Below the pieces are notes generated by a model. That model made no database searches. It had not been told where the DNA came from and saw only the letters and a list, made by a program, of their open reading frames with translations. The position numbers and the translations under genes were made by a program. A stretch of 64,000 nt of DNA from Candidatus Dadabacteria bacterium (GTDB lineage Bacteria; Desulfobacterota_D; UBA1144; Nemesobacterales; CSP1-2), in assembly GCA_963805855.1 (NCBI GenBank), contig CAWDVW010000006.1, forward strand, positions 160,001-224,000, given 5' to 3'. This document shows positions 1 to 64,000 of this stretch, piece by piece (within the stretch, counting starts at the first letter, position 1; every line of letters starts with the position of its first letter).

Positions 1-107
1 ATGTCTCCGCATTATACGTGAACGCGGGTCACACTTTTGAGGGAAAAGAGGAGGAGCTGGGGGATATTATCATTAGATGGCTTAACAGAAGATTTAGAAA
101 TATTTAA
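1..107 (+). CDS. 3' end of a probable alpha/beta hydrolase (partial, runs off window)
   Basis: Frame from nt 3 reads VSALYVNAGHTFEGKEEELGDIIIRWLNRRFRNI*. The GH motif plus terminal helix is typical of hydrolase C-termini; tandem with the next gene. Confidence 0.55.
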   Translation, partial: VSALYVNAGHTFEGKEEELGDIIIRWLNRRFRNI

Positions 108-131
108 GCTCGACCATTATCAATACTTGAT

Positions 132-1058
132 ATGACTGAAAGACGACGGAGTTTAATTAATTTTCACGCCCGTGACGGATTCCTAATTCATTCGCTATTG
201 ATAGCTGATCGATTCGAAAATGAAGAAGATCTCTATGAAACACCAATCGTTATACAGGTTCATGGTGTCTTAGGAAACTTTCTCGCCCGTGGCACTCCGC
301 GGCTCCTACCCTCAGCTTTGCTGGAACGGGGTTACAGCTCGTTCGTCATTAATACACGCATGGCATTCCTAGGGCAGATCATGGGAGAAGGGATTTTTGA
401 TGAAGCAATTTATGACATAGAAGCCTCGATTGATTATCTTACCAGGGTAGGCTATCGAAATATTTTTATCTTGGGATATAGCCTAGGAGCAAACATAGTG
501 GCATATTATGCTTCAGAAAGGTTTGATTCAAATGTAATGGGTTTAATCCTCGAGGGATGCGCCTATTCTCTACCCGATTCCCAGCAGAAGCGACTTAAGA
601 AATGGAATAGCATTCCTTCATACGACGAAGTTTATAAGAGGGCGAAGAAGATTTTGAAACCAGATCCATATAATACGAAGAATGATCAGATTTTTGTCAT
701 ATATCGGGCGTGGGCGCCGTCATTCAATCCGCTGGATGCAGAACTGTTTACGTATAGGACATGGTGGTTTATGAGAGGGCCGGAGGCTTATAGTGCGAAA
801 ACATGTGATTTGATAAACAATATAAAGGTTCCGGTACTTTTTATACAGGGCGCAAATGACGATATTGTTGAAGAATGGGAGTCTAAAGAATTGGCGCGTA
901 GGGTTTATGAATCAGGTAATAATAATGTTACATTAAGATATATAACTAATGCCAAACATGACTGTATGGAGAATCCGGACGAAACTATCGACACGATCGT
1001 TGAGTGGATTGCGAAAATGGGGAAAAAGCCCCTACCTGTTTCCAAAGCCAAGAGTTGA
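132..1058 (+). CDS. alpha/beta fold hydrolase
   Basis: HG oxyanion motif, GYSLG nucleophile elbow, QGANDDIV and AKH catalytic Asp/His. Confidence 0.85.
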   Translation: MTERRRSLINFHARDGFLIHSLLIADRFENEEDLYETPIVIQVHGVLGNFLARGTPRLLPSALLERGYSSFVINTRMAFLGQIMGEGIFDEAIYDIEASIDYLTRVGYRNIFILGYSLGANIVAYYASERFDSNVMGLILEGCAYSLPDSQQKRLKKWNSIPSYDEVYKRAKKILKPDPYNTKNDQIFVIYRAWAPSFNPLDAELFTYRTWWFMRGPEAYSAKTCDLINNIKVPVLFIQGANDDIVEEWESKELARRVYESGNNNVTLRYITNAKHDCMENPDETIDTIVEWIAKMGKKPLPVSKAKS

Positions 1059-1103
1059 ATTTTTACTTACTTTTATTGATCTCAGAAGATAAATTAAGCG
1101 GAG

Positions 1104-1421
1104 GTGAATATTATGTTTTATTTCGTATACTTTGACCCGAAGGAAGGTGTTAGGAGAGACAATATAGTGAAAGCCTATAGTAAGTATGCCGAATACTTTA
1201 GAAACAAAGTACCACGATTTAATTATATAGGACTTTATGGACGAAATGCACTACTCGGATCAAGGCCACACTATGTGGCGATTTGGGAATTTTCAAATTA
1301 CTCAGATCTCGATGAATGGAACAGGGTCTTTGGAGGCGATAAAAAGGGGCAGAGGCTAGCCAGGGATTTACGTGATTTGACTATCGATTGGGAAGCGAAG
1401 ATTATGTCAAAGTTGGCATGA
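1104..1421 (+). CDS. small hypothetical protein, likely dimeric alpha-beta barrel
   Basis: GGAGG RBS; YVAIWEFSNYSDLDEW pattern. Confidence 0.6.
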   Translation: MNIMFYFVYFDPKEGVRRDNIVKAYSKYAEYFRNKVPRFNYIGLYGRNALLGSRPHYVAIWEFSNYSDLDEWNRVFGGDKKGQRLARDLRDLTIDWEAKIMSKLA

Positions 1422-1498
1422 TAGTCACCTATATTCTAATTTCATTTTCTATTTAGCAATTCTCGGGTGAGGCGATAGATTCTCGATCGGAATGACAT

Positions 1499-1910
1499 AT
1501 GCGTAAACTTATATCAGCCTTGTTTATTTTTTTAGTTTTATCATCCAACGGTGGGTCCGTCGAACCTTCAAATAAGAATCCAATGATCCAACATCCGGAG
1601 TGGTACATTAAGATTTTAGATTGGTCTTTTTATGTCGCTTGGGGTGGAGTAGCAATCATACAAAATGTAGCAATCGAGAACACTAGTAGTGTTGGATACC
1701 AAGACATAAAAGTGAGGGTAAATTATTATTCTACAACGGGCTCGAATTATGGTATCCAAGTTGGGCAGGAGATTGGGTTTTTACCCGTAACACTGCCTCC
1801 AAAAAGCAAAAAACATTTATCTAAAAGATGGCGCAATATTAGGACTCGGCTCCACAAATTTAAGAGCCGGAGCTATCGAGGTTTTAAGTGCGGTTCCTTT
1901 GATTCAGTAA
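1499..1910 (+). CDS. secreted hypothetical protein, apparent +1 frameshift in A-run at ~1808-1813; paralog of 11823..12242
   Basis: Signal peptide. Removing one A gives ...KSKNIYLKDGAILGLGSTNLRAGAIEVLSAVPLIQ* (stop 1908-1910), which aligns with the paralog C-terminus SKGTYLKGGMPIGMGAGSYQTKYVQVLGAVPVV. Confidence 0.7.
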
Positions 1911-1995
1911 AATCAGATGTTCAGAGTAGATGTTTGATACTCGTGTAGACAGCAAAAAGAGGTGTCTCTAAAGATGAAAAAGAGGAGGGGTCCGG

Positions 1996-3825
1996 ATGGA
2001 TATCCCAAATTATGTAGAAAATCGAAAGCTTCAAAATTGGATTCACGAAATGGTCGCTCTGTGCCAACCGGGCAAAATTCACTGGTGCGACGGTTCAAAT
2101 CAGGAGTATGATGCCATGTTCGATTCGATGGTAGAGTCAGGGACGGCCGTCAGGCTGGCTGAAGAGAAAAGGCCCAACAGTTACTTGGTAAGGTCTGACC
2201 CGAGTGATGTGGCTCGCGTAGAAGGGCGAACGTTTATTTGCAGTAAAAGCAAGAGTGATGCGGGTCCTACAAACAACTGGATGGATCCGAAGGAGATGAA
2301 AAAAACTCTGCTCGATCTGTTTGACGGTTCCATGCAGGGTCGAACAATGTACGTCATTCCTTTCAGTATGGGGCCTTTGGGCTCGCCAATTGCCCGTATC
2401 GGTGTGCAGATTAGTGATTCACCTTACGTCGTTGCTAACATGCGCATCATGACGCGCATGGGAAAACCAGCACTTGATATACTTGCGGATGAAGAATTTG
2501 TACCATGTATCCACTCAGTTGGCATGCCGCTAAACAATGGTCAGAATGACGTGCCCTGGCCATGCAACACGACAAAGTATATCGTGCATTTCCCCGAAGA
2601 ACGCTCTATCTGGTCGTATGGGAGCGGTTATGGTGGAAATGCACTTTTAGGGAAGAAATGTTTAGCACTGAGAATAGCCTCTATTCTTGCCAGAGACGAG
2701 GGTTGGTTAGCGGAGCACATGCTCATTTTGGGAGTAGAATCTCCTGAAGGAGATAAGACATACGTGACGGCTGCATTTCCCAGTGCATGTGGCAAGACCA
2801 ACTTCGCCATGCTAATTCCTCCTCCAGCATTTGAGGGATGGAAAGTGACCACTGTAGGGGATGACATAGCATGGATAAAGCCGGGCGGTGACGGATATCT
2901 CTATGCGATAAATCCAGAGTTTGGATACTTTGGAGTAGCCCCCGGCACTTCCGAAAAATCGAATCCGAATGCGATGGCTGCCCTTAGCCGAAATTCGATC
3001 TTTACAAACGTTGCGCTGACTGATGATGGTGACGTCTGGTGGGAAGATATGACCGATAATCCTCCAGACCATCTTATAGATTGGACAGGACGGGATTGGA
3101 CACCTGGTTGTGGAAGACCGGCAGCTCATCCGAATGCTCGCTTCACCGCACCTGCAAGCCAAAATCCCGCCATTGATCCCGATTGGGAAAATCCGAATGG
3201 AGTCCAAATAAAAGCAATTATCTTTGGTGGTCGGAGAAGCAAAGTGGTTCCTCTAATATATCAGTCATCCAATTGGAATTACGGGGTCTACTTGGCAGCC
3301 ACGATGGGTTCCGAGACAACCGCCGCCGCTGTAGGAGCAGTTGGAGAAATCCGACGTGATCCCTTTGCGATGTTGCCCTTCTGCGGTTATCACATGGGTG
3401 ATTATTTTAACTATTGGTTGGATTTTGGAAGGAAGATTCTCAATCCGCCGCGTATTTTCGGAGTTAACTGGTTCCGCAAGGATGACGATGGTAATTTCCT
3501 CTGGCCGGGTTTTGGAGAAAACATGCGAGTATTGAAATGGGTTGTAGACCGCGCGAACGGTCGTGCTCACGGTGTTGAAAATCCTATTGGGCGGGTTCCT
3601 CGCTACGAAGATATCGACTGGCGTGGATTGAAAAACTTCAGTCGTAAGAAATTCCAGGAACTAATGGCGGTGGATCGTGATGAATGGAAAGAGGAGATTC
3701 TTTCTCACGAGGAGCTGTTTATTAAGTTATACGATAAGTTGCCGAAGGAGCTTATCTTCATCCGTGAATTGATACTGTCAAGTCTTTGGCGGTCTCCAGA
3801 AGGCTGGGATGTAGTTTCTGAATAA
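1996..3825 (+). CDS. pckG: phosphoenolpyruvate carboxykinase (GTP)
   Basis: 609 aa; FPSACGKTN signature, [27 protein letters not shown]. Confidence 0.97.
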
Positions 3826-3888
3826 TCGGCGGCGGATCGGTCGTGCCGTCGCATTCTACTAACGCCCGATATGTTTCTATACCTTGTA

Positions 3889-4476
3889 TCACGGTCTCAG
3901 ATAGCCGGGGGGTACCCCCGCGCGCCGCGCTTCTTCTTGTAGCTTCTCCCTTTCGGGCTTTATAAAACCCAGTTTGAATTCGAGTTGCTTAATCCGGTCT
4001 TCCAGATTTCTAAGCTCAAGTATTGAACGATCTGCAAAGTACCCGTTGGTAAGCATGTAATCTACTTCTCTTTTCTTATACGTGATTAGATTTCTCGTGA
4101 GCGAAATGTCTTCCAAAATCCTTTTTTCTTCGTTATCAATCTCGAGTGCGCGACTTCTCCAGTACTCTCTTATAGCTTCTTCTTCATCAATTTCTAAATC
4201 TTCTTCAACGCCGTTCAACAAATCATCAGAGGGTGTGGGGGTTGGTAGGTTAGATTTAATTCGATTTTGCGAATGTTTCTTTTTTACCTCCTCAATAATC
4301 TCGACCTCAACTCCACTATCTTTTGGAATTAGCGAGGGATTGTCTGTGAAATGGACTTTTCCCATTTCATCAGTCCATTTATAAATGTCGTTTGCGTTTG
4401 CAAGTTGAGGGACTAAACTCAGAAATAAAATTCCGCATGTTGTGGTCAGAATGTTAGGAAGGAATTTTTTGCACAT
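3889..4476 (-). CDS. DUF4124-domain secreted protein
   Basis: Signal peptide then IYKWTDEMGKVHFTDNP; coiled-coil C-terminus ending AGVPPGYLR. Confidence 0.8.
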   Translation of the reverse strand: MCKKFLPNILTTTCGILFLSLVPQLANANDIYKWTDEMGKVHFTDNPSLIPKDSGVEVEIIEEVKKKHSQNRIKSNLPTPTPSDDLLNGVEEDLEIDEEEAIREYWRSRALEIDNEEKRILEDISLTRNLITYKKREVDYMLTNGYFADRSILELRNLEDRIKQLEFKLGFIKPEREKLQEEARRAGVPPGYLRP

Positions 4477-4561
4477 GCTTTAACTACCAAATCGCCCGCA
4501 GCTTGCGACAGGCTTTCCGCTGTCATGGCAGTGGCACGCACCGCACAGTCATTGCTGCAGA

Positions 4562-4914
4562 TGTTGGATATTTCGTGGACAGTATCTTAGATTTTAAATG
4601 GGCATTCAAAAAATTGCCAAAATCAATTCCGGAAGCGTTAAAAAAAGTGACAATCATTACTGTCATCTCGAAGGAGCATAGTGACTGAGAGAACTAATTA
4701 ATTATAGCAATAGATATCTCGCATTCGCTCGATACGCAAGCGTTTTTTGTTAGCCCTTGTCCTGAGCACAGTCGAAGGGTTGTTTCTTTGTATCAAGACA
4801 AAGAAAATAAAAGATTAAACGATGGATCCCCGATTAAAACATTCGAGGATGACGGATGAGTAAATTCCCAAGAAATTTGTCAGTTTTAGGATTTTGTCCA
4901 CGAAATATCTGACA
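4562..4914. mobile_element. MITE-like element with ~30-bp imperfect terminal inverted repeats
   Basis: Left end TGTTGGATATTTCGTGGACAGTATCTTAGA; right end reverse-complement TGTCAGATATTTCGTGGACAAAATCCTAAA; no ORF; contains REP-like palindromes. Confidence 0.55.
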
Positions 4915-4919
4915 CTTAC

Positions 4920-5080
4920 AATTGCGAGCACTTCGACCCGCCTGTGCTGAGTAAAATTGAAGTACTCAGTGCAGGCTCCGGCGAAGCAATCTGCCACATA
5001 AATACTATAATCGACTGAAATCCGTGCGAGACGCTCTGCCCGTGTTGAAGGAGATTGCTTTGGGACTGCCGAAGTCCCTT
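4920..5080. repeat. REP-like palindromic repeat cluster (TTGCGAG...GAAGCAATCT / GAGATTGCTT family)
   Basis: GCGAAGCAATCT...GAGATTGCTTTGGGACTGCCGAAGTCCC; similar copies at ~57098-57140 and ~62140-62365. Confidence 0.6.
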
Positions 5081-5178
5081 TGCTCCAGGGTCATTCATTT
5101 TTTTATCGCTAATTACGATATTTAGTATAACCTGTTAGGATTTGAATGTTGGAATTCAGAGGGGGGGTTTAAAATATT

Positions 5179-5631
5179 ATGCAAATACCATATAGGCTGC
5201 ATCCATTTATTATAGTCTTTGCTCTTTTGCAATTTCCGGTTCAAGTGTGGGCAGGGGAGGGCACGATTAAAATTCCGTCCCTACTACAGATATGTCAGGA
5301 ATATTCGGACGAGCCAATGATATCCGAGGATTTGTATCAGGGTAAAATGATTGAAACATCCGTCAAGGTGGCGAGCAAACGTATTATACCATCAGTTTGT
5401 TCTGATGCTGAACAAGGAACGTTTACCGCGGAATTTGTCGCAGACAGTTATGTTGTGCAGTGTGTTTGTAATGCTCCGCCCAACAAACAGGTTTTCGATG
5501 GGATAAACAGTGGAGATATTTTATCGATTACTGGTACTTTTAAGTCAATGACTTCTGCGTTTTTCGAGGGTGGCTTGAAGACTTGCCAGATTACCATTTA
5601 CGGATGTGCTCTTAAACTTGGGAACAGATAA
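5179..5631 (+). CDS. secreted OB-fold (tRNA_anti-like) hypothetical protein
   Basis: Signal peptide; YQGKMIETSVKV and GDILSITGTF patterns. Confidence 0.55.
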   Translation: MQIPYRLHPFIIVFALLQFPVQVWAGEGTIKIPSLLQICQEYSDEPMISEDLYQGKMIETSVKVASKRIIPSVCSDAEQGTFTAEFVADSYVVQCVCNAPPNKQVFDGINSGDILSITGTFKSMTSAFFEGGLKTCQITIYGCALKLGNR

Positions 5632-5665
5632 AACGGATAGGATCTTATCGCACCAGTTTAGCTGA

Positions 5666-6346
5666 TTAGGTTTCTATAGGTTTAATACATTCAGGCACAT
5701 CGTTCTTGGGTGAGTTAACTATGGTCGACACTTCATACGCTTCCATGAGGTCGGTTGGGTATGGTCCTAAGAGTGGTACTAGCTTGTCAAAATCCGTTAG
5801 CTCGGGATCCAGCCACTTGTTTTCATCCTTTTGGCGGAGCATTACGGGCATCCTGTCGTGGATTGGCTTCATCAATTCATTTGGACCCGTTGTTATTATC
5901 GTGAATGATAGTAGTTTATCGCCATCCGGCTGTTTCCATTCATCCCATAGGCCTGCGAAGGCGAATGGCTCTTTGCTCTTGAGTCTAAAGTATAGTGGTG
6001 TTTTTGTGCTTTTCTTTTGAGTTTTTATCCACTCATAAAATCCGCTAGCCAGTACCAAACACCTTTTTTTCTTTAAGGGATTTTTAAAGCTTGCTTTTTC
6101 TGTAATGGTTTCAGCCCTCGCATTTATCATCTTATAGCCTATTGAGGGCTCTTTCGCCCAGAAGGGTACCAATCCCCATCGCATCAATTTGAGCAGCCTG
6201 TTATCTTCTTCTACAACTACTACCGGGACATTTTGAGACGGGGCGATATTGAATCTCTTCTTGAACAGGATTCCAGCCGGGTTGGAGAAATTAAAACGGT
6301 CTTCAAATTCATCTTCTTCATTATGTTGGGTAAATCTTCCACACAT
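5666..6346 (-). CDS. SOS response-associated peptidase (SRAP/YedK/HMCES abasic-site protein)
   Basis: N-terminal MCGRF, INARAET, GFYEW, IHDRMP. Confidence 0.95.
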   Translation of the reverse strand: MCGRFTQHNEEDEFEDRFNFSNPAGILFKKRFNIAPSQNVPVVVVEEDNRLLKLMRWGLVPFWAKEPSIGYKMINARAETITEKASFKNPLKKKRCLVLASGFYEWIKTQKKSTKTPLYFRLKSKEPFAFAGLWDEWKQPDGDKLLSFTIITTGPNELMKPIHDRMPVMLRQKDENKWLDPELTDFDKLVPLLGPYPTDLMEAYEVSTIVNSPKNDVPECIKPIET

Positions 6347-6351
6347 GCTTG

Positions 6352-6603
6352 TTATCCTGAGCGAAAATCCATTAGTACTACTCCCTCTTCAACATTGGCC
6401 GGTATCAGCTCTACGCATGTACATACACGTGGGTCGAGCCAAACACTACCTTCATTTCCGCCATTATCATTAGCTATTTTACGGGCCTGGAATTCGTTCT
6501 CGGCACAGATCAGGAATCCGAAGCATTTGCCGAACCATGGATTCCAGGGGTTCTTCTCAGCGGGTAGGTTGCTATTTGGTTTCAGCAGCCACAGTTTCTT
6601 CAA
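6352..6603 (-). CDS. small hypothetical (phage-like) protein
   Basis: GGAGG RBS before TTG; tightly coupled upstream of SRAP. Confidence 0.6.
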   Translation of the reverse strand: MKKLWLLKPNSNLPAEKNPWNPWFGKCFGFLICAENEFQARKIANDNGGNEGSVWLDPRVCTCVELIPANVEEGVVLMDFRSG

Positions 6604-7049
6604 ATCTTAGCCTCCTATGAAGGTGGTTTGGGAGATCAATATTTATCATTATCTTTAGATATGCATCATTCCTTAACGATTCTGAGTTTGAATCATAACT
6701 TTTCCTACTTGACCGATACCCTAGCTCACATCCGGTGATAAACACCTTCAATATTTTATCCAATGTTTTAAAAGTTGAAATATGAATGCTATCCTGGACT
6801 TAAATACATGTTTAGGATTTCTAATAGGTGAGATTTCTTCTTCTTAGTTTATACTTGTTACAAACTACGTCAATGTCGAATTGAGACTTATGGTTTTACA
6901 GCACATTTAGTAAATTATGATTTGGATGGGTGGCCTCGTTTATTGTCAGGTTGCTGTGTCGCATTCAGATAATTAGAAGAGTATTGAAATTTTATGAAAT
7001 TTTAGGGTATCTATGATATTATTTGAGAAAAAAATAAAGGAGAGGGAGC

Positions 7050-7268
7050 ATGAATAAATTAGTACTGTTAGGTGTAATTTTTGCGCTGTCGCTCATCAGT
7101 TGTAATCCGGCATTAAAGAGGGCTGCTACTGATATGGAGAGTTCTAAGGAAGCTTATAAATCTTGTCTCGCGCAAAATCAGGAAGACACGTCGCGTTGTG
7201 ATACTTTAAGAACAGTTTACGAAGTCGATGTTCAGAATTATAAGGTAATTCGAGACGAACTCTATTGA
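7050..7268 (+). CDS. small lipoprotein
   Basis: Lipobox LISC; strong RBS. Confidence 0.7.
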   Translation: MNKLVLLGVIFALSLISCNPALKRAATDMESSKEAYKSCLAQNQEDTSRCDTLRTVYEVDVQNYKVIRDELY

Positions 7269-7610
7269 AGAAAGAAAAAAGAAAAGGGTACCACGCTTAA
7301 TTCATCATCCTTCGGCTGTGCCCTTGGATTCAACTCAGGACAGGCTCGGCATTCACCGTTTGGACTTACATTATCGTTTTAAGTGGATGCAACTCCGTTC
7401 AAACCGGGGTGTCGTTTTACCGGGACCACTTTTTCAGGGTTTGGGGGATCCCGCCGATCGAATGAGCATTTATAGGGACCCCGATAGGCGGGACATTCCT
7501 GTCCCGCTAATTTGCGAGAACGAAGGGGGATTTCTATGGACGCGCCGTTAGGTGATGCTTATAGGAGATTCTCCTTGACTTTTATGTTTGAATACCTCTA
7601 TTATTATAGT

Positions 7611-7763
7611 ATGGTAGTTACAACAAGAGCATTTCTTAAATACCTGGGCAATAGGAAATGGATAAAGTTAAGAAAGGCAGATATAGCGTTGCGTAAACCG
7701 TATCTTATTTACCTAGGAAATAGGAGATGGAAAAGAGATAAAAATATCCGTGCGTATCATTAA
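7611..7763 (+). CDS. 50-aa basic protein with duplicated YLGNRxW motif, probably leaderless
   Basis: MVVTTRAFLKYLGNRKW...YLIYLGNRRWKRDK; TTGACT-N18-TATTAT promoter ends 6 nt before the ATG. Confidence 0.5.
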   Translation: MVVTTRAFLKYLGNRKWIKLRKADIALRKPYLIYLGNRRWKRDKNIRAYH

Positions 7764-8158
7764 GCTGTTTATGTTTTAGACATGCCGGTCACGGTTCTCC
7801 AATCTAATATCCTCTAAGAAGGAAAAGGGGACGCGGCGCTGGACAGCCTCATCTATACCATATAATTTGAGTTTCATTACATTCTAATGTCATTACTGGC
7901 TTAGGGACAATACTAAAAATCTAATCTGAAGAATTCTAGTTGACTTTTAAATAACGTTGGCGTTATAGTTAAACGAGTAATTACAGAGGCTAAGTGGAAA
8001 TGGATGGGGTAGTTTATTTATGTTATCGTTCCCCTTTGATTAAGAGTGCAGTTTCTTTGCACTTAGCCCTTCTTAATATTTTTCGGCCCGATTTGATTTC
8101 TATGATCTCTTTTGTTACTAAAGATTCCTTAATGCGCAAATGATTTGATCGATATATT

Positions 8159-8569
8159 ATGTGCCCGTCAATCTTCTCATATTTTCTCGTCGTTATAATA
8201 CTTATTTCTTCTTGCACTGAAGGTAACAACTCCACAAAAGTAAAGAAGACCCAACGGAAAATTTCATCCGGTCTCCACAGTGTTATAGAAGAGTTAGAAT
8301 TAAAGCCAGAAAAAAAAGAGCAAGTGTTAACTTTTATTGACAAATCGGCTCGGATTAATGAACAGGGAGGAATACAAATTTACATCCAGTTGTACGAGAT
8401 TGATGAGTCAAAACTAGAGGATCTCAAGAAGCACGGTTTAACCATTGACATATATGATAATAAGCAGAAATTGGTTCAGGGTTGGGCACTACCCAATGAT
8501 GTAAAGGCCATCAGTGAACTTCCATTTGTGAAGACAATCGATTTACCCGCATATGGAATAGCAAATTGA
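8159..8569 (+). CDS. lipoprotein resembling a stand-alone subtilase (S8) propeptide domain
   Basis: Lipobox ISSC; IQIYIQL...LVQGW...ELPFVKTIDLPAYG pattern. Confidence 0.55.
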   Translation: MCPSIFSYFLVVIILISSCTEGNNSTKVKKTQRKISSGLHSVIEELELKPEKKEQVLTFIDKSARINEQGGIQIYIQLYEIDESKLEDLKKHGLTIDIYDNKQKLVQGWALPNDVKAISELPFVKTIDLPAYGIAN

Positions 8570-8614
8570 GGGGAGTATGGGGAAATGGTTAAATCCATAA
8601 TTCTAGTTGGAAAA

Positions 8615-9631
8615 GGGGTCAAATCTTTTGTTTATAAGTTTTGTTTATAATATCTTCGACCTTTTTTCTAAACCTTTTGTCCTTCTCCATTTTTACCCGT
8701 ACCCAGTTACAAGCCCATCCTACCACCCCATAACTACTTACTCCAAACATCCCTGCTACCTCATTTAGCGTTATATCACATAACTGCTTTACTAAATGCA
8801 TCCCTACCTTCCTCGCTTCACTATCACTTCCCTTTCTCCACCGAAGCACCTCATCAACTCTTGTCCCATATGCCGTAGCCACATTACTAGCTACCTCATT
8901 CACCGACGGCCTCAACCATACTCTCTCATGCCGAGGATGCTCTCTTCCTATCTTGCCTATCTTCTCCCTTACCCTTTCCCTAAAATCCTCTCCTCCTAAT
9001 ATTGGACTCTGGCGACTACGAGTATAAAACTTTTTTAACTTATCCTCATTCCCCGATAAAACAAACTCCTGAAATTCTCTAACACTACGGAATTCCTCCA
9101 ATAACTCAGTTACATTAAGCCACTGCGGTGCCTTTTTTGGTTTCAAATAGTTCTTATGGCTGCTCCACTTGTATTCGTCAGGTTCTTTAGCCAGTCCAGC
9201 CTCAATAGGATTCAAATGTATGTATCGCACTACAGCCGTCAGATATCTATCACCGTCTATCACTATTGCCTTGAATCGACCCCGAAATATGGGACCGTCT
9301 CGTCCATGCATTCTGTTAAATCTCTGTGTGTATAGACCGTCAACATGGCGCATGACACGGGAAAGATTTGCCTCCGGGGTCCTTAGGCAGACGTGATAAT
9401 GGCTACTCATCAGACAGTATGCAAAGACCTCAATACCCCAACGTTCATGGGTCTCAGCGATAGTCTTCAGAAATTCCTCGAAGTCTTTTGTCTGTATAAA
9501 TATCTTCTGACGTGCGATCCCACGATTCATCACATGGTATATTGCACCCGGAAACTGAATCCGAAGCGGACGAGACATTATAGATAATTATAGGGGAATC
9601 AATTAGACTTCTAAACAAAAGATTTGACCCC
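8615..9631 (-). mobile_element. TIR-bounded Y1 tyrosine-transposase element (RAYT/TIRYT-like)
   Basis: Perfect 20-bp inverted repeats GGGGTCAAATCTTTTGTTTA at 8615-8634 and 9612-9631 enclose the transposase. Confidence 0.8.
8619..9578 (-). CDS. REP-associated-type HUH (Y1) tyrosine transposase with C-terminal HTH
   Basis: YHVMNRG, AYCLMSSHYH (HUH), RYIHLNP (catalytic Tyr), YKWSS. Confidence 0.92.
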   Translation of the reverse strand: MSRPLRIQFPGAIYHVMNRGIARQKIFIQTKDFEEFLKTIAETHERWGIEVFAYCLMSSHYHVCLRTPEANLSRVMRHVDGLYTQRFNRMHGRDGPIFRGRFKAIVIDGDRYLTAVVRYIHLNPIEAGLAKEPDEYKWSSHKNYLKPKKAPQWLNVTELLEEFRSVREFQEFVLSGNEDKLKKFYTRSRQSPILGGEDFRERVREKIGKIGREHPRHERVWLRPSVNEVASNVATAYGTRVDEVLRWRKGSDSEARKVGMHLVKQLCDITLNEVAGMFGVSSYGVVGWACNWVRVKMEKDKRFRKKVEDIINKTYKQKI

Positions 9632-10074
9632 TAATTTATGTCACGCTGGATGGTCGCGACGAGGGCGCCCTCGTCATCCACCAGTTCGACGAGCTTCGAG
9701 GAGCGAATGACCTCACCACCCTGCTCGTGGAGGTACTCGGTCAGAATCGACTCGGTCACCTCCTCTGAGACGCCGATGTTGAACCCGTAACGACTGCCGC
9801 AAATTGAGAGGTCGATCTCTCCGAGTACTCTGCCCCCGGAGTGAAGTCGGGCCATGCGCTGCTTGACGCCCACAGTCAATAGGGGCTCGGGGATGCCCAG
9901 CGACTCAAAGACCTCAAGCGAGCGTGGGTGCACCACTGTCGCCCGGTCCCAGTGCAGCGGCGCTGGATGCGCATCGATGATACGACACTCAATCCCCCGG
10001 CGATGCAGTTCCGCAGCCAGGAGCAGCCCCGTCGGGCCTGCGCCCACCACGAGAACAGTCACATCAGGAACCAT
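9631..10074 (-). pseudogene. 5' fragment of FAD-dependent monooxygenase (FAD_binding_3), truncated next to the TIR
   Basis: VVGAGPTGL Rossmann motif, RATVVHPRSLE; only 147 codons; GC-rich. Confidence 0.85.
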
Positions 10075-10398
10075 GTCGAATCCACTTGAATATCATATTC
10101 GCATTTCAGGTCCAAAGAAGATGCTTCTCCCGTGCCTTTGTAGGTGTCTCGGTTAATTCAGTGATGAAGTCTCCCATTCTTTGTGGCAAACTCATTGGTC
10201 ATTCGAGGTTCATCGAGGAAAACAGCCATCTGCATCTCGCATTTCTTAGCCGAACTCGTAATTATACTGAATAATTCAATATAATCAGCTGTCAGGGTGA
10301 TAGTTAAGGATTCTATTTAATTTAAACCTGTTCGATTCATACACCCCATATGCTCTGACTATATATAAATAATAATCTCAAGTCAAAGAATGCTTCCT

Positions 10399-10435
10399 CC
10401 GTTTAAACCAAGCTTAACAAAAGGGGAGCGGTACA
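10399..10435 (+). repeat. island site R, copy A
   Basis: CCGTTTAAACCAAGCTTAACAAAAGGGGAGCGGTACA. Confidence 0.85.
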
Positions 10436-10440
10436 TGACA

Positions 10441-10469
10441 TTGACCTACATGCACTCATACATTATCAT
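10441..10469 (+). promoter_or_regulatory. sigma70-like promoter directly after site R copy A
   Basis: TTGACC-N17-TATCAT. Confidence 0.55.
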
Positions 10470-10477
10470 GAGCTACT

Positions 10478-10580
10478 ATGGAACAACGTAAACTGAATGA
10501 TGCAGAAATTGCGCATATGCAAGTGAGGCTTCCAATTGAGCTGTATAAAATAATTAGACAGGTCGCCTTTATTGAGACAG
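10478..10580 (+). pseudogene. ribbon-helix-helix (Arc/CopG-like) gene stub
   Basis: MEQRKLNDAEIAHMQVRLPIELYKIIRQVAFIE: beta-strand-RLP-helix pattern, then runs out of frame into the cyclase gene. Confidence 0.45.
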
Positions 10581-10590
10581 GGAGGATCGA

Positions 10591-11430
10591 ATGCCTATCT
10601 ATATGGATCGTCATGACATCAAAGGCACGACTGCAACTGAAGTTGCAGAGGCCCATCAGAAAGATCTTGAAATCCAAGACAAGTACGGTTGCAAGGCCCT
10701 GACATATTGGTTTGATGAAGCAAATGGTACGACTTTTTGTTTAATAGAGGCTCCGAGAAAACAAGCTGTAGAGCAGATGCACCATGAAGCTCATGGACAT
10801 GTTCCCAGCGAAATCATCGAAGTCAACCCTGGGGCCGTGAAGGCGTTCCTTGGAAGAATCGAGGACCCGCCAATGCCAACCAAGTCGCCTGCGCCTACCA
10901 GTAACGTACCAATAATAGACTCTGCCTTTCGCACTATCATGTTCACGGATATGGAGGGTTCCACGACTATAACAACACGCCTCGGGGACTCTAAAGCCAT
11001 GGAACTCCTTCGTACTCATGATGCCATTATTCGCGATGTTATAAAGACTCATGATGGCAACGAAGTTAAACACACAGGTGACGGTTTCATGGTTTCCTTT
11101 TGCTCTGTTTCTCGCGCTGTAGAGTGTGCTATGTCTATTCAAAGGGCTGTTGCTTCTTATAATAATAAGGAGCCCATCGCTACTATCCACCTTCGCATTG
11201 GCATCACTGCTGGTGAGCCCGTCACGGGAGGCCAGGATCTATTTGGCTCCACCGTCCAACTCGCTGCTCGCATCTGTGACCATGCTAAACCTGAACAGAT
11301 TTTGGTCACACGTGTAATACAAGATCTGTGCATCGGCAAGAAATTGCCATTTTCCGACCAGGGTGAGATACCGCTACGTGGTTTCGATGAGCCTGTGCGG
11401 CTGTATGAGGTTAGATGGCAGGCGGCATAG
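10591..11430 (+). CDS. DUF4242 N-terminal domain + class III adenylate/guanylate cyclase
   Basis: MPIYMDRH...YWFDEANGTTFCL; IMFTDMEGST, VKHTGDG, LRIGI, GSTVQLAAR. Confidence 0.9.
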   Translation: MPIYMDRHDIKGTTATEVAEAHQKDLEIQDKYGCKALTYWFDEANGTTFCLIEAPRKQAVEQMHHEAHGHVPSEIIEVNPGAVKAFLGRIEDPPMPTKSPAPTSNVPIIDSAFRTIMFTDMEGSTTITTRLGDSKAMELLRTHDAIIRDVIKTHDGNEVKHTGDGFMVSFCSVSRAVECAMSIQRAVASYNNKEPIATIHLRIGITAGEPVTGGQDLFGSTVQLAARICDHAKPEQILVTRVIQDLCIGKKLPFSDQGEIPLRGFDEPVRLYEVRWQAA

Positions 11431-11520
11431 TATGGAATTATATAAATTTCACAAATGTAATCCACAAATAAACTTAAATGTGCTCTGCTTAATTGTAGCC
11501 GAGACAAATTCAAGAACACT

Positions 11521-11611
11521 TACCCCGAAAGTTTTTTAGCAAATACTGTGTGTCAAAGAAACTATTACGCCCCCTGGCAGGGGGGGGTAGGGTCAGCCGG
11601 TAGGGTATGGG
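11521..11611. repeat. G-rich ~90-bp island motif P, copy 1
   Basis: TACCCCGAAAGTTTTTTAGCAAATACTGTGTGTCAAAGAAACTATTACGCCCCCTGGCAGGGGGGGGTAGGGTCAGCCGGTAGGGTATGGG; near-identical to 19136-19225. Confidence 0.9.
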
Positions 11612-11720
11612 GGTAGCCTGCCCCCCTATAATAGGTCCATAGTTTAAGTTAGATTTTTGATAGAGAACCCTATATGTCGGGGATATTCTGAATAGCTAGG
11701 AAGCACTACATTCTCTATGG

Positions 11721-11759
11721 TTCCAACTTAATCCGAACTTAATAAAGGGAAGCCGTACA
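11721..11759 (+). repeat. island site R, copy B (degenerate)
   Basis: TTCCAACTTAATCCGAACTTAATAAAGGGAAGCCGTACA. Confidence 0.65.
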
Positions 11760-11822
11760 CTGATTTCTCACTATCTTTGGCTCTAGGAGTCAATTTTGGC
11801 TTTTTCGTCCTTGTGAAATTAC

Positions 11823-12242
11823 CTACCGAACCCTTACTACAGGAACAGCCCCTAGAACTTGGACATATTTTGTTTGGTAACTCCCTGCTCCCATCCCAAT
11901 AGGCATTCCACCTTTTAGATAGGTGCCCTTGCTGTGAGGAGGAATTGTGATGGGAAGTACCGCAGTGGTACTGCTTACCTGTTGGCCAGCGTTGTTATAT
12001 GAGGTGGAGTAGTAGTTGAGTTTTATTTCAATGTCCTTATACGCTATGTCCGCTGTATTCTCAATCGTGACATTACTAATCATAGCTACTCCACCCCAGG
12101 CAATAAAAAAAGACCAGTCAGTAACTTTAATGTACCACTCAGGATGTTGTTTCATTGAAATCGTAGGTTCCATATCTTGAGCCTTGGCAAATGGAGAAAG
12201 TAGGACCAGTAGGATAAACAGTTTTGTCGTTATATGGTTCAT
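11823..12242 (-). CDS. secreted hypothetical protein, paralog of 1499..1910
   Basis: Signal peptide from ATG 12242; shared QHPEWYIK.xDWSF.xAWGGVA.I.NV.IENT...NYYST. Confidence 0.8.
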   Translation of the reverse strand: MNHITTKLFILLVLLSPFAKAQDMEPTISMKQHPEWYIKVTDWSFFIAWGGVAMISNVTIENTADIAYKDIEIKLNYYSTSYNNAGQQVSSTTAVLPITIPPHSKGTYLKGGMPIGMGAGSYQTKYVQVLGAVPVVRVR

Positions 12243-12308
12243 GTTTGTATTCTGAGAGCTAGAAGTATTAGTTACCACTATTATACACTAGGCTAATCTC
12301 CGTCTTTA

Positions 12309-12348
12309 TTCCAGTTTAAACCGAGCTTGACAAAAGGGGAGCGGTACA
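12309..12348 (+). repeat. island site R, copy C
   Basis: TTCCAGTTTAAACCGAGCTTGACAAAAGGGGAGCGGTACA. Confidence 0.9.
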
Positions 12349-12384
12349 AACTACCCTTTGTACCAATCCATATAGAGACTTTGC

Positions 12385-12418
12385 AACAACCACAATTCCA
12401 CCTGTCAGAGGGTGTGAG
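12385..12418. repeat. 34-bp island motif Q, copy 1
   Basis: AACAACCACAATTCCACCTGTCAGAGGGTGTGAG; 31/34 identical to 19291-19324. Confidence 0.85.
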
Positions 12419-12511
12419 ATTCAGTAGCAATCTGTCTATTCCGTAAAGACAATAAAGAATGTCTGCCGGCATTCCACCCGGCTGTTGTGCGACGTTCTCT
12501 ACAGGTAGGAT

Positions 12512-12615
12512 GAGGCAGACTGTTTTCTCATATTAACTCTTCCTCTGTTTTTTTTAATTCAACGGTAAGTGAGCCTATTATTTGGGTTAGCTCTTGATTC
12601 TTTTTACGAAGGCGA
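12512..12615 (-). repeat. 104-bp inverted copy of the IS3 orfA/orfB junction (16089-16192)
   Basis: Direct base-by-base reverse-complement match. Confidence 0.92.
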
Positions 12616-12715
12616 ATGGCGGATAAGGGAAGTGGTGCGATGTGCGATGATCTGGAGGGAAAAAGAAGGAGGCTGGATCATCAGATAAGCAGGCTTTTTA
12701 GGGCTGAGGGCAAAG

Positions 12716-13584
12716 TGCCTGCCAAATCACGACCCCTTCGTGCTTGCTCACAGGATAGCGGTTCTCGACCATCTGGCTAAAGGGAGATTCTATTGGGGTG
12801 TCGGGTCCGGTACCTTTATAGGTGACTTTGAGGCATTCGGGATTGACCCAAAAACAGGAGAGCAAAGGGAATTAACCAGTGACTCACTGGATTTTATCCT
12901 TAATTTGTGGAAAAACCCGAAGCCCGGTTTTTATGGAAACAACAGATGGAAATTTCGGGTACCAGAACCGCAAAATGACGTAGGTCTTGGCGTAGATATA
13001 AGTCCGTATCAGAGACCGCATCCCCCAATAGCCGTGGCGGGGATAACCGAAAGGTCTGAGACGCTGAGAATCGCCGGAGAACAGGGGATGGATACCCATG
13101 AGCATTAATTTCATACCAAAAAATGTGTTGATGACGCATTGGTCATCGGTCGAAGAAGGAGCCCGAATGTCAGGAAAAAACCCGGATCGCTCGAAATGGC
13201 GGATTGCAAGGGATGTCTATGTCGCCGAGACTACCGAGGACGCCCGTCGGGAGGTAAAGCAGGGAACACTGTCTAGGGATTTTACAGACTACTTTTTCAA
13301 ACTAGTCCCAAGGATTAGGGGCAATTTAAAACACCTTTAAAGTCGATAAATCTATGCCCGATTCGGATGTGACTGCTGACTACATGATCGATAATCTTTG
13401 GTTAGTCGGAAACCCTGATGATGTTGTCGACCAAATTAAAGAAGTTTATCACCATGTTGGCGGCTTTGGGGTGCTGCTTGTGATGGGACATGAATGGAAA
13501 CCCAAAGACAACTGGGTCAGATGCATGAAGCTATTGGTTGAAGAGGTACTGCCGCGCTTGAAAAATTTAGGGAATAACGCTTAA
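12716..13584 (+). pseudogene. LLM-class flavin-dependent monooxygenase, 5'-truncated, two frameshifts (~13085, ~13330)
   Basis: CLPNHDPFVLAHRIAVLDHLAKGRFYWGVG, PYQRPHPPIAVA, LVGNPDDV, EEVLPRL. Confidence 0.85.
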
Positions 13585-13681
13585 GGTAGGCTTCGTCGCC
13601 TCCATACTAATCCTCCCAGATCAATGGTGAGCTTCCCTTACGGTGGCAGACGGTACGACGCTCGGATTCCACCTGCATCGA

Positions 13682-14444
13682 TTAATCCGCATGCCTAATC
13701 ATGAACCCCTCCATCAGCGTCTGCAGCATGACGGGTGTCTCCTCCATCGGGTAGTGGCCCGATTCGATCTAGCAAACTCTATGTTGTCATGCCATTTCGT
13801 AAAAGTTGCGCGCTGCGCCTCGATCCGCTCGTTGGGGAGGTCGTATTTTCCGCAGATTACCAGAAATGGCAGAGTGACACAGCCCGCTTCAGGTGAAAAA
13901 TCGTGTAGTGTAAACATATCTAGGTAGCCTCGCGCCGCTGCAGCGGTTCGGGTCTGGCGCGCGCGGCGCATCTTAAACTTCTTCCACTGTGTCGAAAGTC
14001 GGTTACCCATGGCAAAGTCAGGAGTTCATGGAATTTCTCATCATCGGTGATGGAGTCGATGGCTTTCTGCCGCAACTCTTCGGGCATTTGAAGCCGGCTG
14101 CCGAGACCGCAGCGATAGCAACCACACTCTTGAGCGCTCTGGCACGTCGATTGCCAACCGCTCGACGACCATGCCGGTCATTGAGAAGCCAACCAAATGA
14201 ACACGATTCCAACTAAGGTGATCGATCAGCTCGAGCGTATCAGCGGCAGCCTCGGTTTCGTTGTACTCACCCGTGAGGTGGATGGAACGGCCGTACCCGC
14301 GTACGTCGGTCAGCACATAGGTGAATCGATCTACATCGAGATACTGCATAACCGGCTCCCAACTCGTGCAGTCACCCATCCAATCGTTGTAGACAACAAC
14401 CTTCTCGGTCCATGCCCGAGCAATCTGTGTCCCAAGAGTGCCAA
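13682..14444 (-). pseudogene. alpha/beta hydrolase with several frameshifts
   Basis: DVRGYGRS, LVGFSMTG, PFLVICGKYD and HYPMEETP lie in different frames; GC-rich. Confidence 0.8.
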
Positions 14445-14979
14445 TGGTCACGACTCCCGTCACAATGCTGCAACGCTGAACTATAACGCCACCCGCGGAT
14501 GCCCAGCATCAAATCGCGGGCCCAACATCAATCTCAAATATTTATTCTACTCGTTCCAAATTTAAAACGCACATTACACTGCGCGTCAAAGTGATTGACA
14601 ATTTTTGTTACCAAAGATACCAATGATAACTAAGCGATTAATTCATTCTCCCAATGAACTAGGAGAATGGAACCTGATTACCAAAATGTGTCGTTACAGG
14701 TCTAGGAAATTCTTCTTTTGCGGATCAAAAATTAAGATTCGGTCTATTTTGTACAGGGTTAAATTAAGTTTTTATATGATCTATACACTCAGAACCAAGA
14801 TGGCCTTCTCACAGTTCGTCTTCTCGTGGTGCTGCGCGTCCCCCCCTAGACCAAAAACGCCCAATATCCCAAGACTGATTTCCCTCGCCATTGTTCGACC
14901 GATTTGTCTGGTGACACTGCTGTTCATGATGGTTTCAAGAGTTCCTTTATCAGCTGATGACCTTGATCTTCCAACCTTC

Positions 14980-15264
14980 ATTTTCCATATCGCCACGAAG
15001 TTGAAAAAATACTTAATAATCATTTGGTAAAAAAGACAAGTTTTTCCAATGAATTGTATCTCTGCGAAAAGTGTTACAGACTTTATGCGAGATTCTACGT
15101 AAGGATAGATTACGATGAAGATAAGACTTATACGACAGTGTACGTATGTAGCAAGTGTGAAGAGTTACTTAAAAGTATAAGGGAAGAAGAGATACCCTTA
15201 ATACCCTGTGCTAAATGTGGGGAAGAAAGCTCTAGAATACCGCCTGAGTTTGCTATGGGATTAA
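14980..15264 (+). pseudogene. Zn-ribbon protein, 5'-truncated, frameshift in G-run ~15219
   Basis: CEKC, CSKC, CAKC; corrected end CAKCGKKALEYRLSLLWD*. Confidence 0.55.
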
Positions 15265-15385
15265 ACTCCGATTTATGGAACGTATGGTACCAGCCTGTTG
15301 TTTGTCCTGCGTCAACTTTTATTAAGGTTACTTAGAAATGAACAGGGTAAGTCTAATTGATTTTTGAGAGTGGAGAGGTGTTAAT

Positions 15386-15763
15386 GTGAGCAAAACTGAA
15401 ACGCCAATGATTAGAAGGTACTGGGAGATGGTTGGTGGTACATTGATTGAAGAATTTCCTGTTGTTAAGGGAACAAGGTACCAAGGAGCGAGGAGAATAG
15501 ATGCGATAATAATTAAAAATGGTGAGAGGAGAATAGCAAAATCAAATGAAGTTTCTTTAAAAGGTAAGGATATTATTTGTGTTCAAGCTAAAAGTCATAG
15601 ACTTGGTATGTATTTAATGGGACAGACGTTTTTCTCTGAGCAGCTATTAAGGAGATTTGAGCCGAGTAGTGTCTCATGCGTTGCTTTATGTGCCAAAGAC
15701 GATGCAGTCCTAAGACCATTAATAGAACAGTATCCACAGATGAAAGTTGTTGTAATTGATTAG
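15386..15763 (+). CDS. small PD-(D/E)XK restriction-endonuclease-fold protein
   Basis: E...RRIDAII...VQAK...MGQ motif; GGAGAGG RBS. Confidence 0.6.
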   Translation: MSKTETPMIRRYWEMVGGTLIEEFPVVKGTRYQGARRIDAIIIKNGERRIAKSNEVSLKGKDIICVQAKSHRLGMYLMGQTFFSEQLLRRFEPSSVSCVALCAKDDAVLRPLIEQYPQMKVVVID

Positions 15764-15900
15764 AGTTGAAATCTCAGAATATCATAACGAGGATGAGTTA
15801 TTAGCTATGTTAGCACCATGGCTACGATATACTGCTCCCCATTAAGGAGTGAGTGTGATTAAGTGAGAAAATATCTGTAATAGACAATGGGGGAGCAACC

Positions 15901-16176
15901 ATGAAACGAAGAAGATGGGATTCTAAAGCCAAGACAAAAATAGTACTTGAAGGTCTGTCCGGTAGACCAGTATCAGACATTTGCAACGACTTCGGAATAC
16001 ATCAGAACCAATACTACACCTGGCGGGACAAGTTTTTATCAGAAGCCCACAGAGCCTTTGAATCCAAAAAAGACGGTGCACAAGTAAATCGCCTTCGTAA
16101 AAAGAATCAAGAGCTAACCCAAATAATAGGCTCACTTACCGTTGAATTAAAAAAAACAGAGGAAGAGTTAATATGA
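15901..16176 (+). CDS. IS3-family transposase OrfA (HTH_Tnp_1)
   Basis: KTKIVLEGLSGRPVSDICNDFGIHQNQYYTWRDKF. Confidence 0.9.
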   Translation: MKRRRWDSKAKTKIVLEGLSGRPVSDICNDFGIHQNQYYTWRDKFLSEAHRAFESKKDGAQVNRLRKKNQELTQIIGSLTVELKKTEEELI

Positions 16177-16943
16177 GAAAACAGTCTGCCTCTGTATCCT
16201 TTAGTAACGAATACTTACTTACACGAATAAAGGATATAAAAGCGGAACATCCTTTCTGAGGTTATAGAAGAGTATGGGCATATCTAAGATATATAGATGG
16301 ACTAGTAGTTAACAAGAAGCGTGTATACAGGCTTATGAGAGAGAATAACCTTACCGTTAAGCCTAACACAAGACTAATAGCAAAGAGGATATCAGGAAGA
16401 CCAAAGCCAAGACCTGATAGACCCAGACAGTGGTGGGGAGTAGACATGACAAAGGTCATGACTGACAGTGGCCGGGTATATGTAGTAATAGTACTGGACT
16501 GGTATACGAAGAAGATAGTAGGTTACTACAGTGGAACAAGAGCCACAACCATAGAATGGCTGGAAGCTTTAGAGAAAGGACTAAACCGAGAGTTCCCCGG
16601 AGGGGTGAGAGGACATGAATTAAAGCTCATGAGCGATAATGGGAGTCAGCCTACTTCACTTAGTTTTATGAAAGCATGTTCCAATCTGGAAGTAGAGCAA
16701 GCATTTACCAGTTACAATAACCCGAAGGGTAATGCGGATACGGAGAGAATGATAAGAACGATGAAAGAGGAGCTATTTTGGCTAAGAGAGTGGAAGAGTG
16801 AAAGAGAGCTTAGTCATGAGCTGGATAAATGGATTAAGTATTACAACACAAGCTACCTTCATTCAGCACTTGGATACCGAACACCGATTCAGTTAGAAGA
16901 GGAATATTACAGGAATATCACTTCACATGAAAATGCTGCTTGA
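16173..16943 (+). pseudogene. IS3-family transposase OrfB (rve) with premature TGA at 16257-16259
   Basis: HPF*GYRRVWAYL (Trp codon replaced by stop); WGVDMT, SDNGSQP, NADTER. Confidence 0.88.
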
Positions 16944-17055
16944 GTAATTTACTTCATAGTAATTACAACTTTTCCTTAGAGCCTTGGCTATAGTATAATA
17001 AGGGTGTAATAGATTTCATTTTAAGCCCTGTATTTAGATAGTCAGGGGTAATTAT

Positions 17056-17541
17056 ATGGCTCAACCAACTGACATAGCTCAGAATCATATTGTAAAAGAC
17101 CTGATGCTTTATCCTGTTTCCCCCTCAATACTTTATTATGTTGAACTGCCGGGAACCAAGTGCAAGATTATCCAAAACAATGGTAACAAACTCTACTGCG
17201 CAAAATATCCTATGCTTAAAGGACTGTTCAGAAAGGACATGGATGAAACTAAGAAATACGGAAAAATAATCTGCTATAAAGTGGCAGAGAAACTGGACAA
17301 CTTCGGCTTTTTCACCTCCGATGAGCGCCCTGAATATGGAATATCGTACGGTATATCCGAAAAAGAATTCGCGTATATGTTTGAGCTAATCGGGGCTAAA
17401 GAAGGCGAGCACTTAGTTGCAATGTTCGCATATCCGGAAAGAGAGGCACTTGAGTCAAAAATCTTTTTTGAAAAACTGCTTAGAAAGACTTACTTCTCCT
17501 ATATTCTAGATAAAAAAATTTTCAATATGTTTTTTGGTTAA
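17056..17541 (+). CDS. hypothetical protein resembling the GAD/insertion domain of archaeal GatE
   Basis: CAKYPMLKGLF...KKYGKII...GFFTSDERPEYGISYGISEKE...IGAKEGEHLVAMFA resembles the recalled GatE motif GIFHxDELPxYGISxEE. Confidence 0.5.
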   Translation: MAQPTDIAQNHIVKDLMLYPVSPSILYYVELPGTKCKIIQNNGNKLYCAKYPMLKGLFRKDMDETKKYGKIICYKVAEKLDNFGFFTSDERPEYGISYGISEKEFAYMFELIGAKEGEHLVAMFAYPEREALESKIFFEKLLRKTYFSYILDKKIFNMFFG

Positions 17542-17637
17542 GTAAACTCTGTTTTCATCCCCGTAGGGCTCCCTCGGCTCTTGCTCATAAAGCAGCTAAT
17601 AGTTACAAGGTTAGGTTGGGAATGAACGAATACTATA

Positions 17638-17677
17638 ATCCAACTTAGACCGAGCTTGACAAAAGGGGTGCGGTACA
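17638..17677 (+). repeat. island site R, copy D
   Basis: ATCCAACTTAGACCGAGCTTGACAAAAGGGGTGCGGTACA. Confidence 0.9.
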
Positions 17678-17889
17678 ACGACCATTTAGACTTAATACAT
17701 TATATGACGATTGGGAAAACGCACCATCTTACTCGGGATGACCAATATGGATAACAAAATCGTGCTTGAATGGAGAGGTGCCTTCGACTGGTTTGGCTCA
17801 TCCGAGAACGTCACGGCCAGCCCTGACACTATGAACCCCGCTGCTGGGAACCTCTCTCTGTATACACGGAGTTCCTTAAGGGAATGAGC

Positions 17890-17937
17890 TCGACACAGTG
17901 GAAGAAGTTTAAGATGCGCCGCGCGCGCCAGACCCGA
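17890..17937. repeat. 48-bp inverted copy of 13948-13995
   Basis: TCGACACAGTGGAAGAAGTTTAAGATGCGCCGCGCGCGCCAGACCCGA is an exact reverse complement. Confidence 0.92.
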
Positions 17938-17999
17938 GAACCTATGCTGAGAGTAACCTCGCTTCTCTATCCTGTCTTCTTATTGTTATTGGTTCAGGC

Positions 18000-18238
18000 G
18001 GTTTTTCCACAAATTAAGGATAAAATCCAGTGAGTCACTGGTTAATTCCCTTTGCTCTCCTGTTTTTGGGTCAATCCCGAATGCCTCAAAGTCACCTATA
18101 AAGGTACCGGACCGACACCCCAATAGAATCTCCCTTTAGCCAGATGGTCGAGAACCGCTATCCTGTGGGCAAGCCCGAAGGGGTCGTGATTTGGCAGGCA
18201 CTTTGCCCTCAGCCCTAAAAAGCCTGCTTATCTGATGA
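18000..18238. repeat. ~239-bp inverted copy of 12678-12917
   Basis: Reverse-complement match with 2 substitutions and one 1-bp indel. Confidence 0.92.
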
Positions 18239-18648
18239 GTGGTTTAATTCCAAATGGATGGCGGGTGTCTTTCCTCAGCAGGCATGGTCCGTCGCGGGTG
18301 ATGATAATCGCCCGGAAACAAGCCAGGCCAAGACCCAGGGGCACAAGCTCGCACAAGCCATCATCCCCCCCGTAGAGAAAGCCTTGACCCTGAAGTTCTG
18401 GGCTGCCCTCTTCTCCCTCAGGATTACATCAGCCACAAGCATCTCTCCCGATAGTATGTATACGTCCAGCGCACCCCTCATCGGGCACACGCCCAGATGG
18501 AAAACACAGGCTATGTTAATACTTCACCTCGACGAAGGAGTAACAATAACACCAAACTTTGCGCTATAAGACCTATAATCGGGAATTATAGGCATGCTCG
18601 CAGTCTAATTAATAGTTAGGCACAGAAAAGCGCAGGAACTGTCATCCA

Positions 18649-18975
18649 TTGGTAACAAGCTCTGCATACTTTACCACGAACGACGGGGTGAGGCTGCATT
18701 ACCTCGAAGCAGGTCACGGGAGACCACTCGTGCTGCTGCCGGGGTGGACACAGCCGGCCGAGACGTATATCTCGCGGTTCAAATCAGACCCTTACTCCAT
18801 TCTTATTGCTGAAATGCTCTTGAGGAAAACTACAGCCTTACAGGTTGAAAGAATATTTCGCTTTACTTCGGGAAAGGGTGACGCTAAAAAATTAGCCAGG
18901 GAAGGAATAAAACAGGGGTTTACCCATTTTGTTTCTGTCGGGGGGGACGGTACTGCACATGAAGTGGTGAATTGA
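18649..18975 (+). pseudogene. in-frame chimera of alpha/beta hydrolase, HhH-GPD glycosylase (MutY/MIG-like) and diacylglycerol-kinase fragments
   Basis: DGVRLHYLEAGHGRPLVLLPGW | DPYSILIAEMLLRKTTALQV | FTSGKGDAKKLAREG...VSVGGDGTAHEVVN. Confidence 0.8.
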
Positions 18976-19058
18976 AGGCGACAAAGCCAAACTTGATGAC
19001 CTGGTTTCAACGCTCGAGCCAAGCATTGGGTAGGAATCGGAAAACGAAATACTGGATA

Positions 19059-19099
19059 TTGGCCTGGCTTGTTTCCGGGCGATTATCATCACCCGCGAC
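19059..19099. repeat. 41-bp inverted copy of 18291-18331
   Basis: TTGGCCTGGCTTGTTTCCGGGCGATTATCATCACCCGCGAC is an exact reverse complement. Confidence 0.92.
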
Positions 19100-19135
19100 C
19101 GTAGAGGCGGCTTCTAAGTGAATTGATGCATAACC

Positions 19136-19225
19136 TACCCCGAAATTTTTAGCAAATACTGAGTGTCAAAGAAGCTATTACGCACCCTGCCAGGGGGGGG
19201 GTAGGGTCAGCCCGTAGGGTATGGG
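19136..19225. repeat. G-rich island motif P, copy 2
   Basis: Direct repeat of 11521-11611 with a handful of differences. Confidence 0.9.
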
Positions 19226-19290
19226 TACGTAGGCCAGAGCTTTCATTTTCTTCTCTATAACCCCACAGACAAAAGAAAGCAATAAGGTAT

Positions 19291-19324
19291 AACAACCATG
19301 ATTTCACCTGTCAGAGGGTGTGAG
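19291..19324. repeat. island motif Q, copy 2
   Basis: AACAACCATGATTTCACCTGTCAGAGGGTGTGAG. Confidence 0.85.
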
Positions 19325-19471
19325 GTGTAGAAACCCACTGTTAGCGGGCATACGCTTTTATGACCAAGAGCCTAGGGAGCCGTGTGACTCCCTCCGCCTT
19401 GGGTTATACGTTTCTCGCTGGTGCAGGTGGGTGCATGCTGGTTTGGGCTACCACTCAGACGACCTGGATTA

Positions 19472-19990
19472 TCACGGCGTGAGCGTAGGTGAAGGCTCGC
19501 AACTGTATGATGCTTGTGCAGGGTCGATTTGGACGATGTTCTTCTGAGCCAGTTCGGTTGTGTACTGCGCTAGTCGGCATAGACACGTCTCAAATTGGGC
19601 TTCAGAAGTGCCGTTTGATTCGGGTTGGACGTCGCAGAACGGTGGTGCATTCCCGAGCGTGAAGGCTACGGAGCACCCTAGGCTGCTGCCATCGCGTATC
19701 GCGGTATTGGCGAACCTGTTCCCGTCGCCCACTGGCTGGGATAATGCACAACCATCAGATGGTAGCGAGTCGCATTGGGATGATGTGCAGTTGTCGAAGT
19801 CGATATTCTCGCAACTGCAAAATACGCCTCCCCAGCAATCTGTGGTCATGGGTACCTTGAAGTAGTCGCATGGGCACTCTGCTACTGCAGCGAGCTCGGC
19901 ACATGGGTCGCCGCCACCGCCATCACCATCACATCCAATGCCTACAGCTAGCAGAAATAGTAACGCTAAGAATATCTTATGAGGCTTCAT
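19472..19990 (-). CDS. Cys-rich lipoprotein
   Basis: Lipobox AVGIGC, Gly-rich linker, many Cys; G-rich RBS. Confidence 0.75.
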   Translation of the reverse strand: MKPHKIFLALLFLLAVGIGCDGDGGGGDPCAELAAVAECPCDYFKVPMTTDCWGGVFCSCENIDFDNCTSSQCDSLPSDGCALSQPVGDGNRFANTAIRDGSSLGCSVAFTLGNAPPFCDVQPESNGTSEAQFETCLCRLAQYTTELAQKNIVQIDPAQASYSCEPSPTLTP

Positions 19991-20086
19991 AATATCCCCC
20001 CCCCTTACGATTTTATTTGAGTAATACGCCTGACAGCACTTGGCAACTTTATCATATGTTTGATGCGAAATGCAAGGATATTATGA

Positions 20087-20120
20087 TTCCAACTTAAACC
20101 GCCGTTGACAAAAGGGGAGC
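20087..20120 (+). repeat. island site R, copy E (3'-truncated, fused to integrase remnant)
   Basis: TTCCAACTTAAACCGCCGTTGACAAAAGGGGAGC. Confidence 0.8.
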
Positions 20121-20127
20121 AGGATAG

Positions 20128-20418
20128 GCAATAAAAGAAGCCGGTGTTAAATGCACCTTCCACAGTTTAAGACATACATTCGCAAGCAACCTGGTTACAC
20201 GCTTGAAAGAGGATATGGTAACGGTAATGGAGTTAACCGGACATAAAGATATTAGGATGCTAAAACGATATAGCCATACAAAAAAAGAGCTAAAAAAAGA
20301 GGCTATGTCAACATTGGGGAATCATCTAAAATCCCTCGATTTGGATACATCCATAGACACCTCCTCGGACACCTCTACAGGTGACAAGATTTTCACCAAA
20401 TTATCTGTTATATCTTAA
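20128..20418 (+). pseudogene. C-terminal fragment of phage-type tyrosine integrase
   Basis: AIKEAGVKCTFHSLRHTFASNLV...LTGHKDIRMLKRYSH contains HxxRH, GH and the catalytic Y; N-terminal region absent. Confidence 0.9.
20342..20375 (+). repeat. three tandem 12-bp-period repeats, likely integrase arm-type sites
   Basis: TGGATACATC-CA-TAGACACCTC-CT-CGGACACCTC, 70 bp from the tRNA 3' end. Confidence 0.55.
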
Positions 20419-20444
20419 CTTCCTGTTATCAATTGGAAATATGG

Positions 20445-20522
20445 TGGCGTCCCCGAGGGGATTTGAACCCCTGTTACCGCCTTGAAAGGGCGATGTCCTA
20501 GGCCAGGCTAGACGACGGGGAC
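20445..20522 (-). tRNA. tRNA-Glu(TTC)
   Basis: GTCCCCG...CT-TTC-AA...GGTTCAAATCCCCTCGGGGACGCCA cloverleaf with encoded CCA. Confidence 0.97.
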
Positions 20523-20527
20523 GGGAG

Positions 20528-20601
20528 TGAGCCGTGCAGGATTCGAACCTGCGACCCACTGCTTAAAAGGCAGTTGCTCTACCTAGCTGAGCTAACGGCT
20601 C
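20528..20601 (-). tRNA. tRNA-Lys(TTT)
   Basis: GAGCCGTTAGCTCAG...ACTGC-CTTTTAA-GCAGT...GGTTCGAATCCTGCACGGCTCA; CCA not encoded. Confidence 0.97.
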
Positions 20602-20616
20602 ACAGGTAAATGTCAA

Positions 20617-20644
20617 AATATATCACTTTTGAACCCTTTGTCAA
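20617..20644 (-). promoter_or_regulatory. sigma70 promoter of the tRNA operon
   Basis: TTGACA-N16-TATATT. Confidence 0.65.
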
Positions 20645-20718
20645 AAAGTTGCGTTTTCTCTTTTCTCGTTATAATTGTACGGTGTTAATGTTCATTCAAT
20701 TGAATTTGAAGAAATAAT

Positions 20719-21877
20719 ATGGTCCTGGATTTAGATCGGAATCAGTTTAAGAACTTTTCATTGATTATCACATCCAGTTTTCTGTTTTTCTGTAATTTTT
20801 CTTCCTTTTTTCTTTTGCCTCTATTTATAAAAAGCCTGGGAGGGAATGAAAGAAACATAGGCTTTGTGATGGGTTCATTTGGAATCACGTCCATAGGGTC
20901 TATCCCTATCGTTTCCTACTTATTAGACAAATATGGAAGGCGTAAATTCCTTGTGCTCGGGAGTTTAGTTATGAGTTTGTCTTCATTTGGCTTCATTTTC
21001 ATAAAAGATCTAAGCCCTCTTCTATATGTATTCAGATTATTTCAGGGGATTGGTTTTGCTTTCTTTTTCACTTCTGCGGCTACCGCCGCGGTAGATGTAA
21101 TACCTGAATCGAGAAGGGGCCAGGGTCTCGGAATATTTGGGGCATTTCTTATTTTAACCTATGCCATAGGTCCGAGTATTGGTGAATTGGTCATTGATAA
21201 ATTTGGATTTAGTCTGTTTTTTATAATCACATCATCATTCAGCCTAGCTGCTACCTTCTCTGTTTTTTTTATAAGGGATGTTGCATTTAAACGATCGACA
21301 GACACAAATGCACTCCGTTTTTTTTACCTCGCATTCTCCAAGAGATACTTTGTATTACTACTTACCAATATAATCGCAGCAAGCGGCTTTGGCTCTGTAC
21401 TATACTTCATATCGGTATACCTAAAATCCAAGGGGTTGAATGTCTCTTATTTCTTCGTTACCTATACCATTACCGTTGCAGCTTTGAGGATTTTAGGCGG
21501 TAGAATCTCTGACGTCTTTGGAAGGAAGGGTGTAGCATCTCCGAGCCTGTTTCTATTTTCACTGGCGATAGCATCGGTTGCCTTAATAAATTCGGTATAT
21601 ATGATTGTTCTGGTCTCAGTATTATTCAGTGTCGGATATGGAATGTTATATCCAACGCTCAGCGCCCTTGTCATTGATAAGTCATGGGCCGGACGAAAGG
21701 GGAAAGGCAATGGGCGCTTATAATGCGAGCTTCAGCATGGGTGTTAATTTTCCAACGTTTGCCTTTGGTATAATTGCTAAAAATTGGGGTTTTGTTGATA
21801 TGTACCTTATATCGGCATTCATTGTTTTCGTAGGGTTTTTAATATTCACCTTTTTTGAAGCCAAGCGGTACTCTTGA
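20719..21877 (+). CDS. MFS transporter (one apparent frameshift at ~21686)
   Basis: DKYGRRK and SDVFGRK motif A; the C-terminus GPDERGKAMGAYNA is in the shifted frame. Confidence 0.85.
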
Positions 21878-21911
21878 AAAATAATTTGTTTTATTTACTC
21901 TTGCGGGTGCA

Positions 21912-22679
21912 ATGAAGATAAAAACTGGCGATTGCGTGCTTCTATTATCCTCGGATAACAAAACCTTCCTGGTTGATATAAGGGATGGGAAGGTTTTCAG
22001 CACCCATTTGGGGACCCTTAAACTTGGTGATGCGATTGGTAAGGGTTATGGAGAGGTTATACAAACACAATTGGGTAAACGGTTTTTCCTGCTCGATCCG
22101 ACCCTGGAAGACAGGATGATGAAGGCAAGGAGGCTTACTCAGATAATCTATCCCAAGGATGCCGCTTTAATACTTCTGAAGACCGGGATTCTTTCGGGAT
22201 ACCGGGTTATTGAGTGTGGTGTAGGCTCGGGTGTGCTAACCATGGCTTTGTCTAATGCTGTCTCTCCGGATGGGAGAATATATTCATACGATAGGAGAGA
22301 AGATTTTTTGGATAATGCAAAAAGAAATGTCACAGAGGCAGGATTTGGGGAATTGGTCGAATTTAAATTGAGGGATGTTAACGACGGCTTTGATGAAACT
22401 GATGTTGACGTTGTTATACTGGATTTACCGTCTCCATGGGAGGGCGTTCCCTCTGCTGCTAGGTCGATCAGGGGTGGTGGAAGGATAGCTAGTTTATCAC
22501 CCACGTTCAACCAGGTTGAAAAGACGGTTGAAAGCCTGACCAACGAAGGGTTTATCAACCTAGAGAGTCTTGAGATTCTGATACGCAAATTCCTGGTTCG
22601 TTCTGGGAAGACCAGACCTTTTGAAAGGATGGTAAGCCATACGGGGTTTTTAACATTTGGGAGGAAAGCTATTGTGTAG
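21912..22679 (+). CDS. trmI: tRNA (adenine-58-N1)-methyltransferase
   Basis: TQIIYPKD, ECGVGSG, ILDLPSPW, MVSHTGFL. Confidence 0.92.
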   Translation: MKIKTGDCVLLLSSDNKTFLVDIRDGKVFSTHLGTLKLGDAIGKGYGEVIQTQLGKRFFLLDPTLEDRMMKARRLTQIIYPKDAALILLKTGILSGYRVIECGVGSGVLTMALSNAVSPDGRIYSYDRREDFLDNAKRNVTEAGFGELVEFKLRDVNDGFDETDVDVVILDLPSPWEGVPSAARSIRGGGRIASLSPTFNQVEKTVESLTNEGFINLESLEILIRKFLVRSGKTRPFERMVSHTGFLTFGRKAIV

Positions 22680-22804
22680 CAAATACCGGCTTATTTAATA
22701 TTTAACTTTTGGGCACTACTGTAAATCTTAGATAATTCGTGGATAAGATTCTTACAATTTGATGAGACTTTCTGAGAATCAAAAGGGCTTGAACGGCATT
22801 CCAA

Positions 22805-22848
22805 GTCCTGACGAAAACCAGGATCTATTCAGTATCAAGACAAAGAAG
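22805..22848. repeat. intergenic repeat; inverted copy at ~27023-27065, partial copy at ~4790
   Basis: GTCCTGACGAAAA(C/T)CAGGATCTATTCAGTATCAAGACAAAGAA. Confidence 0.75.
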
Positions 22849-23067
22849 TTGGAAAGAAAAGTAAGATGATTGACGAAAATACTTTTAAAGATTCTTCCTT
22901 GAAATATCTGGCTTTTAGAACTACGACATATCTTAGGTCTAATATGGAGCTATCCCTACAAAATTTTTTGATTAGATACCGCAGTAATAAAGGGTATAAA
23001 AATTTTTTAATCAAGTTATAATGTACATTCTGATTTTCAAATCTTTCGAAATTGTGAGGTAATATTG

Positions 23068-24267
23068 ATGAGTTTTACCGATCAGATTAATAAACTTCTG
23101 GAATTCAGGGACGAGAAATATCCCATTACGTCACTTTATCTGAAATTGGGCCCAGCAGAGAGAGAGAATTTCAAGTATAGAATAATCCTTAAAAACCTGA
23201 TTAAAGAGCAGAGGGATACTCTTACTAAGTCAGGTTTAAATAAGGAATCGATTGAATCTGTCGACTCGGATTTTAAAAAGATCTTGAATCATATCGAGAT
23301 TAGTTCAAATATCACAGCCTGCGGAGGGGTGGCGATCTTTTCTTGCGCTGGCGCCGAGTTCTTCGATGTATTCAAACTCCCCTTAGTCTACAGAAGTCGA
23401 CTGGTGGTTGGCAGGTCTCCACTTACGCGACAGCTGTTCAGGATAAACGATGAGTTCGGCGATATCGCTATTGTTCTGGTCGATCGAAAGAAGGCAAGGC
23501 TATTCAGGATTAGTTCGAACAGGGCTGAAGAGATACGTGGCTACCTTTATCCCGAATCCGCGAGAACAACGAAGTTCCAGTCCCAGGAAGGTACTTTTAG
23601 GCAAAGGGTATCAACTTCTGCTGGTGGAGAAGGGGTAGCGCAGGGTTACGGTGAATACAGTTTTCAGAGGATGATTGAGAATGAATTGCATCAACATTTT
23701 AAAAACGTATCTGAGAAACTATTTGAATATTATAAAGATAACAAATTCGAATGGTTGATTATAGGAGGAGCAGAGCAGATTAGAGCCGATTTTTCAAATC
23801 ATCTTCATACCTATCTCAGAGAGAGGGAGCTCGGAACAATTACAGTGGATGTTGAGTCTGTTAAACCCGATATCCTCGTTGAAGAGTCTCTGGATCTCCT
23901 GGAAACAATGAGATCAGAAAAACAAAAGAGATTGATTGAAGAATTCGAAGAAAAGCTTGGCTCAAGGCTTGCTTTTAACGGGTTGGAACCTACTTTGAGG
24001 GCACTGATGAGGGGACAGGCCAGAATATTATTGGTTTCAGATGGTTTTAACAGAGAAGGGTATAAATGTCCGGATTCTGGTTTTCTAATATTGGAGGAAA
24101 GGGAAGGTCTTTGTCCTGAAGGCGTAAAGCCATTACGTGTTATTGACATCGTTGATGAGGCGATCGAGGAGGCCCTGGGACAAAAGGCCGAAGTTGAAAT
24201 AGTAGTTGATCAGGAACTTAAGAAGAAGATTCAGGGACTAGGTGCGATTCTACGATATACGAGTTGA
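23068..24267 (+). CDS. bacterial archaeo-eukaryotic release factor (baeRF1/eRF1-like) protein
   Basis: ITSLYL, IVLVDRKKARLF, LIIGG, C-terminal eRF1_3 domain ending GLGAILRY. Confidence 0.85.
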   Translation: MSFTDQINKLLEFRDEKYPITSLYLKLGPAERENFKYRIILKNLIKEQRDTLTKSGLNKESIESVDSDFKKILNHIEISSNITACGGVAIFSCAGAEFFDVFKLPLVYRSRLVVGRSPLTRQLFRINDEFGDIAIVLVDRKKARLFRISSNRAEEIRGYLYPESARTTKFQSQEGTFRQRVSTSAGGEGVAQGYGEYSFQRMIENELHQHFKNVSEKLFEYYKDNKFEWLIIGGAEQIRADFSNHLHTYLRERELGTITVDVESVKPDILVEESLDLLETMRSEKQKRLIEEFEEKLGSRLAFNGLEPTLRALMRGQARILLVSDGFNREGYKCPDSGFLILEEREGLCPEGVKPLRVIDIVDEAIEEALGQKAEVEIVVDQELKKKIQGLGAILRYTS

Positions 24268-24342
24268 TATGTAATTTAAATATAATTAAGTAGTTAAAAT
24301 TAGATTTGGAAATAAGTTAAAGTAAAACATGAAGCCGTGACC

Positions 24343-24678
24343 TCAAATATTTCTCAGGTCTACCACCAAGCTTCTTCCATTATCGAAGAGTTCGTTGAAC
24401 CTGCTTCTACTGGTGGTAACCATGACGATCCTTGGTCTAGCTCCGGGATGGGGTAAGTCTGCAAGGGCTGCATCCTCTGTAGCATATAATCTGTTTGCAT
24501 AGTGCTTCTTTTCTGCTTGCGATGCGCGCCTACCCCGGGCAGATTGGAGGAATACCTCACGGGTCCCCTGTGTTTCCGTCTCACTTTCAGAATCACATGA
24601 AATCCCTACAAGGCTGATAGCGGCAAAAGAACCGCTTAGCAGTATAAAATCGCGTCTTGTTAATCTAGTCTGTGACAT
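24343..24678 (-). CDS. Tat-exported lipoprotein, hypothetical
   Basis: TRRDFI twin-arginine motif, lipobox GISC. Confidence 0.75.
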   Translation of the reverse strand: MSQTRLTRRDFILLSGSFAAISLVGISCDSESETETQGTREVFLQSARGRRASQAEKKHYANRLYATEDAALADLPHPGARPRIVMVTTSRSRFNELFDNGRSLVVDLRNI

Positions 24679-24698
24679 TTAGCGTTATTTTCTTTTTT

Positions 24699-24952
24699 GG
24701 GCAGGGGGAAGTGCCGTTTTCCCCGCCAGTTCGGTCATGCAGCTTACCACATCACCGGCCCAGACTTTGCGACAGGACCTAACCAACGGTGCTGGCAACA
24801 CGTTTTACCCTCCGCAAAACGTCTTCCAGGCCTACTAGGCGCTCCGCCCTTGCTTTCTGTTTTCCTTTTCATCGTACTCTCCTACTCACAGGTGCTTTGC
24901 CACCCACTCAGCCAGTTTCTTCCTACCAGCCGCACTCCCGTCCTTTCTGCAC
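24699..24952 (-). ncRNA. candidate structured RNA or long leader (may encode a 42-aa ORF at 24744-24872)
   Basis: GC-rich segment downstream of a near-consensus promoter; 5'/3' complementarity (GCAG..GGGAGTGC / GCACTTCC..CTGC); hairpin ACGTTTTGC-GGAGG-GTAAAACGT. Confidence 0.45.
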
Positions 24953-24957
24953 TTTTC

Positions 24958-24986
24958 TTTATATCAAAAAGAAATAGTTATGTCAA
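24958..24986 (-). promoter_or_regulatory. near-consensus sigma70 promoter
   Basis: TTGACA-N17-TATAAA. Confidence 0.75.
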
Positions 24987-25215
24987 GGATTTTTTTTGTT
25001 TTTTTCAATAGAAAATGGATTCTAACTATATGTTCACTAAAGTCAGGTGAGATATGATTTATTTGAAAACCGGCTGTAAAATTTAATTGTTAGGTATTTG
25101 TCGATCTTGGGATACTGGTGAAACTCCCTGAAAGAAGCTTCAGGGTATCATAATAGAGACTGATGGTTGCAGATGTCTGCGAGGAGCCCTGAACTTAGGC
25201 GAAGTATTCGGCATG

Positions 25216-25358
25216 AGAACTTTTTCCTGTCATCTCGAATACTTCGCTGAACTCAGCATAAACTCCTGTGAGAGATCTGGTAGTTAACTCAGTCAAAACA
25301 AAGAGAAAGGAAAGATTTCTCTCTTCGTTCGAAATGACAGATGGTATTCGAAATGACA
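25216..25358. repeat. REP/REPIN-like palindromic element (GTCATCTCGAA...TTCGAAATGAC family)
   Basis: Inverted arms; second copy at 27069-27194, degenerate copy at ~4660-4735. Confidence 0.75.
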
Positions 25359-25522
25359 AGACTAGTTGCAATGAAGCGGAAGGGAAATGGGATCGCTTGA
25401 CGGATCCTGCACTGGGGAAATCGAAGGTGTGTAGCAATGACGGACGAGCAGAAACCCTGTATGTAGCGAGCTACGGGGAATTCGATAGTCAAAGATTTGG
25501 TTTAAGCAAAGATTAAGCATAA

Positions 25523-26356
25523 ATGTCTATACAGATGAGATTCATAAAGTGGGTCAAAAGTAGTAGCAAAGTCCGATATTCCGTCGCCATATTTTTACTC
25601 CTGATATTGGGGTTCCTATTTTTTATAGCTGATCTGAGTGGCGATGATGTATACAGAGTAAAGAGTGTAATCGATGGAGACACCATAGTGCTTGAAGATA
25701 TTTCAAGCACCAACGTGAGATATTTGGGTATAGACTCGCCCGAAGTGCAGTCTTTGGATGGCCCTGGGGATCCGCTTTCAGACGAAGCCAGAAAACTTAA
25801 TAAAAATTTGGTTGATGGGAAAAGAATCCGGCTGGAATTTGATAGTGAAAGATTCGATCCCTATGGGAGAACACTCGCATACGTTTTTGTTGATGACATC
25901 TTTGTGAATGAACAATTATTGAGGAGCGGCCTTGCAAAAGCCTTACTCATCAAGCCAAATGAAAAGTATGCTGAAAGATTACTAAAAGCAGAAAAGGAGG
26001 CTAAAGATCTAAGAAGAGGAATTTGGGGGGATCTTTCAAGCTTAAAGTTTCCCCAGGGAAACAGTGATTTTGTTATAAAACCTGCCAGCGCTACGAGACA
26101 TATAGATCAGCGAGTGGTCGTCAGAGGTAAAATCACCAATTTTAGGAAGTCAGAGAAGGTGTTAGTTTTGAAGATGGAAGATGTGCTTGATATCGTACTA
26201 TTCCCTGATAGTTTGAGTAATTTCAGTTTTTTCAATATTATTCCTGAAGACTATTATTTAGGTAAGCCTGTCGAGGTGATAGGCAAAATAAGGATGTACA
26301 GGGGGAGGCCTAACATAATAATCAGTCACCCGATGTCGATAAGGGCTTTAATGTGA
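25523..26356 (+). CDS. thermonuclease (SNase) family protein with C-terminal OB-fold
   Basis: VIDGDTI, VRYLGIDSPE, DPYGRTLAYV, RRGIW. Confidence 0.9.
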   Translation: MSIQMRFIKWVKSSSKVRYSVAIFLLLILGFLFFIADLSGDDVYRVKSVIDGDTIVLEDISSTNVRYLGIDSPEVQSLDGPGDPLSDEARKLNKNLVDGKRIRLEFDSERFDPYGRTLAYVFVDDIFVNEQLLRSGLAKALLIKPNEKYAERLLKAEKEAKDLRRGIWGDLSSLKFPQGNSDFVIKPASATRHIDQRVVVRGKITNFRKSEKVLVLKMEDVLDIVLFPDSLSNFSFFNIIPEDYYLGKPVEVIGKIRMYRGRPNIIISHPMSIRALM

Positions 26357-27000
26357 ATGCCAGAGAGCTATTGATCTCAGGAGCGAATGAGTTAGATATC
26401 ACTCTCTCCGCCGAGCAGACCCAACTCTTTCTTACTTATTTGCATATCCTTCAGGCCTGGAACGAAAAGATCAATCTTACATCAATTAAGGATGAGAAGG
26501 AGATAGTGATAAGGCATTTCTTGGACTCATTAACAATTTTTCACCATATAGAAAAAGAATCGAGGGTCCTGGATATAGGATCGGGCGCCGGCTTCCCTTG
26601 TATCCCTCTTAAAATAGTAGATCCTTCAATTGAGATAACACTTCTCGATTCAACCCAGAAAAAGGTATATTTTATCAAAGAAGTAATCAGAAAGCTAAGG
26701 CTTGAGGGGATCGATGCGGTATGCGCCAGGGCTGAATCAGAGGAAAACGGGGTTCAGAGGAATTATTATGACTTTGTGATTTCCAGGGCCGTAGGGACCG
26801 TCGATAAACTTGTTGAAATAAGCAAACCCTATTTAGCTGATCACGGGAAAATTATTCTCATGCGCGGGAAAAGCGGATTGGAGGAATGGTCGAATTCAAG
26901 GGTTGTTTCAAAGAATTTCAGGTTACTAAAGTTTAGTGATTTAGTGCTTCCATATTCAAGACGAAGGAGGGTGATACTAGTGGTAGGTCGATGGCCTTAA
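26353..27000 (+). CDS. rsmG: 16S rRNA m7G527 methyltransferase
   Basis: WNEKINLTS, RHFLDSL, DIGSGAGFP, ISRAV. Confidence 0.93.
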   Translation: MNARELLISGANELDITLSAEQTQLFLTYLHILQAWNEKINLTSIKDEKEIVIRHFLDSLTIFHHIEKESRVLDIGSGAGFPCIPLKIVDPSIEITLLDSTQKKVYFIKEVIRKLRLEGIDAVCARAESEENGVQRNYYDFVISRAVGTVDKLVEISKPYLADHGKIILMRGKSGLEEWSNSRVVSKNFRLLKFSDLVLPYSRRRRVILVVGRWP

Positions 27001-27068
27001 CATACGTTTCATTTTCTTTTTTTTCTTTGTCTTGATACTGAATAGATCCTGATTTTCGTCAGGACATC

Positions 27069-27194
27069 AGAACTTTTTCCTGTCATCTCGAACGCATGTG
27101 AGAGATCTAGTAGTTAAGTCGGTAAAAGCAAAAGACAAAGGAAAGATTTCTCATGGAACGTGTACTGAGCTTAGCCGAAGTATTCGAAATGACA
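27069..27194. repeat. REP/REPIN-like palindromic element, copy 2
   Basis: Aligns with 25216-25339. Confidence 0.75.
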
Positions 27195-27308
27195 TGACGG
27201 ACTGTTCGCTCAAGTAACGATATCCTTCTGCTTGCAGCGGGGTTATTCGTTAGATATGTTGAATGGGATAACCAATACTTTAATCATTCAAAGTTGAAGG
27301 GGTGTCTT

Positions 27309-28271
27309 ATGGTTTTATTTTTGGGCGAAGCAGAAGTCGAGGAGCTTTTGAAAATGGAAGACGCTGTACATATAGTGGAAGAAACTTTCAGGCAACAGGG
27401 GAGAGGGAACATAATCAATCACCCCAGGAGGAGGATCAAGACACCAAAGAGTATGCTTCATTATCTTCCCGGTGCCGTTCCGCATATGAATGTAATGGGT
27501 TATAAGGCCTATACCTCATCAAAAGCTGGAATAAAGTTCAGGGTTTTTCTTCATGATATCGAAACCGGAGAACTTCTGTCAATTATGGATGGAAACTACA
27601 TGGGTATGATCCGAACGGGTGCCGCAACTTCGGTTGCGACAAAGCATATGTCTAGACCGGATTCATCGCGGGTAGGCATTTATGGCGCCGGATGGCAGGC
27701 GAGGGGGCAGGCGATGGGTGTTTGTTCTGTAAGAGAAATTAAGAGTATGTCGGTGTATAGTCGAGATCCCGATAGGAGAAAAGCGTTTTGTGATGAGATG
27801 AGAAATCTTCTCGATATAGAAGTTACTCCCGCTGAAAATCCCGAAGATGTTCTAAATCAGGTCGATATAGTCATAACATCTACGACCTCAGTACAACCGG
27901 TGTTTAGTGGGGAGTGGCTGGAAGCCGGCGTGCATATAAACGCGATTGGAGGTAATTTCCTGTTCAAACGAGAAATAGATGAGCGATGCGTGAGTAAGAG
28001 CGACGTAATTGTAGTTGAGTCGAAGGAGCAATCGAAGCTTGAAGCGGGTGAATTGATGCCATTGATAGAAAAGGGGAGGCTCTGGTGGGAAAAGATATAT
28101 GAGCTTGGAGAGGTGGTTACCGGCAAGGTAAAGGGTAGGAACAACAGCGAAGAGATCACTCTTTTTAAGTCTCTTGGAATCGCAATCGAAGATATTGCGG
28201 TTGCGGCCCATATTTATAAAGTGGCGAAGTTAAAGTCTATCGGGAAGAATTTGGATATTCCTTCCATTTAA
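27309..28271 (+). CDS. ornithine cyclodeaminase/mu-crystallin family protein
   Basis: RTGAATSVATK, GAGWQA, HINAIG, LFKSLGIAIEDIA. Confidence 0.92.
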   Translation: MVLFLGEAEVEELLKMEDAVHIVEETFRQQGRGNIINHPRRRIKTPKSMLHYLPGAVPHMNVMGYKAYTSSKAGIKFRVFLHDIETGELLSIMDGNYMGMIRTGAATSVATKHMSRPDSSRVGIYGAGWQARGQAMGVCSVREIKSMSVYSRDPDRRKAFCDEMRNLLDIEVTPAENPEDVLNQVDIVITSTTSVQPVFSGEWLEAGVHINAIGGNFLFKREIDERCVSKSDVIVVESKEQSKLEAGELMPLIEKGRLWWEKIYELGEVVTGKVKGRNNSEEITLFKSLGIAIEDIAVAAHIYKVAKLKSIGKNLDIPSI

Positions 28272-28333
28272 GTAGACAGGCGCCTGTCAAAGCGATACTA
28301 TAATAGTGCTTCACGAATTGAATAGGTTGGTAT

Positions 28334-28984
28334 ATGGGAAAAAAGGTTAGAATAGGCTGGGATGTCTCTCACCTGGAGTTTACAATTGATGATCACTATT
28401 ATTATTCCATTTTAAAGTCTAAAATCATTGAATCAGGTGCATCGGTTACTACATTAAAATCATTGGAATATCTTAATGGGTTCGATGTCTTAGTGCTCAA
28501 CTATCCTGAGAAATCATTCGCCAAAAGAGAAGTCACGGAAGTTATGAATTTTATTGAAAAAGGAAATAGAGTGGTAGTGTGTGGGTACTACAATAATGAG
28601 GATGGGATTGCAGACTGTATCAATTCTATCTCCACTCACTTTGGTCTAACTTTGAAAAAGGACTGTGTCAGGGATAAATTGAATAACTACAAAGGGGATG
28701 AGTTGCTCTTGGTTACTTCCAGAGTTTTATCCCACGACTACAAGGTCAGGAAGATATTACTTCCCTGCTGTTCATCGATCAAGATAAGAGGAAGATCAAA
28801 TAGTGTGGTTGCAATGAGTCAAGGGTCGAAATCTCTTCCAAGAACGGAGGAAGTTGTTGCCGCTCAGTCTAAGTTCGGCAGGGGTGAATTTATTCTTATA
28901 GGAACCTGCGTTTTCTGGGATAATTATTCTATCTCTAGATACAGTAACCTCAGGTTTTCGATTAATCTTCTTCTTGGTAGCTAA
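28334..28984 (+). CDS. hypothetical protein, class-I glutamine amidotransferase-like fold
   Basis: WDVSHLE, DVLVLNYP, FIEKGNRVVV, N-x-x-F-x-x-N-L-L end. Confidence 0.6.
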   Translation: MGKKVRIGWDVSHLEFTIDDHYYYSILKSKIIESGASVTTLKSLEYLNGFDVLVLNYPEKSFAKREVTEVMNFIEKGNRVVVCGYYNNEDGIADCINSISTHFGLTLKKDCVRDKLNNYKGDELLLVTSRVLSHDYKVRKILLPCCSSIKIRGRSNSVVAMSQGSKSLPRTEEVVAAQSKFGRGEFILIGTCVFWDNYSISRYSNLRFSINLLLGS

Positions 28985-29144
28985 GTTATCTTTTTTGGGT
29001 GTAGAATAATTACTCAGAATGATTATCAATATGGCTTATTGACTCGATTTATCGTTGCGTAAAGGCAGGTAGACATACACATCGATATTGACCCTAACCA
29101 ATGCGGGTGTTAATTTAAAGCAAAGAGTTTTCTGAGAGGCTTGA

Positions 29145-29999
29145 ATGAAGACGATAGGTGTAATAGGTGGGAGTGGGCTTTATAAATTAGACGGATTGAG
29201 GGAGATAGAATCTATAAGGATCGAGACTCCTTGGGGATATCCCTCGGACGATTTGGTGGTTGGGAAATTGGGTGATATCAAGATGGTTTTCCTACCCAGA
29301 CATGGACGGGGTCATCATATAATTCCGTCTGAAATCAACTATCGCGCCAACATTTATGCACTCAAGAAGCTTGGAGTCGATTTTATAATTTCAGTGAGTG
29401 CGGTAGGGAGTATGAAAGAAGAGATTGCTCCTGGCCATATCGTTATCCCTAATCAATTTTATGACAACACCAGAAACAGGGTGTCAACCTTCTTTGGCAA
29501 CGGTTTAGTCGCCCATGTTTCAATGGCTGATCCTGTGTGTCCCGTGCTATCAGAAAATCTATACAAGGCATCTACAAAATTGGGGGCTACAGTGCACAAA
29601 GGGGGGGTCTATATTTGTATAGAGGGTCCCCAGTTCTCCTCGAGGGCCGAGAGTTTTATATACAGGAAATGGGGAGTCGACGTCATTGGGATGACTAATA
29701 TGCCTGAGGCAAAACTTGCCCGCGAGGCCGAGATTTGTTATGCGACACTGGCCCTTTCCAGTGATTATGATTGCTGGCGGGATGGCCATGACGACGTATC
29801 GGTTGAAGATATTCTTGAAATCCTTGAAAAAAACTCGGAACTCTCAAAAGAAGTTATTAAGGAAGTCGTGCAGATTATAGATGAAAATAGAACTTGCATA
29901 TGTTCTAGGGCACTCCAGAATGCTATCATAACTTCAAAAGAATCGATAAGCGAAGCAGTGAGAGAAAAACTTTATCCGTTGATTAGAGATCATATCTAA
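29145..29999 (+). CDS. mtnP: S-methyl-5'-thioadenosine phosphorylase
   Basis: GVIGGSG, PRHGRGH, EGPQFSSRAES, GMTNMPEAKLAREAE, DYDCW. Confidence 0.95.
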   Translation: MKTIGVIGGSGLYKLDGLREIESIRIETPWGYPSDDLVVGKLGDIKMVFLPRHGRGHHIIPSEINYRANIYALKKLGVDFIISVSAVGSMKEEIAPGHIVIPNQFYDNTRNRVSTFFGNGLVAHVSMADPVCPVLSENLYKASTKLGATVHKGGVYICIEGPQFSSRAESFIYRKWGVDVIGMTNMPEAKLAREAEICYATLALSSDYDCWRDGHDDVSVEDILEILEKNSELSKEVIKEVVQIIDENRTCICSRALQNAIITSKESISEAVREKLYPLIRDHI

Positions 30000-30901
30000 T
30001 GAGTGTATTGGTCGTTGGTTCAATTGCGCTTGATGACATCGAAACCCCTTTCGGAAAAAGGGAGGGAATCCTCGGTGGTTCCGCATCCTATTTCTCCATA
30101 GCAGCGAGTAATTTTACCGACGTTAAAATAGTTGCCGTCGTCGGAGAGGATTTTCCCGATGTTCATCTAAAAATGTTTCAGTCGTATAATATTGACTTAC
30201 ACGGCGTTAAAAAGGCTCCGGGAAAGACTTTTAGATGGGAGGGTAAATATGGATACGATCTTAGCGAGCCGCTTACATTGGGTACATACCTGAACGTTTT
30301 TGAAACCTTCGAGCCAGTAATACCAGATGATTATACTCAGGAAGATTATGTATTTCTTGCAAATATTGACCCCGAGCTCCAGTTGAACGTGCTGGATCAG
30401 GTTACGGCTCCAAAGGTCGTGGCTCTGGATACAATGAATTACTGGATAGAGAATAAACCTTTAGAGCTTAAAAAGGTCCTGGAGCGTGTGAATGTTTTGA
30501 TTGTCAATGATGCAGAGACAAGGGAATTAGCGAAAGAATCGAGGATAACCAGGGCGGCTAGGATTGTTATGGATATGGGCCCGGAGGTTCTTATAGTGAA
30601 GAGGGGGGAATACGGTGCATTGTTGTTTTCAAAGGACGGAATATTTTGGGCTCCTAGTTATCCACTTGAGGAAGTTGTTGATCCAACAGGGGCTGGAGAT
30701 TCATTTGCCGGCGGATTTATGGGTTACATCGCAGGTAACGATATCCGAGAAAATGCTGGATTTAAAAGGGCCGTAGTTCATGGAAGCGTGATTGCCTCGT
30801 TTACTGTCGAGGATTTCAGTGTAGATAGATTGATTTTACTGAAAAAGGAGGAAATAGAAACCAGGTATCAAGCGTTTCTAAAACTTTCCAATCTGGATTA
30901 A
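29999..30901 (+). CDS. PfkB family carbohydrate/nucleoside kinase
   Basis: VGSIALD, GGSASY, DPTGAGDSFAGG. Confidence 0.92.
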   Translation: MSVLVVGSIALDDIETPFGKREGILGGSASYFSIAASNFTDVKIVAVVGEDFPDVHLKMFQSYNIDLHGVKKAPGKTFRWEGKYGYDLSEPLTLGTYLNVFETFEPVIPDDYTQEDYVFLANIDPELQLNVLDQVTAPKVVALDTMNYWIENKPLELKKVLERVNVLIVNDAETRELAKESRITRAARIVMDMGPEVLIVKRGEYGALLFSKDGIFWAPSYPLEEVVDPTGAGDSFAGGFMGYIAGNDIRENAGFKRAVVHGSVIASFTVEDFSVDRLILLKKEEIETRYQAFLKLSNLD

Positions 30902-30902
30902 T

Positions 30903-31658
30903 ATGAAGACAACTATACTCTTTTTATCAATTATTGTACTGCTGATTTCTTGCGGTGGAAAAAAGACGGGAGAAACTAATAATGAGCAAAGAATATCGGA
31001 ATACAAGTCGCTAGCGATTGCTTCAATCTATCGTAGAAATTTTCAGCAGGCGTTGGAGGACATACGAGCAATTGAGGGCTCGGACAGTAATGACCCTGAG
31101 TTATATCTTATAAAGGGGCTTATATTCTTCGGTTTAAGGGATTATGGTAGTGCCGAAAAATCGTATAAAAGGGCATTAGAGATTAAGTCAGACTATTCAG
31201 AGGCTAGATATAACTTGTGTGGTCTATATTTAAAGCTCGATAAGTTGGATAGCGCCATAGAACAGTGTGAGAAAGCTTCGACGGATATCCTGTATAGATC
31301 AAGGGATAAGGCGCTTACTAGTTTAGGTGTGGCGTATTATAAAAAGGGCGACGTACAAAAAGCCAAGGAATACTATGATAAGTCGCTTGAAATAAATCCG
31401 GCTTTGGTTTACACTCACAATGAGCTTGGCAAGCTTTACATGTCGGCTGGGGATTATCAGCGGGCGGTGGAGGAATTTAAAAGGGCTACATTTGGATATG
31501 AGTTGTATGATGAGGCGTTATTTAATCTAGGGGTTTGTTATTTAAAGCTTGGAAAAACTGTCGAGGCGTGTGAATCGTTTAAGAGGGTTGTTGAGATTTC
31601 TAGTTTGAGTGAATATGGTATGAATGCTGGTAAGTACGTTAATACAATATGTAATTAA
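30903..31658 (+). CDS. TPR lipoprotein (PilF/PilW/Tgl-like)
   Basis: Lipobox LISC; multiple TPRs. Confidence 0.8.
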   Translation: MKTTILFLSIIVLLISCGGKKTGETNNEQRISEYKSLAIASIYRRNFQQALEDIRAIEGSDSNDPELYLIKGLIFFGLRDYGSAEKSYKRALEIKSDYSEARYNLCGLYLKLDKLDSAIEQCEKASTDILYRSRDKALTSLGVAYYKKGDVQKAKEYYDKSLEINPALVYTHNELGKLYMSAGDYQRAVEEFKRATFGYELYDEALFNLGVCYLKLGKTVEACESFKRVVEISSLSEYGMNAGKYVNTICN

Positions 31659-31688
31659 TATTAGATCGACTATTAGGGAGGGAAAATT

Positions 31689-31985
31689 ATGGCAAAAAAA
31701 ACAACTAATGATATGGTAAGGGGTTTTAAAGAATTATTTGGAAATCCCAAGTGGATGGAAAAATTTGAAAAAACTGTTGACAGTCAATTTAAGACATTAA
31801 AAAGCACGTTTGACAAAAATCTAGAGAAAGCAACTCGGGGTCTTAACATTACAACTAAGAAGGATGTAAACGTGCTTAATTCAAAGATTAGGGCTTTGGA
31901 AAAAAGGATAGAGAAGCTAGAGGGAGCCAAAAAACGCCCTGCCACTAGAAAAAGGTCTAAGAAATTGGAGCATCAAAGTCTATAA
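31689..31985 (+). CDS. phasin-like (PhaF/PhaI) protein
   Basis: LNITTKKDVNVLNSKIRALEKRIEKLE plus basic tail. Confidence 0.6.
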   Translation: MAKKTTNDMVRGFKELFGNPKWMEKFEKTVDSQFKTLKSTFDKNLEKATRGLNITTKKDVNVLNSKIRALEKRIEKLEGAKKRPATRKRSKKLEHQSL

Positions 31986-32069
31986 GTGAGATACTGAACC
32001 TTATTCCTTCTCGTCATAAAATATTCTCAAAGATTCAATCTCTTATCAAAATTCAGTTGTATTAATGCG

Positions 32070-33530
32070 CTAATTTGAATGTCTTATCTTGCTTAAAAGT
32101 GTGGAAGTCGAAATGCCTGTGAGTTGTTCTATAAATTTGACCTTCCCCCCATAACCTTCAACGAATTCACTTCCAATGACCTTTTTATGTTTGTAATCGC
32201 TACCCTTGACCAGTATGTCTGGTTTTATCATTTTAATTAATTCAAGCGGAGTATCTTCAGCGAAAACAACGACAAAGTTTACACATTCCAGCTCTGCAAT
32301 CATTCGTGCTCTATCTAACGCGGGTATATATGGTCTTTGCTCTCCTTTGATCCTTTTAACCGAATCGTCATCGTTGACTCCGACTATTAATATGTCTCCA
32401 AAATTTTTAGCTTCATTCAGCAGGTGTAAATGTCCTTTATGAAAAAGGTCAAAGCAACCATTAGTGAACGTAATTTTCTTTTTTTCTTTTCTTAACTGGG
32501 ATAACAATTCAAGTAGAAAGTTTCGCGAAACTATTTTTTCGAGTTTTAGATTTCTATTATTGACAAAGGCGTTGAGTAGATCTCTTTGTGTGACGCTAAC
32601 TGTTCCAACCCTTCCAACCACCACGCCTGCGGCTGCATTCGCTATTCTCACCGATTCTTCCCATGACTTTGATGACAGGTACGACAGTGTGAGAACACTA
32701 ACAACCGTGTCGCCTGCCCCCGTAACATCGAAGATCTCTCTTGCATTAGAGTGCACAGTGTTTATGTTTTCTCCCCTTACACAGTAACTTATTCCCTCCT
32801 TGCCTCGAGTTATTATGATATTGTCAATGCCCGTTATTTTAATCAACTTTTTCATGGCTTTTTTTATTGTCGCTTCACCTACAATATTAAAACCGCAAAC
32901 CTCTTCCGCTTCCGTCTGATTTGGTGTTATCATGCTTGCACCTTTATATTTCGTAAAATCTCTCCCCTTGGGATCCACAGCAACAAATATGTTTTTTACC
33001 TTGGGATGTTTTATGATTTCTTTACATAATTCTCTTGTCATTAGGCCCTTGGCATAGTCTGAGATTATAATTCCGTCTGGCTTAAATTTGTTGATGGAAT
33101 CTATGTAGGATCTTACTATCTTCTTTCTTGTTATGATAGAAATAGGATTAATCTGTTCATGGTCTATTCTCAAAATCTGCTGGTTTCGAGAGATAATCCT
33201 GGTTTTCGTTGTTGTAATTCTTTCGGGGTCGGTGATTATGTCATCGGAATCTATTTCAGTTTGCTTTAGAAGTTCTGATAATTTATTGCTGTCATCATCA
33301 TTGCCTGTTACTCCGAAGATTTTCACACATGCGCCAAGGCTCATCAAATTAACGGCAACGTTCCCTGCACCGCCGATTGAAATAAGTTCATCTTTTGATT
33401 TTAATACGGGTACCGGCGCTTCGGGGGATATTCGTGAAACACTACCGGCAATAAAGCGATCAAGCATAATATCCCCTATAACGATTATTCTCTGCTTCTC
33501 AAAGTTGCTTATAACTGATAAAGTATCCAT
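32070..33530 (-). CDS. hldE: bifunctional heptose-7-phosphate kinase / heptose-1-phosphate adenylyltransferase
   Basis: RISPEAPVPV, DVTGAGDT, FTNGCFDLFHKGH, VKGSDY. Confidence 0.95.
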   Translation of the reverse strand: MDTLSVISNFEKQRIIVIGDIMLDRFIAGSVSRISPEAPVPVLKSKDELISIGGAGNVAVNLMSLGACVKIFGVTGNDDDSNKLSELLKQTEIDSDDIITDPERITTTKTRIISRNQQILRIDHEQINPISIITRKKIVRSYIDSINKFKPDGIIISDYAKGLMTRELCKEIIKHPKVKNIFVAVDPKGRDFTKYKGASMITPNQTEAEEVCGFNIVGEATIKKAMKKLIKITGIDNIIITRGKEGISYCVRGENINTVHSNAREIFDVTGAGDTVVSVLTLSYLSSKSWEESVRIANAAAGVVVGRVGTVSVTQRDLLNAFVNNRNLKLEKIVSRNFLLELLSQLRKEKKKITFTNGCFDLFHKGHLHLLNEAKNFGDILIVGVNDDDSVKRIKGEQRPYIPALDRARMIAELECVNFVVVFAEDTPLELIKMIKPDILVKGSDYKHKKVIGSEFVEGYGGKVKFIEQLTGISTSTLLSKIRHSN

Positions 33531-33561
33531 GCTACAGGGAATAGCTTTTCATGGAGGAGAA

Positions 33562-33858
33562 TTATTTTTTTTCGGGACCGATATCTTTCACGTATTTCAT
33601 CCTTAGGTTGTAAAGCACATCGTCCAGGAGTTTTTGTTCTTCTCCGTCGAGGTTGCCCACGGTCTTGCTCTTGATTATTTCCAGAATTTCTATTGTATGT
33701 TTCGCTGCGCTCAAATTGACTAATCGTTCTCTGGACTGAGGATCGGGTATGTCACCAAGGTGTATCAGAGCTGAAGCATTTAGTGAGAGGACAAAATTCG
33801 AGAAATCTAATTTCAATGAGCCACTTTCCTTCGATCTTCTTTTGTCTTCATCTCCCAT
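33562..33858 (-). CDS. DUF1844 protein
   Basis: FVLSLNASALIHLG...KTVGNL...LYNLRMKYV. Confidence 0.85.
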   Translation of the reverse strand: MGDEDKRRSKESGSLKLDFSNFVLSLNASALIHLGDIPDPQSRERLVNLSAAKHTIEILEIIKSKTVGNLDGEEQKLLDDVLYNLRMKYVKDIGPEKK

Positions 33859-33881
33859 GTCGATTGCCTCCCATAATAATT

Positions 33882-34178
33882 TTATTCTCGGATGTTCTTA
33901 TCAATATACTTGAAAAGTTTATATATCACATCATCGGTCTCTGTTTTCATACTAAACATTCGATCGCTTATCTCTAATATTACCTCTATGCCTGCAAAGT
34001 TAACTCCCATTTCTTGGAGATCCTTGGCAAGAAAAAGCTTTCTAATGTCTCTTTCGGTGTAGAACACTTCATTACCTTCTTCCATTGGATATAGCAACTC
34101 AGCTTCTTCAAGCCGTTTAACAAAGCTTGGGGTAACTCCCACTATTTCCAACAATGATCTAAACGAGTAGAGTTTCAT
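33882..34178 (-). CDS. MerR-like HTH protein (HspR/CbpM-like)
   Basis: [10 protein letters not shown]...[12 protein letters not shown]; overlaps the stop of the DnaJ-II gene. Confidence 0.8.
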
Positions 34179-35104
34179 CTCATATATTTTTCTAAATGCG
34201 ATCTCGGGTTGTATGGGTTTGAGTTTCGTAATTCTTCAAATGTGCTTTTTGCCCTCTCGTTGATCGTTTCAGGCATAACTATCTTAAGGACAACGTATTG
34301 GTCGCCTCGCTGTCCGGTCCTTAAATTTGAAACACCCTTCCCCTTGAGCCTTAACTTGGTTCCATTCTGTACATTGGGAGGAACTGTCAGTGTAGCTGAA
34401 CCATCTATTGTCGGGACCGTTATTCGGGCACCAAGCGCTGCCTCGTAAAAGGTTATAGGGAGTTCGATATAAATATCGTCTTTCTTCCTACCGAAAATGG
34501 GGTGGGGTTTGACCTTGATTCTCAGGAAGAGGTCACCACTTGTTCCTCTGCCTTCTTCTCCCTTTCCTTTAACCCTAATTCTTGACCCGTCATCAACACC
34601 GGCAGGAATTTTCACTGACAGTGTCTCTGTAACAACTTTCCCATCCTTGGTCTGTTTAGATATTGTTAAATCTCTGGTGCCACCCTTGATCGCGGCTTCA
34701 AAATCGATTGTAACTTGGTATTCGATGTTACGGCCTCTACTTGGGCCTCTCTCAGTCCATCGAGACCCAAAAATATCACCAAATAGATTCTCGAATCCGC
34801 CTAGATCGCCAATATCGAATTCGAATCCACCGGGAGAACCCTCTGACGGTTGCCACGTAGTTCTTCCTGGCCCCGCCTGAAAATCGGCAGTTCCAAATGT
34901 ATCATAATTTTTCCGCTTTTCCTCATTGGATATTACTTCATTGGCCTCTTGTATTTCCTTAAAGTTTTGTTCTGCGTCTTTATTTCCGGGATTTAAGTCA
35001 GGATGGTATTTTCTCGCAAGCTTACGATAAGCCTTCTTTATTTCTTCTTTTGTAGCGTTTCTAGGAACACCTAAAATACTGTAATAATCCTTCTTTGGAG
35101 GCAT
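34175..35104 (-). CDS. class II DnaJ (CbpA-like) co-chaperone
   Basis: J-domain HPD, G/F region, no Zn finger, DnaJ_C. Confidence 0.93.
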
Positions 35105-35121
35105 ATGTATTTAGTACAATA

Positions 35122-35161
35122 AAAGCTACCCTGCCGACTCATCTTCCAGCAGGGTAGCTTT
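35122..35161 (-). terminator. 13-bp stem hairpin between hsp20 and dnaJ-II
   Basis: AAAGCTACCCTGC-N14-GCAGGGTAGCTTT with T-rich tail on the minus strand. Confidence 0.6.
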
Positions 35162-35168
35162 AAAGGAA

Positions 35169-35621
35169 CTAGTTAACGTCAACTGCTATTCTCTTAGGCT
35201 TTGCCTCTTCTTTTTTTGGAAGAGTTAGATCCAGAATCCCATCTCTAAATGTTGCCTTTATCTTTGTAGAATCGACATTCTGGGGAAGACTAAAGCTTCT
35301 GACGAATTTTCCGTAGGTACGCTCGACCCTTATATATTTATCCCTTGGTACCTTTTCTTCAAACTTCTTTTCGCCCTTAATGGTGAGGGTGTTGTCTTCT
35401 ATACCAATCTCAATATCATCTTTATTGAGACCGGGAAGATCGGCACTCACGACAAAGGAGTCGTCGGTTTCATGGATATCAACTGGAGGAGACCATGCAC
35501 CTGTTGCTAATTCCTCATCACCCGTGGGAACTGATCTCATCTTATCATCAAACATTTTGTTTATTCTCTCTTGGAGAGATCCAAAATCTCTCCATGGATC
35601 CCATACTCTTAGTCTAACCAT
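35169..35621 (-). CDS. Hsp20/alpha-crystallin small heat-shock protein
   Basis: PPVDIHET, DLPG, ERTYGKFVRSFSLP, DGILDLTLPK. Confidence 0.95.
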   Translation of the reverse strand: MVRLRVWDPWRDFGSLQERINKMFDDKMRSVPTGDEELATGAWSPPVDIHETDDSFVVSADLPGLNKDDIEIGIEDNTLTIKGEKKFEEKVPRDKYIRVERTYGKFVRSFSLPQNVDSTKIKATFRDGILDLTLPKKEEAKPKRIAVDVN

Positions 35622-35652
35622 CTTAATTACCTCCCTGTATAGAATTTTCTAA

Positions 35653-35691
35653 CATTTCTAAGATAATCATAGTCTCTCATGAATCAAGGAA
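35653..35691 (-). promoter_or_regulatory. putative heat-shock promoter/operator shared with clpB
   Basis: TTCCTTGATT-N6-AGAYTA-NN-AWTATYTTAGAA occurs in both upstream regions. Confidence 0.55.
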
Positions 35692-35746
35692 ATAATTGTA
35701 AAAAAATATGAAAAGTCAGGGGATATAACTGATTGGAAACTCTGCG

Positions 35747-36808
35747 TTAGTTTAATTTTTCGATCTGTTGTAAGACCTTTTCGGCTATCTCTGAAAAGGC
35801 CCGTGAAGCTGGACTTTCGGGATGTGAGATAGCGATTGGTTTCCCCTCGTCGCCACCTTTTCGAATCTCAGGATCAATTGGTATTTCCCCAAGAAAGGGC
35901 ACATCGAATTCGTCAGCCATTCGTCTTCCACCACCTCTCCCGAAGATATCAATTGTCATATTAGTTTCTGGAACTTCAAGATAGCTCATGTTTTCAACTA
36001 TGCCCAGCACAGGCACATTTAGCTTCCTGAACATATGGACTCCACGCCTTACATCAATGAGCGCAACATCCTGGGGTGTTGTGACGATTAAACCGCCACT
36101 TAGGGGCACGGTCTGGACGAGGGATAATTGTGCATCCCCCGTGCCTGGAGGCAAATCGACCACGAGGTAATCCGTTCCCCTCCAATCAACATCTTCAATG
36201 AATTGCTTTACCGCACCATGAACCATAGGACCTCTCCATATTACTGTCTCGTCCTGGTCTATAAGAAACCCTATTGACATGAGTTTCAATCCATACTTGT
36301 CAAGTGGTATGATCTTCTGTTCAGGAGTAGCTATTGGCTTTTCATTAATACCCATCATAATCGGAATACTAGGACCCCAGATGTCAGCGTCCATAAGCCC
36401 GACATTGTTTCTCAACCTCGCCATACAAATGGCGAGATTCACCGCTACCGTAGACTTACCTACACCTCCTTTGCCACTTGCTACCGCTATGTAATATTTA
36501 ACGTCTGGAAGCTTTGACTCTTCTGGTTTCTTTTTTTGTGTCTGCCCAGGAGAGGCGTGTGTTTCTCTCGTTCCTATGTTGACGCTCACCTCGGAAACAC
36601 CCGGCGATTCTAAAAGGGTCTTTCTCACTGATTCCTTGATTTGAGACTCCAGTTTATCATCATGCTTGGGGAGTAGAATATCTACATTTACCATCGAGCC
36701 TTTTATCTCTATCTCTTTTACCAGCCCGAACGAAACTATATCTCTGGTAAATCCTGGGTACTTTACATTTTTGAGGATGTTTCTTATCTCTTCAGGACTC
36801 AATTCCAT
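35747..36808 (-). CDS. mrp: Mrp/NBP35 (ApbC) Fe-S carrier ATPase
   Basis: ASGKGGVGKST, DADIWGPS, VIWRGPM, DLPPGTGD, ENMS. Confidence 0.93.
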   Translation of the reverse strand: MELSPEEIRNILKNVKYPGFTRDIVSFGLVKEIEIKGSMVNVDILLPKHDDKLESQIKESVRKTLLESPGVSEVSVNIGTRETHASPGQTQKKKPEESKLPDVKYYIAVASGKGGVGKSTVAVNLAICMARLRNNVGLMDADIWGPSIPIMMGINEKPIATPEQKIIPLDKYGLKLMSIGFLIDQDETVIWRGPMVHGAVKQFIEDVDWRGTDYLVVDLPPGTGDAQLSLVQTVPLSGGLIVTTPQDVALIDVRRGVHMFRKLNVPVLGIVENMSYLEVPETNMTIDIFGRGGGRRMADEFDVPFLGEIPIDPEIRKGGDEGKPIAISHPESPASRAFSEIAEKVLQQIEKLN

Positions 36809-36825
36809 TTCTTAGTGTTTTCCTC

Positions 36826-37230
36826 TCATGCTATACCTAGTCGCTGTTTCGCTTCATCACTCATCATATCTGGATTCCATGGCGGATCCCAAACTATATC
36901 TATAAAAACGTTCTTAGCTCCTATCGGCTTTATCGCCATCTCAGCCTGCTTGGCGATTGTCGCCCCCATACCGCATCCCGGTGTAGTAAGGCTCATCTTT
37001 ATATTTACATTTCTCCCCGATATGCCAACGTCATAGATAAGTCCTAAATCAACAATGTTTACAGGGAGTTCCGGGTCATATACCGATCTGAGGGCTTCAA
37101 ATACCCTTTCTTCTGTCAGGGGCTCGTCTGTTTCCGTAGACTTTTCAAATTTCGTGAAGGCTACTCCCTTCTCCTCCGATTCTTTGGGCTTTTCGTCCTT
37201 TTTGATATTTATGAATTTTTTCATAGCCAT
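36826..37230 (-). CDS. DUF59/SufT-like Fe-S assembly protein
   Basis: YDPELPVNIVDLGLIY, LTTPGC, WDPPW. Confidence 0.9.
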   Translation of the reverse strand: MAMKKFINIKKDEKPKESEEKGVAFTKFEKSTETDEPLTEERVFEALRSVYDPELPVNIVDLGLIYDVGISGRNVNIKMSLTTPGCGMGATIAKQAEMAIKPIGAKNVFIDIVWDPPWNPDMMSDEAKQRLGIA

Positions 37231-37414
37231 ATAAATTTACTCCTTAAACCAGGTTTTTAAGAATCTTAATTTAGCGGTAGAATAATATGTTACCTGTTAA
37301 CTTGAATAATATCTAATCGGATTAGAAGACAGTGTATGTTATGGTATTAATGCTTCTCATGACCCTGATTTCTTGACAGTTCTCCTTTAATTCAATAATC
37401 TTCTTGGGCGATTT

Positions 37415-38479
37415 ATGCGTAGGACAACAAGGCAGATATCCTTGGGGGCCGTCAAGGTCGGCGGAGGCTCGCCCATTACAGTTCAGTCTATGACTAAGAC
37501 TGATACAAGGGATATCCAGGCAACGGTTGAAGAAATAAAGAGACTCGAATTAGCCGGTTGCGATATGGTAAGGCTTGCCGTACCGGACATGGATGCCGCG
37601 AGAGCCCTTGGTGCGATAAAAAACCAGGTGGCTATTCCCATCATCTCGGACATACATTTTGATTACCGACTTGCGCTTGAAGCGATCGACCAGGGGGTGG
37701 ATGGTATGAGGGTAAATCCTGGGAATATTGGTTCAAGGGCTAAGATTAAGGCTGTCGTTGATGCGGTTAAAGAGAGAAATATACCTATAAGGATAGGGGT
37801 TAATTCCGGTTCTCTCGAAAAGGATATATTGAAGAAATTTGGTAGCCCGAAGGCGGAAGCACTGGCTGAGAGTGCACTGAGACACGTGCAGATACTCGAG
37901 GATATGGACTTCAGGGATATTAAGATCTCAGTAAAATCCACTGACGTTATGAAAATGATTGAGTCATACAGAATTATCGCCGAAAAGACCGATTATCCCT
38001 TACATCTCGGAGTCACGGAGGCAGGAACGATTAAGATGGGTACTATCAAATCCTCAGTAGGGATAGGGACACTCTTAGCAGAGGGAATTGGAGATACAAT
38101 ACGGGTTTCCCTTACAGGTGATCCTGTTGAAGAGGTTTCTGTGGGAATAGATATCCTCAGATCATTGGGTTTAAGGAAAAATGGTGTAGAGATTGTTTCA
38201 TGTCCCGGTTGTGGACGACTTGAAATCGATCTCATGAAACTTGTTAGGGAAGCAGAATTAAGAATCAGCAATATTGATCTCGAGAGACCGGTGAAGGTTG
38301 CTATCCTCGGGTGCGTTGTAAATGGACCCGGTGAGGCATCGGAAGCGGATATTGGAATTGCTGGGGGAAGAGGGAAGGGCATGTTATATAAAGAGGGTCG
38401 ATTGGTACGATCATTTAAAGAAAGCCAACTTGTTGATGAACTGGTTAAAGAGCTGGAAAAATTTGCTTCGCTTAACTAA
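37415..38479 (+). CDS. ispG: 4-hydroxy-3-methylbut-2-en-1-yl diphosphate synthase
   Basis: VQSMT, DIHF, RVNPGNIG, SCPGCGR, GCVVNGPGEA. Confidence 0.97.
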   Translation: MRRTTRQISLGAVKVGGGSPITVQSMTKTDTRDIQATVEEIKRLELAGCDMVRLAVPDMDAARALGAIKNQVAIPIISDIHFDYRLALEAIDQGVDGMRVNPGNIGSRAKIKAVVDAVKERNIPIRIGVNSGSLEKDILKKFGSPKAEALAESALRHVQILEDMDFRDIKISVKSTDVMKMIESYRIIAEKTDYPLHLGVTEAGTIKMGTIKSSVGIGTLLAEGIGDTIRVSLTGDPVEEVSVGIDILRSLGLRKNGVEIVSCPGCGRLEIDLMKLVREAELRISNIDLERPVKVAILGCVVNGPGEASEADIGIAGGRGKGMLYKEGRLVRSFKESQLVDELVKELEKFASLN

Positions 38480-38491
38480 TCTTTTTATCGT

Positions 38492-39058
38492 TTAATCCTC
38501 ACCGATAATCTTTTTTTGTTGCATATCCTTCAACTGTTCAATCCTCTTTAAACCTTCCTTAAACCTCTTGAAGTTGTGCACGTAGTGCTCTGCCGATAGC
38601 TTTAGATTTTTAATTTCCTCATCTGTGACCTTTCTTATCACTTTTCCGGGAGTTCCCAATACAAGGGATCCGTCCGGAATCTCTTTTCCTTCTGGAATTA
38701 GGCTATTTGCACCCACAATACAGTTCTCTCCAACCCTCGCGTTATTTAAAATGACCGCGTTTATCCCGACCAAGCTGTTGTCTCCAATACTGCATCCGTG
38801 TAACATCGCTAGGTGGCCTATTGTAACTCCTTGACCGATCTGCATGGGAATGCCTTCGTCGGTATGTACTACGACTCCATCTTGAATATTGGTATTCTCA
38901 CCTATTTCTATTGGTTCATTATCACCCCTTATAACCGCATTAAACCATATGCTAACGTTATTATTTACGATTACTGAGCCAATTACGGTCGCATTTTCTG
39001 CGATAAAATAGTCTTTTGCTTTTATTTCTACCCTTCTTTCACCTAATGAATACATCAT
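38492..39058 (-). CDS. gamma carbonic anhydrase family (YrdA/PaaY-like) protein
   Basis: Hexapeptide repeats, RGD, NIQD...H, GHxAMLHGC. Confidence 0.92.
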
Positions 39059-39282
39059 TGTTGACTCCTTCTTCTAGCGAATTTGACCCAAAGAGTAAAT
39101 GATACATCGAGGTGTAATATTACCTACGTACACCCACTACATCCAATAGCAAGGTGCTAATAATTACGAGGGTATTCAGTAGGGGTATTCCATTACACGT
39201 AATTGCGATTCTCAGTAGACCTATGTTGCAAATTTAAGATCTTATTGGATTAGCTGGGACGATCGACTTATAATATTCATCA

Positions 39283-40344
39283 ATGAGTAAATTACATCAA
39301 AACATAAGGGGCCGTGGCTCAGCGGAGAACCCAGCCAATCGTTTTGAGAGAATCGACTATGTACCCTATGAGGAGGAAATATCGCAGGGAATCTCCCCCA
39401 AAACAGAGTATTACAAAGACTCGACTCGATCCATAATCGCTTACAATGATAGTCCGGATGTCGGTTTTAATGCCGGTATCAATCCTTATAGGGGCTGCGA
39501 GCATGGTTGTATTTACTGTTATGCCAGGCCTAGTCATGAGTACTTCGGACTTTCACTTGGCTTAGATTTTGAGACGAAAATTTTTGTTAAAGAAGATGCT
39601 CCACACCTACTGCGTAAGGAATTATCGTCTCCTGACTGGACAGCTCAGGCAATTGCACTGAGTGGTAATACCGATCCATATCAGCCAGCGGAGCGACATT
39701 TTCAATTGACCAGGGAGTGTTTAAGGGTTTTGGCTGAGTTCAGGAATCCTGTGGGAATCGTCACGAAGAATTATCTTGTCACACGCGACATTGATGTTTT
39801 GAAAACGCTTTCTGAATATGATGCAGCACTTGTTGCAGTTTCGTTAACAACTCTAGACCCAAATCTAGCAAGAGCAATGGAGCCTAGAACTTCACACCCC
39901 GAATATCGATTGAAGGCTATTCAAACGCTTTCTGAAAATGGTATCCCGACCATGGTATTGATTGCACCCGTTATTCCAGGTCTCACAGATCATGAAATAC
40001 CGAATATCATTCAAAGAGCGGTAAATGCCGGTGCTGAGCAGGCAGGATACATAATGCTTCGTTTACCATATGGTGTAGGCGAGCTTTTTCAAAATTGGTT
40101 GGAAGCACATTACCCAAATAAAAAAAATAAGGTTCTAAATCGTATCCTTTCGATCCGTGGCGGAAAGCTTAATTCGAATGAATTCTACGAAAGGATGAAG
40201 GGTAATGGTATTTTTGCCGAGCAAATACGAAAAATATTCGAGCTAGCCTGTCGTAAGGCGGGAATCGAAGGGAATAAGTTCGAACTTTCCAAAGAGAATT
40301 TCCGCTGCCCCGGGGCATCAGAGCAATTAAGGCTTTTTGATTAG
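39283..40344 (+). CDS. PA0069/Rv2578c-family radical SAM protein
   Basis: GRG...NPANRFE, NPYRGCEHGCIYCYARP, TDPYQPAE, QLRLF tail. Confidence 0.92.
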   Translation: MSKLHQNIRGRGSAENPANRFERIDYVPYEEEISQGISPKTEYYKDSTRSIIAYNDSPDVGFNAGINPYRGCEHGCIYCYARPSHEYFGLSLGLDFETKIFVKEDAPHLLRKELSSPDWTAQAIALSGNTDPYQPAERHFQLTRECLRVLAEFRNPVGIVTKNYLVTRDIDVLKTLSEYDAALVAVSLTTLDPNLARAMEPRTSHPEYRLKAIQTLSENGIPTMVLIAPVIPGLTDHEIPNIIQRAVNAGAEQAGYIMLRLPYGVGELFQNWLEAHYPNKKNKVLNRILSIRGGKLNSNEFYERMKGNGIFAEQIRKIFELACRKAGIEGNKFELSKENFRCPGASEQLRLFD

Positions 40345-40500
40345 TTTTTCGGGTTCCGTCTTTTTACTTAACTCTAAATAGATGTGAATCCTAAGATCAG
40401 GTCTTTCAAACAAAATCAGTTACAAAATGTCATGAATGATAGCACGGTAAACCGATATATCCAAGATATCAACGACGGTCTATGTATCATTCTAGTCGTT

Positions 40501-40980
40501 CTAATCTCCGAATGTGTATTTAATTCCGTGTTCTTCGCACCAATCCTTCGCGATATCTACTAGTGCAGCCTCCTTGTATCTGTACCACTCATCGTGAATT
40601 CCATATTCATGGATGGTATCTTTGAAACGACGAAACGCCCCGCGTCCTTGGATAAGCTCACATAGCTCTTGAGATATACCTATATCAGGATATTCTCTGC
40701 TGAACCTTTCCATGATACTATATTCGTGAATATCAAATGATGTTGGAAGTGGTACAAACCTTCCTAGTTTGTCTTCCAATACCAGGCGTGCCAATGTAAT
40801 CAATTCCCGATGCCATTCCGGATAATGTTCAATCGGTTCGCCATCTTCAACAGCATTGAATTCCTCATCCGAGAGCATTATTACCTCTCCCGTATTAGTG
40901 TCGAGATAGTACTTGTGAATCTCAGATTGGAATCCGAGTGCGTCTACAATATCTTCTAATCTGCAGCGAGTCATGATCAA
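40501..40980 (-). CDS. UPF0158 family protein
   Basis: YYLDTNTGEVI, EYSIMERF, GRGAFRRFKD, W...W. Confidence 0.88.
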   Translation of the reverse strand: MIMTRCRLEDIVDALGFQSEIHKYYLDTNTGEVIMLSDEEFNAVEDGEPIEHYPEWHRELITLARLVLEDKLGRFVPLPTSFDIHEYSIMERFSREYPDIGISQELCELIQGRGAFRRFKDTIHEYGIHDEWYRYKEAALVDIAKDWCEEHGIKYTFGD

Positions 40981-41016
40981 GTAAGAAAAATCGCATTTAT
41001 TTAAAATTCTGGTTAA

Positions 41017-41493
41017 TTATTCAGAAACAACAAATTCTCTTTCCTGAAGTTTTATGATCAGTGGTTTAAATTTCTCGACCTTCACGCGGTGCTCTCCTGG
41101 TGAATCGTAACTCGCGAATATAAAGGTTGCAATTGGTGTCTCTTCTGATTTAGTTGTATATTCTAGTTGTAGTTGATTTCCAGGAGTGATTTCGCGACCG
41201 ATCACGAATACATTACCTTCAAATTGGTCAATGTATTTGTTTTTTGAGGCAAACCAGTCGCTCGCAGTGGTGGATTCAAGGGTTCGTGCAACTTGATCAT
41301 CATATGCAGATACTATGTCTACAGCAACTGCTGAGCCCATATTTGCATTTCTGTCGCCGTCAATGGTGATCAGTTGAACTTTGCCAGTAGTCTTTTTTGT
41401 TGTGTCATTAGTTTTAGCGGCACAGGTTAAAATCATAATCGTTAAGCTAATAAACATGCAAAAGGATAAATATTTTTTACTTCCGTCAATCAT
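41017..41493 (-). CDS. lipoprotein resembling T6SS TssJ/VasD
   Basis: Lipobox ILTC; NANMGSAVAVDIV...WF...EITPG...FIFASYDSPGEHR. Confidence 0.65.
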   Translation of the reverse strand: MIDGSKKYLSFCMFISLTIMILTCAAKTNDTTKKTTGKVQLITIDGDRNANMGSAVAVDIVSAYDDQVARTLESTTASDWFASKNKYIDQFEGNVFVIGREITPGNQLQLEYTTKSEETPIATFIFASYDSPGEHRVKVEKFKPLIIKLQEREFVVSE

Positions 41494-41676
41494 TTTCTTT
41501 CTCCCCCCAAGTTTAAGAATTATAAATTTCGATAAATCCCTAATACAACTTATTGTTATTAAATCATCTTACAATACTTTATATTAATGAAAAGTAGCAA
41601 TTCGATTGGCAACTAATTAATGATATATTGCATTTAACGGTAAAATCGGTAATTTATCCATCCTGAGGCAACTAGC

Positions 41677-43404
41677 TTGAGATACAAAGATTTTTTTATC
41701 CCGACGCTAAAGGAAGATCCCGCCGACGCGGAGGTATTAAGCCAGAGGTTAATGATCCGGGCGGGGATGATAAGAAAACTTGCGGCGGGAATCTATAATT
41801 ACCTGCCTTTAGGGCTTCGTTCTATCAGAAAGGTTGAGAACATAGTCAGGGAAGAGATGAACCGCGCAGGAGCAATTGAGTTGCTGATGCCCTTCGTACT
41901 TCCTTCGGAACTTTGGAAGGAAAGCGGCCGGTGGGAGAAATATGGAAAGGAGCTTTTGAGATTTAAGGACAGGGCTGAGAGGGAATTCTGCATCGGGCCA
42001 ACGCACGAGGAGGTAATTACAGATATTGTTAGGAAGGAATTCAGGTCGTACAAACAACTCCCTGTTAACCTTTATCAGATCCAAGCAAAATTTAGAGATG
42101 AAATTCGTCCTCGTTTTGGTGTGATGAGAGCAAGAGAATTCATAATGAAAGATGGTTACAGTTTTGATGCAGACGGTGAGGGAGCGGAAAGGTCTTACTG
42201 GTTAATGTACGAAGCATATAACCGTATTTTTGAGAGATGTGGTCTCGAGTTTCGGGCTGTCCTTGCGGATACGGGAAACATTGGCGGGAGCTTTTCACAT
42301 GAATTTATGGTTCTTGCTCCAACAGGCGAAGACATAATAATGAGTTGTAATAAGTGTGACTATGCCGCGAATCTGGAGCTTGCAGAGATAGGTGATAGAA
42401 GAAAAAATGAAACTACTAAAGACAATGAAGAGAGCATGAGTTTATCTGAAGTACATACCCCCGATCTGAAATCTGTTGAAGGTGTTTCGTCATTTCTAAG
42501 AGTGCGCCCCAGTAAATTAATAAAAACAATGATAATAGAGACAGAGGGTGAACCCGTTGCTGCGCTTGTGAGGGGTGACCATGAATTAAGTCTTACAAAA
42601 CTTAAGAGGGCTATAGATGCCGAATATGTCGAACTTGCGACAGAAAAAGCGATCGAAGAAGTTACGAGCGGGCCAATTGGTTTTAGTGGACCAGTCGGAA
42701 TCAAGATAAATGTTATAGCGGATCGGGCAATCGAGAATATTAGAAATGGTATTACGGGCGCGAATAAAAAGGACTTCCATCTGATAAATGTCAATCTGAA
42801 TAGGGACTTCTCCGCTGATAAGTTTGCGGATATTCGGGTAGCGTGTAACGACGACCCCTGTCCGAAATGTGGCGCTGGCTCTCTAAATTCAAGCCGCGGT
42901 ATAGAGGTAGGGCATGTTTTTATGTTGGGTACCAAATATAGCGAGGCGATGGATGCTACTTTTGTAGATGCTTCCGGTAAAGAGAGGTTTTTTATTATGG
43001 GTTGCTATGGTATTGGGATAGGTAGAACTGTTGCCGCAGCAATAGAGCAGAATTATGACGACAACGGGATAGTTCTCCCTATCTCAATTGCCCCATTCGA
43101 GGTGATTATACTCCCACTCAACATTAGGCAGGAGCAAATATTTAATGTAGCTGAGGATCTTTACTCAAAATTGAACCAATCCGGTATTGAGGTCGTGATT
43201 GACGATAGAGAGGAGAGTGCAGGAATTAAATTCAAGGATGCAGATTTATTGGGGATCCCGATTCATATTGTAATAGGCCAAAGAACACTTAAAGAGGATT
43301 CGGTGGAGATAAAGCTGAGGAAAGGTGGGGTATCAAGGAAGGTGAAAGTAAGGGAAGTCGAAAAGGAAATCAGGTCTATTCTTTTATCGACGAGCCAAAT
43401 GTAA
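41677..43404 (+). CDS. proS: proline--tRNA ligase (bacterial type with editing domain)
   Basis: GPTHEE, FRDEIRPRFGVMRAREF, GIEVGHVF, MGCYGIG. Confidence 0.97.
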   Translation: MRYKDFFIPTLKEDPADAEVLSQRLMIRAGMIRKLAAGIYNYLPLGLRSIRKVENIVREEMNRAGAIELLMPFVLPSELWKESGRWEKYGKELLRFKDRAEREFCIGPTHEEVITDIVRKEFRSYKQLPVNLYQIQAKFRDEIRPRFGVMRAREFIMKDGYSFDADGEGAERSYWLMYEAYNRIFERCGLEFRAVLADTGNIGGSFSHEFMVLAPTGEDIIMSCNKCDYAANLELAEIGDRRKNETTKDNEESMSLSEVHTPDLKSVEGVSSFLRVRPSKLIKTMIIETEGEPVAALVRGDHELSLTKLKRAIDAEYVELATEKAIEEVTSGPIGFSGPVGIKINVIADRAIENIRNGITGANKKDFHLINVNLNRDFSADKFADIRVACNDDPCPKCGAGSLNSSRGIEVGHVFMLGTKYSEAMDATFVDASGKERFFIMGCYGIGIGRTVAAAIEQNYDDNGIVLPISIAPFEVIILPLNIRQEQIFNVAEDLYSKLNQSGIEVVIDDREESAGIKFKDADLLGIPIHIVIGQRTLKEDSVEIKLRKGGVSRKVKVREVEKEIRSILLSTSQM

Positions 43405-43480
43405 AGAGATGCAGGATGCACGATGCATGATCCATGATTAAGAAAAACTTTTACGTTCATCTTGCATCAATCTTTAAAAA

Positions 43481-44219
43481 ATGTCTAAACTTGACCTTAA
43501 ACCCGAAGAACGAATAATTTTAGCCCTGGATATTCCCTGAATTAGAAGGGGCTAAAGCCTGGGTCAAAGGCTTCGCGGCAAAGATTAAAACGTTCAAGGT
43601 CGGCCCGATCCTTTTTTTAAACTGTGGGCCGCAGGGAATCAGAGATCTCGCAGAAACGGGAGCTCGGATATTTCTGGATCTTAAATTCCACGATATTCCC
43701 TCAACTGCGGAAAAGTCCGCAAAACAAGTTGTTGGTTATGGAATTAGTATGTTTACTGTCCATGCCCTGGGCGGGTTTGAAATGATGAGAGCGGTTTCGG
43801 AGGGTGTAAAAGCGGAATCCGAAAGATTGTCACAGCCTAAACCCCTCATACTTGCGGTAACTATTCTAACAAGTCACAGTGAAGGGGAAATAGATGAGTT
43901 AGGGATTAAAGGTTTACCGATAGAATCGGTTCTCAGGCTGGCTGATATTGCAGACGTAGCTGGCGTGGATGGAATAGTATGTTCGGGTATGGAGGTGGAG
44001 GTGTTAAAAAAAGAATTCGGTGATAGGTTTAAATTTGTTGTTCCGGGTATAAGGCTCGATAAGTGCGCTCAAGACCAAAAAAGAATTGTGACTCCTTCTG
44101 AAGCTGTTTCTTTGGGAGCAGATTATCTTGTAATAGGGCGGGCTATAACCGGATCGAAAAATCCCGAAGATGTGCTTGATGAAATTATCCATTCTATAAC
44201 TCAAACCGTTTCCAATTAA
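43481..44219 (+). CDS. pyrF: orotidine-5'-phosphate decarboxylase (apparent +1 frameshift at CCC 43535-43537)
   Basis: IILALD in one frame, then FKVG, FLDLKFHDIP, VTILTS, PGIR, DQKR and VIGRAI in the next. Confidence 0.92.
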
Positions 44220-44256
44220 AAAGTGTTTATATAGTCTATATTAAAAACACAAACTG

Positions 44257-44279
44257 TAGGAGTGGCTTCTAGCCACGAT
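44257..44279 (+). repeat. GTAG-type REP-like palindrome
   Basis: GTAGGAGTGGCTTCTAGCCACGA. Confidence 0.5.
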
Positions 44280-44393
44280 TCATATGCACCAAAATAATGA
44301 TCCTAGCAATTTTATCGATATGAACATTTAGTATTTGGAGATAGGATCAGTTGGATTTGAGCCCAACGACTGACAAGCTTTCATGAGCTCTTT

Positions 44394-44723
44394 CTATTCA
44401 GGAATGTCCAGCGCGATTCGCAGAGCTTGGTCTAAGACCTCGATTTTCGATGGCGGGAGTGCGCCAACGTAATTAGTTAGAGCTGATTTCGGCAAACTCA
44501 CCAATTCGTCACAGTGTATGCTGCTGTCGTGCTTAAGACCTTCTCCTGGTCCCACCAATACCTGTGTAGACAAACCATCATGTATTGAATATATTGGTGC
44601 ACATATGACGGTAGAAAAGTGTGAATCGATTAGGACTTGACGACTGACTACTACAAATACCCTGTATTTTCTTGGATCTCTGGCCGAAGGGTGAGCGACG
44701 CGATAGAGTTCACCACGTTTCAC
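44394..44723 (-). CDS. PemK/MazF-family toxin
   Basis: MKRGELY...[10 protein letters not shown]...VICAPI...[11 protein letters not shown]. Confidence 0.9.
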
Positions 44724-44950
44724 GGAATCACCTGATAGTTCAAGACATCAGCTGCTTCTTTATTAAGGCGTTCGACTTGTCGATTTATTATGGCTAAGTC
44801 TCTGGCGTTCTGTTCGTCGCGAATCATCTTTGCCATGTATGCACGTAGGGCCGATTCGATGAATTCGGAGCGGTTCTTGAATTGTACTGACTGCTTATCA
44901 ATGGCTTGAAGAAGGTCTTCAGAAAGTGTGATGGAGGTCTTTATTTTCAT
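44720..44950 (-). CDS. ribbon-helix-helix antitoxin
   Basis: [15 protein letters not shown]...[10 protein letters not shown]; overlaps the toxin start. Confidence 0.88.
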
Positions 44951-45281
44951 ACCACTAATATACTCCATATGGATTTCTTGTCAATAACCCCTTGCGGGTT
45001 TCCCCATGACCTGAGTCAAGCAGAAAGGGACTATCGATCATCTTTTCGGGTACAAGCGTTGTTGAATATTTAAGAGTAGTGACGTCCGCTGAGGCTATTT
45101 ATCTAGTTGCGAACTACCAAGTAATAATACGGGCTAGAACAGGAGCAAATATCCGCAACACCATTCTTGATGAGATTATCCTCTTTATATCTTAGTCAGG
45201 CGGCCATGCTGTTGCCTCGCTGCCCGGGCGGGTGGCCGGGTACTCTGATTGTCCGGTTGTTTCAGGTGGTTATGACCCCCA

Positions 45282-45599
45282 CTAGCGGTTGCCTAACCGT
45301 CCGAGGGTGCTGTCGAGTGTACGCTTCAACTTCTCGGCGGCGCCGTCAACGGCCTGTTCCAGAGTCGCCGCCTGATGGCTCACCGCGATCGGCTGGAGAC
45401 CGGCGAGACGGGCCTCCAGCAGGCAGCGTTTATCCTCGATGCCGGATTGTTTGTCGCTGTTCTCGTCGCTAAGGTGGATTTCCACCCGTGTGATTTGCTC
45501 GCTGAAGCGGTCTAAGGCGTTTCTTACTACGGCTTCGACCTGTTGGGCCAGCGCGTCATCGCCTTCGATGTTGCTATCAGTGTTGATCTGAATGAGCAT
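45282..45599 (-). CDS. HPF/RaiA-family ribosome-associated protein
   Basis: MLIQINTD...ITRVEIHLSDEN...DKRCLLEAR. Confidence 0.9.
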   Translation of the reverse strand: MLIQINTDSNIEGDDALAQQVEAVVRNALDRFSEQITRVEIHLSDENSDKQSGIEDKRCLLEARLAGLQPIAVSHQAATLEQAVDGAAEKLKRTLDSTLGRLGNR

Positions 45600-45634
45600 G
45601 TGTCTATCCCTTACATGGCCGTCATGGCGGCGCT

Positions 45635-46185
45635 TCAGTAGCGGTAGATCGCAGCTATTCCCGTCTCCGAAGGCATCCGCTCGGCGGGGACGATTACGAC
45701 CTGTCCGCCCATCTTCAGGGCCAGCGCCCCAGGTCGTCCAGCACGTCATCAACCTCCGGGTGTGCCAGATCGTCAAACTCGATGTCGCCGGTCGCGGCAT
45801 CAATCCGGCCGGGAACCTCACGGCGGGCTTCGATCAGTAGCGTGGCGACCCGCCCGCCCGTGGCGACCTGGGCCAGTTCGTCGTCACCGAGGCCCTTGGC
45901 CTTCGCGTTCCCGAACTCCTCGACCAGTTCGGCCAGGCGCGCCAAATAGTGAGGCTCGATAATCTGCCAGGCGCGCTGGCGGAGTTCGTCGATGGACGAC
46001 AGGGCATCCGGGTGGATATCGATGCTTTCTTCTATCAGGAACGGGTTGTGGCTGACTCGGTGGAAAAGATGATGATGCTCCGGCAATCCCGCCAAGATCT
46101 GCGCCAGGCCCGATGGCCGCGAGAGGCAGGGGGGCTCACAAGCGGCCAAGCGCCCCGCTGCGTCGTCTTTATCGAGCATGTTCAT
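45635..46185 (-). pseudogene. baeRF3-family release-factor-like gene with a large in-frame internal deletion and a late frameshift
   Basis: N-terminal CEPPCLS joined directly to RPSGL..ILAGLPEHHH; GRVATLLIE; tail GGQVVIVPAERMP..GIAAIYRY* in another frame; GC-rich. Confidence 0.75.
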
Positions 46186-46367
46186 TTTTTCCTCTCTCTT
46201 ACGTAATGCACTATAATTCCCTATGAGGGTACTATACTATACTGCAAGGCGTTTAATATTCGTATTATAACAAATCTAATTTGGATTCAAAGGGCTTTCG
46301 CGAAGGGTGTCGCGAACGGTGGGTTAAGACGGGTCGCTAGTCGCTGTAGTTTTCTAGAAAACCATAG

Positions 46368-46907
46368 CTAAAGCAACACTGGCGCCGATTCAGGTAGCAG
46401 ATGGAAAAAGCGTGTGCAATATAAGACAAAGATCAGCTTGCCATTGGGGAGCCGCTCTATGATCCAGTCTTCCCCCGCAACGGCCTTAATCAGGCTGGAT
46501 TCCGCGGAAGGAGGTTCAATGTATCGGGCCTCCCAATAGACGGTTCCAATCGCTCTATCGCGCGGTGGGGCGTCGGAGATTAGGGTAAGGTGAAAATCTC
46601 GGAGAAGATGTCTTTCGGCCGGCCACTTAGTATGACGCAGACGATGGTCTTCAAGCGTGAAGGTCTGTCCGTTGGGTGCATAGATCCGGGCATCGGAATG
46701 GCAGAAGAGTCTGCCGCTGCTACCCGCAGACTCTCCTGATGCAACGCCATGAAACCAGTCGTCTGCTAGATCGCAGACTTCCTTCACTGTAATCGCCCCG
46801 AGATGGGATCTAATGCTGAAATCTTCAAATCTTTTCTCGTTCCTCAGAATAATTAGGGTATTTCCCCAAGTTAATAGCACCAGAAAAATCGCGAGACTAC
46901 ATCCCAT
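46368..46907 (-). CDS. hypothetical protein, NTF2/SnoaL-like (start uncertain)
   Basis: F...DARIYAPNG...RAIGTVYWEARY...EDWIIER pattern. Confidence 0.5.
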   Translation of the reverse strand: MGCSLAIFLVLLTWGNTLIILRNEKRFEDFSIRSHLGAITVKEVCDLADDWFHGVASGESAGSSGRLFCHSDARIYAPNGQTFTLEDHRLRHTKWPAERHLLRDFHLTLISDAPPRDRAIGTVYWEARYIEPPSAESSLIKAVAGEDWIIERLPNGKLIFVLYCTRFFHLLPESAPVLL

Positions 46908-46996
46908 GAAACCTTTTTATCGAGTTTCGGAAACAATTTAATTGATCATTATGACAATTGTGGGGCACGCTGCTACGTGTAACTAAAGTTCTTGTA

Positions 46997-49606
46997 TCAG
47001 CTGGCGGCGGCTTTCCTTTTTTCCTTCTTAGCACTAAACGTAAAATCTCTGTTCTTATCGACATCGATTAAGATCGAGTTTCCTTCTTTAAAATTACCTT
47101 TTAGAATATCTGTTGCCAGCGGATCCTGAATTAATTTTTGTATTGTTCGCTTTAGTGGTCTTGCTCCATATACGGGATCGTAGCCCTTTTCAGCGAGCGC
47201 TTCCTTGGCGTTGTCAGTAAGCTCGATGGAAATCTTTCTTTCTTCCAATCTCTTTCTCAGGTGCTCAAGTTGAATTTCAACAATTTCCTTTATTTGCTCT
47301 ATTCCGAGAGGTCTAAAGATGATGGTTTCATCCACTCTATTGAGAAATTCTGGTCTGAAAGAGCTTCTCATGACCTCCATTACCTTTCTCCGCATCCCCT
47401 CTTCGTCGCCTATGAGTTCCTGTATGAATTGGCTTCCGAGGTTGGATGTCATAATGATAATGGTGTTTCTGAAATCGACCGTTCTCCCTTGCCCGTCGGT
47501 CAAACGTCCATCTTCGAGTATTTGTAGGAGTATATTGAAAACATCATTGTGCGCCTTCTCGATCTCATCTAAAAGAATTGCCGAGTAGGGGCGTCTTCTG
47601 ATAGCTTCGGTCAATTGACCTCCCTCTTCATAGCCAACATATCCAGGGGGTGCACCTATTAACCTTGAAACTGTGTGTTTTTCCATGTATTCGCTCATAT
47701 CCAGCCTTACCATAGCGGTTTCATCGTCAAACATAAATTCAGCAAGGGCCTTAGCTAGCTCAGTTTTACCAACTCCCGTCGGGCCTAGAAATATGAAAGA
47801 GCCAATGGGTCTATTAGGATCGGAGAGCCCGGCGCGTGACCTCCTTAGCGCGTTGGAAACGGCTTCGATCGCCTTATCCTGCCCAACAACCCTTTTTGCT
47901 AGCCGTTCTTCCATGTGGATAAGCTTTTCGATTTCACCTTCCATCAGCTTCGAAACTGGAACTCCTGTCCATTTGGAAACGATCTCTGCAATGTCTTCGG
48001 CATCAACTTCTTCTTTGAGCATCTTTTTTTCCTTTTGAATTTCGGCAAGCTCATTACTCAGATTCTCCAGTCTCTTGTTCAGGTCTGGAAGCTTTCCGTA
48101 TAGAAGTTCAGATGCCGTAGAAAGATCACCATTTCGTTGGGCTCTTTCAGCTTCCATTTTTACGCTGTCAATCTCTTCCTTTATGGACCTGATATTTGCA
48201 ATATGCTCTTTTTCTCTTTTCCAATGGGCTATTAAGCTGTTTATTTCCTCTTTTTGGTTTGCGATGTTTTTTTCAATGACCTTTAATTTTTCCTCTGACG
48301 CTTGATCCTTTTCCTTTTTTAGTGCCTCCTTTTCGATCTCCAGTTGCATTATACGCCTTTGTCTCTCATCAATTTCAATTGGCATTGAGTCGATTTCCAT
48401 CTTTAATCTGGCAGCAGCTTCATCTATCAAGTCAACTGCTTTATCAGGTAGGAATCTTCCGGTTATATATCTATTGGATAGAACACCAGCGGCAATCAAC
48501 GCTTCGTCTTTGATCTTAACCCCATGATGAACTTCATACTTTTCTTTGAGTCCCCTCAGGATAGAAATAGTCTCTTCTACGCTTGGCTCATCGACGAAAA
48601 CCTGTTGAAATCTTCTCTCAAGAGCGGCGTCTTTTTCAATGTGTTTTCTATATTCATCAAGAGTGGTAGCGCCAATACAATGTAGCTCACCTCGTGCCAA
48701 CGCTGGCTTAAGCATGTTAGATGCATCGACTGCACCCTCTGCAGCTCCTGCCCCAACTACTGTATGTATCTCATCGATGAATAATATTATCTCTCCCTCT
48801 GAGGATGTTACTTCTTTCAAAACAGCCTTGAGCCGCTCTTCAAATTGACCCCGATATTTGGCTCCGGCAAGAAGAGATCCTATGTCTAATGCAACGAGCC
48901 GCTTGTTCTTTAATCCCTCCGGCACATCTCCATTCACTATTCTTTGTGCTAACCCCTCTACGATGGCGGTCTTTCCCACTCCCGGCTCGCCGATCAGCAC
49001 CGGATTGTTCTTTGTCCTTCTGGATAGCACCTGTATGACCCTTCTTATTTCATCATCACGTCCTATAACAGGGTCGATTTTGCCCTGCCGTGCTAGTTCA
49101 GTAAAGTCCTTTCCGAATTGCTTCAGGGATTGAAAAGTGTCTTCGGGTGTCTGACTGGTAACTGTTTGGCCGCCTCGAACCTCCTTCAAAACCTTGATTA
49201 TGTTATCCCTTGTGACCCCATTCTTCTTAAATTCATTTTTAATCTCACCTATTGCATGCTGCACAATGCCAATAAAAAGATGTTCGGTGCTAACATATTC
49301 ATCACCCATTGATTTGGCTTCTTTCTCTGCTGTGCTGAAGGATTGGCTTGCTTCACGGCTTAGGTAGACCTGGTCTGAACCACCATCAACTTTAGGTAGT
49401 TTAGCAATTTCTTTTTGGGCTAATCCTCTGATTATTTGAGGATTAACACCAATCTTTCCCAAAATTTCGGTTGGAATACCCTGTTCTGAAAGCAGCGCAA
49501 GTATTAAATGTGGAATATCGATTATCTGGTTTCTTTCAGTCTGTGCAATGGACTGTGCTTCCGAAAGTGCTTCCTGGGCTTTAATTGTAAGTTTGTCGAA
49601 TTTCAT
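46997..49606 (-). CDS. clpB: ATP-dependent chaperone ClpB
   Basis: Two AAA+ modules ([16 protein letters not shown]), coiled-coil M-domain, GYVGYEEGG. Confidence 0.97.
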
Positions 49607-49639
49607 CTATCGATACCTCAAGTTATCTATTACCATTAC

Positions 49640-49677
49640 CATTCTAAAATATTACTAATCTGATAAAAATCAAGGAA
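49640..49677 (-). promoter_or_regulatory. putative heat-shock promoter/operator shared with hsp20
   Basis: TTCCTTGATTTTTATCAGATTAGTAATATTTTAGAATG. Confidence 0.55.
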
Positions 49678-49800
49678 CCTATGATCATGGAAATTTATAT
49701 ATCAGACTTCAAGTATAGTGAAATTGTTCAATTGAGTCTATGCTTTACAAACGTTCAAAATTAGGTATATATAGACACCATTTAAATTCAGGAGGGTACC

Positions 49801-50004
49801 ATGGCTGTTGCGAGAATAACAGAAGTGATTGGTTCATCCGAGAAGTCCTGGGATGACGCGGTTAAAAATGCTTTCAATAGGGCGAACAAGACTCTCAGGG
49901 GTCTTACCGGTATAGAAGTAACAAAGATGAATGCCCACATTGAAAAGGGTAAAATTGTAGAGTATCGAGCCCACGTAAGAATTACATTTATTTTAGAGGG
50001 CTAA
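49801..50004 (+). CDS. dodecin family protein
   Basis: GSSEKSWDDAVKNA...IVEYRAHVRITF. Confidence 0.92.
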   Translation: MAVARITEVIGSSEKSWDDAVKNAFNRANKTLRGLTGIEVTKMNAHIEKGKIVEYRAHVRITFILEG

Positions 50005-50239
50005 TTACTCCTAACTTTATTACCTTGCCACATTGTTTCTGTTATTTTTGGATTAGTCGATTAAGCGATGAACAGTATTGTTTTAAACATTTAAATGAGT
50101 TTTAATGGATTTCTCCTTGCACCTGCGGTGGCTTATAATTCTGTAAAATCTAAAAGTTCAATTACCTTTATTGAGATGATTGTTCTTTGTCGTGTAGTTG
50201 AACACTTAGCTTTCATAATTTCTATGAAGATATTTTTAA

Positions 50240-51112
50240 GTGAGGTTAATAAAATTGAAAGTCGATGAAATAAAAGAGGTAGGCGTAATAGGGGCCGGAA
50301 CAATGGGCTCAGGTATTGCTCAAGTCGTGGCAAGTAGTGGAAGGAAAGTGGTTTTAATTGACGTGTCTGAAGCTAACCTTGATAGAGGTATAAAAACCAT
50401 AGAGAAGAGCCTTGCCAGGATGGTAAAGAAGGGGGACATTGCGGAAAGCGATAGCCGAGCTATAGTATCAAATATTCAAGTGACAACCAGTTATGAGGAT
50501 CTGTCAGGTGTGGATATGGTTGTTGAAGCGATCTTTGAAGAAATAGGGGTAAAAAAGGAGACTTTTAAGAAGCTGGATGAATTCACAAAGCCGGAGATAA
50601 TTCTTGCCACAAACACGTCTTCACTTCCAATTGTAGAGATCGCTATAAGCACTAAGAGACCGGACAAGGTAGTCGGAATGCATTTCTTTAATCCCGCACC
50701 AATAATGAAGCTGGTTGAGGTTATCAAGTCGCTAACAACTTCTGATGAAACCGTACAGACTGCTTACGAATTTAGCAAAGCCCTCGGTAAGGACCCGGTA
50801 AAAGCCAAGGATGTACCTGGATTTATCGTCAATCGTGTTCTCATGCCGATGCTAAATGAAGCTGTATTTACTCTACAAGATGGGATTGGAAGTCCTGAGG
50901 ATATTGATAAGGCAATGAAACTGGGCACAAACCAACCTATGGGTCCCCTTGCCCTTATTGATTTAATAGGGCTTGACGTAACACTTGATGTTATTGACGT
51001 GTTATACAAAGAATTTCAGGATTCAAAATATCGTGCTGCCCCTCTTCTAAGACAGATGGTTCGATCCGGTTGGTTGGGCAGGAAGAGTGGAAGGGGCTTT
51101 TATGAATATTGA
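50240..51112 (+). CDS. hbd: 3-hydroxybutyryl-CoA dehydrogenase
   Basis: GAGTMGSGIA, VEAIFE, TNTSSL, GMHFFNP, PGFIVNR, GRKSGRGFY. Confidence 0.92.
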   Translation: MRLIKLKVDEIKEVGVIGAGTMGSGIAQVVASSGRKVVLIDVSEANLDRGIKTIEKSLARMVKKGDIAESDSRAIVSNIQVTTSYEDLSGVDMVVEAIFEEIGVKKETFKKLDEFTKPEIILATNTSSLPIVEIAISTKRPDKVVGMHFFNPAPIMKLVEVIKSLTTSDETVQTAYEFSKALGKDPVKAKDVPGFIVNRVLMPMLNEAVFTLQDGIGSPEDIDKAMKLGTNQPMGPLALIDLIGLDVTLDVIDVLYKEFQDSKYRAAPLLRQMVRSGWLGRKSGRGFYEY

Positions 51113-51220
51113 GCAAGATTAATTGCTAAGTATAGTTGAAATTAGAAGAGCATCGTTCCCTGTTTATTTCTCGACTTCTGAACATACAAAAATCTACTCT
51201 ATCGTATGAGACATCTTAGA

Positions 51221-51622
51221 TTAAATAACCTCCCCCGCGTAACCTTCTGAAGCTCTAAATGTGAATTTAAATAGGTCCGCCGTTGAAATAATCCCAACCA
51301 ATTTTCTCTTGTCCATAACCGGCAGGTATCGCACATTCTCTTCATACATTACCCTAAGCACATCCTCTACATCGTCTTCCGCCTGCGCGCATTTAATACT
51401 CTGTGTCATAACCTCTTTGATCTTTGTGGTTTCTAGATCTTTGCCAAGGGCTACTACTCGTGTCAGGAGATCGTGTTGTGTAAATATACCAAAGGTAGGA
51501 CCCTCAATTTGCACAATAATAGCGCCAACGTCCTTCTCAGCCATGGTCTTAACTGCCTTACTTAACGGGGTATTCTGATCGACGGACACCACATCTTTTG
51601 TCATTATCTCATTTACTTTCAT
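51221..51622 (-). CDS. CBS-pair protein
   Basis: Two CBS repeats. Confidence 0.9.
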   Translation of the reverse strand: MKVNEIMTKDVVSVDQNTPLSKAVKTMAEKDVGAIIVQIEGPTFGIFTQHDLLTRVVALGKDLETTKIKEVMTQSIKCAQAEDDVEDVLRVMYEENVRYLPVMDKRKLVGIISTADLFKFTFRASEGYAGEVI

Positions 51623-51796
51623 AATACTTTTTACCTCCTAATCTTTCTTACTTAATAATAAAATACATGATTTTCACAGGTAATAAATTTGTTCATAGAA
51701 TAGTCATCAATTTGTGAGATTCTATCGTTGACAAAGATTTATTAGATGGGATAATTATTTCCCGGTTGGTCAATCAAATAAAAACGCTTTTGGAGT

Positions 51797-52588
51797 ATGA
51801 TTATGAAATTTGAGCTTATTAATTACGAACGGCAACCCGGCGAGATTGGAATTCTTACGATTAACCGTCCGAAGGTCTTAAATGCGCTGAGTTGGCAGAC
51901 ACTTAGAGAGCTAAAGGTGTTTCTAGAGGATATACTTCCAAAAGAGAACTTGAAAGCCCTAATAATTACAGGCGCCGGCGACAAGGCATTTGTTGCAGGT
52001 GCTGACATAGCAGAAATGAATAACATGAAGGATAGGGAGTTCCAGGAATATGTTGATTTTGCCCATAGGGTTTATGAACTTATAGAAAATGATCCCAGCC
52101 CGTGCATTGCAGCGATAAACGGTTATGCACTTGGGGGAGGGTGTGAACTTGCTCTAGCTTGTGATATCAGGATTGCATCAATTAACGCCAAGCTTGGATT
52201 TCCTGAAGTAAGACTTGGGATATTTCCGGGTTGGGGTGGAACACAAAGGGTTACGAGAATTCTCGGTCTTGGAAAGACAAAGGAGTTGGTCTTCACAGGA
52301 GAGATGATTGACGCGCAAGAAGCCCTAAGAATTGGTCTGGTAGAGCGAGTGGTTCCACATGATAATCTTATGGACGAGGCAAGAAATTTAGCCCATAAGA
52401 TTGCGAAGAACGGACCAAGGGCTGTGCGGATGGCGAAGACGGCAATTAACTCCGGATCCGAAATGGATTTACAAAGGGCTCTTCTTCTTGAGAAAACGCT
52501 TGTGTCATTGTGTTTCGATTCCGAGGATAGGGTGGAGGGCATGACTGCATTTCTTGAGAAAAGACAACCAAGTTTCAATGGCAGATAA
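51797..52588 (+). CDS. crt: enoyl-CoA hydratase (crotonase)
   Basis: AFVAGADI, GYALGGGCE, PEVRLGIFPGWGGTQR. Confidence 0.9.
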   Translation: MIMKFELINYERQPGEIGILTINRPKVLNALSWQTLRELKVFLEDILPKENLKALIITGAGDKAFVAGADIAEMNNMKDREFQEYVDFAHRVYELIENDPSPCIAAINGYALGGGCELALACDIRIASINAKLGFPEVRLGIFPGWGGTQRVTRILGLGKTKELVFTGEMIDAQEALRIGLVERVVPHDNLMDEARNLAHKIAKNGPRAVRMAKTAINSGSEMDLQRALLLEKTLVSLCFDSEDRVEGMTAFLEKRQPSFNGR

Positions 52589-52641
52589 TTAATAGGCTTG
52601 AACGTAAATAAACCCCATTTTTACTCAAGGAGGAACCAATA

Positions 52642-53055
52642 ATGTCAAAAGAAAAAACTCCGTTTTCCGACTTGTTCGATACTATAGAAAAGCAACGAAA
52701 GGAAATGGAAAAGGTTATGAAGCCATTTCTTGATCAGATCAAGAACAGCAAGGATGTAACTGAACCAATCTTAGAATTTCAGAAAACCTTCCTCGAAAAA
52801 TATATCGAGCTTCAAAAATCTTTGATGCATCATGCTATAGAAACTACTGGTAAGATCTTTGAGCATGTGGGGGCAGAACAGAAAAAGCACTCAAAAGAAT
52901 CGGAGAGAATAATGGCGGATGCAGGTATTCCTAGCCGGGTGAAGGATTATGTTAAAAGTGTACAAAAATTACAGGAAAATTGGCTGGAGCAGCTACAAGC
53001 CACAACAAAGATGATGGAAGATTTCCTCAAAAGTAGTGAAACGAAGCGGAAGTAA
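52642..53055 (+). CDS. helical hypothetical protein, possibly phasin-like
   Basis: AGGAGG RBS; amphipathic helical composition. Confidence 0.55.
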   Translation: MSKEKTPFSDLFDTIEKQRKEMEKVMKPFLDQIKNSKDVTEPILEFQKTFLEKYIELQKSLMHHAIETTGKIFEHVGAEQKKHSKESERIMADAGIPSRVKDYVKSVQKLQENWLEQLQATTKMMEDFLKSSETKRK

Positions 53056-53295
53056 GGGCGACAAACAGTTCAATTTGTGACAATATAAATTGCGAATTAA
53101 AGAGGTTTTTCGTTGCGGTGGGATTCTGTTGGTTAACTGTTACGTCAACCATCCTGTTCAAAGGCAGCCATTAAAGGTTTGAAAATCTCCTATTGTAAGC
53201 TTTTTTTTTCTAAGTTATTGGTCATCAACGGTCATGTATCGCTTTTATGAAGAGGAGCTTGGTTCTGATACGGTATGTCGTCGGAGTTTTGTTCA

Positions 53296-53640
53296 CTAAG
53301 AAATAAGGTCTCTCCAGGTCTTCCAGGCAAGTTCATGTTGTTTTAATACATTAGTCCATGTAAAGGACGGTACTACAAGAGAGGTTCCTTCCACTGATTT
53401 TAATCCTTCGGTCAGCCTACTAATCCTATCTTTGTTTTTGTCAGTTATTTCGGCTCTCCATCTACCTACAAAAATCCAGATTAAGGGGTTTATGGTTTTA
53501 ATTAACTTAAAATGAGAAAGGAGTGTTTCAACTGCATTTTCCAGTTTCTTCTCATCAGGCGGTTCTATGCTATGTCTAGTTATGATTATGCATATTGGCT
53601 CAAGATCGTAGACTGAACTCGCTTCGTAGTTTTTTCTCAT
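53296..53640 (-). CDS. hypothetical protein
   Basis: 114-aa ORF with a GGGAG RBS; no recognised motif. Confidence 0.45.
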   Translation of the reverse strand: MRKNYEASSVYDLEPICIIITRHSIEPPDEKKLENAVETLLSHFKLIKTINPLIWIFVGRWRAEITDKNKDRISRLTEGLKSVEGTSLVVPSFTWTNVLKQHELAWKTWRDLIS

Positions 53641-54287
53641 GACACAATCGTATCTCCCATGCTGTTGACAGCTAATTATTTATTACGAAGATGTGATTAG
53701 TTTACTGGAATTTTGACCTGTTCGGAAATACTATACAGTCAAAAGTCCCATAATTTCGTTACCGATAAAATTAATGGGGAAAGTCCAATAATTATGTTTG
53801 TAAATTTTCAATCGTATTGTTTTCCTTCAAGAAGCCCGGCGTCAAGCTAGGACATAAGTACCCGAAAATCGGTCTCTCATGTCAGTGTCAGAATCCCCTT
53901 AGAGCCATCGAAGGGGATGAAGCAACCGCATTAATCTGCTCAACTGAAGAAGGGTTTCTACCTTGCGAATTTGTTAGTACCTTTGCAAATGCGAATTAAC
54001 CACTTGACAACCATATATTATTTATATAAATTATCATTCGGACGCTAAAAACAGTCAGTTTATCATTTCTTAAGTTTTATGAATGATATTATTAAGTTAA
54101 CTCACTTCCCAACTGGATAAATTTCCTCTGCTATGGACCTGACAATCTGTTTCATCAGAATTTTTAATTCTAGAATACTAAGGTATATAAGCAATTGCGA
54201 AGAAATGGATGCTTCTAAACATGTAGAGAATCTAGAAACAGATGTGAACATAAAAGTTGAAAAACTTAAAGGAGAAGGTGAATAGCT

Positions 54288-55190
54288 ATGGGACTAAATA
54301 GAGAATTCATAGGACGTGAGTATGACCCTATCAATCATACTGTAACGGAAGAAGAAATTAAAGAATATGCATGGGCTATCGGTGCCCGTAACTTGAGTTA
54401 CTTTAATTATAATGGGGCCCTGAGTCCATTTGCTACCAAGGGCATGGCACCCCCGAGTTATGCGGTTGTTTACGAATTGCCGATACTTGAAAAACTCTGG
54501 GCCGACCCCGATCTCCATGGCGGGGAAGAGCAGGCTAAAAGAAATGTTCTGATGCTTGTGCACGGCTATCAAGATATGCATTTTTACAAACCGATCAGAC
54601 CCGGTGACAAGCTCATATTTAGGATCAAAGTAGCCAATATTGAAGATAAGGGGAGCGGCGAATTATTGATTTTCAATGCGGCAACTGCAGATGAGTCTGG
54701 AAACAAGGTTGTAGAGTCTGATTGGGGTCTTTTTATAAGGGGTATCGGTAGTGGAAGACAGCCCGAAAGGAAAACGAAAAGTGAACATCCTCCATCAGGT
54801 GGTGAAAGTCCTTTGGCGTTTCGGAAGATAATCAGAGTTCCACCTGATATTACATATAGGTATGCTGAGGCTGCACATGATAAAAATCCCATACATATTG
54901 ACGAGGAAGTAGCTAAGAAGGCGGGGCTCAAGGGTATAGTAGTTCACGGGCTTTGTACGATGTCGATGGCGATGAGGGGAATAATAGAATGTTACACAGA
55001 GAGTGATCCTACGAGGCTGGTCCACTTAGGTGTTAGGTTCTCCAGCCCGGTATATCCTGGTGATACATTGGTTTTGGATGGATGGGAGTTAGGCAAAAAG
55101 GGAGAAAATACAGTCCTGGGTTTTGAGGTATCGCGCCGTGACGATAGCGTCAAGGTTATAAAGGGCGGCGCGGCCGAGGTTACTATTTAA
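54288..55190 (+). CDS. double hot-dog MaoC-like (R)-specific enoyl-CoA hydratase
   Basis: YAEAAHDKNPIHID, IVVHGLCT, RFSSPVYPGD. Confidence 0.88.
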   Translation: MGLNREFIGREYDPINHTVTEEEIKEYAWAIGARNLSYFNYNGALSPFATKGMAPPSYAVVYELPILEKLWADPDLHGGEEQAKRNVLMLVHGYQDMHFYKPIRPGDKLIFRIKVANIEDKGSGELLIFNAATADESGNKVVESDWGLFIRGIGSGRQPERKTKSEHPPSGGESPLAFRKIIRVPPDITYRYAEAAHDKNPIHIDEEVAKKAGLKGIVVHGLCTMSMAMRGIIECYTESDPTRLVHLGVRFSSPVYPGDTLVLDGWELGKKGENTVLGFEVSRRDDSVKVIKGGAAEVTI

Positions 55191-55228
55191 TCCTTCTAGA
55201 TAGATAGCTTCGATATTAGTTTCAAGAT

Positions 55229-56947
55229 TTAATTTAATAGGACAGAGGTAGCTGGCGTGGCGTTATCCTTTATCCCACCCGAGGTCTTATCTTCATCAAT
55301 CTCATACTCTAAATCATACCTGGCATAACCAAAGAGTTTTACCTCGAGAAGTTCGAGTAAATCTGAGAGGGTTTCCTTGTTTAAAGCAGATATCATGGGT
55401 GATTGGTATGCCCTCTTAAGTCTATCTATGGTTTCCGTCGGGGCAGAGTCTATTTTATTGAACACAATGATTCTAGGTATAGATTCATAGCCTGTGCTTT
55501 CCAATATCTTATCAACTGAATCAATCCTTTCGTCCAGAAGTGGATCACTAGAGTCTGCCACATGTACCAGCAAAGAGGATTCACCCATTTCTTCAAGGGT
55601 TGCCCTGAATGCCTTTATCAATTCATTCGGTAAGTTTCTTATGAATCCTACTGTATCCGTAAGTAATATGTCTCTTTTACCCGGTAATATTAGTTTTCTG
55701 GTCGTAGGATTCAGCGTTGAAAAGAGCTTATTTTCAACAACAGCGTTACTTTTTGTGAGCGCGTTAAAGAGTGTAGATTTCCCAACATTCGTATATCCGA
55801 TCAAGGTTACGGTCGGTATTCCAGTTTCGGTTCTTTTCTTCCTTGTATGTTTACGTCTCTTGCTTATTTCCTCTATTTGCCTTTCGAGGAGTTCTACCTG
55901 TTGTCTTAATCGTCTTCTTTCCTGTTCAAGCTTTTTTTCGCCCGGACCCCTTGTTCCTATTCCACCTGCAAGTTGGGATAGCTCTATACCTCTGCCAGTC
56001 AGCCTTGGTAGCAGGTAACGAAGCTGCGCTAATCGGACCTGGATTTTACCTTCACTTGTTACTGCATGTTTTGCGAATATCTCAAGTATCAGTTGAGTTC
56101 TGTCAATCACGCCTAAATTTGTCTTTTCGGATATTGACTTTACTTGAGCAGGGGTTAACTCGAGATCAAAGATAAGCGAATCTGCACCTAGCTGCCTTGC
56201 CCTCAGAATAACCTCTTCCAGTTTTCCCTTTCCGATAAGATATCTTGGGTCTATCTGTTTTCTGCCCTGAATTGTTTTATCTAGTATTACTTTGTCCGCA
56301 GAGATGGCAAGAGATTCAAGCTCTTTAATTGAATTTTGCGCATCAACCCGTGAATTCGTATACACTCCTATGAGGAAAACACCGTCTTTTTCTCTGTGGC
56401 CGCCGATTTCGAAGAATGTTCTTTCGCTGTCATATTCAATATCTCTCAGAAACTCTTCGAAATTAATATCGATCTGTCCCAGGTCGTTGTAGTTTAATAG
56501 CTCCCACATCTTCCCTTCAGCATTCGGCGGGAGGATATGAGCTATTTGAAACTTACCTGGAATTCCACCGTCTCTTACCTCAAGCACCCCTATAAGATCG
56601 AGCCTTTCTTTCAACAGGGTTACAAGGTCAGGGTGTGACAAAACGGAGTCTTTTAGATGTGTGTGAATCAGCCGATAGCCTCTAAGTCGATACTTCGCCT
56701 CCCTCGAGCGTTGCAGTCGATCAAACGGTACCTGAAAGGAATCGCCAATAAAAAGAATCTCTATTTTCCCTTTCCTGTTTATTAAAACTGTTATGCTTCT
56801 ATTTATTTCTTTCGATAAACTTGAAAGTGTCCTTCCAAGCTCTAAGGTGATGATTTCTCTTGGGGGTATCCTTCTCTTATATAGTCTTGAGAGGTTTCGA
56901 AGATGGCTAGATTTAAGACCTGAAATATTTCCTAGAATTTTCTCTAT
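55229..56947 (-). CDS. hflX: long-form GTPase HflX, predicted non-canonical ATA start
   Basis: GYTNVGKST, DTVGFI, NKID; frame open 102 codons upstream of the first TTG (IEKILGNISGLK...LRGYRLIHTH); GGAGG 9 nt before the ATA. Confidence 0.9.
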   Translation of the reverse strand: MEKILGNISGLKSSHLRNLSRLYKRRIPPREIITLELGRTLSSLSKEINRSITVLINRKGKIEILFIGDSFQVPFDRLQRSREAKYRLRGYRLIHTHLKDSVLSHPDLVTLLKERLDLIGVLEVRDGGIPGKFQIAHILPPNAEGKMWELLNYNDLGQIDINFEEFLRDIEYDSERTFFEIGGHREKDGVFLIGVYTNSRVDAQNSIKELESLAISADKVILDKTIQGRKQIDPRYLIGKGKLEEVILRARQLGADSLIFDLELTPAQVKSISEKTNLGVIDRTQLILEIFAKHAVTSEGKIQVRLAQLRYLLPRLTGRGIELSQLAGGIGTRGPGEKKLEQERRRLRQQVELLERQIEEISKRRKHTRKKRTETGIPTVTLIGYTNVGKSTLFNALTKSNAVVENKLFSTLNPTTRKLILPGKRDILLTDTVGFIRNLPNELIKAFRATLEEMGESSLLVHVADSSDPLLDERIDSVDKILESTGYESIPRIIVFNKIDSAPTETIDRLKRAYQSPMISALNKETLSDLLELLEVKLFGYARYDLEYEIDEDKTSGGIKDNATPATSVLLN

Positions 56948-56991
56948 ACTAAGGTTCCTCCGTTTTCGAACCCGAAATCAAGATTACAAAA

Positions 56992-57020
56992 ATTATAACC
57001 ATCATTAACTCTAAGTACAA
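56992..57020 (-). promoter_or_regulatory. sigma70 promoter of hflX
   Basis: TTGTAC-N17-TATAAT. Confidence 0.65.
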
Positions 57021-57288
57021 GGAAGTGGCGGCTCCAACTTGATTTAGGCTAGCGAATTCCCTGAAGCTTGCCGCGGTACTGGTCATTCAATGTAAGTGGG
57101 AGATTGCTTCGGGACTGCTTAAGTCCCTCACAAAGACAGGAGAGACGGTTTATTTCTGGGCTGACGCCCTGCGGCTCGCAGCGGGCTAATTGATTTGTAA
57201 ACCGTTAATTTATGAAATAAATTTAACCAATTATTATTTTTGATAATTTTTGGGTTTCATGTATTGCCTGGTCGATGGGAGAAGCTTA

Positions 57289-57783
57289 ATGCAAGATTTT
57301 CGGGAAAAAATAATGAATATCGCTGAGAGAAAGAAGCAAACTGGCAATAAAAGATCAATCTTGCCTGAAGGTAATAATTCGAGTAGCAATTTGAAGGAGG
57401 TTATGAATATTTTATATGGCAAGTCCGAACTGGGGGTCAATATCTACAATGAAGCGACCGAAGGCGAAGAACTCTCGATATTTAGGCTTCCAGAAGAACT
57501 TTTGCAGGTATTTCTAAATGTTCCTGGAAACCAGATTGGATTTTGTTTAATCTCGGATCTTAAATTTGTCCTTTTTATTGGGGAGTCTCCAGATGAGGTT
57601 CTCGTCTTAGGGAAGAAAAGACAATCTCCCGGGAGTGGAGAAGCCTTTCTCACAAGAGCCATACAGCTAATAAGAATTAAATTTGAACACTCGGGAAATA
57701 CTTACAGCTACGAGGACAACACAGGGTCTTTGATTGACCCGGATGAGATAATTATTCATATAATTAATTGGGCGGTAATCTGA
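57289..57783 (+). CDS. hypothetical protein
   Basis: GGGAG RBS before ATG 57289; host-like composition. Confidence 0.6.
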   Translation: MQDFREKIMNIAERKKQTGNKRSILPEGNNSSSNLKEVMNILYGKSELGVNIYNEATEGEELSIFRLPEELLQVFLNVPGNQIGFCLISDLKFVLFIGESPDEVLVLGKKRQSPGSGEAFLTRAIQLIRIKFEHSGNTYSYEDNTGSLIDPDEIIIHIINWAVI

Positions 57784-57988
57784 TTAAAGGCTAGGGGTAT
57801 AGAACCACATGAGTTAGAGATGCAAGGATTACGATAGATGCAATTAATCCAATTATGCCCAGTATGTATATGAAGGCTTCCTTTTCGTTCTTTTCCATTG
57901 GAGCGTAATTATAACCAGGCATGGTATTTTGTAAACAGCACGGAACACAATAGTTGCTTTGTTAGATTTTTTTGTTTAATTTAAATAC

Positions 57989-58885
57989 ATGATTGAATAT
58001 ATAAATCCGTTTTTTAGACCCCCTAGTGAAGGTAAAAGCTTCATCCTACAGGCAACTATTGGTTGTTCCCACAATGAGTGCACTTACTGTGCGATGTACA
58101 GAAAAGATCAACAGAGGTTTCGCGCTCGTCCTATGGCTGAGATAAAAACGATCATAGATGAGGCGTCTGAATTCGGTTACATTACTGACCGAGTGTTCAT
58201 TGCTGATGGTAATGCCCTAGTACTTTCGCAAAAAAAGCTTGTCGAGATTCTTGAGTATCTTAATTCGAAATGTGTCAGACTTGCGAGGGTAAGAATGTAT
58301 GCAAATGTGGGCGATATACTGAGGAAGGGAGTTGACAACCTTAAGGAGCTTAGAAATCTTGGTTTGGATATGGTATACATCGGATTTGAAAGTGGTGACG
58401 ATGTAGTTCTTGAGAGAATTAGAAAGGGCGCAAATTTTGAGGAAACCGTCAGGGCGTCAAGCATGCTTAAGGAGGCGGGTATAAAAAATTCTGCAATGGT
58501 TCTTCTGGGAGTCGGCGGAATCGAGAGAAGCACTGAACACGCTTACGCAACCGGAAGACTACTCACCGATACCGATCCCGAATATGTTGGTGCTCTATCA
58601 CTCCAGTTAAGGCCGGGGGCTCCGATTTACAAGGAATGGGAAGAAGGTAGATTTCAGCTTCCTGATAAGTTTCAAATGATAAAAGAACTCGAGATAATGG
58701 TAGAGAACACGAATCTTACCGACGGTTATTTCTTTTCAAACCATATTTCTAACTATCTACCAATCAAAGCAAAATTCCCGCGTGATAAAGAAAGCGTGCT
58801 TTCAAAAATTAGGGAGATTTTGGAAAGTAAAGATGAAAAATATATTCGTCCCGACTTCTACAGGGATGTTATAAATCAATATTAG
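57989..58885 (+). CDS. radical SAM protein
   Basis: FRPPSE, CSHNECTYC, GFESG, SNHISNY. Confidence 0.9.
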   Translation: MIEYINPFFRPPSEGKSFILQATIGCSHNECTYCAMYRKDQQRFRARPMAEIKTIIDEASEFGYITDRVFIADGNALVLSQKKLVEILEYLNSKCVRLARVRMYANVGDILRKGVDNLKELRNLGLDMVYIGFESGDDVVLERIRKGANFEETVRASSMLKEAGIKNSAMVLLGVGGIERSTEHAYATGRLLTDTDPEYVGALSLQLRPGAPIYKEWEEGRFQLPDKFQMIKELEIMVENTNLTDGYFFSNHISNYLPIKAKFPRDKESVLSKIREILESKDEKYIRPDFYRDVINQY

Positions 58886-58897
58886 AAATGAGTCTGT

Positions 58898-59020
58898 AAA
58901 TTCCAAATTGCAAATACCAAATCTCAAAGAAATCCAAAAATACAAAACCCAAAATTTTGCGATCTGTGATATCTTGCTTGAAATTTGCTTGTAATTTGGT
59001 GCTTGGCATTTGGAATTTGG
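58898..59020. repeat. long imperfect hairpin built from 7-nt periodic units
   Basis: AAATTCC AAATTGC AAATACC AAATCTC ... versus GTGCTTG GCATTTG GAATTTG. Confidence 0.65.
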
Positions 59021-59082
59021 TTAATGTAGCCGCTCCATTGTGGGCAAATTCCGACGACTAAAGTTCTTAAAGGAGATTCAAG

Positions 59083-60021
59083 ATGAAAAGGATAGCCACC
59101 ATTTCTCCGGTCTGGGGTTCCAGTGTTGATGATTTGAGAGTGCTTGCAAAGGTTGCTGAGGATGCCGGATTTGAGGGCATATTCTCTCCCGAGGTGCCGC
59201 CTTATAGTGCGCTTGCCAATGCGCAGGTATTTGCGGAGGCTACTTCAAAAATAAAAGTGGGAACCTGGATCACTAATATTTATATGCGGCATGCTGTTGT
59301 TGCAACCGCTGAAGCGTTGACGATTCAAGAGATTTCAGGAGGGAGGATGATCCTGGGGTTAGGCGTGAGTCATAAACCAGTTAATGATCGTTATGGAATC
59401 GATATGGGTGACCCTCTCGAGGTTATGAGAAATTACGTAAGTGCTGTTAAATCGTTTGCAGACGGAAGTTCTCCGCTTCTCACAATAAAAAGACAACTAC
59501 CTAAATTGCCGGTTTATATAGCCGGTCTCACAAAGGGTGCAGCTCGATTAGCAGGCCAGGTTGCAGATGGCATTATGCCCTATCTGGCAACACCCGAATA
59601 TATCCAAAAACTAAAATCATACGTTATTGAGGGTGCCAATGAGGCGGGCCGGGACCCAACTGAAATAGATATTACGAGTGGTATACCTTCATTTATATCT
59701 GACGATCTGGAGGCGGCCCGTAATGCTGGAAAGCGGGGGTTGAGTGGTTACGCCAGGTTTCCATTTTATCAGAGGATGATTAGAAATATAGGTTTTGGAG
59801 AAGTTGTTGATAGGATACAATCTGGCGAAAATCCCGCCGAAGCCTTTTCGGACGAATTGTTAGATGCGATAGCCTTGGTCGGTCCTCCTGATAGAGCCAG
59901 AACTAGATTGGAAGAGCATACAGCCGCAGGAGTTGATCTGCCAATAATTGTTCCTGGCCCTGTAGGAAAACAGAGCAATGTCGACGTAATGAAGATTACC
60001 GTAGCTACATATTCTTCATAG
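59083..60021 (+). CDS. LLM-class flavin-dependent oxidoreductase
   Basis: ATSKIKVGT, SGGRMILGLG, PVYIAG, AGQVADG. Confidence 0.9.
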   Translation: MKRIATISPVWGSSVDDLRVLAKVAEDAGFEGIFSPEVPPYSALANAQVFAEATSKIKVGTWITNIYMRHAVVATAEALTIQEISGGRMILGLGVSHKPVNDRYGIDMGDPLEVMRNYVSAVKSFADGSSPLLTIKRQLPKLPVYIAGLTKGAARLAGQVADGIMPYLATPEYIQKLKSYVIEGANEAGRDPTEIDITSGIPSFISDDLEAARNAGKRGLSGYARFPFYQRMIRNIGFGEVVDRIQSGENPAEAFSDELLDAIALVGPPDRARTRLEEHTAAGVDLPIIVPGPVGKQSNVDVMKITVATYSS

Positions 60022-60224
60022 GGTTTAAGTTGGTGTTGGGGGAAAATCTCTTGTATCCGGATGTCTTGCTGATCTGGAAGAAATGTGACATGTTACTTAA
60101 TGCCTGACGTGATCGATCCGATAAAACCAATACTTCTAGTAAATATTCAAGAATAGTCAGAATCCTATTTGAAACCTACCAATCCGGTTTCAACATATGA
60201 TGTTTTTTGTGACAGAACTCGTGA

Positions 60225-61835
60225 TCAAACAATACTATAGGTTTCTCTCAGAACGTTCCTTTTTATCTTGCCATTTGTAGTTTTTGGGATTGACTCTACG
60301 ACAACTATCTCTCTCGGACATTTATATCTCGCCAGTCTATGTTGCGCGTAATTGATTAGTTCATTCCTGATTTCCTCAGAATCAACCTTTTCTTTGAGTA
60401 CTACAAATGCAGTTGTGATTGTTTTGTCATCGCCCATGCTTATTCCTGTCACAGCGGACTCACTTACCGCTAGATGTTCATTAAGCACACGCTCTACTTC
60501 GAGAGGCGACACGCGGTAACCGAATGTCGTTATCATGTCATCGCGCCTACCAACGATCCAGAAATAACCTTCTTCATCTTTGTAAAATTGATCACCGCTG
60601 ATAAACATATCATTATTATACATTTGTCTTGTTTCGTCAGGTTGGTTCCAGTAAGAAAGCATGATTCCAGGATCATCTTTTGGTGTGGCCAATACTCCGA
60701 TCTCACCAACATCCACCGCTTCGCCCTCAGAGCCTATCAGGGTAGACTCGTGACCAGGCTGTGGTTTTCCGGGTGATCCGGGTTTTATGCGCATCCCCGG
60801 CATGTTGGATATATAGTAGCTGAATTCGCTCATTCCAAGTCCGTCGTAGAGTTCTATCCTTAATTTCTCTTTCCATAAAGTAAATAATTCCTTGCTTAGA
60901 TGTTCGCCGGCGCTTAACGCATGATTTAAGCTTGAAAGGTCTGGATTGATTTCTTCCGCTATCCGAATCATCTGTCTGTAAACCGTGGGAACTGCCATGA
61001 ACACATTTACCTGGTACTTTGTTATCAATTCGAAAAACTTCTTTGGCTCGTGTTCTCCTCCATATATGACTGTTGCGCATCCGTGACGCCACGGATCCAT
61101 GCACCCGGTTCCCAGTGTGTAAGTCCAATTTAATTTGCCTGCATGCAAGACCGTATAATTGGGTTTTAACGCCTGCCAGAATAAGGCGGCAGGGTCATGG
61201 GCTATCAATGCACGCTGTGCGTGCACTACACCCTTCGGATAGCCTGTTGTTCCAGATGTGTAACATATGTAAGCCACGTCGTTGGCTCTTGTTTCAGGTA
61301 CGTGGAGTCTAGTATTGCATCTGATGACTAACTCTTTTAAATTGATACAGCCGGAGGGAACAGGTGAGCCCACAATCAAAACTTCCTTGAATGCGCGATG
61401 TTTTCCCATTTGCGCTTCCACTTCTTCGAAGAGATCAGGGGTTGTTACAATTGCTCTTGCTTCGCTATCGTCAAGTATATAGCCGATCTCTTCCGAGGTT
61501 AGCATCGAGCTTGATGGAATAGGGACCGAGCCAATCTTGATGGCACCCAAGAAGGCAAGTGGAAACTCGGGGATATTGGGCAAGCGAATTATTATTCGGT
61601 CACCCTTTTTAAAACCAAGCGATAAAAGGGCATTGCCAATTTGATTAGTGAGATTTGACATCTCCAGGAATGTAAATCTTCTTGTTTCTCCAACTTCATT
61701 TTCCCAGTAGAGCGCTACTTTGTTTCTCAGGTGTTCATTTTTTGCTTGGCTATCTGTGCAGTCTCTCCCAATGTTATATAAGGGTGGTATTTTCCATTTC
61801 CATGTCCGACAAAGTTTTTCATAATTAAAATGCAT
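60225..61835 (-). CDS. acyl-CoA synthetase (AMP-forming)
   Basis: YTSGTTGYPKG, DGLGMSE, SGD, GRRDD, PKTTNGK. Confidence 0.93.
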   Translation of the reverse strand: MHFNYEKLCRTWKWKIPPLYNIGRDCTDSQAKNEHLRNKVALYWENEVGETRRFTFLEMSNLTNQIGNALLSLGFKKGDRIIIRLPNIPEFPLAFLGAIKIGSVPIPSSSMLTSEEIGYILDDSEARAIVTTPDLFEEVEAQMGKHRAFKEVLIVGSPVPSGCINLKELVIRCNTRLHVPETRANDVAYICYTSGTTGYPKGVVHAQRALIAHDPAALFWQALKPNYTVLHAGKLNWTYTLGTGCMDPWRHGCATVIYGGEHEPKKFFELITKYQVNVFMAVPTVYRQMIRIAEEINPDLSSLNHALSAGEHLSKELFTLWKEKLRIELYDGLGMSEFSYYISNMPGMRIKPGSPGKPQPGHESTLIGSEGEAVDVGEIGVLATPKDDPGIMLSYWNQPDETRQMYNNDMFISGDQFYKDEEGYFWIVGRRDDMITTFGYRVSPLEVERVLNEHLAVSESAVTGISMGDDKTITTAFVVLKEKVDSEEIRNELINYAQHRLARYKCPREIVVVESIPKTTNGKIKRNVLRETYSIV

Positions 61836-62053
61836 TGGAGAGGTTGTTCAGTCGAATGAATTTTGTGTAAGAATTTACATTGATTTCAGGGAAATTCAAT
61901 TCTATATTACACTCTCATTATTGTGTTTTTCTTATGTTTGCTCAGGGATTCCCTATTGCTAAAGGATCATTCATTTGGTAACAAGGCTCTTCTGTAGCGA
62001 AGGATAGAAAAAAAGTCCTGTCCCCTGATTATAAGCGGAAAGAATTTCAAAAT

Positions 62054-62365
62054 CTCCTCCCCCTATACCTATAGGGGGAGGACTAAGGTGGGGGTGGATT
62101 CCCTTTAGCTTACAGCGGTACTATTCATTCAATGTAGGTAGGAGATTGCTTTGGTATCCTCGCGATGACAGGCAATCCCACGACCCGTCGTTAATAGGGA
62201 ATTGATATTCTTTATCTGTGGATCCCCGACAACTATCCTCGGGGATGACAACCCTAGCTGGATCCCCGACAAGGTCTGTCCCCGCATGTTGCTGAAAGGG
62301 GTAGGCCGGGATGAAGTCTTGCTTCCATTCCGTCTTTGCGAGGAGTTTTATCCCGAAGCAATCTC
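62054..62365. repeat. cluster of several REP-like palindromic repeats
   Basis: CTCCCCCTATA..TATAGGGGGAG; GAGATTGCTT..CGCGATGACA; two GGATCCCCGACAA units; TTGCGAGG..GAAGCAATCTC. Confidence 0.6.
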
Positions 62366-62598
62366 ATTCTTTTTCTGTTTAAAGTTGCTTTGGCCCTTCG
62401 ACCTTTCGTCATTGCTCAACGCTCGGGACTCCTTGCGATTGGTCGAAGAGACTGTTTCTTTGTGTGCTGATACCATGCAGGTTGCTGCGGGATTCGTCAT
62501 TGACATAGGATTTTAAAGGCATGAGATCTGAGTCTATTACGAAGTAAGTATTCGGATATTTGATTGATAGATATGCCTTCCGGGAGCTTGATTAAGTT

Positions 62599-64000
62599 CT
62601 ATGATGTCCTACGCAAAGACTGGTAAAGGGCTTCGTCTCTTCCGTAGACATCATGGCGAAATTGGATATCCCCCTGATCGTCAACCCAAGCTGTAAAGTA
62701 TACAAGGTATACAGGTACTGGGTCGGGCAGGATTATTGATTGCGATTTTCCCTTTCTTATCTGCGATTCAATCCTTTCCTTTGTCCAGCCAGCCTCTGCT
62801 GATAATACGTATTCTGCTAATCCAATTGGATTTTCAACACGTATGCATCCGTGGCTGAAATCCCTCCTTTGTTTTTTGAATAGATTTTTTTGGGATGTGT
62901 CGTGGAGGTAGACGTTATATTCATTCGGAAGCATAAACTTAATACGTCCAAGAGGATTAGACGGACCGGGATTCTGACGAAACCTATATTTGAGGTTGTT
63001 ATTATTCACCTGAGACCAGTCGATTGTGGTGGGATCGATTTCGGTTGAACCGTCCGTCCAACCTTGAAGAACCCTTATATTTCGTTTGGAGAGGTATTCT
63101 TCATCTGCATGAATTTTGGGCAAAGTTTCTTCCAATGCAATGCTTCTTGGTATATTCCAATAGGGATTAAGAATTATATAGGTCATATTTGCACTAAATA
63201 GTGGAGTATTCCAGTAGGGTTTCCCGACCACAACGGGCATGGTTAATACGGTCTTCCCGTTTTGGATGACATCTAAATGGAAGCTTGGGATATTTACCTG
63301 TATATACCGAGGACCGATATTTTGCGGCAACCAGCGGTAGCGTTCCATATTTATTTTTATCTGCTCAATTCTTTTTTCGACCGGGACGTTTAACTCAGTT
63401 AAGGTGCTTGGCCCGACAATTCCATCTTCTGTCAATCCGTGTCGGCGCTGAAATTTTCGAACAGCGCTTACGACTTTTTCATCATAAATGTCACCGCTAT
63501 CAGTCGATTCCGGGTTTAGATCTCCAGTTATCATGAGTCTCTCGCGGAGAAGTTTTATTCTTCCGCCCCTTTGACCCTTCTCAATCTTTGGTCCGGAGGG
63601 TATGAGGGGCCAACCACCGTTTGCTTGAATTATCTTATATTCTATTAGGGCTGTACGTAGTCTTATATAGAACGGGTTCTCGTAGTTCGAGATTACGTTT
63701 AGAAATTGATTCGAACCCAAACCAAGGTCCATTATCTTCCCGAAGTCTACATTGCTATGATTTTTTAACCATGTTAGATCGACACCCTGGGGCTCTATAC
63801 GACCATTTATCAGATGCGATACATAAAGTATGAATGCGTCTGTTAGCAGCAAATCGAACTGTGCTAACGTATGAGGATCTAAAGAGTCCTTACCTTTTTG
63901 AATTTCATTCAAATAAATGTTAATGTCCCTCAGGTGATAATCGCTTGGCTGTAAACCCTCATTTTCAGCTTCTTTTATAATCTTTATAAACGTATTTGCC
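62599..64000 (-). CDS. L,D-transpeptidase, YcbB/LdtD family (5' end beyond window)
   Basis: PG-binding domain FQRRHGLTEDG, NPYWNIP, YLHDT, SHGCIRV; frame open to the window edge. Confidence 0.93.
   Translation of the reverse strand, partial: ANTFIKIIKEAENEGLQPSDYHLRDINIYLNEIQKGKDSLDPHTLAQFDLLLTDAFILYVSHLINGRIEPQGVDLTWLKNHSNVDFGKIMDLGLGSNQFLNVISNYENPFYIRLRTALIEYKIIQANGGWPLIPSGPKIEKGQRGGRIKLLRERLMITGDLNPESTDSGDIYDEKVVSAVRKFQRRHGLTEDGIVGPSTLTELNVPVEKRIEQIKINMERYRWLPQNIGPRYIQVNIPSFHLDVIQNGKTVLTMPVVVGKPYWNTPLFSANMTYIILNPYWNIPRSIALEETLPKIHADEEYLSKRNIRVLQGWTDGSTEIDPTTIDWSQVNNNNLKYRFRQNPGPSNPLGRIKFMLPNEYNVYLHDTSQKNLFKKQRRDFSHGCIRVENPIGLAEYVLSAEAGWTKERIESQIRKGKSQSIILPDPVPVYLVYFTAWVDDQGDIQFRHDVYGRDEALYQSLRRTS

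Follow-up and report, generated by a model that had tools for sequence, protein, structure and literature searches.

A repeated site beside tRNA-Glu in a Candidatus Dadabacteria genome is very probably the right end of an IS3-family insertion sequence and of its non-autonomous derivatives

Insertion sequences (IS) of the IS3 family, such as IS911, IS2 and IS150, move by a copy-out/paste-in route and encode an orfA with an HTH_Tnp_1 domain and an orfB with an rve/DDE domain. Their right end finishes in CA-3', the orfB stop codon lies inside the right inverted repeat (IRR), and an outward -35 element (TTGACA) within the IRR forms a junction promoter. The locus described here shares the two reading frames, the CA-3' terminus, the outward TTGACA and the position of the stop codon, and its strong IRR and weaker left inverted repeat (IRL) match the donor/recipient asymmetry of IS2 (PMC3299598). 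It differs from the IS3 family in that the element is short (about 1.1 kb) and has TATAC instead of TGTAC at its left tip, no target duplications were seen at the units inspected, and non-autonomous derivatives far outnumber transposase-bearing copies. Mobile insertion cassettes (MICs), of which MIC231 of the Bacillus cereus group is an example, and transporter IS are portrayed in parts of the literature as carrying, as here, transposase-less passenger genes between IS-type ends; here, however, the parent belongs to the IS3 family, the passengers range widely, from secreted Cys-rich proteins and lipoproteins to enzymes, a clear left end is absent from most copies, and the copies cluster head to tail. 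The pseudo-compound arrays and translocatable units of IS26 (IS6 family), as passages in two reports present them (PMC7986276, PMC8477213), are alike in outcome only, namely direct arrays with cargo: cointegration produces them, and the repeated unit is an entire IS including the transposase gene, whereas here a 45-nt IS3-family end alone is repeated. Integron cassette arrays with their attC sites likewise have same-orientation repeats between single genes and strain-variable cargo, but the present array has no IntI, no attC-like hairpin, no core past the junction and no ORF polarity.

The window analyzed is a stretch of 64,000 nucleotides (positions 160001-224000 of contig C6, CAWDVW010000006.1). 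As the initial annotation had observed, it contains five copies of a site, R, all on the plus strand, at window positions 10396-10435 (R1), 11721-11759 (R2), 12309-12348 (R3), 17638-17677 (R4) and 20087-20126 (R5). Repeat finding recovered them as families D1/D2 (10391-10436, 11716-11749, 12304-12349, 17633-17678 and 20082-20127), and a profile search of window 8001-21000 returned five plus-strand matches with E-values from 2e-13 to 7e-8; the sole minus-strand match at E<1 in that interval (15829-15843, E 0.018) is the left end of a resident IS. The copies have indeed diverged, since the consensus given at the outset matched two of the five at no more than three mismatches (0 expected from 100 shuffles), and the further matches on C6 all lie outside the window, so that R is found nowhere else within it. 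The tips of R1 to R4 lie exactly at 10435, 11759, 12348 and 17677; that of R5 is degenerate and reads ..GCAGGATA in place of ..GCAGTACA. A perfect TTGACA is found in R at 16 nt from the tip, and a rare GCGGTACA variant is common to three of the five copies. An internal tandem repeat of 10-11 bp, also reported initially, is only about 5/10 identical by eye, and its first half is not kept in the IS right end.

Judged from its sequence, R comprises the final ~45 nt at the right end of an IS3-family IS, with the IRR and the closing codons of orfB, and is not the unclassified, new recombination site for which it was originally taken. IS copies from four genomes (C5:819702-820817 of the window genome, L016, L128 and L090) align at their 3' ends with all five window copies of R over ~45 nt, and in this alignment the orfB stop codon TGA falls within GCTGCTTGAC, inside the IRR. 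Among the R instances in public contigs, R directly follows the C-terminus of an rve transposase in L010/L016, L090 and L011/L071/L108. A damaged copy of the IS (15828-16943, plus strand) resides in the array itself: it begins with the left end TATACTGCTCCCCATTAAGGAG (from 15828), continues with orfA (15901-16176; HTH_Tnp_1, E 1.2e-11) and an N-terminally short orfB (16335-16943; rve, E 5e-13), both on the plus strand and both with 'IS3 family transposase' as their best NCBIfam match, and its right end is broken off after ..GCTGCTTGA. The tip TATACTGCTCCCC is common to the left end of this IS and the reverse complement of R. Between the IS and R4 lies a passenger ORF of 161 aa (17056-17541, plus strand), and 15828-17677 as a whole looks like a transporter-IS unit; similar layouts of IS, gene and R are found at the C5 locus of the window genome and at G001:C61, which holds a complete IS copy with both ends. 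The C5 copy, the second in the window genome, has both ends and a split orfB; in this genome 27 R copies stand against two IS copies, both damaged.

The array sits in a strain-variable island (8611-20433) whose left flank, as far as ~8610, and right flank, beginning at 20434, are kept in the sister genomes G001 and G002. On the right, tRNA-Glu(TTC) (20445-20522) and tRNA-Lys(TTT) (20527-20601), both on the minus strand, form the limit of the island; the cargo at this tRNA thus varies between strains, as had been suspected. R1 is a solo IS3-type right end whose upstream part is like the 'type e' context of genome G007. A cyclase segment of 1028 bp (10436-11463, plus strand; ORF 10591-11430 with SCO4226-like and Guanylate_cyc domains) begins at the base next to the R1 tip, and contig C5 has a further copy next to tRNA-Ala, at 99.1% identity. 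R2 is the right end of a ~147-nt 'type b' MITE (11613-11759, plus strand) with a left end, GTAGCCTGCCCCCCTATAATAGG.., like that of the IS (0 mismatches to the left-end pattern at C6 171618). R3 closes the cassette of a secreted 'paralog' (11823-12278, minus strand; 151 aa, no Pfam match); the left inverted repeat of this cassette is absent from the window. The island interior further holds gene fragments (FAD-binding, luciferase-like monooxygenase in three pieces, alpha/beta hydrolase and DAG kinase). R4 is a right end with a 'type d' upstream context (17563-17637), and upstream of R5 lies a gene for a Cys-rich lipoprotein-like protein of 172 aa (19472-19990, minus strand). The annotated fusion of the last copy to an integrase truncation holds: the ORF that starts directly after R5 (20128-20418, plus strand; 96 aa), convergent with tRNA-Glu, aligns with Phage_integrase over its C-terminal third alone (profile positions 119-170 of 172, E 4.5e-10). 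Since the integrase is cut mid-domain and the R5 tip is lost, this joint looks like a deletion rather than a recombination product. Within the window, only R2, as part of the MITE, and R4, through the left end of the IS, can be assigned a plausible left end; the other three copies (R1, R3 and R5) stand alone.

R is dispersed through the window genome (27 profile matches at E<0.01, at no fewer than 10 loci), which the initial annotation itself had regarded as counting against its reading. Its distribution in the order is patchy: 11 of 41 genomes (G000 included) contain the core 23-mer, which reaches 72 copies in G007. The exact 22-mer is present in 109 stretches of public contigs, and exact 22-mers are retained across families of the order. 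In relatives, R bounds mobile units with single unrelated cargo, as had been proposed: passenger genes take the place of the transposase in IRL...R units of 0.4-2.7 kb, which are MICs or transporter IS. The secreted paralog of the window lies between inverted R ends in a 605-bp cassette at G001:C166, and the gene for a 308-aa Cys-rich lipoprotein between inverted long R ends at G007:C702; Cys-rich secreted proteins are frequent passengers. Among 14 such units (356-2690 nt), hand-picked from upstream left-end matches, about 10 had non-transposase ORFs, including those for a 402-aa secreted protein, a 458-aa lipoprotein, a 270-aa methyltransferase-like protein and Cys-rich proteins; orfA remnants were found in three and orfB in one. 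By eye, no target duplications of 3-4 bp were seen at these 14 units, G007:C702 or G001:C166, and no clean pair of filled and empty sites was found between sister genomes.

Left ends are less readily traced. Around 117 R copies, the left-end 13-mer (up to 2 mismatches) occurred 19 times in the 3 kb upstream and 11 times in the 3 kb downstream, by a rough estimate well above chance. A left-end tip was recognizable upstream in only six of the 42 copies with at least 3 kb of upstream flank, and an inverted-partner search within 275 nt scored barely above its controls (mean 17.1, vs. 16.3 downstream and 15.9 shuffled). Over the 16 flank positions beyond the R tip, conservation across 139 distinct junctions nowhere exceeded 0.07 bit, the flank being AT-rich (GC 0.35 vs. 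0.42) and unstructured; this is as expected for an end made by a transposase, not for crossover in a conserved att or attC core. Neighbouring R pairs are direct in 40 cases and opposite in 8, a clustering that ordinary IS or MITE insertion does not predict.

This orientation bias is among the reasons to consider that the right end alone drives accretion: an IS3-type transposase would pair two direct R ends, or R with a lax pseudo-left end, and a circle with one R would be excised and re-inserted beside a resident R. Single-gene units would thereby line up in direct arrays, in the manner of integrons or IS26 translocatable units, with a 45-nt IS end serving as sole cis site. The bias recurs in 11 of 12 multi-copy contigs of G007 (tallied from the match list), the remaining 36 of the 42 copies have no left-end tip within 3 kb upstream, and the shared GCGGTACA variant suggests local spread. 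At L067, L096 and L094, three loci from different genomes, the joints of R tips are staggered within the final ~150 nt of the orfB of a resident IS, and each R has the orientation of that IS's own right end. Published precedents, as far as the passages in point go, include parallel pairing of two IRR fragments by a truncated IS911 transposase (PMC2909936) and the targeted conservative mode of IS26 (PMC8477213); by its titles, there is also literature on IR-targeted IS911 insertion. Against this stands that among 147 junctions only one pair (L063/L078) combined a common tip-anchored downstream flank with unrelated upstream DNA, and it resembles one locus with a decayed R; that the cyclase segment, which in the window begins directly at the tip of R1, lies 250 nt beyond the R tip at C5; and that the left-end tip is not enriched directly after R tips (1 of 101 at up to 4 mismatches). 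Moreover, the joints in metagenome contigs are ambiguous, with short sides, and IS3-family integration as known requires both ends abutted. We consider this route unlikely, albeit the most credible of the alternatives.

It is considerably less probable that R persists mainly through selection, and not through transposition, as a portable regulatory module, either an outward -35 or a terminator with a protein-binding site. The perfect TTGACA and the preservation of exact 22-mers across families would suit such a role, as would the largest family (13 of 89 R copies), 11 aligned members of which have a canonical terminator hairpin ~20 nt upstream of R. Yet an outward -35 in the IRR is a known trait of the IS3 family, no -10-like hexamer was seen by eye at 17 ± 1 nt in the variable flank, which has no conserved position, and in the window genome the genes next to R are mostly antisense to it.

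We give marginally less credit still to small integrative islets stacked at tRNA-Glu by a tyrosine integrase, with R as a backbone or att-like signal of each, which was the second reading of the initial annotation. R clusters do adjoin tRNA genes with integrase genes or fragments, the tip pointing toward the tRNA at seven of eight such loci; tRNA-derived attR repeats bound a tRNA-Leu island (+8.2 kb) and a tRNA-Met island (+13.1 kb), both of which hold R copies; and the content beside tRNA-Glu, tRNA-Arg and tRNA-Asn varies between sister genomes. R is, however, unlike the 3' end of tRNA-Glu, no tRNA-Glu repeat of 14 nt or more occurs within 40 kb, and R clusters are also found away from tRNAs (C2 342-343 kb, C2 535-536 kb and contig C4); the homology of R to an IS end, the random tip flanks and the deletion-like R5 joint likewise speak against islets. 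The same annotation's notion of non-autonomous mini-elements keeping only cis signals comes near the truth. An integron-like array, with R as an attC-type site for an integron integrase, is practically negligible despite the same-orientation repeats between single genes and an RYYYAAC-like word (ATCCAAC) seen by eye in some copies: the window genome has no integron integrase at the model cut-off (best 88.3 bits vs. 265), R and its long form, as single-stranded DNA, fold no better than shuffled sequences (z 0.39 to 0.86), the junction flank analysis found no conserved GTTRRRY after R, and 'gene then R' polarity, codirectional in 23 and opposite in 4 of 39 instances in other genomes, is not fixed in the window genome (7 vs. 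13 of 25).

Our analysis thus confirms the original observation and partly supports its interpretation. R is very probably the IRR (...GCAGTACA-3') with the last orfB codons of a ~1.1-kb IS3-family IS, and the right end of its non-autonomous derivatives, which have accumulated in a decaying island. This reading is carried by direct observations, namely the homology of R to the IS end, the IS copy within the array, the passenger-bearing IRL...R units in relatives and the random tip flanks; the explanation is drawn from sequence, and transposition itself is what we infer. A parent IS, with HTH-encoding orfA and DDE/rve-encoding orfB, would have given rise to MITEs of ~90-330 nt and to MICs or transporter IS with one or a few passenger genes instead of the transposase or in addition to it. 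The IS transposase may mobilize these derivatives in trans by copy-out/paste-in, and the strong conservation of R relative to the left end would reflect a donor/recipient asymmetry as in IS2 and IS911. A passage on IS911 describes the sequence of the recipient tip as unimportant for circle formation (PMC7780238). Direct clusters could stem from insertion targeted near resident right ends. Elements of the R family would thus have piled up in the island downstream of tRNA-Glu, where later deletions and rearrangements would have removed most left ends, truncated the island integrase and left gene fragments behind. Since both IS copies of the window genome look defective, the array in this bacterium is probably a fossil.

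The array of five copies of a roughly 40-nt repeat, R, recorded in the initial annotation was confirmed by our analysis. The copies R1 to R5 occupy positions 10396-10435, 11721-11759, 12309-12348, 17638-17677 and 20087-20126, all on the + strand; their outer 3' boundaries (tips) lie at 10435, 11759, 12348 and 17677, while the tip of the fifth copy is degenerate. Matches to R did not arise by chance in any of 100 shuffles. Three of the five copies carry a GCGG variant, which may stem from local duplication or gene conversion or else from independent insertion. The view that R is absent elsewhere held for the window only, since a profile search of the 3.1 Mb genome recovered 27 copies at E<0.01; these form same-orientation groups on five contigs and show no bias with respect to the replication strand (13 leading, 14 lagging). 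The 3' boundary is sharp at ...GCAGTACA, and the DNA past this boundary is unlike in every copy. R represents the right end of an IS3-family insertion sequence (IS), an end also present on the MITEs and cassettes derived from that IS, and these elements have piled up in a decaying tRNA-Glu island; the proposed role of R as a new recombination site is not supported, as the site is an IS3-family end.

The IS present in the window possesses a left end (TATACTGCTCCCCATTAAGGAG) that starts at 15828 on the + strand, followed on the same strand by orfA (15901-16176; HTH_Tnp_1, E 1.2e-11) and orfB (16335-16943; rve, E 5e-13), whose product ends in ...YYRNITSHENAA*. This succession of an orfA with a helix-turn-helix domain and an orfB with a DDE/rve domain is the layout expected of the IS3 family, and 'IS3 family transposase' is the best NCBIfam match of both ORFs; because the window orfB is partial, its score of 132.9 bits against NF033516 stays below the full-length cut-off of 160. 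A second copy on contig C5 of the same genome (819702-820817) is 81% identical to the window IS and has retained both ends, with a right end that reads GCTGCTTGATAATAAAGTAAGCAGTACA and orfA and orfB frames that overlap by 4 nt (4974-4977 of L130, the locus fetched from this contig). A complete IS copy is found on contig C61 of the sister genome G001. In an alignment of the IS copies from the window's genome and from foreign genomes (alignment A1), their last ~45 nt proved homologous to R, including the 3'-most codons of orfB and its stop codon within GCTGCTTGAC. This makes R the right terminal inverted repeat (IRR) of an IS3-family IS. The right end (...GCAGTACA-3') fits the TG...CA rule of this family, and the left end reads TATACTGCTCCCC, with TA in place of TG and with 12 of its 13 tip bases in common with the reverse complement of R. 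In the IS of the window, the homology to R ends directly after the orfB stop codon (16943) and is followed by a 161-aa ORF and then by R4; judged from this arrangement, the segment 15828-17677 thus looks like an IS carrying a passenger. Both IS copies in the genome look defective from their reading frames, with orfB split in one and N-terminally short in the other. In G007, a relative from the same order that possesses 72 R copies, a 202-aa query yielded 11 orfB matches, the longest open frame having 278 aa and most others consisting only of the last ~40 codons.

R units are MITEs and mobile insertion cassettes of this IS3-family element and thus belong to an already known kind of element. We searched the surroundings of 117 distinct R copies from other genomes for the left-end 13-mer on the same strand (up to 2 mismatches) and counted 19 occurrences in the 3 kb upstream and 11 in the 3 kb downstream. 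From the upstream matches we picked by hand 14 units of 356-2690 nt bounded by a left terminal inverted repeat (IRL) and R. About 10 of these encode non-transposase proteins, among them a 402-aa secreted protein, a 458-aa lipoprotein, a 270-aa methyltransferase-like protein and several small Cys-rich secreted proteins; an orfA remnant was kept in three units, and one contains orfB together with a 420-aa passenger. The 151-aa secreted paralog of the window (11823-12278) recurs in G001 (contig C166) as the passenger of a 605-bp unit between inverted R ends, and a gene for a 308-aa Cys-rich lipoprotein lies between inverted long R ends in G007 (contig C702). IS-type inverted ends around transposase-free DNA are consequently documented in relatives by about 10 of the 14 units and by these two cassettes. 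In the window, R2 forms the right end of a 147-nt MITE (11613-11759, + strand) that was recognized by its left-end pattern, GTAGCCTGCCCCCCTATAATAGG, which resembles the IS left end; a profile search of 8001-21000 found no left end for R1, R3 or R5. Inspection by eye of the 14 units, the C166 cassette, the C702 unit and the IS copies revealed no 3-4 bp target duplications, a weak negative because the termini could be placed only to within 1-2 nt.

The sequences upstream of 89 R copies from many contigs fell into families of 13, 8, 7, 4, 3, 3, 2, 2 and 2 members and 45 singletons. These families represent MITE-like elements of ~90-330 nt; repeated elements recur at unrelated loci, and the flanks past the R tip are unrelated between copies. 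In one family, the element is a rho-independent terminator with R after it. At the family 'a' loci L016, L027 and L063, R stands behind a terminator after genes whose products end in ...IPTLSEWGLIAMAGVLGIVGFMVIRRRK, a tail like a C-terminal sorting signal that we take to resemble IPTL-CTERM. The alternative offered in the initial annotation, mini-elements that keep the cis signals R, P and Q and swap their interiors, came close to the truth. P and Q were rejected as general cis signals. The low-copy module P (11518-11611 and 19133-19225) occurs at two places, both in the window, and the low-copy module Q (12385-12435 and 19291-19341) at four in the genome; none of the foreign loci retrieved contains Q. 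Both are probably parts of paralogous gene flanks; by its coordinates, the Q copy on C5 sits immediately beyond the 3' end of a secreted-protein gene that is read from the other strand. The P-Q segment at 19133-19341 did not make a clean empty site for 11518-12435.

Comparison with the two sister genomes G001 and G002 places the limits of the island at ~8610, where the conserved left flank ends, and at 20434, where conservation resumes on the right; the tRNA-Glu and tRNA-Lys genes (20445-20601, - strand) are situated to the right of R5. G001 carries unrelated DNA without R beside its own tRNA-Glu. No clean pair of filled and empty sites was found against the sister genomes: the tRNA-Arg and tRNA-Asn regions simply differ, and the 535-kb locus of contig C2 matched only other repeats. 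Short non-coding repeats at 4548-4920 and 22801-22930 of the window have dozens of copies with 80-97% identity in G001 and G002. At the left edge of the island lies a gene for a 319-aa protein (8619-9578, - strand) in which an N-terminal Y1/RAYT-like transposase domain is fused to a DnaA C-terminal HTH; it scored 75.9 bits against NCBIfam REP_Tyr_transpos (cut-off 80), and the genome contains 10 Y1_Tnp matches. Besides this gene, the interior holds much gene debris: a FAD-binding gene that is truncated, a luciferase-like monooxygenase broken into three, parts of an alpha/beta hydrolase and a DAG kinase, a damaged IS and an integrase stump. The reported truncation of the integrase at the last R copy was borne out, the ORF right after R5 matching only the C-terminal third of the phage-integrase domain. 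Three inverted fragment pairs with 98-100% identity (12512-12615/16089-16192, 12678-12917/18000-18238 and 13948-13995/17890-17937), one of which contains a piece of the IS orfA, point to recent rearrangement by nested inversion/duplication or to assembly chimerism; in a contig of sequencing run X1, position 12512 is linked to position 16193 on the other strand. A 1028-bp cyclase segment begins at the base after the R1 tip and recurs on C5 with 99.1% identity, 250 nt after another R tip and beside a tRNA gene and an integrase fragment. This C5 locus (815949-818271; 450-2772 of L130) is a simpler version of the window layout: tRNA-Ala is succeeded, in this order, by an integrase fragment, a small Zn-ribbon-like ORF, the 99%-identical cyclase gene and an R copy directed at the tRNA.

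Right ends are grouped head-to-tail, which ordinary IS or MITE insertion does not predict, and most of them lack a recognizable left end. A manual count from the profile matches showed all 12 neighboring R pairs within 10 kb in the window's genome in the same orientation, and among 176 copies on 118 sequences, 40 neighboring pairs had the same and 8 the opposite orientation, counts that are inflated by kin and overlapping loci; five of the eight opposite pairs have their tips outward in a cassette-like fashion. A left-end tip lies within 3 kb upstream of 6 of the 42 R copies with enough flank, and a same-orientation R in 11 of the 42. The tip faces the tRNA at seven of eight tRNA-linked loci. 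Gene polarity relative to R is inconsistent: the upstream neighbor gene is codirectional with R in 23 and opposite in 4 of 39 young copies from other genomes, and the corresponding numbers for 25 copies in the window's genome are 7 and 13. At three loci from different genomes, the R tip abuts the interior of a resident IS orfB, at points staggered over its last ~150 nt, and R is oriented like the resident right end, which hints at insertion targeted near resident right ends. Targeting of IS911 to inverted repeats is reportedly the subject of published papers.

One explanation would make the right end alone a sufficient cis site in a transposase-driven, integron-like gene-capture array. The transposase would pair direct R ends, or R with a lax pseudo-left end, excise a tip-to-tip circle with one R, and re-insert it beside a resident right end; this would account alike for the 40:8 direct orientation and for the missing left ends. 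The left end of IS2 acts exclusively as recipient, without donor function, and its right end is bound sequence-specifically (PMC3299598); in IS911, the sequence of the recipient tip is unimportant for circle formation (PMC7780238), and the N-terminal part of the transposase pairs two right ends in parallel (PMC2909936). Against a capture array driven by the right end stands that, among 147 junctions, only one pair has a tip-anchored downstream flank in common behind unrelated upstream DNA. We retain this explanation, on account of the unexplained clustering, the orfB joints and the IS2 and IS911 publications, as a rather improbable one. The best of the public sequencing runs contains a fraction of 0.31 of the sampled words, and in contigs of four runs DNA is joined at R boundaries or close to them, the shorter side of each joint measuring 22-42 nt; we attribute these joints to related R elements of other organisms that cross-map, and do not count them as evidence for or against excision.

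Other readings of the site fared worse. No IntI-type integrase of an integron array was found in the window's genome, where the best TIGR02249 match reached 88.3 bits against a cut-off of 265; control genomes likewise had sub-threshold matches only. As single-stranded DNA, R and its long form fold no better than shuffles (z 0.39 to 0.86), and no position past the R junction is conserved, whereas attC sites form imperfect hairpins whose ends carry RYYYAAC and GTTRRRY cores. Despite the RAYT-like gene at 8619-9578, a REP/RAYT or IS200/IS605-type end was rejected, as R has neither a hairpin nor a replication-strand bias. A tRNA-derived att site was dismissed as well: R shows no relation to the 3' end of tRNA-Glu, and no repeat of >=14 nt derived from tRNA-Glu exists within 40 kb; at other sites of this genome, islands beside tRNA-Leu, tRNA-Met and tRNA-Thr are delimited by tRNA-derived attR repeats. 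A promoter (no -10 box at the right spacing, by eye), an inverted partner in the 275 nt that precede R (local scores averaging 17.1, vs 16.3 downstream and 15.9 shuffled) and a left end abutting the R tip in a head-to-tail junction (seen in 1 of 101 copies with <=4 mismatches allowed, no more often than in controls) were equally discarded. An Rfam scan of 9000-22000 with E up to 1 returned only two tRNAs and two chance matches. ARAGORN reported two tmRNA genes in the window's genome, on C5 (c[1042821-1043204]) and C7 (c[669041-669397]), with different tags (AAEKRHRWRSRSLALAA and AEPINALAA); one of them may be spurious or borne by a mobile element. Across 139 distinct R-tip junctions, information did not exceed 0.07 bit at any of 16 flank positions, and the flank is AT-rich (GC 0.35 vs 0.42 at greater distance); it also has less structure than control windows, which argues against hairpin targeting. 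The random flanks and the lack of a hairpin, of IntI, of a match to tRNA-Glu and of a strand bias mark R as the end of a transposon, not the core of a recombination site.

An exact 22-mer of this IS end was present in 109 public contig stretches, most of them from MAGs titled Candidatus Dadabacteria, Thermodesulfobacteriota or Desulfobacterota; in several stretches R directly follows the C-terminus of an rve-type transposase. A few contigs (L011, L017, L061, L066, L071, L080, L090 and L108) are titled Nitrospirota, Nitrospiraceae, Scalinduaceae, Omnitrophota or Hyphomicrobiales; on L017, a solo R end lies beside an mraZ-rsmH-ftsL cluster. The identical 22-nt core in MAGs labeled as several phyla reflects either horizontal, cross-phylum spread of the IS or binning error. 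No left end of an intact IS was found within the loci fetched from MAGs of other phyla, whose contigs break at the IS. In L063 and L078, from two genomes with unrelated DNA upstream of R, a hydrophobic ORF of 24 codons (MRNLLVGIVIGIILGLIIAIYFIK), conserved between the two and equipped with the ribosome-binding site GGAGG, is positioned 11 nt after the tip of an R variant.

In a limited literature check on Dadabacteria transposases (the top 10 of 5,474 matches) and on one-ended IS3/IS911 transposition, we found no published description of these elements. Assignment of the site to an IS3-family end removes a candidate for a new recombination system and reveals a large family of IS3-derived MITEs and passenger cassettes in uncultured genomes of the Dadabacteria/Thermodesulfobacteriota type. 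These cassettes appear to move genes for small secreted proteins, Cys-rich proteins and lipoproteins, and also for enzymes, and their head-to-tail right ends without left ends bear on the choice of end and target by asymmetric copy-out/paste-in transposases.

What the first reader, a model, noticed from the sequence alone, without database searches (positions are those of the whole stretch)
17678..19135. 1.45-kb patchwork of roughly ten 40-240-bp fragments of unrelated genes between site R and motif P
Seen in order: a gene start (MDNKIVLEWRGAFDWFG), a 48-bp piece of the hydrolase at 13948, a 239-bp piece of the LLM region at 12678, further unidentified pieces, a hydrolase N-terminus, a HhH-GPD glycosylase piece, a DAG-kinase piece, a piece reading IEGDKAKLDDLVSTLE (resembles an alkyl-sulfatase C-terminus) and a 41-bp copy of 18291. 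Pieces abut with no repeats between them. Decay of a single operon does not produce this pattern. Inference: repeated capture of short DNA pieces by template switching or microhomology end-joining at one locus, a kind of repeat-less DNA scrapbook. The 43 kb of housekeeping DNA in this window shows no such joins, which argues against a genome-wide amplification artefact.
Basis: partly seen in the sequence, partly recalled or inferred. Interest (0 to 1): 0.8.

Follow-up and report, generated by a model that had tools for sequence, protein, structure and literature searches.

The report
Gene-fragment junkyard in decaying island
A 1.4-kb stretch of a sediment bacterium's genome is a real mosaic of dead gene pieces, some left behind by deletions and some copied backwards from DNA a few kilobases away, which makes it an unusually dense natural record of sloppy DNA rearrangement and not a new genetic system.

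Summary
Window 17679-19135 consists of about 12 abutting segments. Eight of them are shown here to be fragments of six unrelated genes. Three known-donor copies are confirmed: 48 nt of hydrolase-1, 239 nt of a luciferase-like monooxygenase (LLM), and a 48-nt internal inverted repeat.

It is not a single-library artefact. Contigs of two public runs from two coded studies match with 0 differences and bridge 3 of about 12 junctions.

The "scrapbook by repeated capture" reading is only partly supported.
- Four short copies (48, 104, 240, 48 nt) are all inverted and lie within 5.3 kb of their sources. They are 4 of only 8 such local inverted pairs in the 3.1-Mb genome. This points to local strand-switch copying, not capture from anywhere.
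- The "41-bp copy" is really two overlapping, opposed pieces of one outer-membrane-type gene flanking an inverted segment. A sister strain shows the opposite orientation, with its breakpoint at the outer edge of the repeat.
- At least one piece (hydrolase-2) is an in-situ truncation of a gene that runs on longer in the sister strain.

The surrounding tRNA-linked island is full of frameshifted and truncated genes. My verdict is real but ordinary in kind: a strain-variable junk region shaped by illegitimate rearrangements. Earlier first-reader notes of this scan described the same island in a similar way.

The parts
17637..17678 (+). 'Site R': the right end of a dispersed MITE/PATE-like repeat. 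It forms the left boundary of the strain-variable stretch.
   Evidence: 17 copies in the genome, each followed by different DNA. Present in many relatives of the order. A sister-strain contig diverges at 17675.
17679..17889 (+). 211-nt piece of unknown origin holding an ATG ORF (17747-).
   Evidence: No donor in the genome. No Pfam family. No homologue.
17890..17937 (-). Inverted 48-nt copy of an internal segment of the island's hydrolase-1 pseudogene (13948-13995).
   Evidence: 100% identity. The donor is in natural context on both sides by comparison with full-length homologues P0001 and others. Both junctions are bridged by the X1 contig 17815-18029 with 0 differences.
17938..17999 (.). 62-nt filler of unknown origin.
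   Evidence: No match in the genome. Unrelated to the other 62-nt spacer at 12616-12677.
18000..18238 (-). Inverted copy of the island's LLM (luciferase-like monooxygenase) pseudogene, 12678-12917, with an extra 1-nt deletion.
   Evidence: 98.75% identity over 240 columns. Bac_luciferase Pfam match. 89% identical to the native LLM on contig C5.
18240..18338 (+). Gene X fragment A (about residues 181-213 of the G045 frame; the called ORF is 290 aa), from a signal-peptide, outer-membrane-type protein conserved in relatives.
   Evidence: tblastx 61-73% to three relatives. blastx 73% to G045 gene X. No intact copy in this genome.
18339..18557 (.). 219-nt piece of unknown origin.
   Evidence: No family or homologue in either long frame. 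The X1 contig 18369-18519 matches with 0 differences.
18558..18761 (+). Hydrolase-2: a 5' leader with a dispersed hairpin repeat (18558-18622) plus the first 37 codons, truncated at 18761.
   Evidence: 95% identity to L013 230-438, where the gene runs on and carries Abhydrolase_1. Sister-strain contigs carry it inverted and longer. The repeat occurs in relatives. The junction 18761|18762 is bridged in X1 and X6.
18762..18856 (+). HhH-GPD DNA glycosylase fragment, about 30 codons.
   Evidence: BLASTP 53% over 57 residues to the L023 protein, which carries Pfam HhH-GPD. 80-82% DNA identity over 18786-18856.
18857..18972 (+). Diacylglycerol/lipid kinase catalytic-domain fragment. Its left edge is uncertain by about 10 nt.
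   Evidence: Pfam DAGK_cat, E 1.4e-6, 28.3 bits against a 23.6-bit cut-off. Only 62% identical to the genome's own kinase on C2.
18971..19018 (+). Unverified.
   Evidence: No Pfam hit at E<=10. No blastx alignment to the G045 alkyl sulfatase. A breakpoint at about 19016 is shown by loose ends in run X3.
19019..19102 (-). Gene X fragment B (about residues 197-224 of the same frame). It overlaps fragment A by the 48-nt inverted repeat 19052-19099.
   Evidence: tblastx 65-79%. blastx 79%. Run X3 contigs continue into an intact gene X (loose ends, my translation).
19103..19225 (+). Right flank shared with the sister strain from 19100 on. It includes 'motif P' (19136-19225), whose second copy is at 11521-11611.
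12512..12615 (-). A fourth short inverted copy, outside the finding: 104 nt of the IS3 orfA region 16089-16192.
   Evidence: 100% identity. The donor is contiguous with the IS3 copy on C5.
12678..13995 (+). Donor region: the 5'-truncated, frameshifted LLM (12678-13584) and the hydrolase-1 pseudogene (13717-14508, minus strand).
   Evidence: Pfam matches spread over three frames each. Comparison with the native LLM. Homologues P0001-P0012.

Best explanation
The stretch is non-functional DNA: a strain-variable junk segment inside a decaying, horizontally acquired island beside tRNA-Glu and tRNA-Lys. Two ordinary processes, acting repeatedly under relaxed selection, built it.

(1) Deletions cut acquired genes down to stubs. 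Hydrolase-2 is the shown case. I infer the same for the glycosylase and kinase pieces.

(2) Short stretches of 48-240 nt were copied in reverse orientation from DNA 0.7-5.3 kb away and pasted in. The most likely cause is the replication machinery switching to the opposite strand nearby (fork-stalling/template-switch or 'U-turn' type). One of these events is linked to an inversion of about 0.7 kb that split gene X.

Shown: the fragments, the inverted copies, their clustering, their presence in independent reads, and the different sister-strain arrangement. Inferred: the strand-switch mechanism itself and the order of events.
For: - Inverted copies of 48, 104, 240 and 48 nt.
- They are 4 of the 8 local inverted near-identical pairs (<=300 nt, >=95%, <=10 kb apart) in the 3.1-Mb genome, all within 6.6 kb. 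That call found 24 such local pairs in all.
- All four are inverted, and all known donors lie within 5.3 kb.
- The 48-nt donor is natural on both sides, so the copy is a true insertion. The same holds for the IS3 piece.
- The two gene X fragments overlap and point in opposite directions. Flipping 18339-19051 restores the gene's order.
- Sister-strain contigs in runs X3 and X4 hold hydrolase-2 in the opposite orientation and rejoin our sequence exactly at 19100, the outer edge of the repeat. There the hydrolase gene continues beyond 18761.
- The island's other genes are truncated or frameshifted: FAD_binding_3 positions 1-137 of 349, LLM from profile position 77 in three frames, Abhydrolase_1 in three frames, and an integrase C-terminal stub.
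- Copy identities differ (100, 100, 98.75, 96%), so there were several events over time.
- Independent reads: X1 and X6 contigs with 0 differences bridge 17889|90, 17937|38 and 18761|62.
Against: - Only 3 of about 12 junctions are bridged by the contigs listed. 67 records were not shown.
- The 199 letters between hydrolase-2 and 19100 in the sister strain do not align at >=90% to our 18339-18557. The sister is therefore not simply our locus un-inverted.
- Four segments (211, 62, 219 and 33 nt) have no identifiable source, so 'deletion remnant' is assumed for them, not shown.
- No operon with hydrolase-2, glycosylase and kinase side by side was found near 16 hydrolase-2 homologues in other genomes.
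- Junction microhomology, the usual signature of template switching, cannot be assessed.
- DNA folds around four boundary stretches (17630-17730, 17860-17960, 18545-18630, 19130-19230) are no more stable than shuffles, z from -1.45 to +1.17.
- The LLM copy and its donor end at the same nucleotide with different flanks, which no simple model predicts.
Confidence: 0.6

Rival explanations
1. Active, locus-specific capture. Short single-stranded or double-stranded DNA pieces from inside and outside the genome are inserted again and again at this spot. This could happen by SPDIR-type annealing at the fork or by end-joining at a recurrent break. The ssDNA might come from the genome's many HUH (Y1) transposon relatives.
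For: - Pieces come from at least six unrelated genes, and most have no donor in the genome.
- Two pieces are true insertions.
- SPDIR is described as integrating intra- or extragenomic ssDNA and giving patches of 3 to about 100 bp (introduction of bioRxiv 10.1101/2023.11.22.568220, read). ssDNA-producing replicons raise its rate (abstract of 10.1101/2024.07.02.601687).
- The genome has 10 Y1_Tnp matches, one of them in the island at 8622-9587.
- The stretch differs between close strains exactly from the end of R to 19100.
Against: - All known donors are local (<=5.3 kb) and all copies are inverted. Random ssDNA capture predicts neither.
- Hydrolase-2 is an in-situ truncation, not a captured piece.
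- A fourth copy lies 5 kb away at 12512, so the process is not confined to one site.
- R is a transposon end with 17 copies, not a capture site.
- No Ku and no Cas1. The only reverse transcriptase is on another contig.
- The copies are 96-100% identical to their partners, and the foreign pieces look old.
Confidence: 0.12
2. Pure deletional decay. An inverted segmental duplication of the island (covering at least 12678-13995), and an array of acquired genes, were whittled down by many deletions. No short-patch copying took place.
For: - The 48-nt and 240-nt copies are colinear with one inverted copy of 12678-13995.
- Hydrolase-2 is truncated relative to the sister strain.
- The related contig L013 also carries an internally deleted hydrolase-2.
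- Truncated genes are found throughout the island.
Against: - The model needs the 1030 nt between the two copies to be replaced by 62 unrelated nt.
- It does not place the IS3 copy, which lies on the other side of the donors.
- It does not explain the overlapping, opposed gene X fragments.
- The remnants are uniformly small (48-240 nt).
Confidence: 0.2
3. Assembly or amplification artefact: an MDA chimera, or mis-joins between strains in a metagenome assembly.
For: - MDA chimeras are mostly inverted joins between nearby segments (recalled, not from a call), and the copies here have that shape.
- The genome is a metagenome-assembled one with 9 contigs.
- Strain variants exist at this locus.
- 9 of about 12 junctions are not bridged by the contigs listed.
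Against: - Contigs from two runs of two coded studies (X1 2024, X6 2020) match with 0 differences inside the patchwork.
- They bridge 17889|90, 17937|38 (X1) and 18761|62 (X1 and X6).
- The rest of the genome has almost no such joins.
- Copy identities below 100%, and a frameshift in one copy, indicate age.
Confidence: 0.05

Closest known systems
Replication template switching giving short-range inverted junctions: FoSTeS/MMBIR-type events and the 'U-turn-like inversions' of organelle genomes (Zampini et al. 2015, PMC4417113; abstract read)
   Same: Short-range, inverted, replication-type rearrangements that copy nearby sequence in the opposite orientation and arise repeatedly in one region.
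   Different: Those are detected as rare junction reads and mostly use microhomologies. Here the products are fixed in a genome, are 48-240 nt long, sit 0.7-5.3 kb from the source, and their microhomology cannot be assessed. FoSTeS/MMBIR details are recalled, not read.
[quoted passage not shown] 2011, seen only as cited passages in PMC8963470 and PMC4671568)
   Same: For the gene X pair, a short segment is present as inverted copies at both ends of a segment whose orientation differs from a sister strain. One copy keeps its natural outer neighbour and the other its natural inner neighbour.
   Different: The 48-nt hydrolase-1 copy and the 104-nt IS3 copy have novel junctions on both sides while their donors are intact on both sides. 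They are therefore not DDAI. The inverted segment here is only about 0.7 kb. The original paper was not read.
[quoted passage not shown] 2016, as described in the introduction of bioRxiv 10.1101/2023.11.22.568220)
   Same: Short ectopic DNA of intragenomic or foreign origin is integrated without homology, producing clustered sequence novelty.
   Different: SPDIR patches are given as 3 to about 100 bp, need microhomologies, and are not reported there to favour nearby donors or the inverted orientation. Here every known donor is local and inverted, and one piece is 240 nt.
Pseudogene debris in tRNA-linked genomic islands and IS-rich regions (general knowledge, recalled)
   Same: Truncated integrase, IS3, transposon ends, and frameshifted and truncated cargo genes beside tRNA genes.
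   Different: Density is unusual: about 12 segments of 33-239 nt abut in 1.46 kb, including four short inverted copies.
Gene-fragment capture by rolling-circle elements (Helitrons, ISCR/IS91; recalled, not tested)
   Same: Arrays of unrelated gene fragments next to a transposon end.
   Different: No IS91/Helitron-type Rep gene was seen. The island's HUH protein is of the Y1 IS200 type. R ends 17 different elements with unrelated flanks.

Membership tests
MDA / assembly chimera | Junctions present only in the one amplified library or assembly. | tested here: not met
   X1 and X6 contigs (two coded studies) bridge 3 junctions with 0 differences. The other junctions are not covered by the listed contigs.
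CRISPR-like or integron-like acquisition array | Regular repeats (CRISPR repeats or attC sites) between the acquired units. | tested here: not met
   No direct repeat family separates the pieces. R occurs once at the edge, and its fold is not better than shuffles, z -0.46.
CRISPR-like or integron-like acquisition array | An acquisition enzyme (Cas1, or an intact IntI-type integrase) at the locus. | tested here: not met
   No Cas1 in the genome, which is 93.8% complete. The only integrase is a C-terminal stub matching positions 119-170 of 172 of Phage_integrase.
SPDIR | A short ectopic patch of intra- or extragenomic origin integrated without homology. | tested here: met
   The 48-nt and 104-nt internal gene segments are inserted with two novel junctions each. 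The 240-nt piece exceeds the size range of about 100 bp stated in the text read.
SPDIR | Microhomology (or extended microhomology) at both crossover joints. | not testable with these tools
   No junction has both source sequences known. The bases beside a repeat edge mismatch by construction.
SPDIR | Donors drawn from anywhere in the genome, on either strand. | tested here: not met
   All 4 copies are inverted and all known donors lie <=5.3 kb away in a 3.1-Mb genome.
DDAI (duplication associated with inversion) | Inverted copies flank a segment whose orientation differs from relatives. | tested here: met
   Gene X pair only. The sister contigs carry 18558-18761 on the opposite strand and rejoin at 19100, the outer edge of the repeat. 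The intervening 199 letters do not align.
DDAI (duplication associated with inversion) | Each copy keeps exactly one natural neighbour: outer for the original, inner for the new copy. | tested here: inconclusive
   Met for gene X. Not met for the hydrolase-1 copy (donor natural on both sides) or the IS3 copy. Ambiguous for the LLM copy.
Replication template switching (FoSTeS / U-turn type) | Templated copies from nearby sequence, often inverted, several per locus. | tested here: met
   4 of the genome's 8 local inverted pairs lie within 6.6 kb. Distances are 0.7-5.3 kb.
Replication template switching (FoSTeS / U-turn type) | Microhomology at switch points; dependence on replication stress. | not testable with these tools
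   Source sequences are unknown at the adjoining sides, and the organism is uncultured.
Ku/LigD non-homologous end joining with filler DNA | A Ku gene in the genome. | tested here: not met
   PF02735 gave no match in the 93.8%-complete genome, while the control rang in Bacillus subtilis.

The most novel reading that the evidence does not exclude
This spot is an active natural hotspot. Single-stranded DNA shed by the genome's hairpin transposon relatives, or by stalled forks, is copied or annealed into the chromosome again and again. The result is a repeat-less, growing record of local and foreign DNA snippets: a wild, serial form of SPDIR or template-switch insertion that differs between closely related strains.
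Probability: 0.1. Interest if true: 0.7.

Novelty: new member of a known kind. Interest (0 to 1): 0.35.

Why it matters
Short templated insertions and strand-switch inversions are mostly known in bacteria from selection experiments or as rare junction reads. This locus shows several of them fixed side by side in a wild, uncultured bacterium, with a sister strain for comparison. It is therefore a useful natural example of how acquired islands are shredded. It is also a caution that dense mosaics in metagenome genomes need not be assembly errors. It does not reveal a new genetic system.

Tried and rejected
Searches that found nothing:
- A continuous known sequence. There was no match to 17600-19300 in plasmids or phages. 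In 61 related genomes only single pieces matched. A metagenome scan with the 119-aa chimeric ORF found relatives of single pieces only.
- Sources for the unknown pieces. Pfam, two word-index protein searches with longer targets and a full phmmer search (which hit only the window's own ORF) all came back empty.

Ideas tested and dropped:
- An ancestral operon of hydrolase-2, glycosylase and kinase. It was not seen beside 16 hydrolase-2 homologues.
- The sulfatase piece and gene X coming from one native cluster. In relative G045 an alkyl sulfatase lies about 3 kb upstream of gene X, but the 16-residue piece does not align to it.
- Junction microhomology. This is uninformative by construction.
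- Hairpins at boundaries. Folds were not better than shuffles.
- The two 62-nt fillers being related. They are not.
- An insertion between R and repeat D4 (19291-19341, second copy 12385-12435). The 'skip' joint 17678>19291 is just the other locus, 12304-12435.
- An RT-, Cas1- or Ku-based mechanism.

Coverage limits:
- Parts of the stretch have no cover in the laid runs (17728-17814, 18877-19016 in X1 and X6). That proves nothing either way.
- No run held half or more of the sampled words.
Full report
**Setting.** The window is G000:C6:160001-224000 of a 3.1-Mb, 9-contig genome. An earlier follow-up note of this scan calls the organism an uncultured sediment bacterium. The finding lies in a roughly 12-kb stretch of higher G+C that ends at tRNA-Glu and tRNA-Lys (20445-20601).

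That stretch carries the following:
- an integrase C-terminal stub (20128-20415);
- an IS3 element (15859-16940);
- an intact Y1 (IS200-type) transposase fused to a DnaA-type HTH (8622-9587);
- an N-terminal stub of a FAD monooxygenase;
- a luciferase-like monooxygenase (LLM) that starts at profile position 77 and is spread over three frames;
- an alpha/beta hydrolase ('hydrolase-1') also spread over three frames.

It is a decaying, horizontally acquired island.

- 17890-17937 is the exact reverse complement of 13948-13995.
- 18000-18238 is the reverse complement of 12678-12917 at 98.75%. A 1-nt deletion frameshifts the copy.
- 18291-18338 is the reverse complement of 19052-19099 (48 nt at 96%, 41 exact).
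- Pfam confirms the kinase piece (DAGK_cat, E 1.4e-6, above cut-off) and the LLM piece, the latter just under its cut-off.
- The glycosylase piece aligns at 53% over 57 residues to a metagenome protein that carries HhH-GPD, HHH and the EndoIII iron-sulfur motif. At DNA level it is 80-82% identical over 18786-18856.
- The 'hydrolase N-terminus' (18558-18761, 'hydrolase-2') is 95% identical to metagenome contig L013. There the gene continues and carries Abhydrolase_1.
- The 'gene start' (17679-17889) and the 16-residue 'sulfatase' piece could not be verified.
- Three further segments (62, 219 and 33 nt) have no source anywhere I searched.

In all there are about 12 abutting segments. Eight of them are shown to be fragments of six unrelated genes, with no repeats between them.

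1. The '41-bp copy' is not a stray piece. 18240-18338 (+) and 19019-19102 (-) are two overlapping fragments of one gene ('gene X'). This is a 290-aa ORF with a signal-peptide-like, hydrophobic N-terminus (my reading of the translation, not a prediction tool). It is conserved in relatives (61-79% by tblastx; 73% and 79% by blastx). This genome has no intact copy. The fragments share the 48-nt inverted repeat. Flipping 18339-19051 would restore the gene's order.
2. A fourth short inverted copy lies outside the finding: 12512-12615 is the exact reverse complement of 16089-16192 in IS3 orfA.
3. 'Site R' is the right end of a dispersed repeat element. It has 17 copies in the genome, each followed by different DNA, and one copy cuts the integrase. 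It also occurs in many genomes of the order. R is therefore a flank, not a capture site.
4. 18558-18622, the leader of hydrolase-2, is itself a dispersed hairpin repeat in relatives.

**Is it more than chance, and is it local?** A genome-wide self-comparison found 24 near-identical pairs that are <=300 nt long, >=95% identical and <=10 kb apart. Only 8 of these are inverted. Four of the 8 lie in window 12512-19099. Three others sit next to another Y1 transposase and look like REP-type repeats. All four copies here are inverted, and every known donor lies within 5.3 kb.

**Is it an artefact?**
- The run search found 20 public runs holding 10-32% of the sampled words. None held half.
- I laid four runs from four coded studies.
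- X1 (2024) and X6 (2020) hold what looks like the same strain at about 2-3x. Their contigs match with 0-1 differences at 17815-18029, 18369-18519, 18569-18719, 18664-18838, 18726-18876, 19125-19275 and 19301-19451.
- 17999|18000 has only 30 letters on one side. The other junctions are not covered by the listed contigs, and 67 records were not shown.
- One of these runs could be related to the source sample, but the two belong to different coded studies. A one-library chimera is therefore excluded for those junctions and unlikely for the rest.

**The sister strain.**
- In X3 and X4 a contig matches 17000-17675 (4 differences) and then runs on with unlike sequence right after R.
- Another contig (1632 nt in X3, 1036 nt in X4) carries the reverse complement of 18558-18761, then 199 unaligned letters, then 19100-19700 (97% identity).
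- On the far side of 18761 the hydrolase-2 gene continues. Its loose end matches the L013 continuation.

So close strains differ exactly between the end of R and 19100. In the sister, hydrolase-2 is longer and points the other way. The right breakpoint coincides with the outer edge of the 48-nt repeat. Caveats: both contigs show the same depth figure (9.38) in two runs, and the 199 letters do not align to our 18339-18557.

**Copy-paste or remnant?**
- Full-length homologues of hydrolase-1 (12 proteins, the best 94% identical; four read) show that the 48-nt donor segment is in natural context on both sides. The copy at 17890 is therefore a true insertion with two novel junctions.
- The same holds for the IS3 piece, whose donor is contiguous with the C5 IS3 copy.
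- Hydrolase-2, by contrast, is an in-situ truncation.
- The gene X pair fits 'duplication associated with inversion': one natural neighbour per copy, and orientation differing from the sister.
- The LLM copy is ambiguous. It and its donor both stop at the same nucleotide, about codon 77 of the native 367-aa LLM on C5, with unrelated DNA beyond. I cannot explain this.

**Mechanism.** I commit to a mixed origin, with confidence about 0.6. The first component is deletional decay of acquired genes. The second is several local strand-switch copying events during replication, which give inverted templated insertions. One of those events is linked to a roughly 0.7-kb inversion.
- For this reading: orientation (4 of 4 inverted), proximity, clustering, different ages (96-100% identity) and the sister-strain arrangement.
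- Against or open: microhomology cannot be scored, folds at four boundary stretches are unremarkable, and four segments lack a source.
- Enzyme-based alternatives find no support: no Ku, no Cas1, and the only reverse transcriptase is on another contig.
- Capture of random ssDNA (SPDIR) would explain the foreign pieces. It does not explain why all known donors are local and inverted.
- The genome's 10 Y1 transposase matches are a possible ssDNA source. That is speculation.

**Comparison with known things.** The closest matches are:
- replication template switching and 'U-turn-like' short-range inversions (PMC4417113, abstract);
- DDAI (known to me only through citing passages);
- SPDIR (introduction and abstracts).

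My literature searches turned up no description of a fixed multi-piece mosaic like this one in a bacterial genome. These were six keyword searches of open-access text, so that is weak evidence of absence.

**Verdict.** The mosaic is real, unusually dense and not an artefact. It is junk DNA made by known kinds of illegitimate rearrangement, not a new capture system. Interest 0.35. The earlier first-reader notes e1-1536432 and e1-1536431 describe the same island in similar terms.

Noticed in passing
window 12512-12615 and 16089-16192: An exact 104-nt inverted copy of part of IS3 orfA sits 62 nt upstream of the truncated LLM. It is the same kind of event as in the finding but lies outside its coordinates.
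   Followed up: partly
window 12678 and 18238: The island LLM and its inverted 240-nt copy end at the same nucleotide, about codon 77 of the native LLM at C5 528233, with unrelated DNA beyond each. This shared end is unexplained.
   Followed up: partly
window 17637-17678, 20086-20127 and 15 other places in the genome: The 42-nt motif R has 17 copies, each followed by different DNA. The copy at 20127 replaces the N-terminal two thirds of the island integrase. R-like copies at 84-95% identity occur in many genomes of the same order.
   Followed up: partly
window 18558-18622: The leader of hydrolase-2 is a roughly 65-nt repeat with an 8-bp hairpin (18572-18592). It recurs at 77-81% identity in six relatives, and homology starts at this same point in three different contexts: the window, L013 and the X3/X4 contigs.
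   Followed up: partly
L013 (metagenome contig), 326-870 and 1199-1567: The near-identical hydrolase-2 on this unrelated contig also has an internal deletion: the N-terminal 135 codons, then the C-terminal part in another frame. It lies beside a truncated methylpurine DNA glycosylase.
   Followed up: no
G000 C2 340775-342251, compared with L085 (G045:C24): In relative G045 the gene order is DUF1254/DUF1214, alkyl sulfatase, sulfatase, FGE, gene X. In this genome the DUF1254 homologue (61%) is followed about 150 nt later by an R copy, and neither an alkyl sulfatase nor an intact gene X was found. This may be where the native gene X cluster was lost.
   Followed up: partly
window junctions 17937, 18761, 12615 (also 18238, 12677): Three junctions end in CGA| and five in GA|. 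This is a post hoc pattern, not tested against a proper null.
   Followed up: no
window 22805-22847 / 27023-27065 and 25212-25302 / 27065-27132: A 43-nt inverted pair (98%) and two short direct repeats lie in the housekeeping part of the window. This is the only other local inverted pair on this contig.
   Followed up: no
window 18616-18972: The hydrolase-2, glycosylase and kinase fragments are fused in one stop-free frame of 119 codons, with a TTG start at 18649. Chance alone gives this about 1 time in 9, so I read nothing into it.
   Followed up: no
window 8622-9587 (minus strand): An intact 322-aa ORF combines a Y1 (IS200-type) transposase domain with a DnaA C-terminal-type HTH. It is one of 10 Y1_Tnp matches in the genome.
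   Followed up: no
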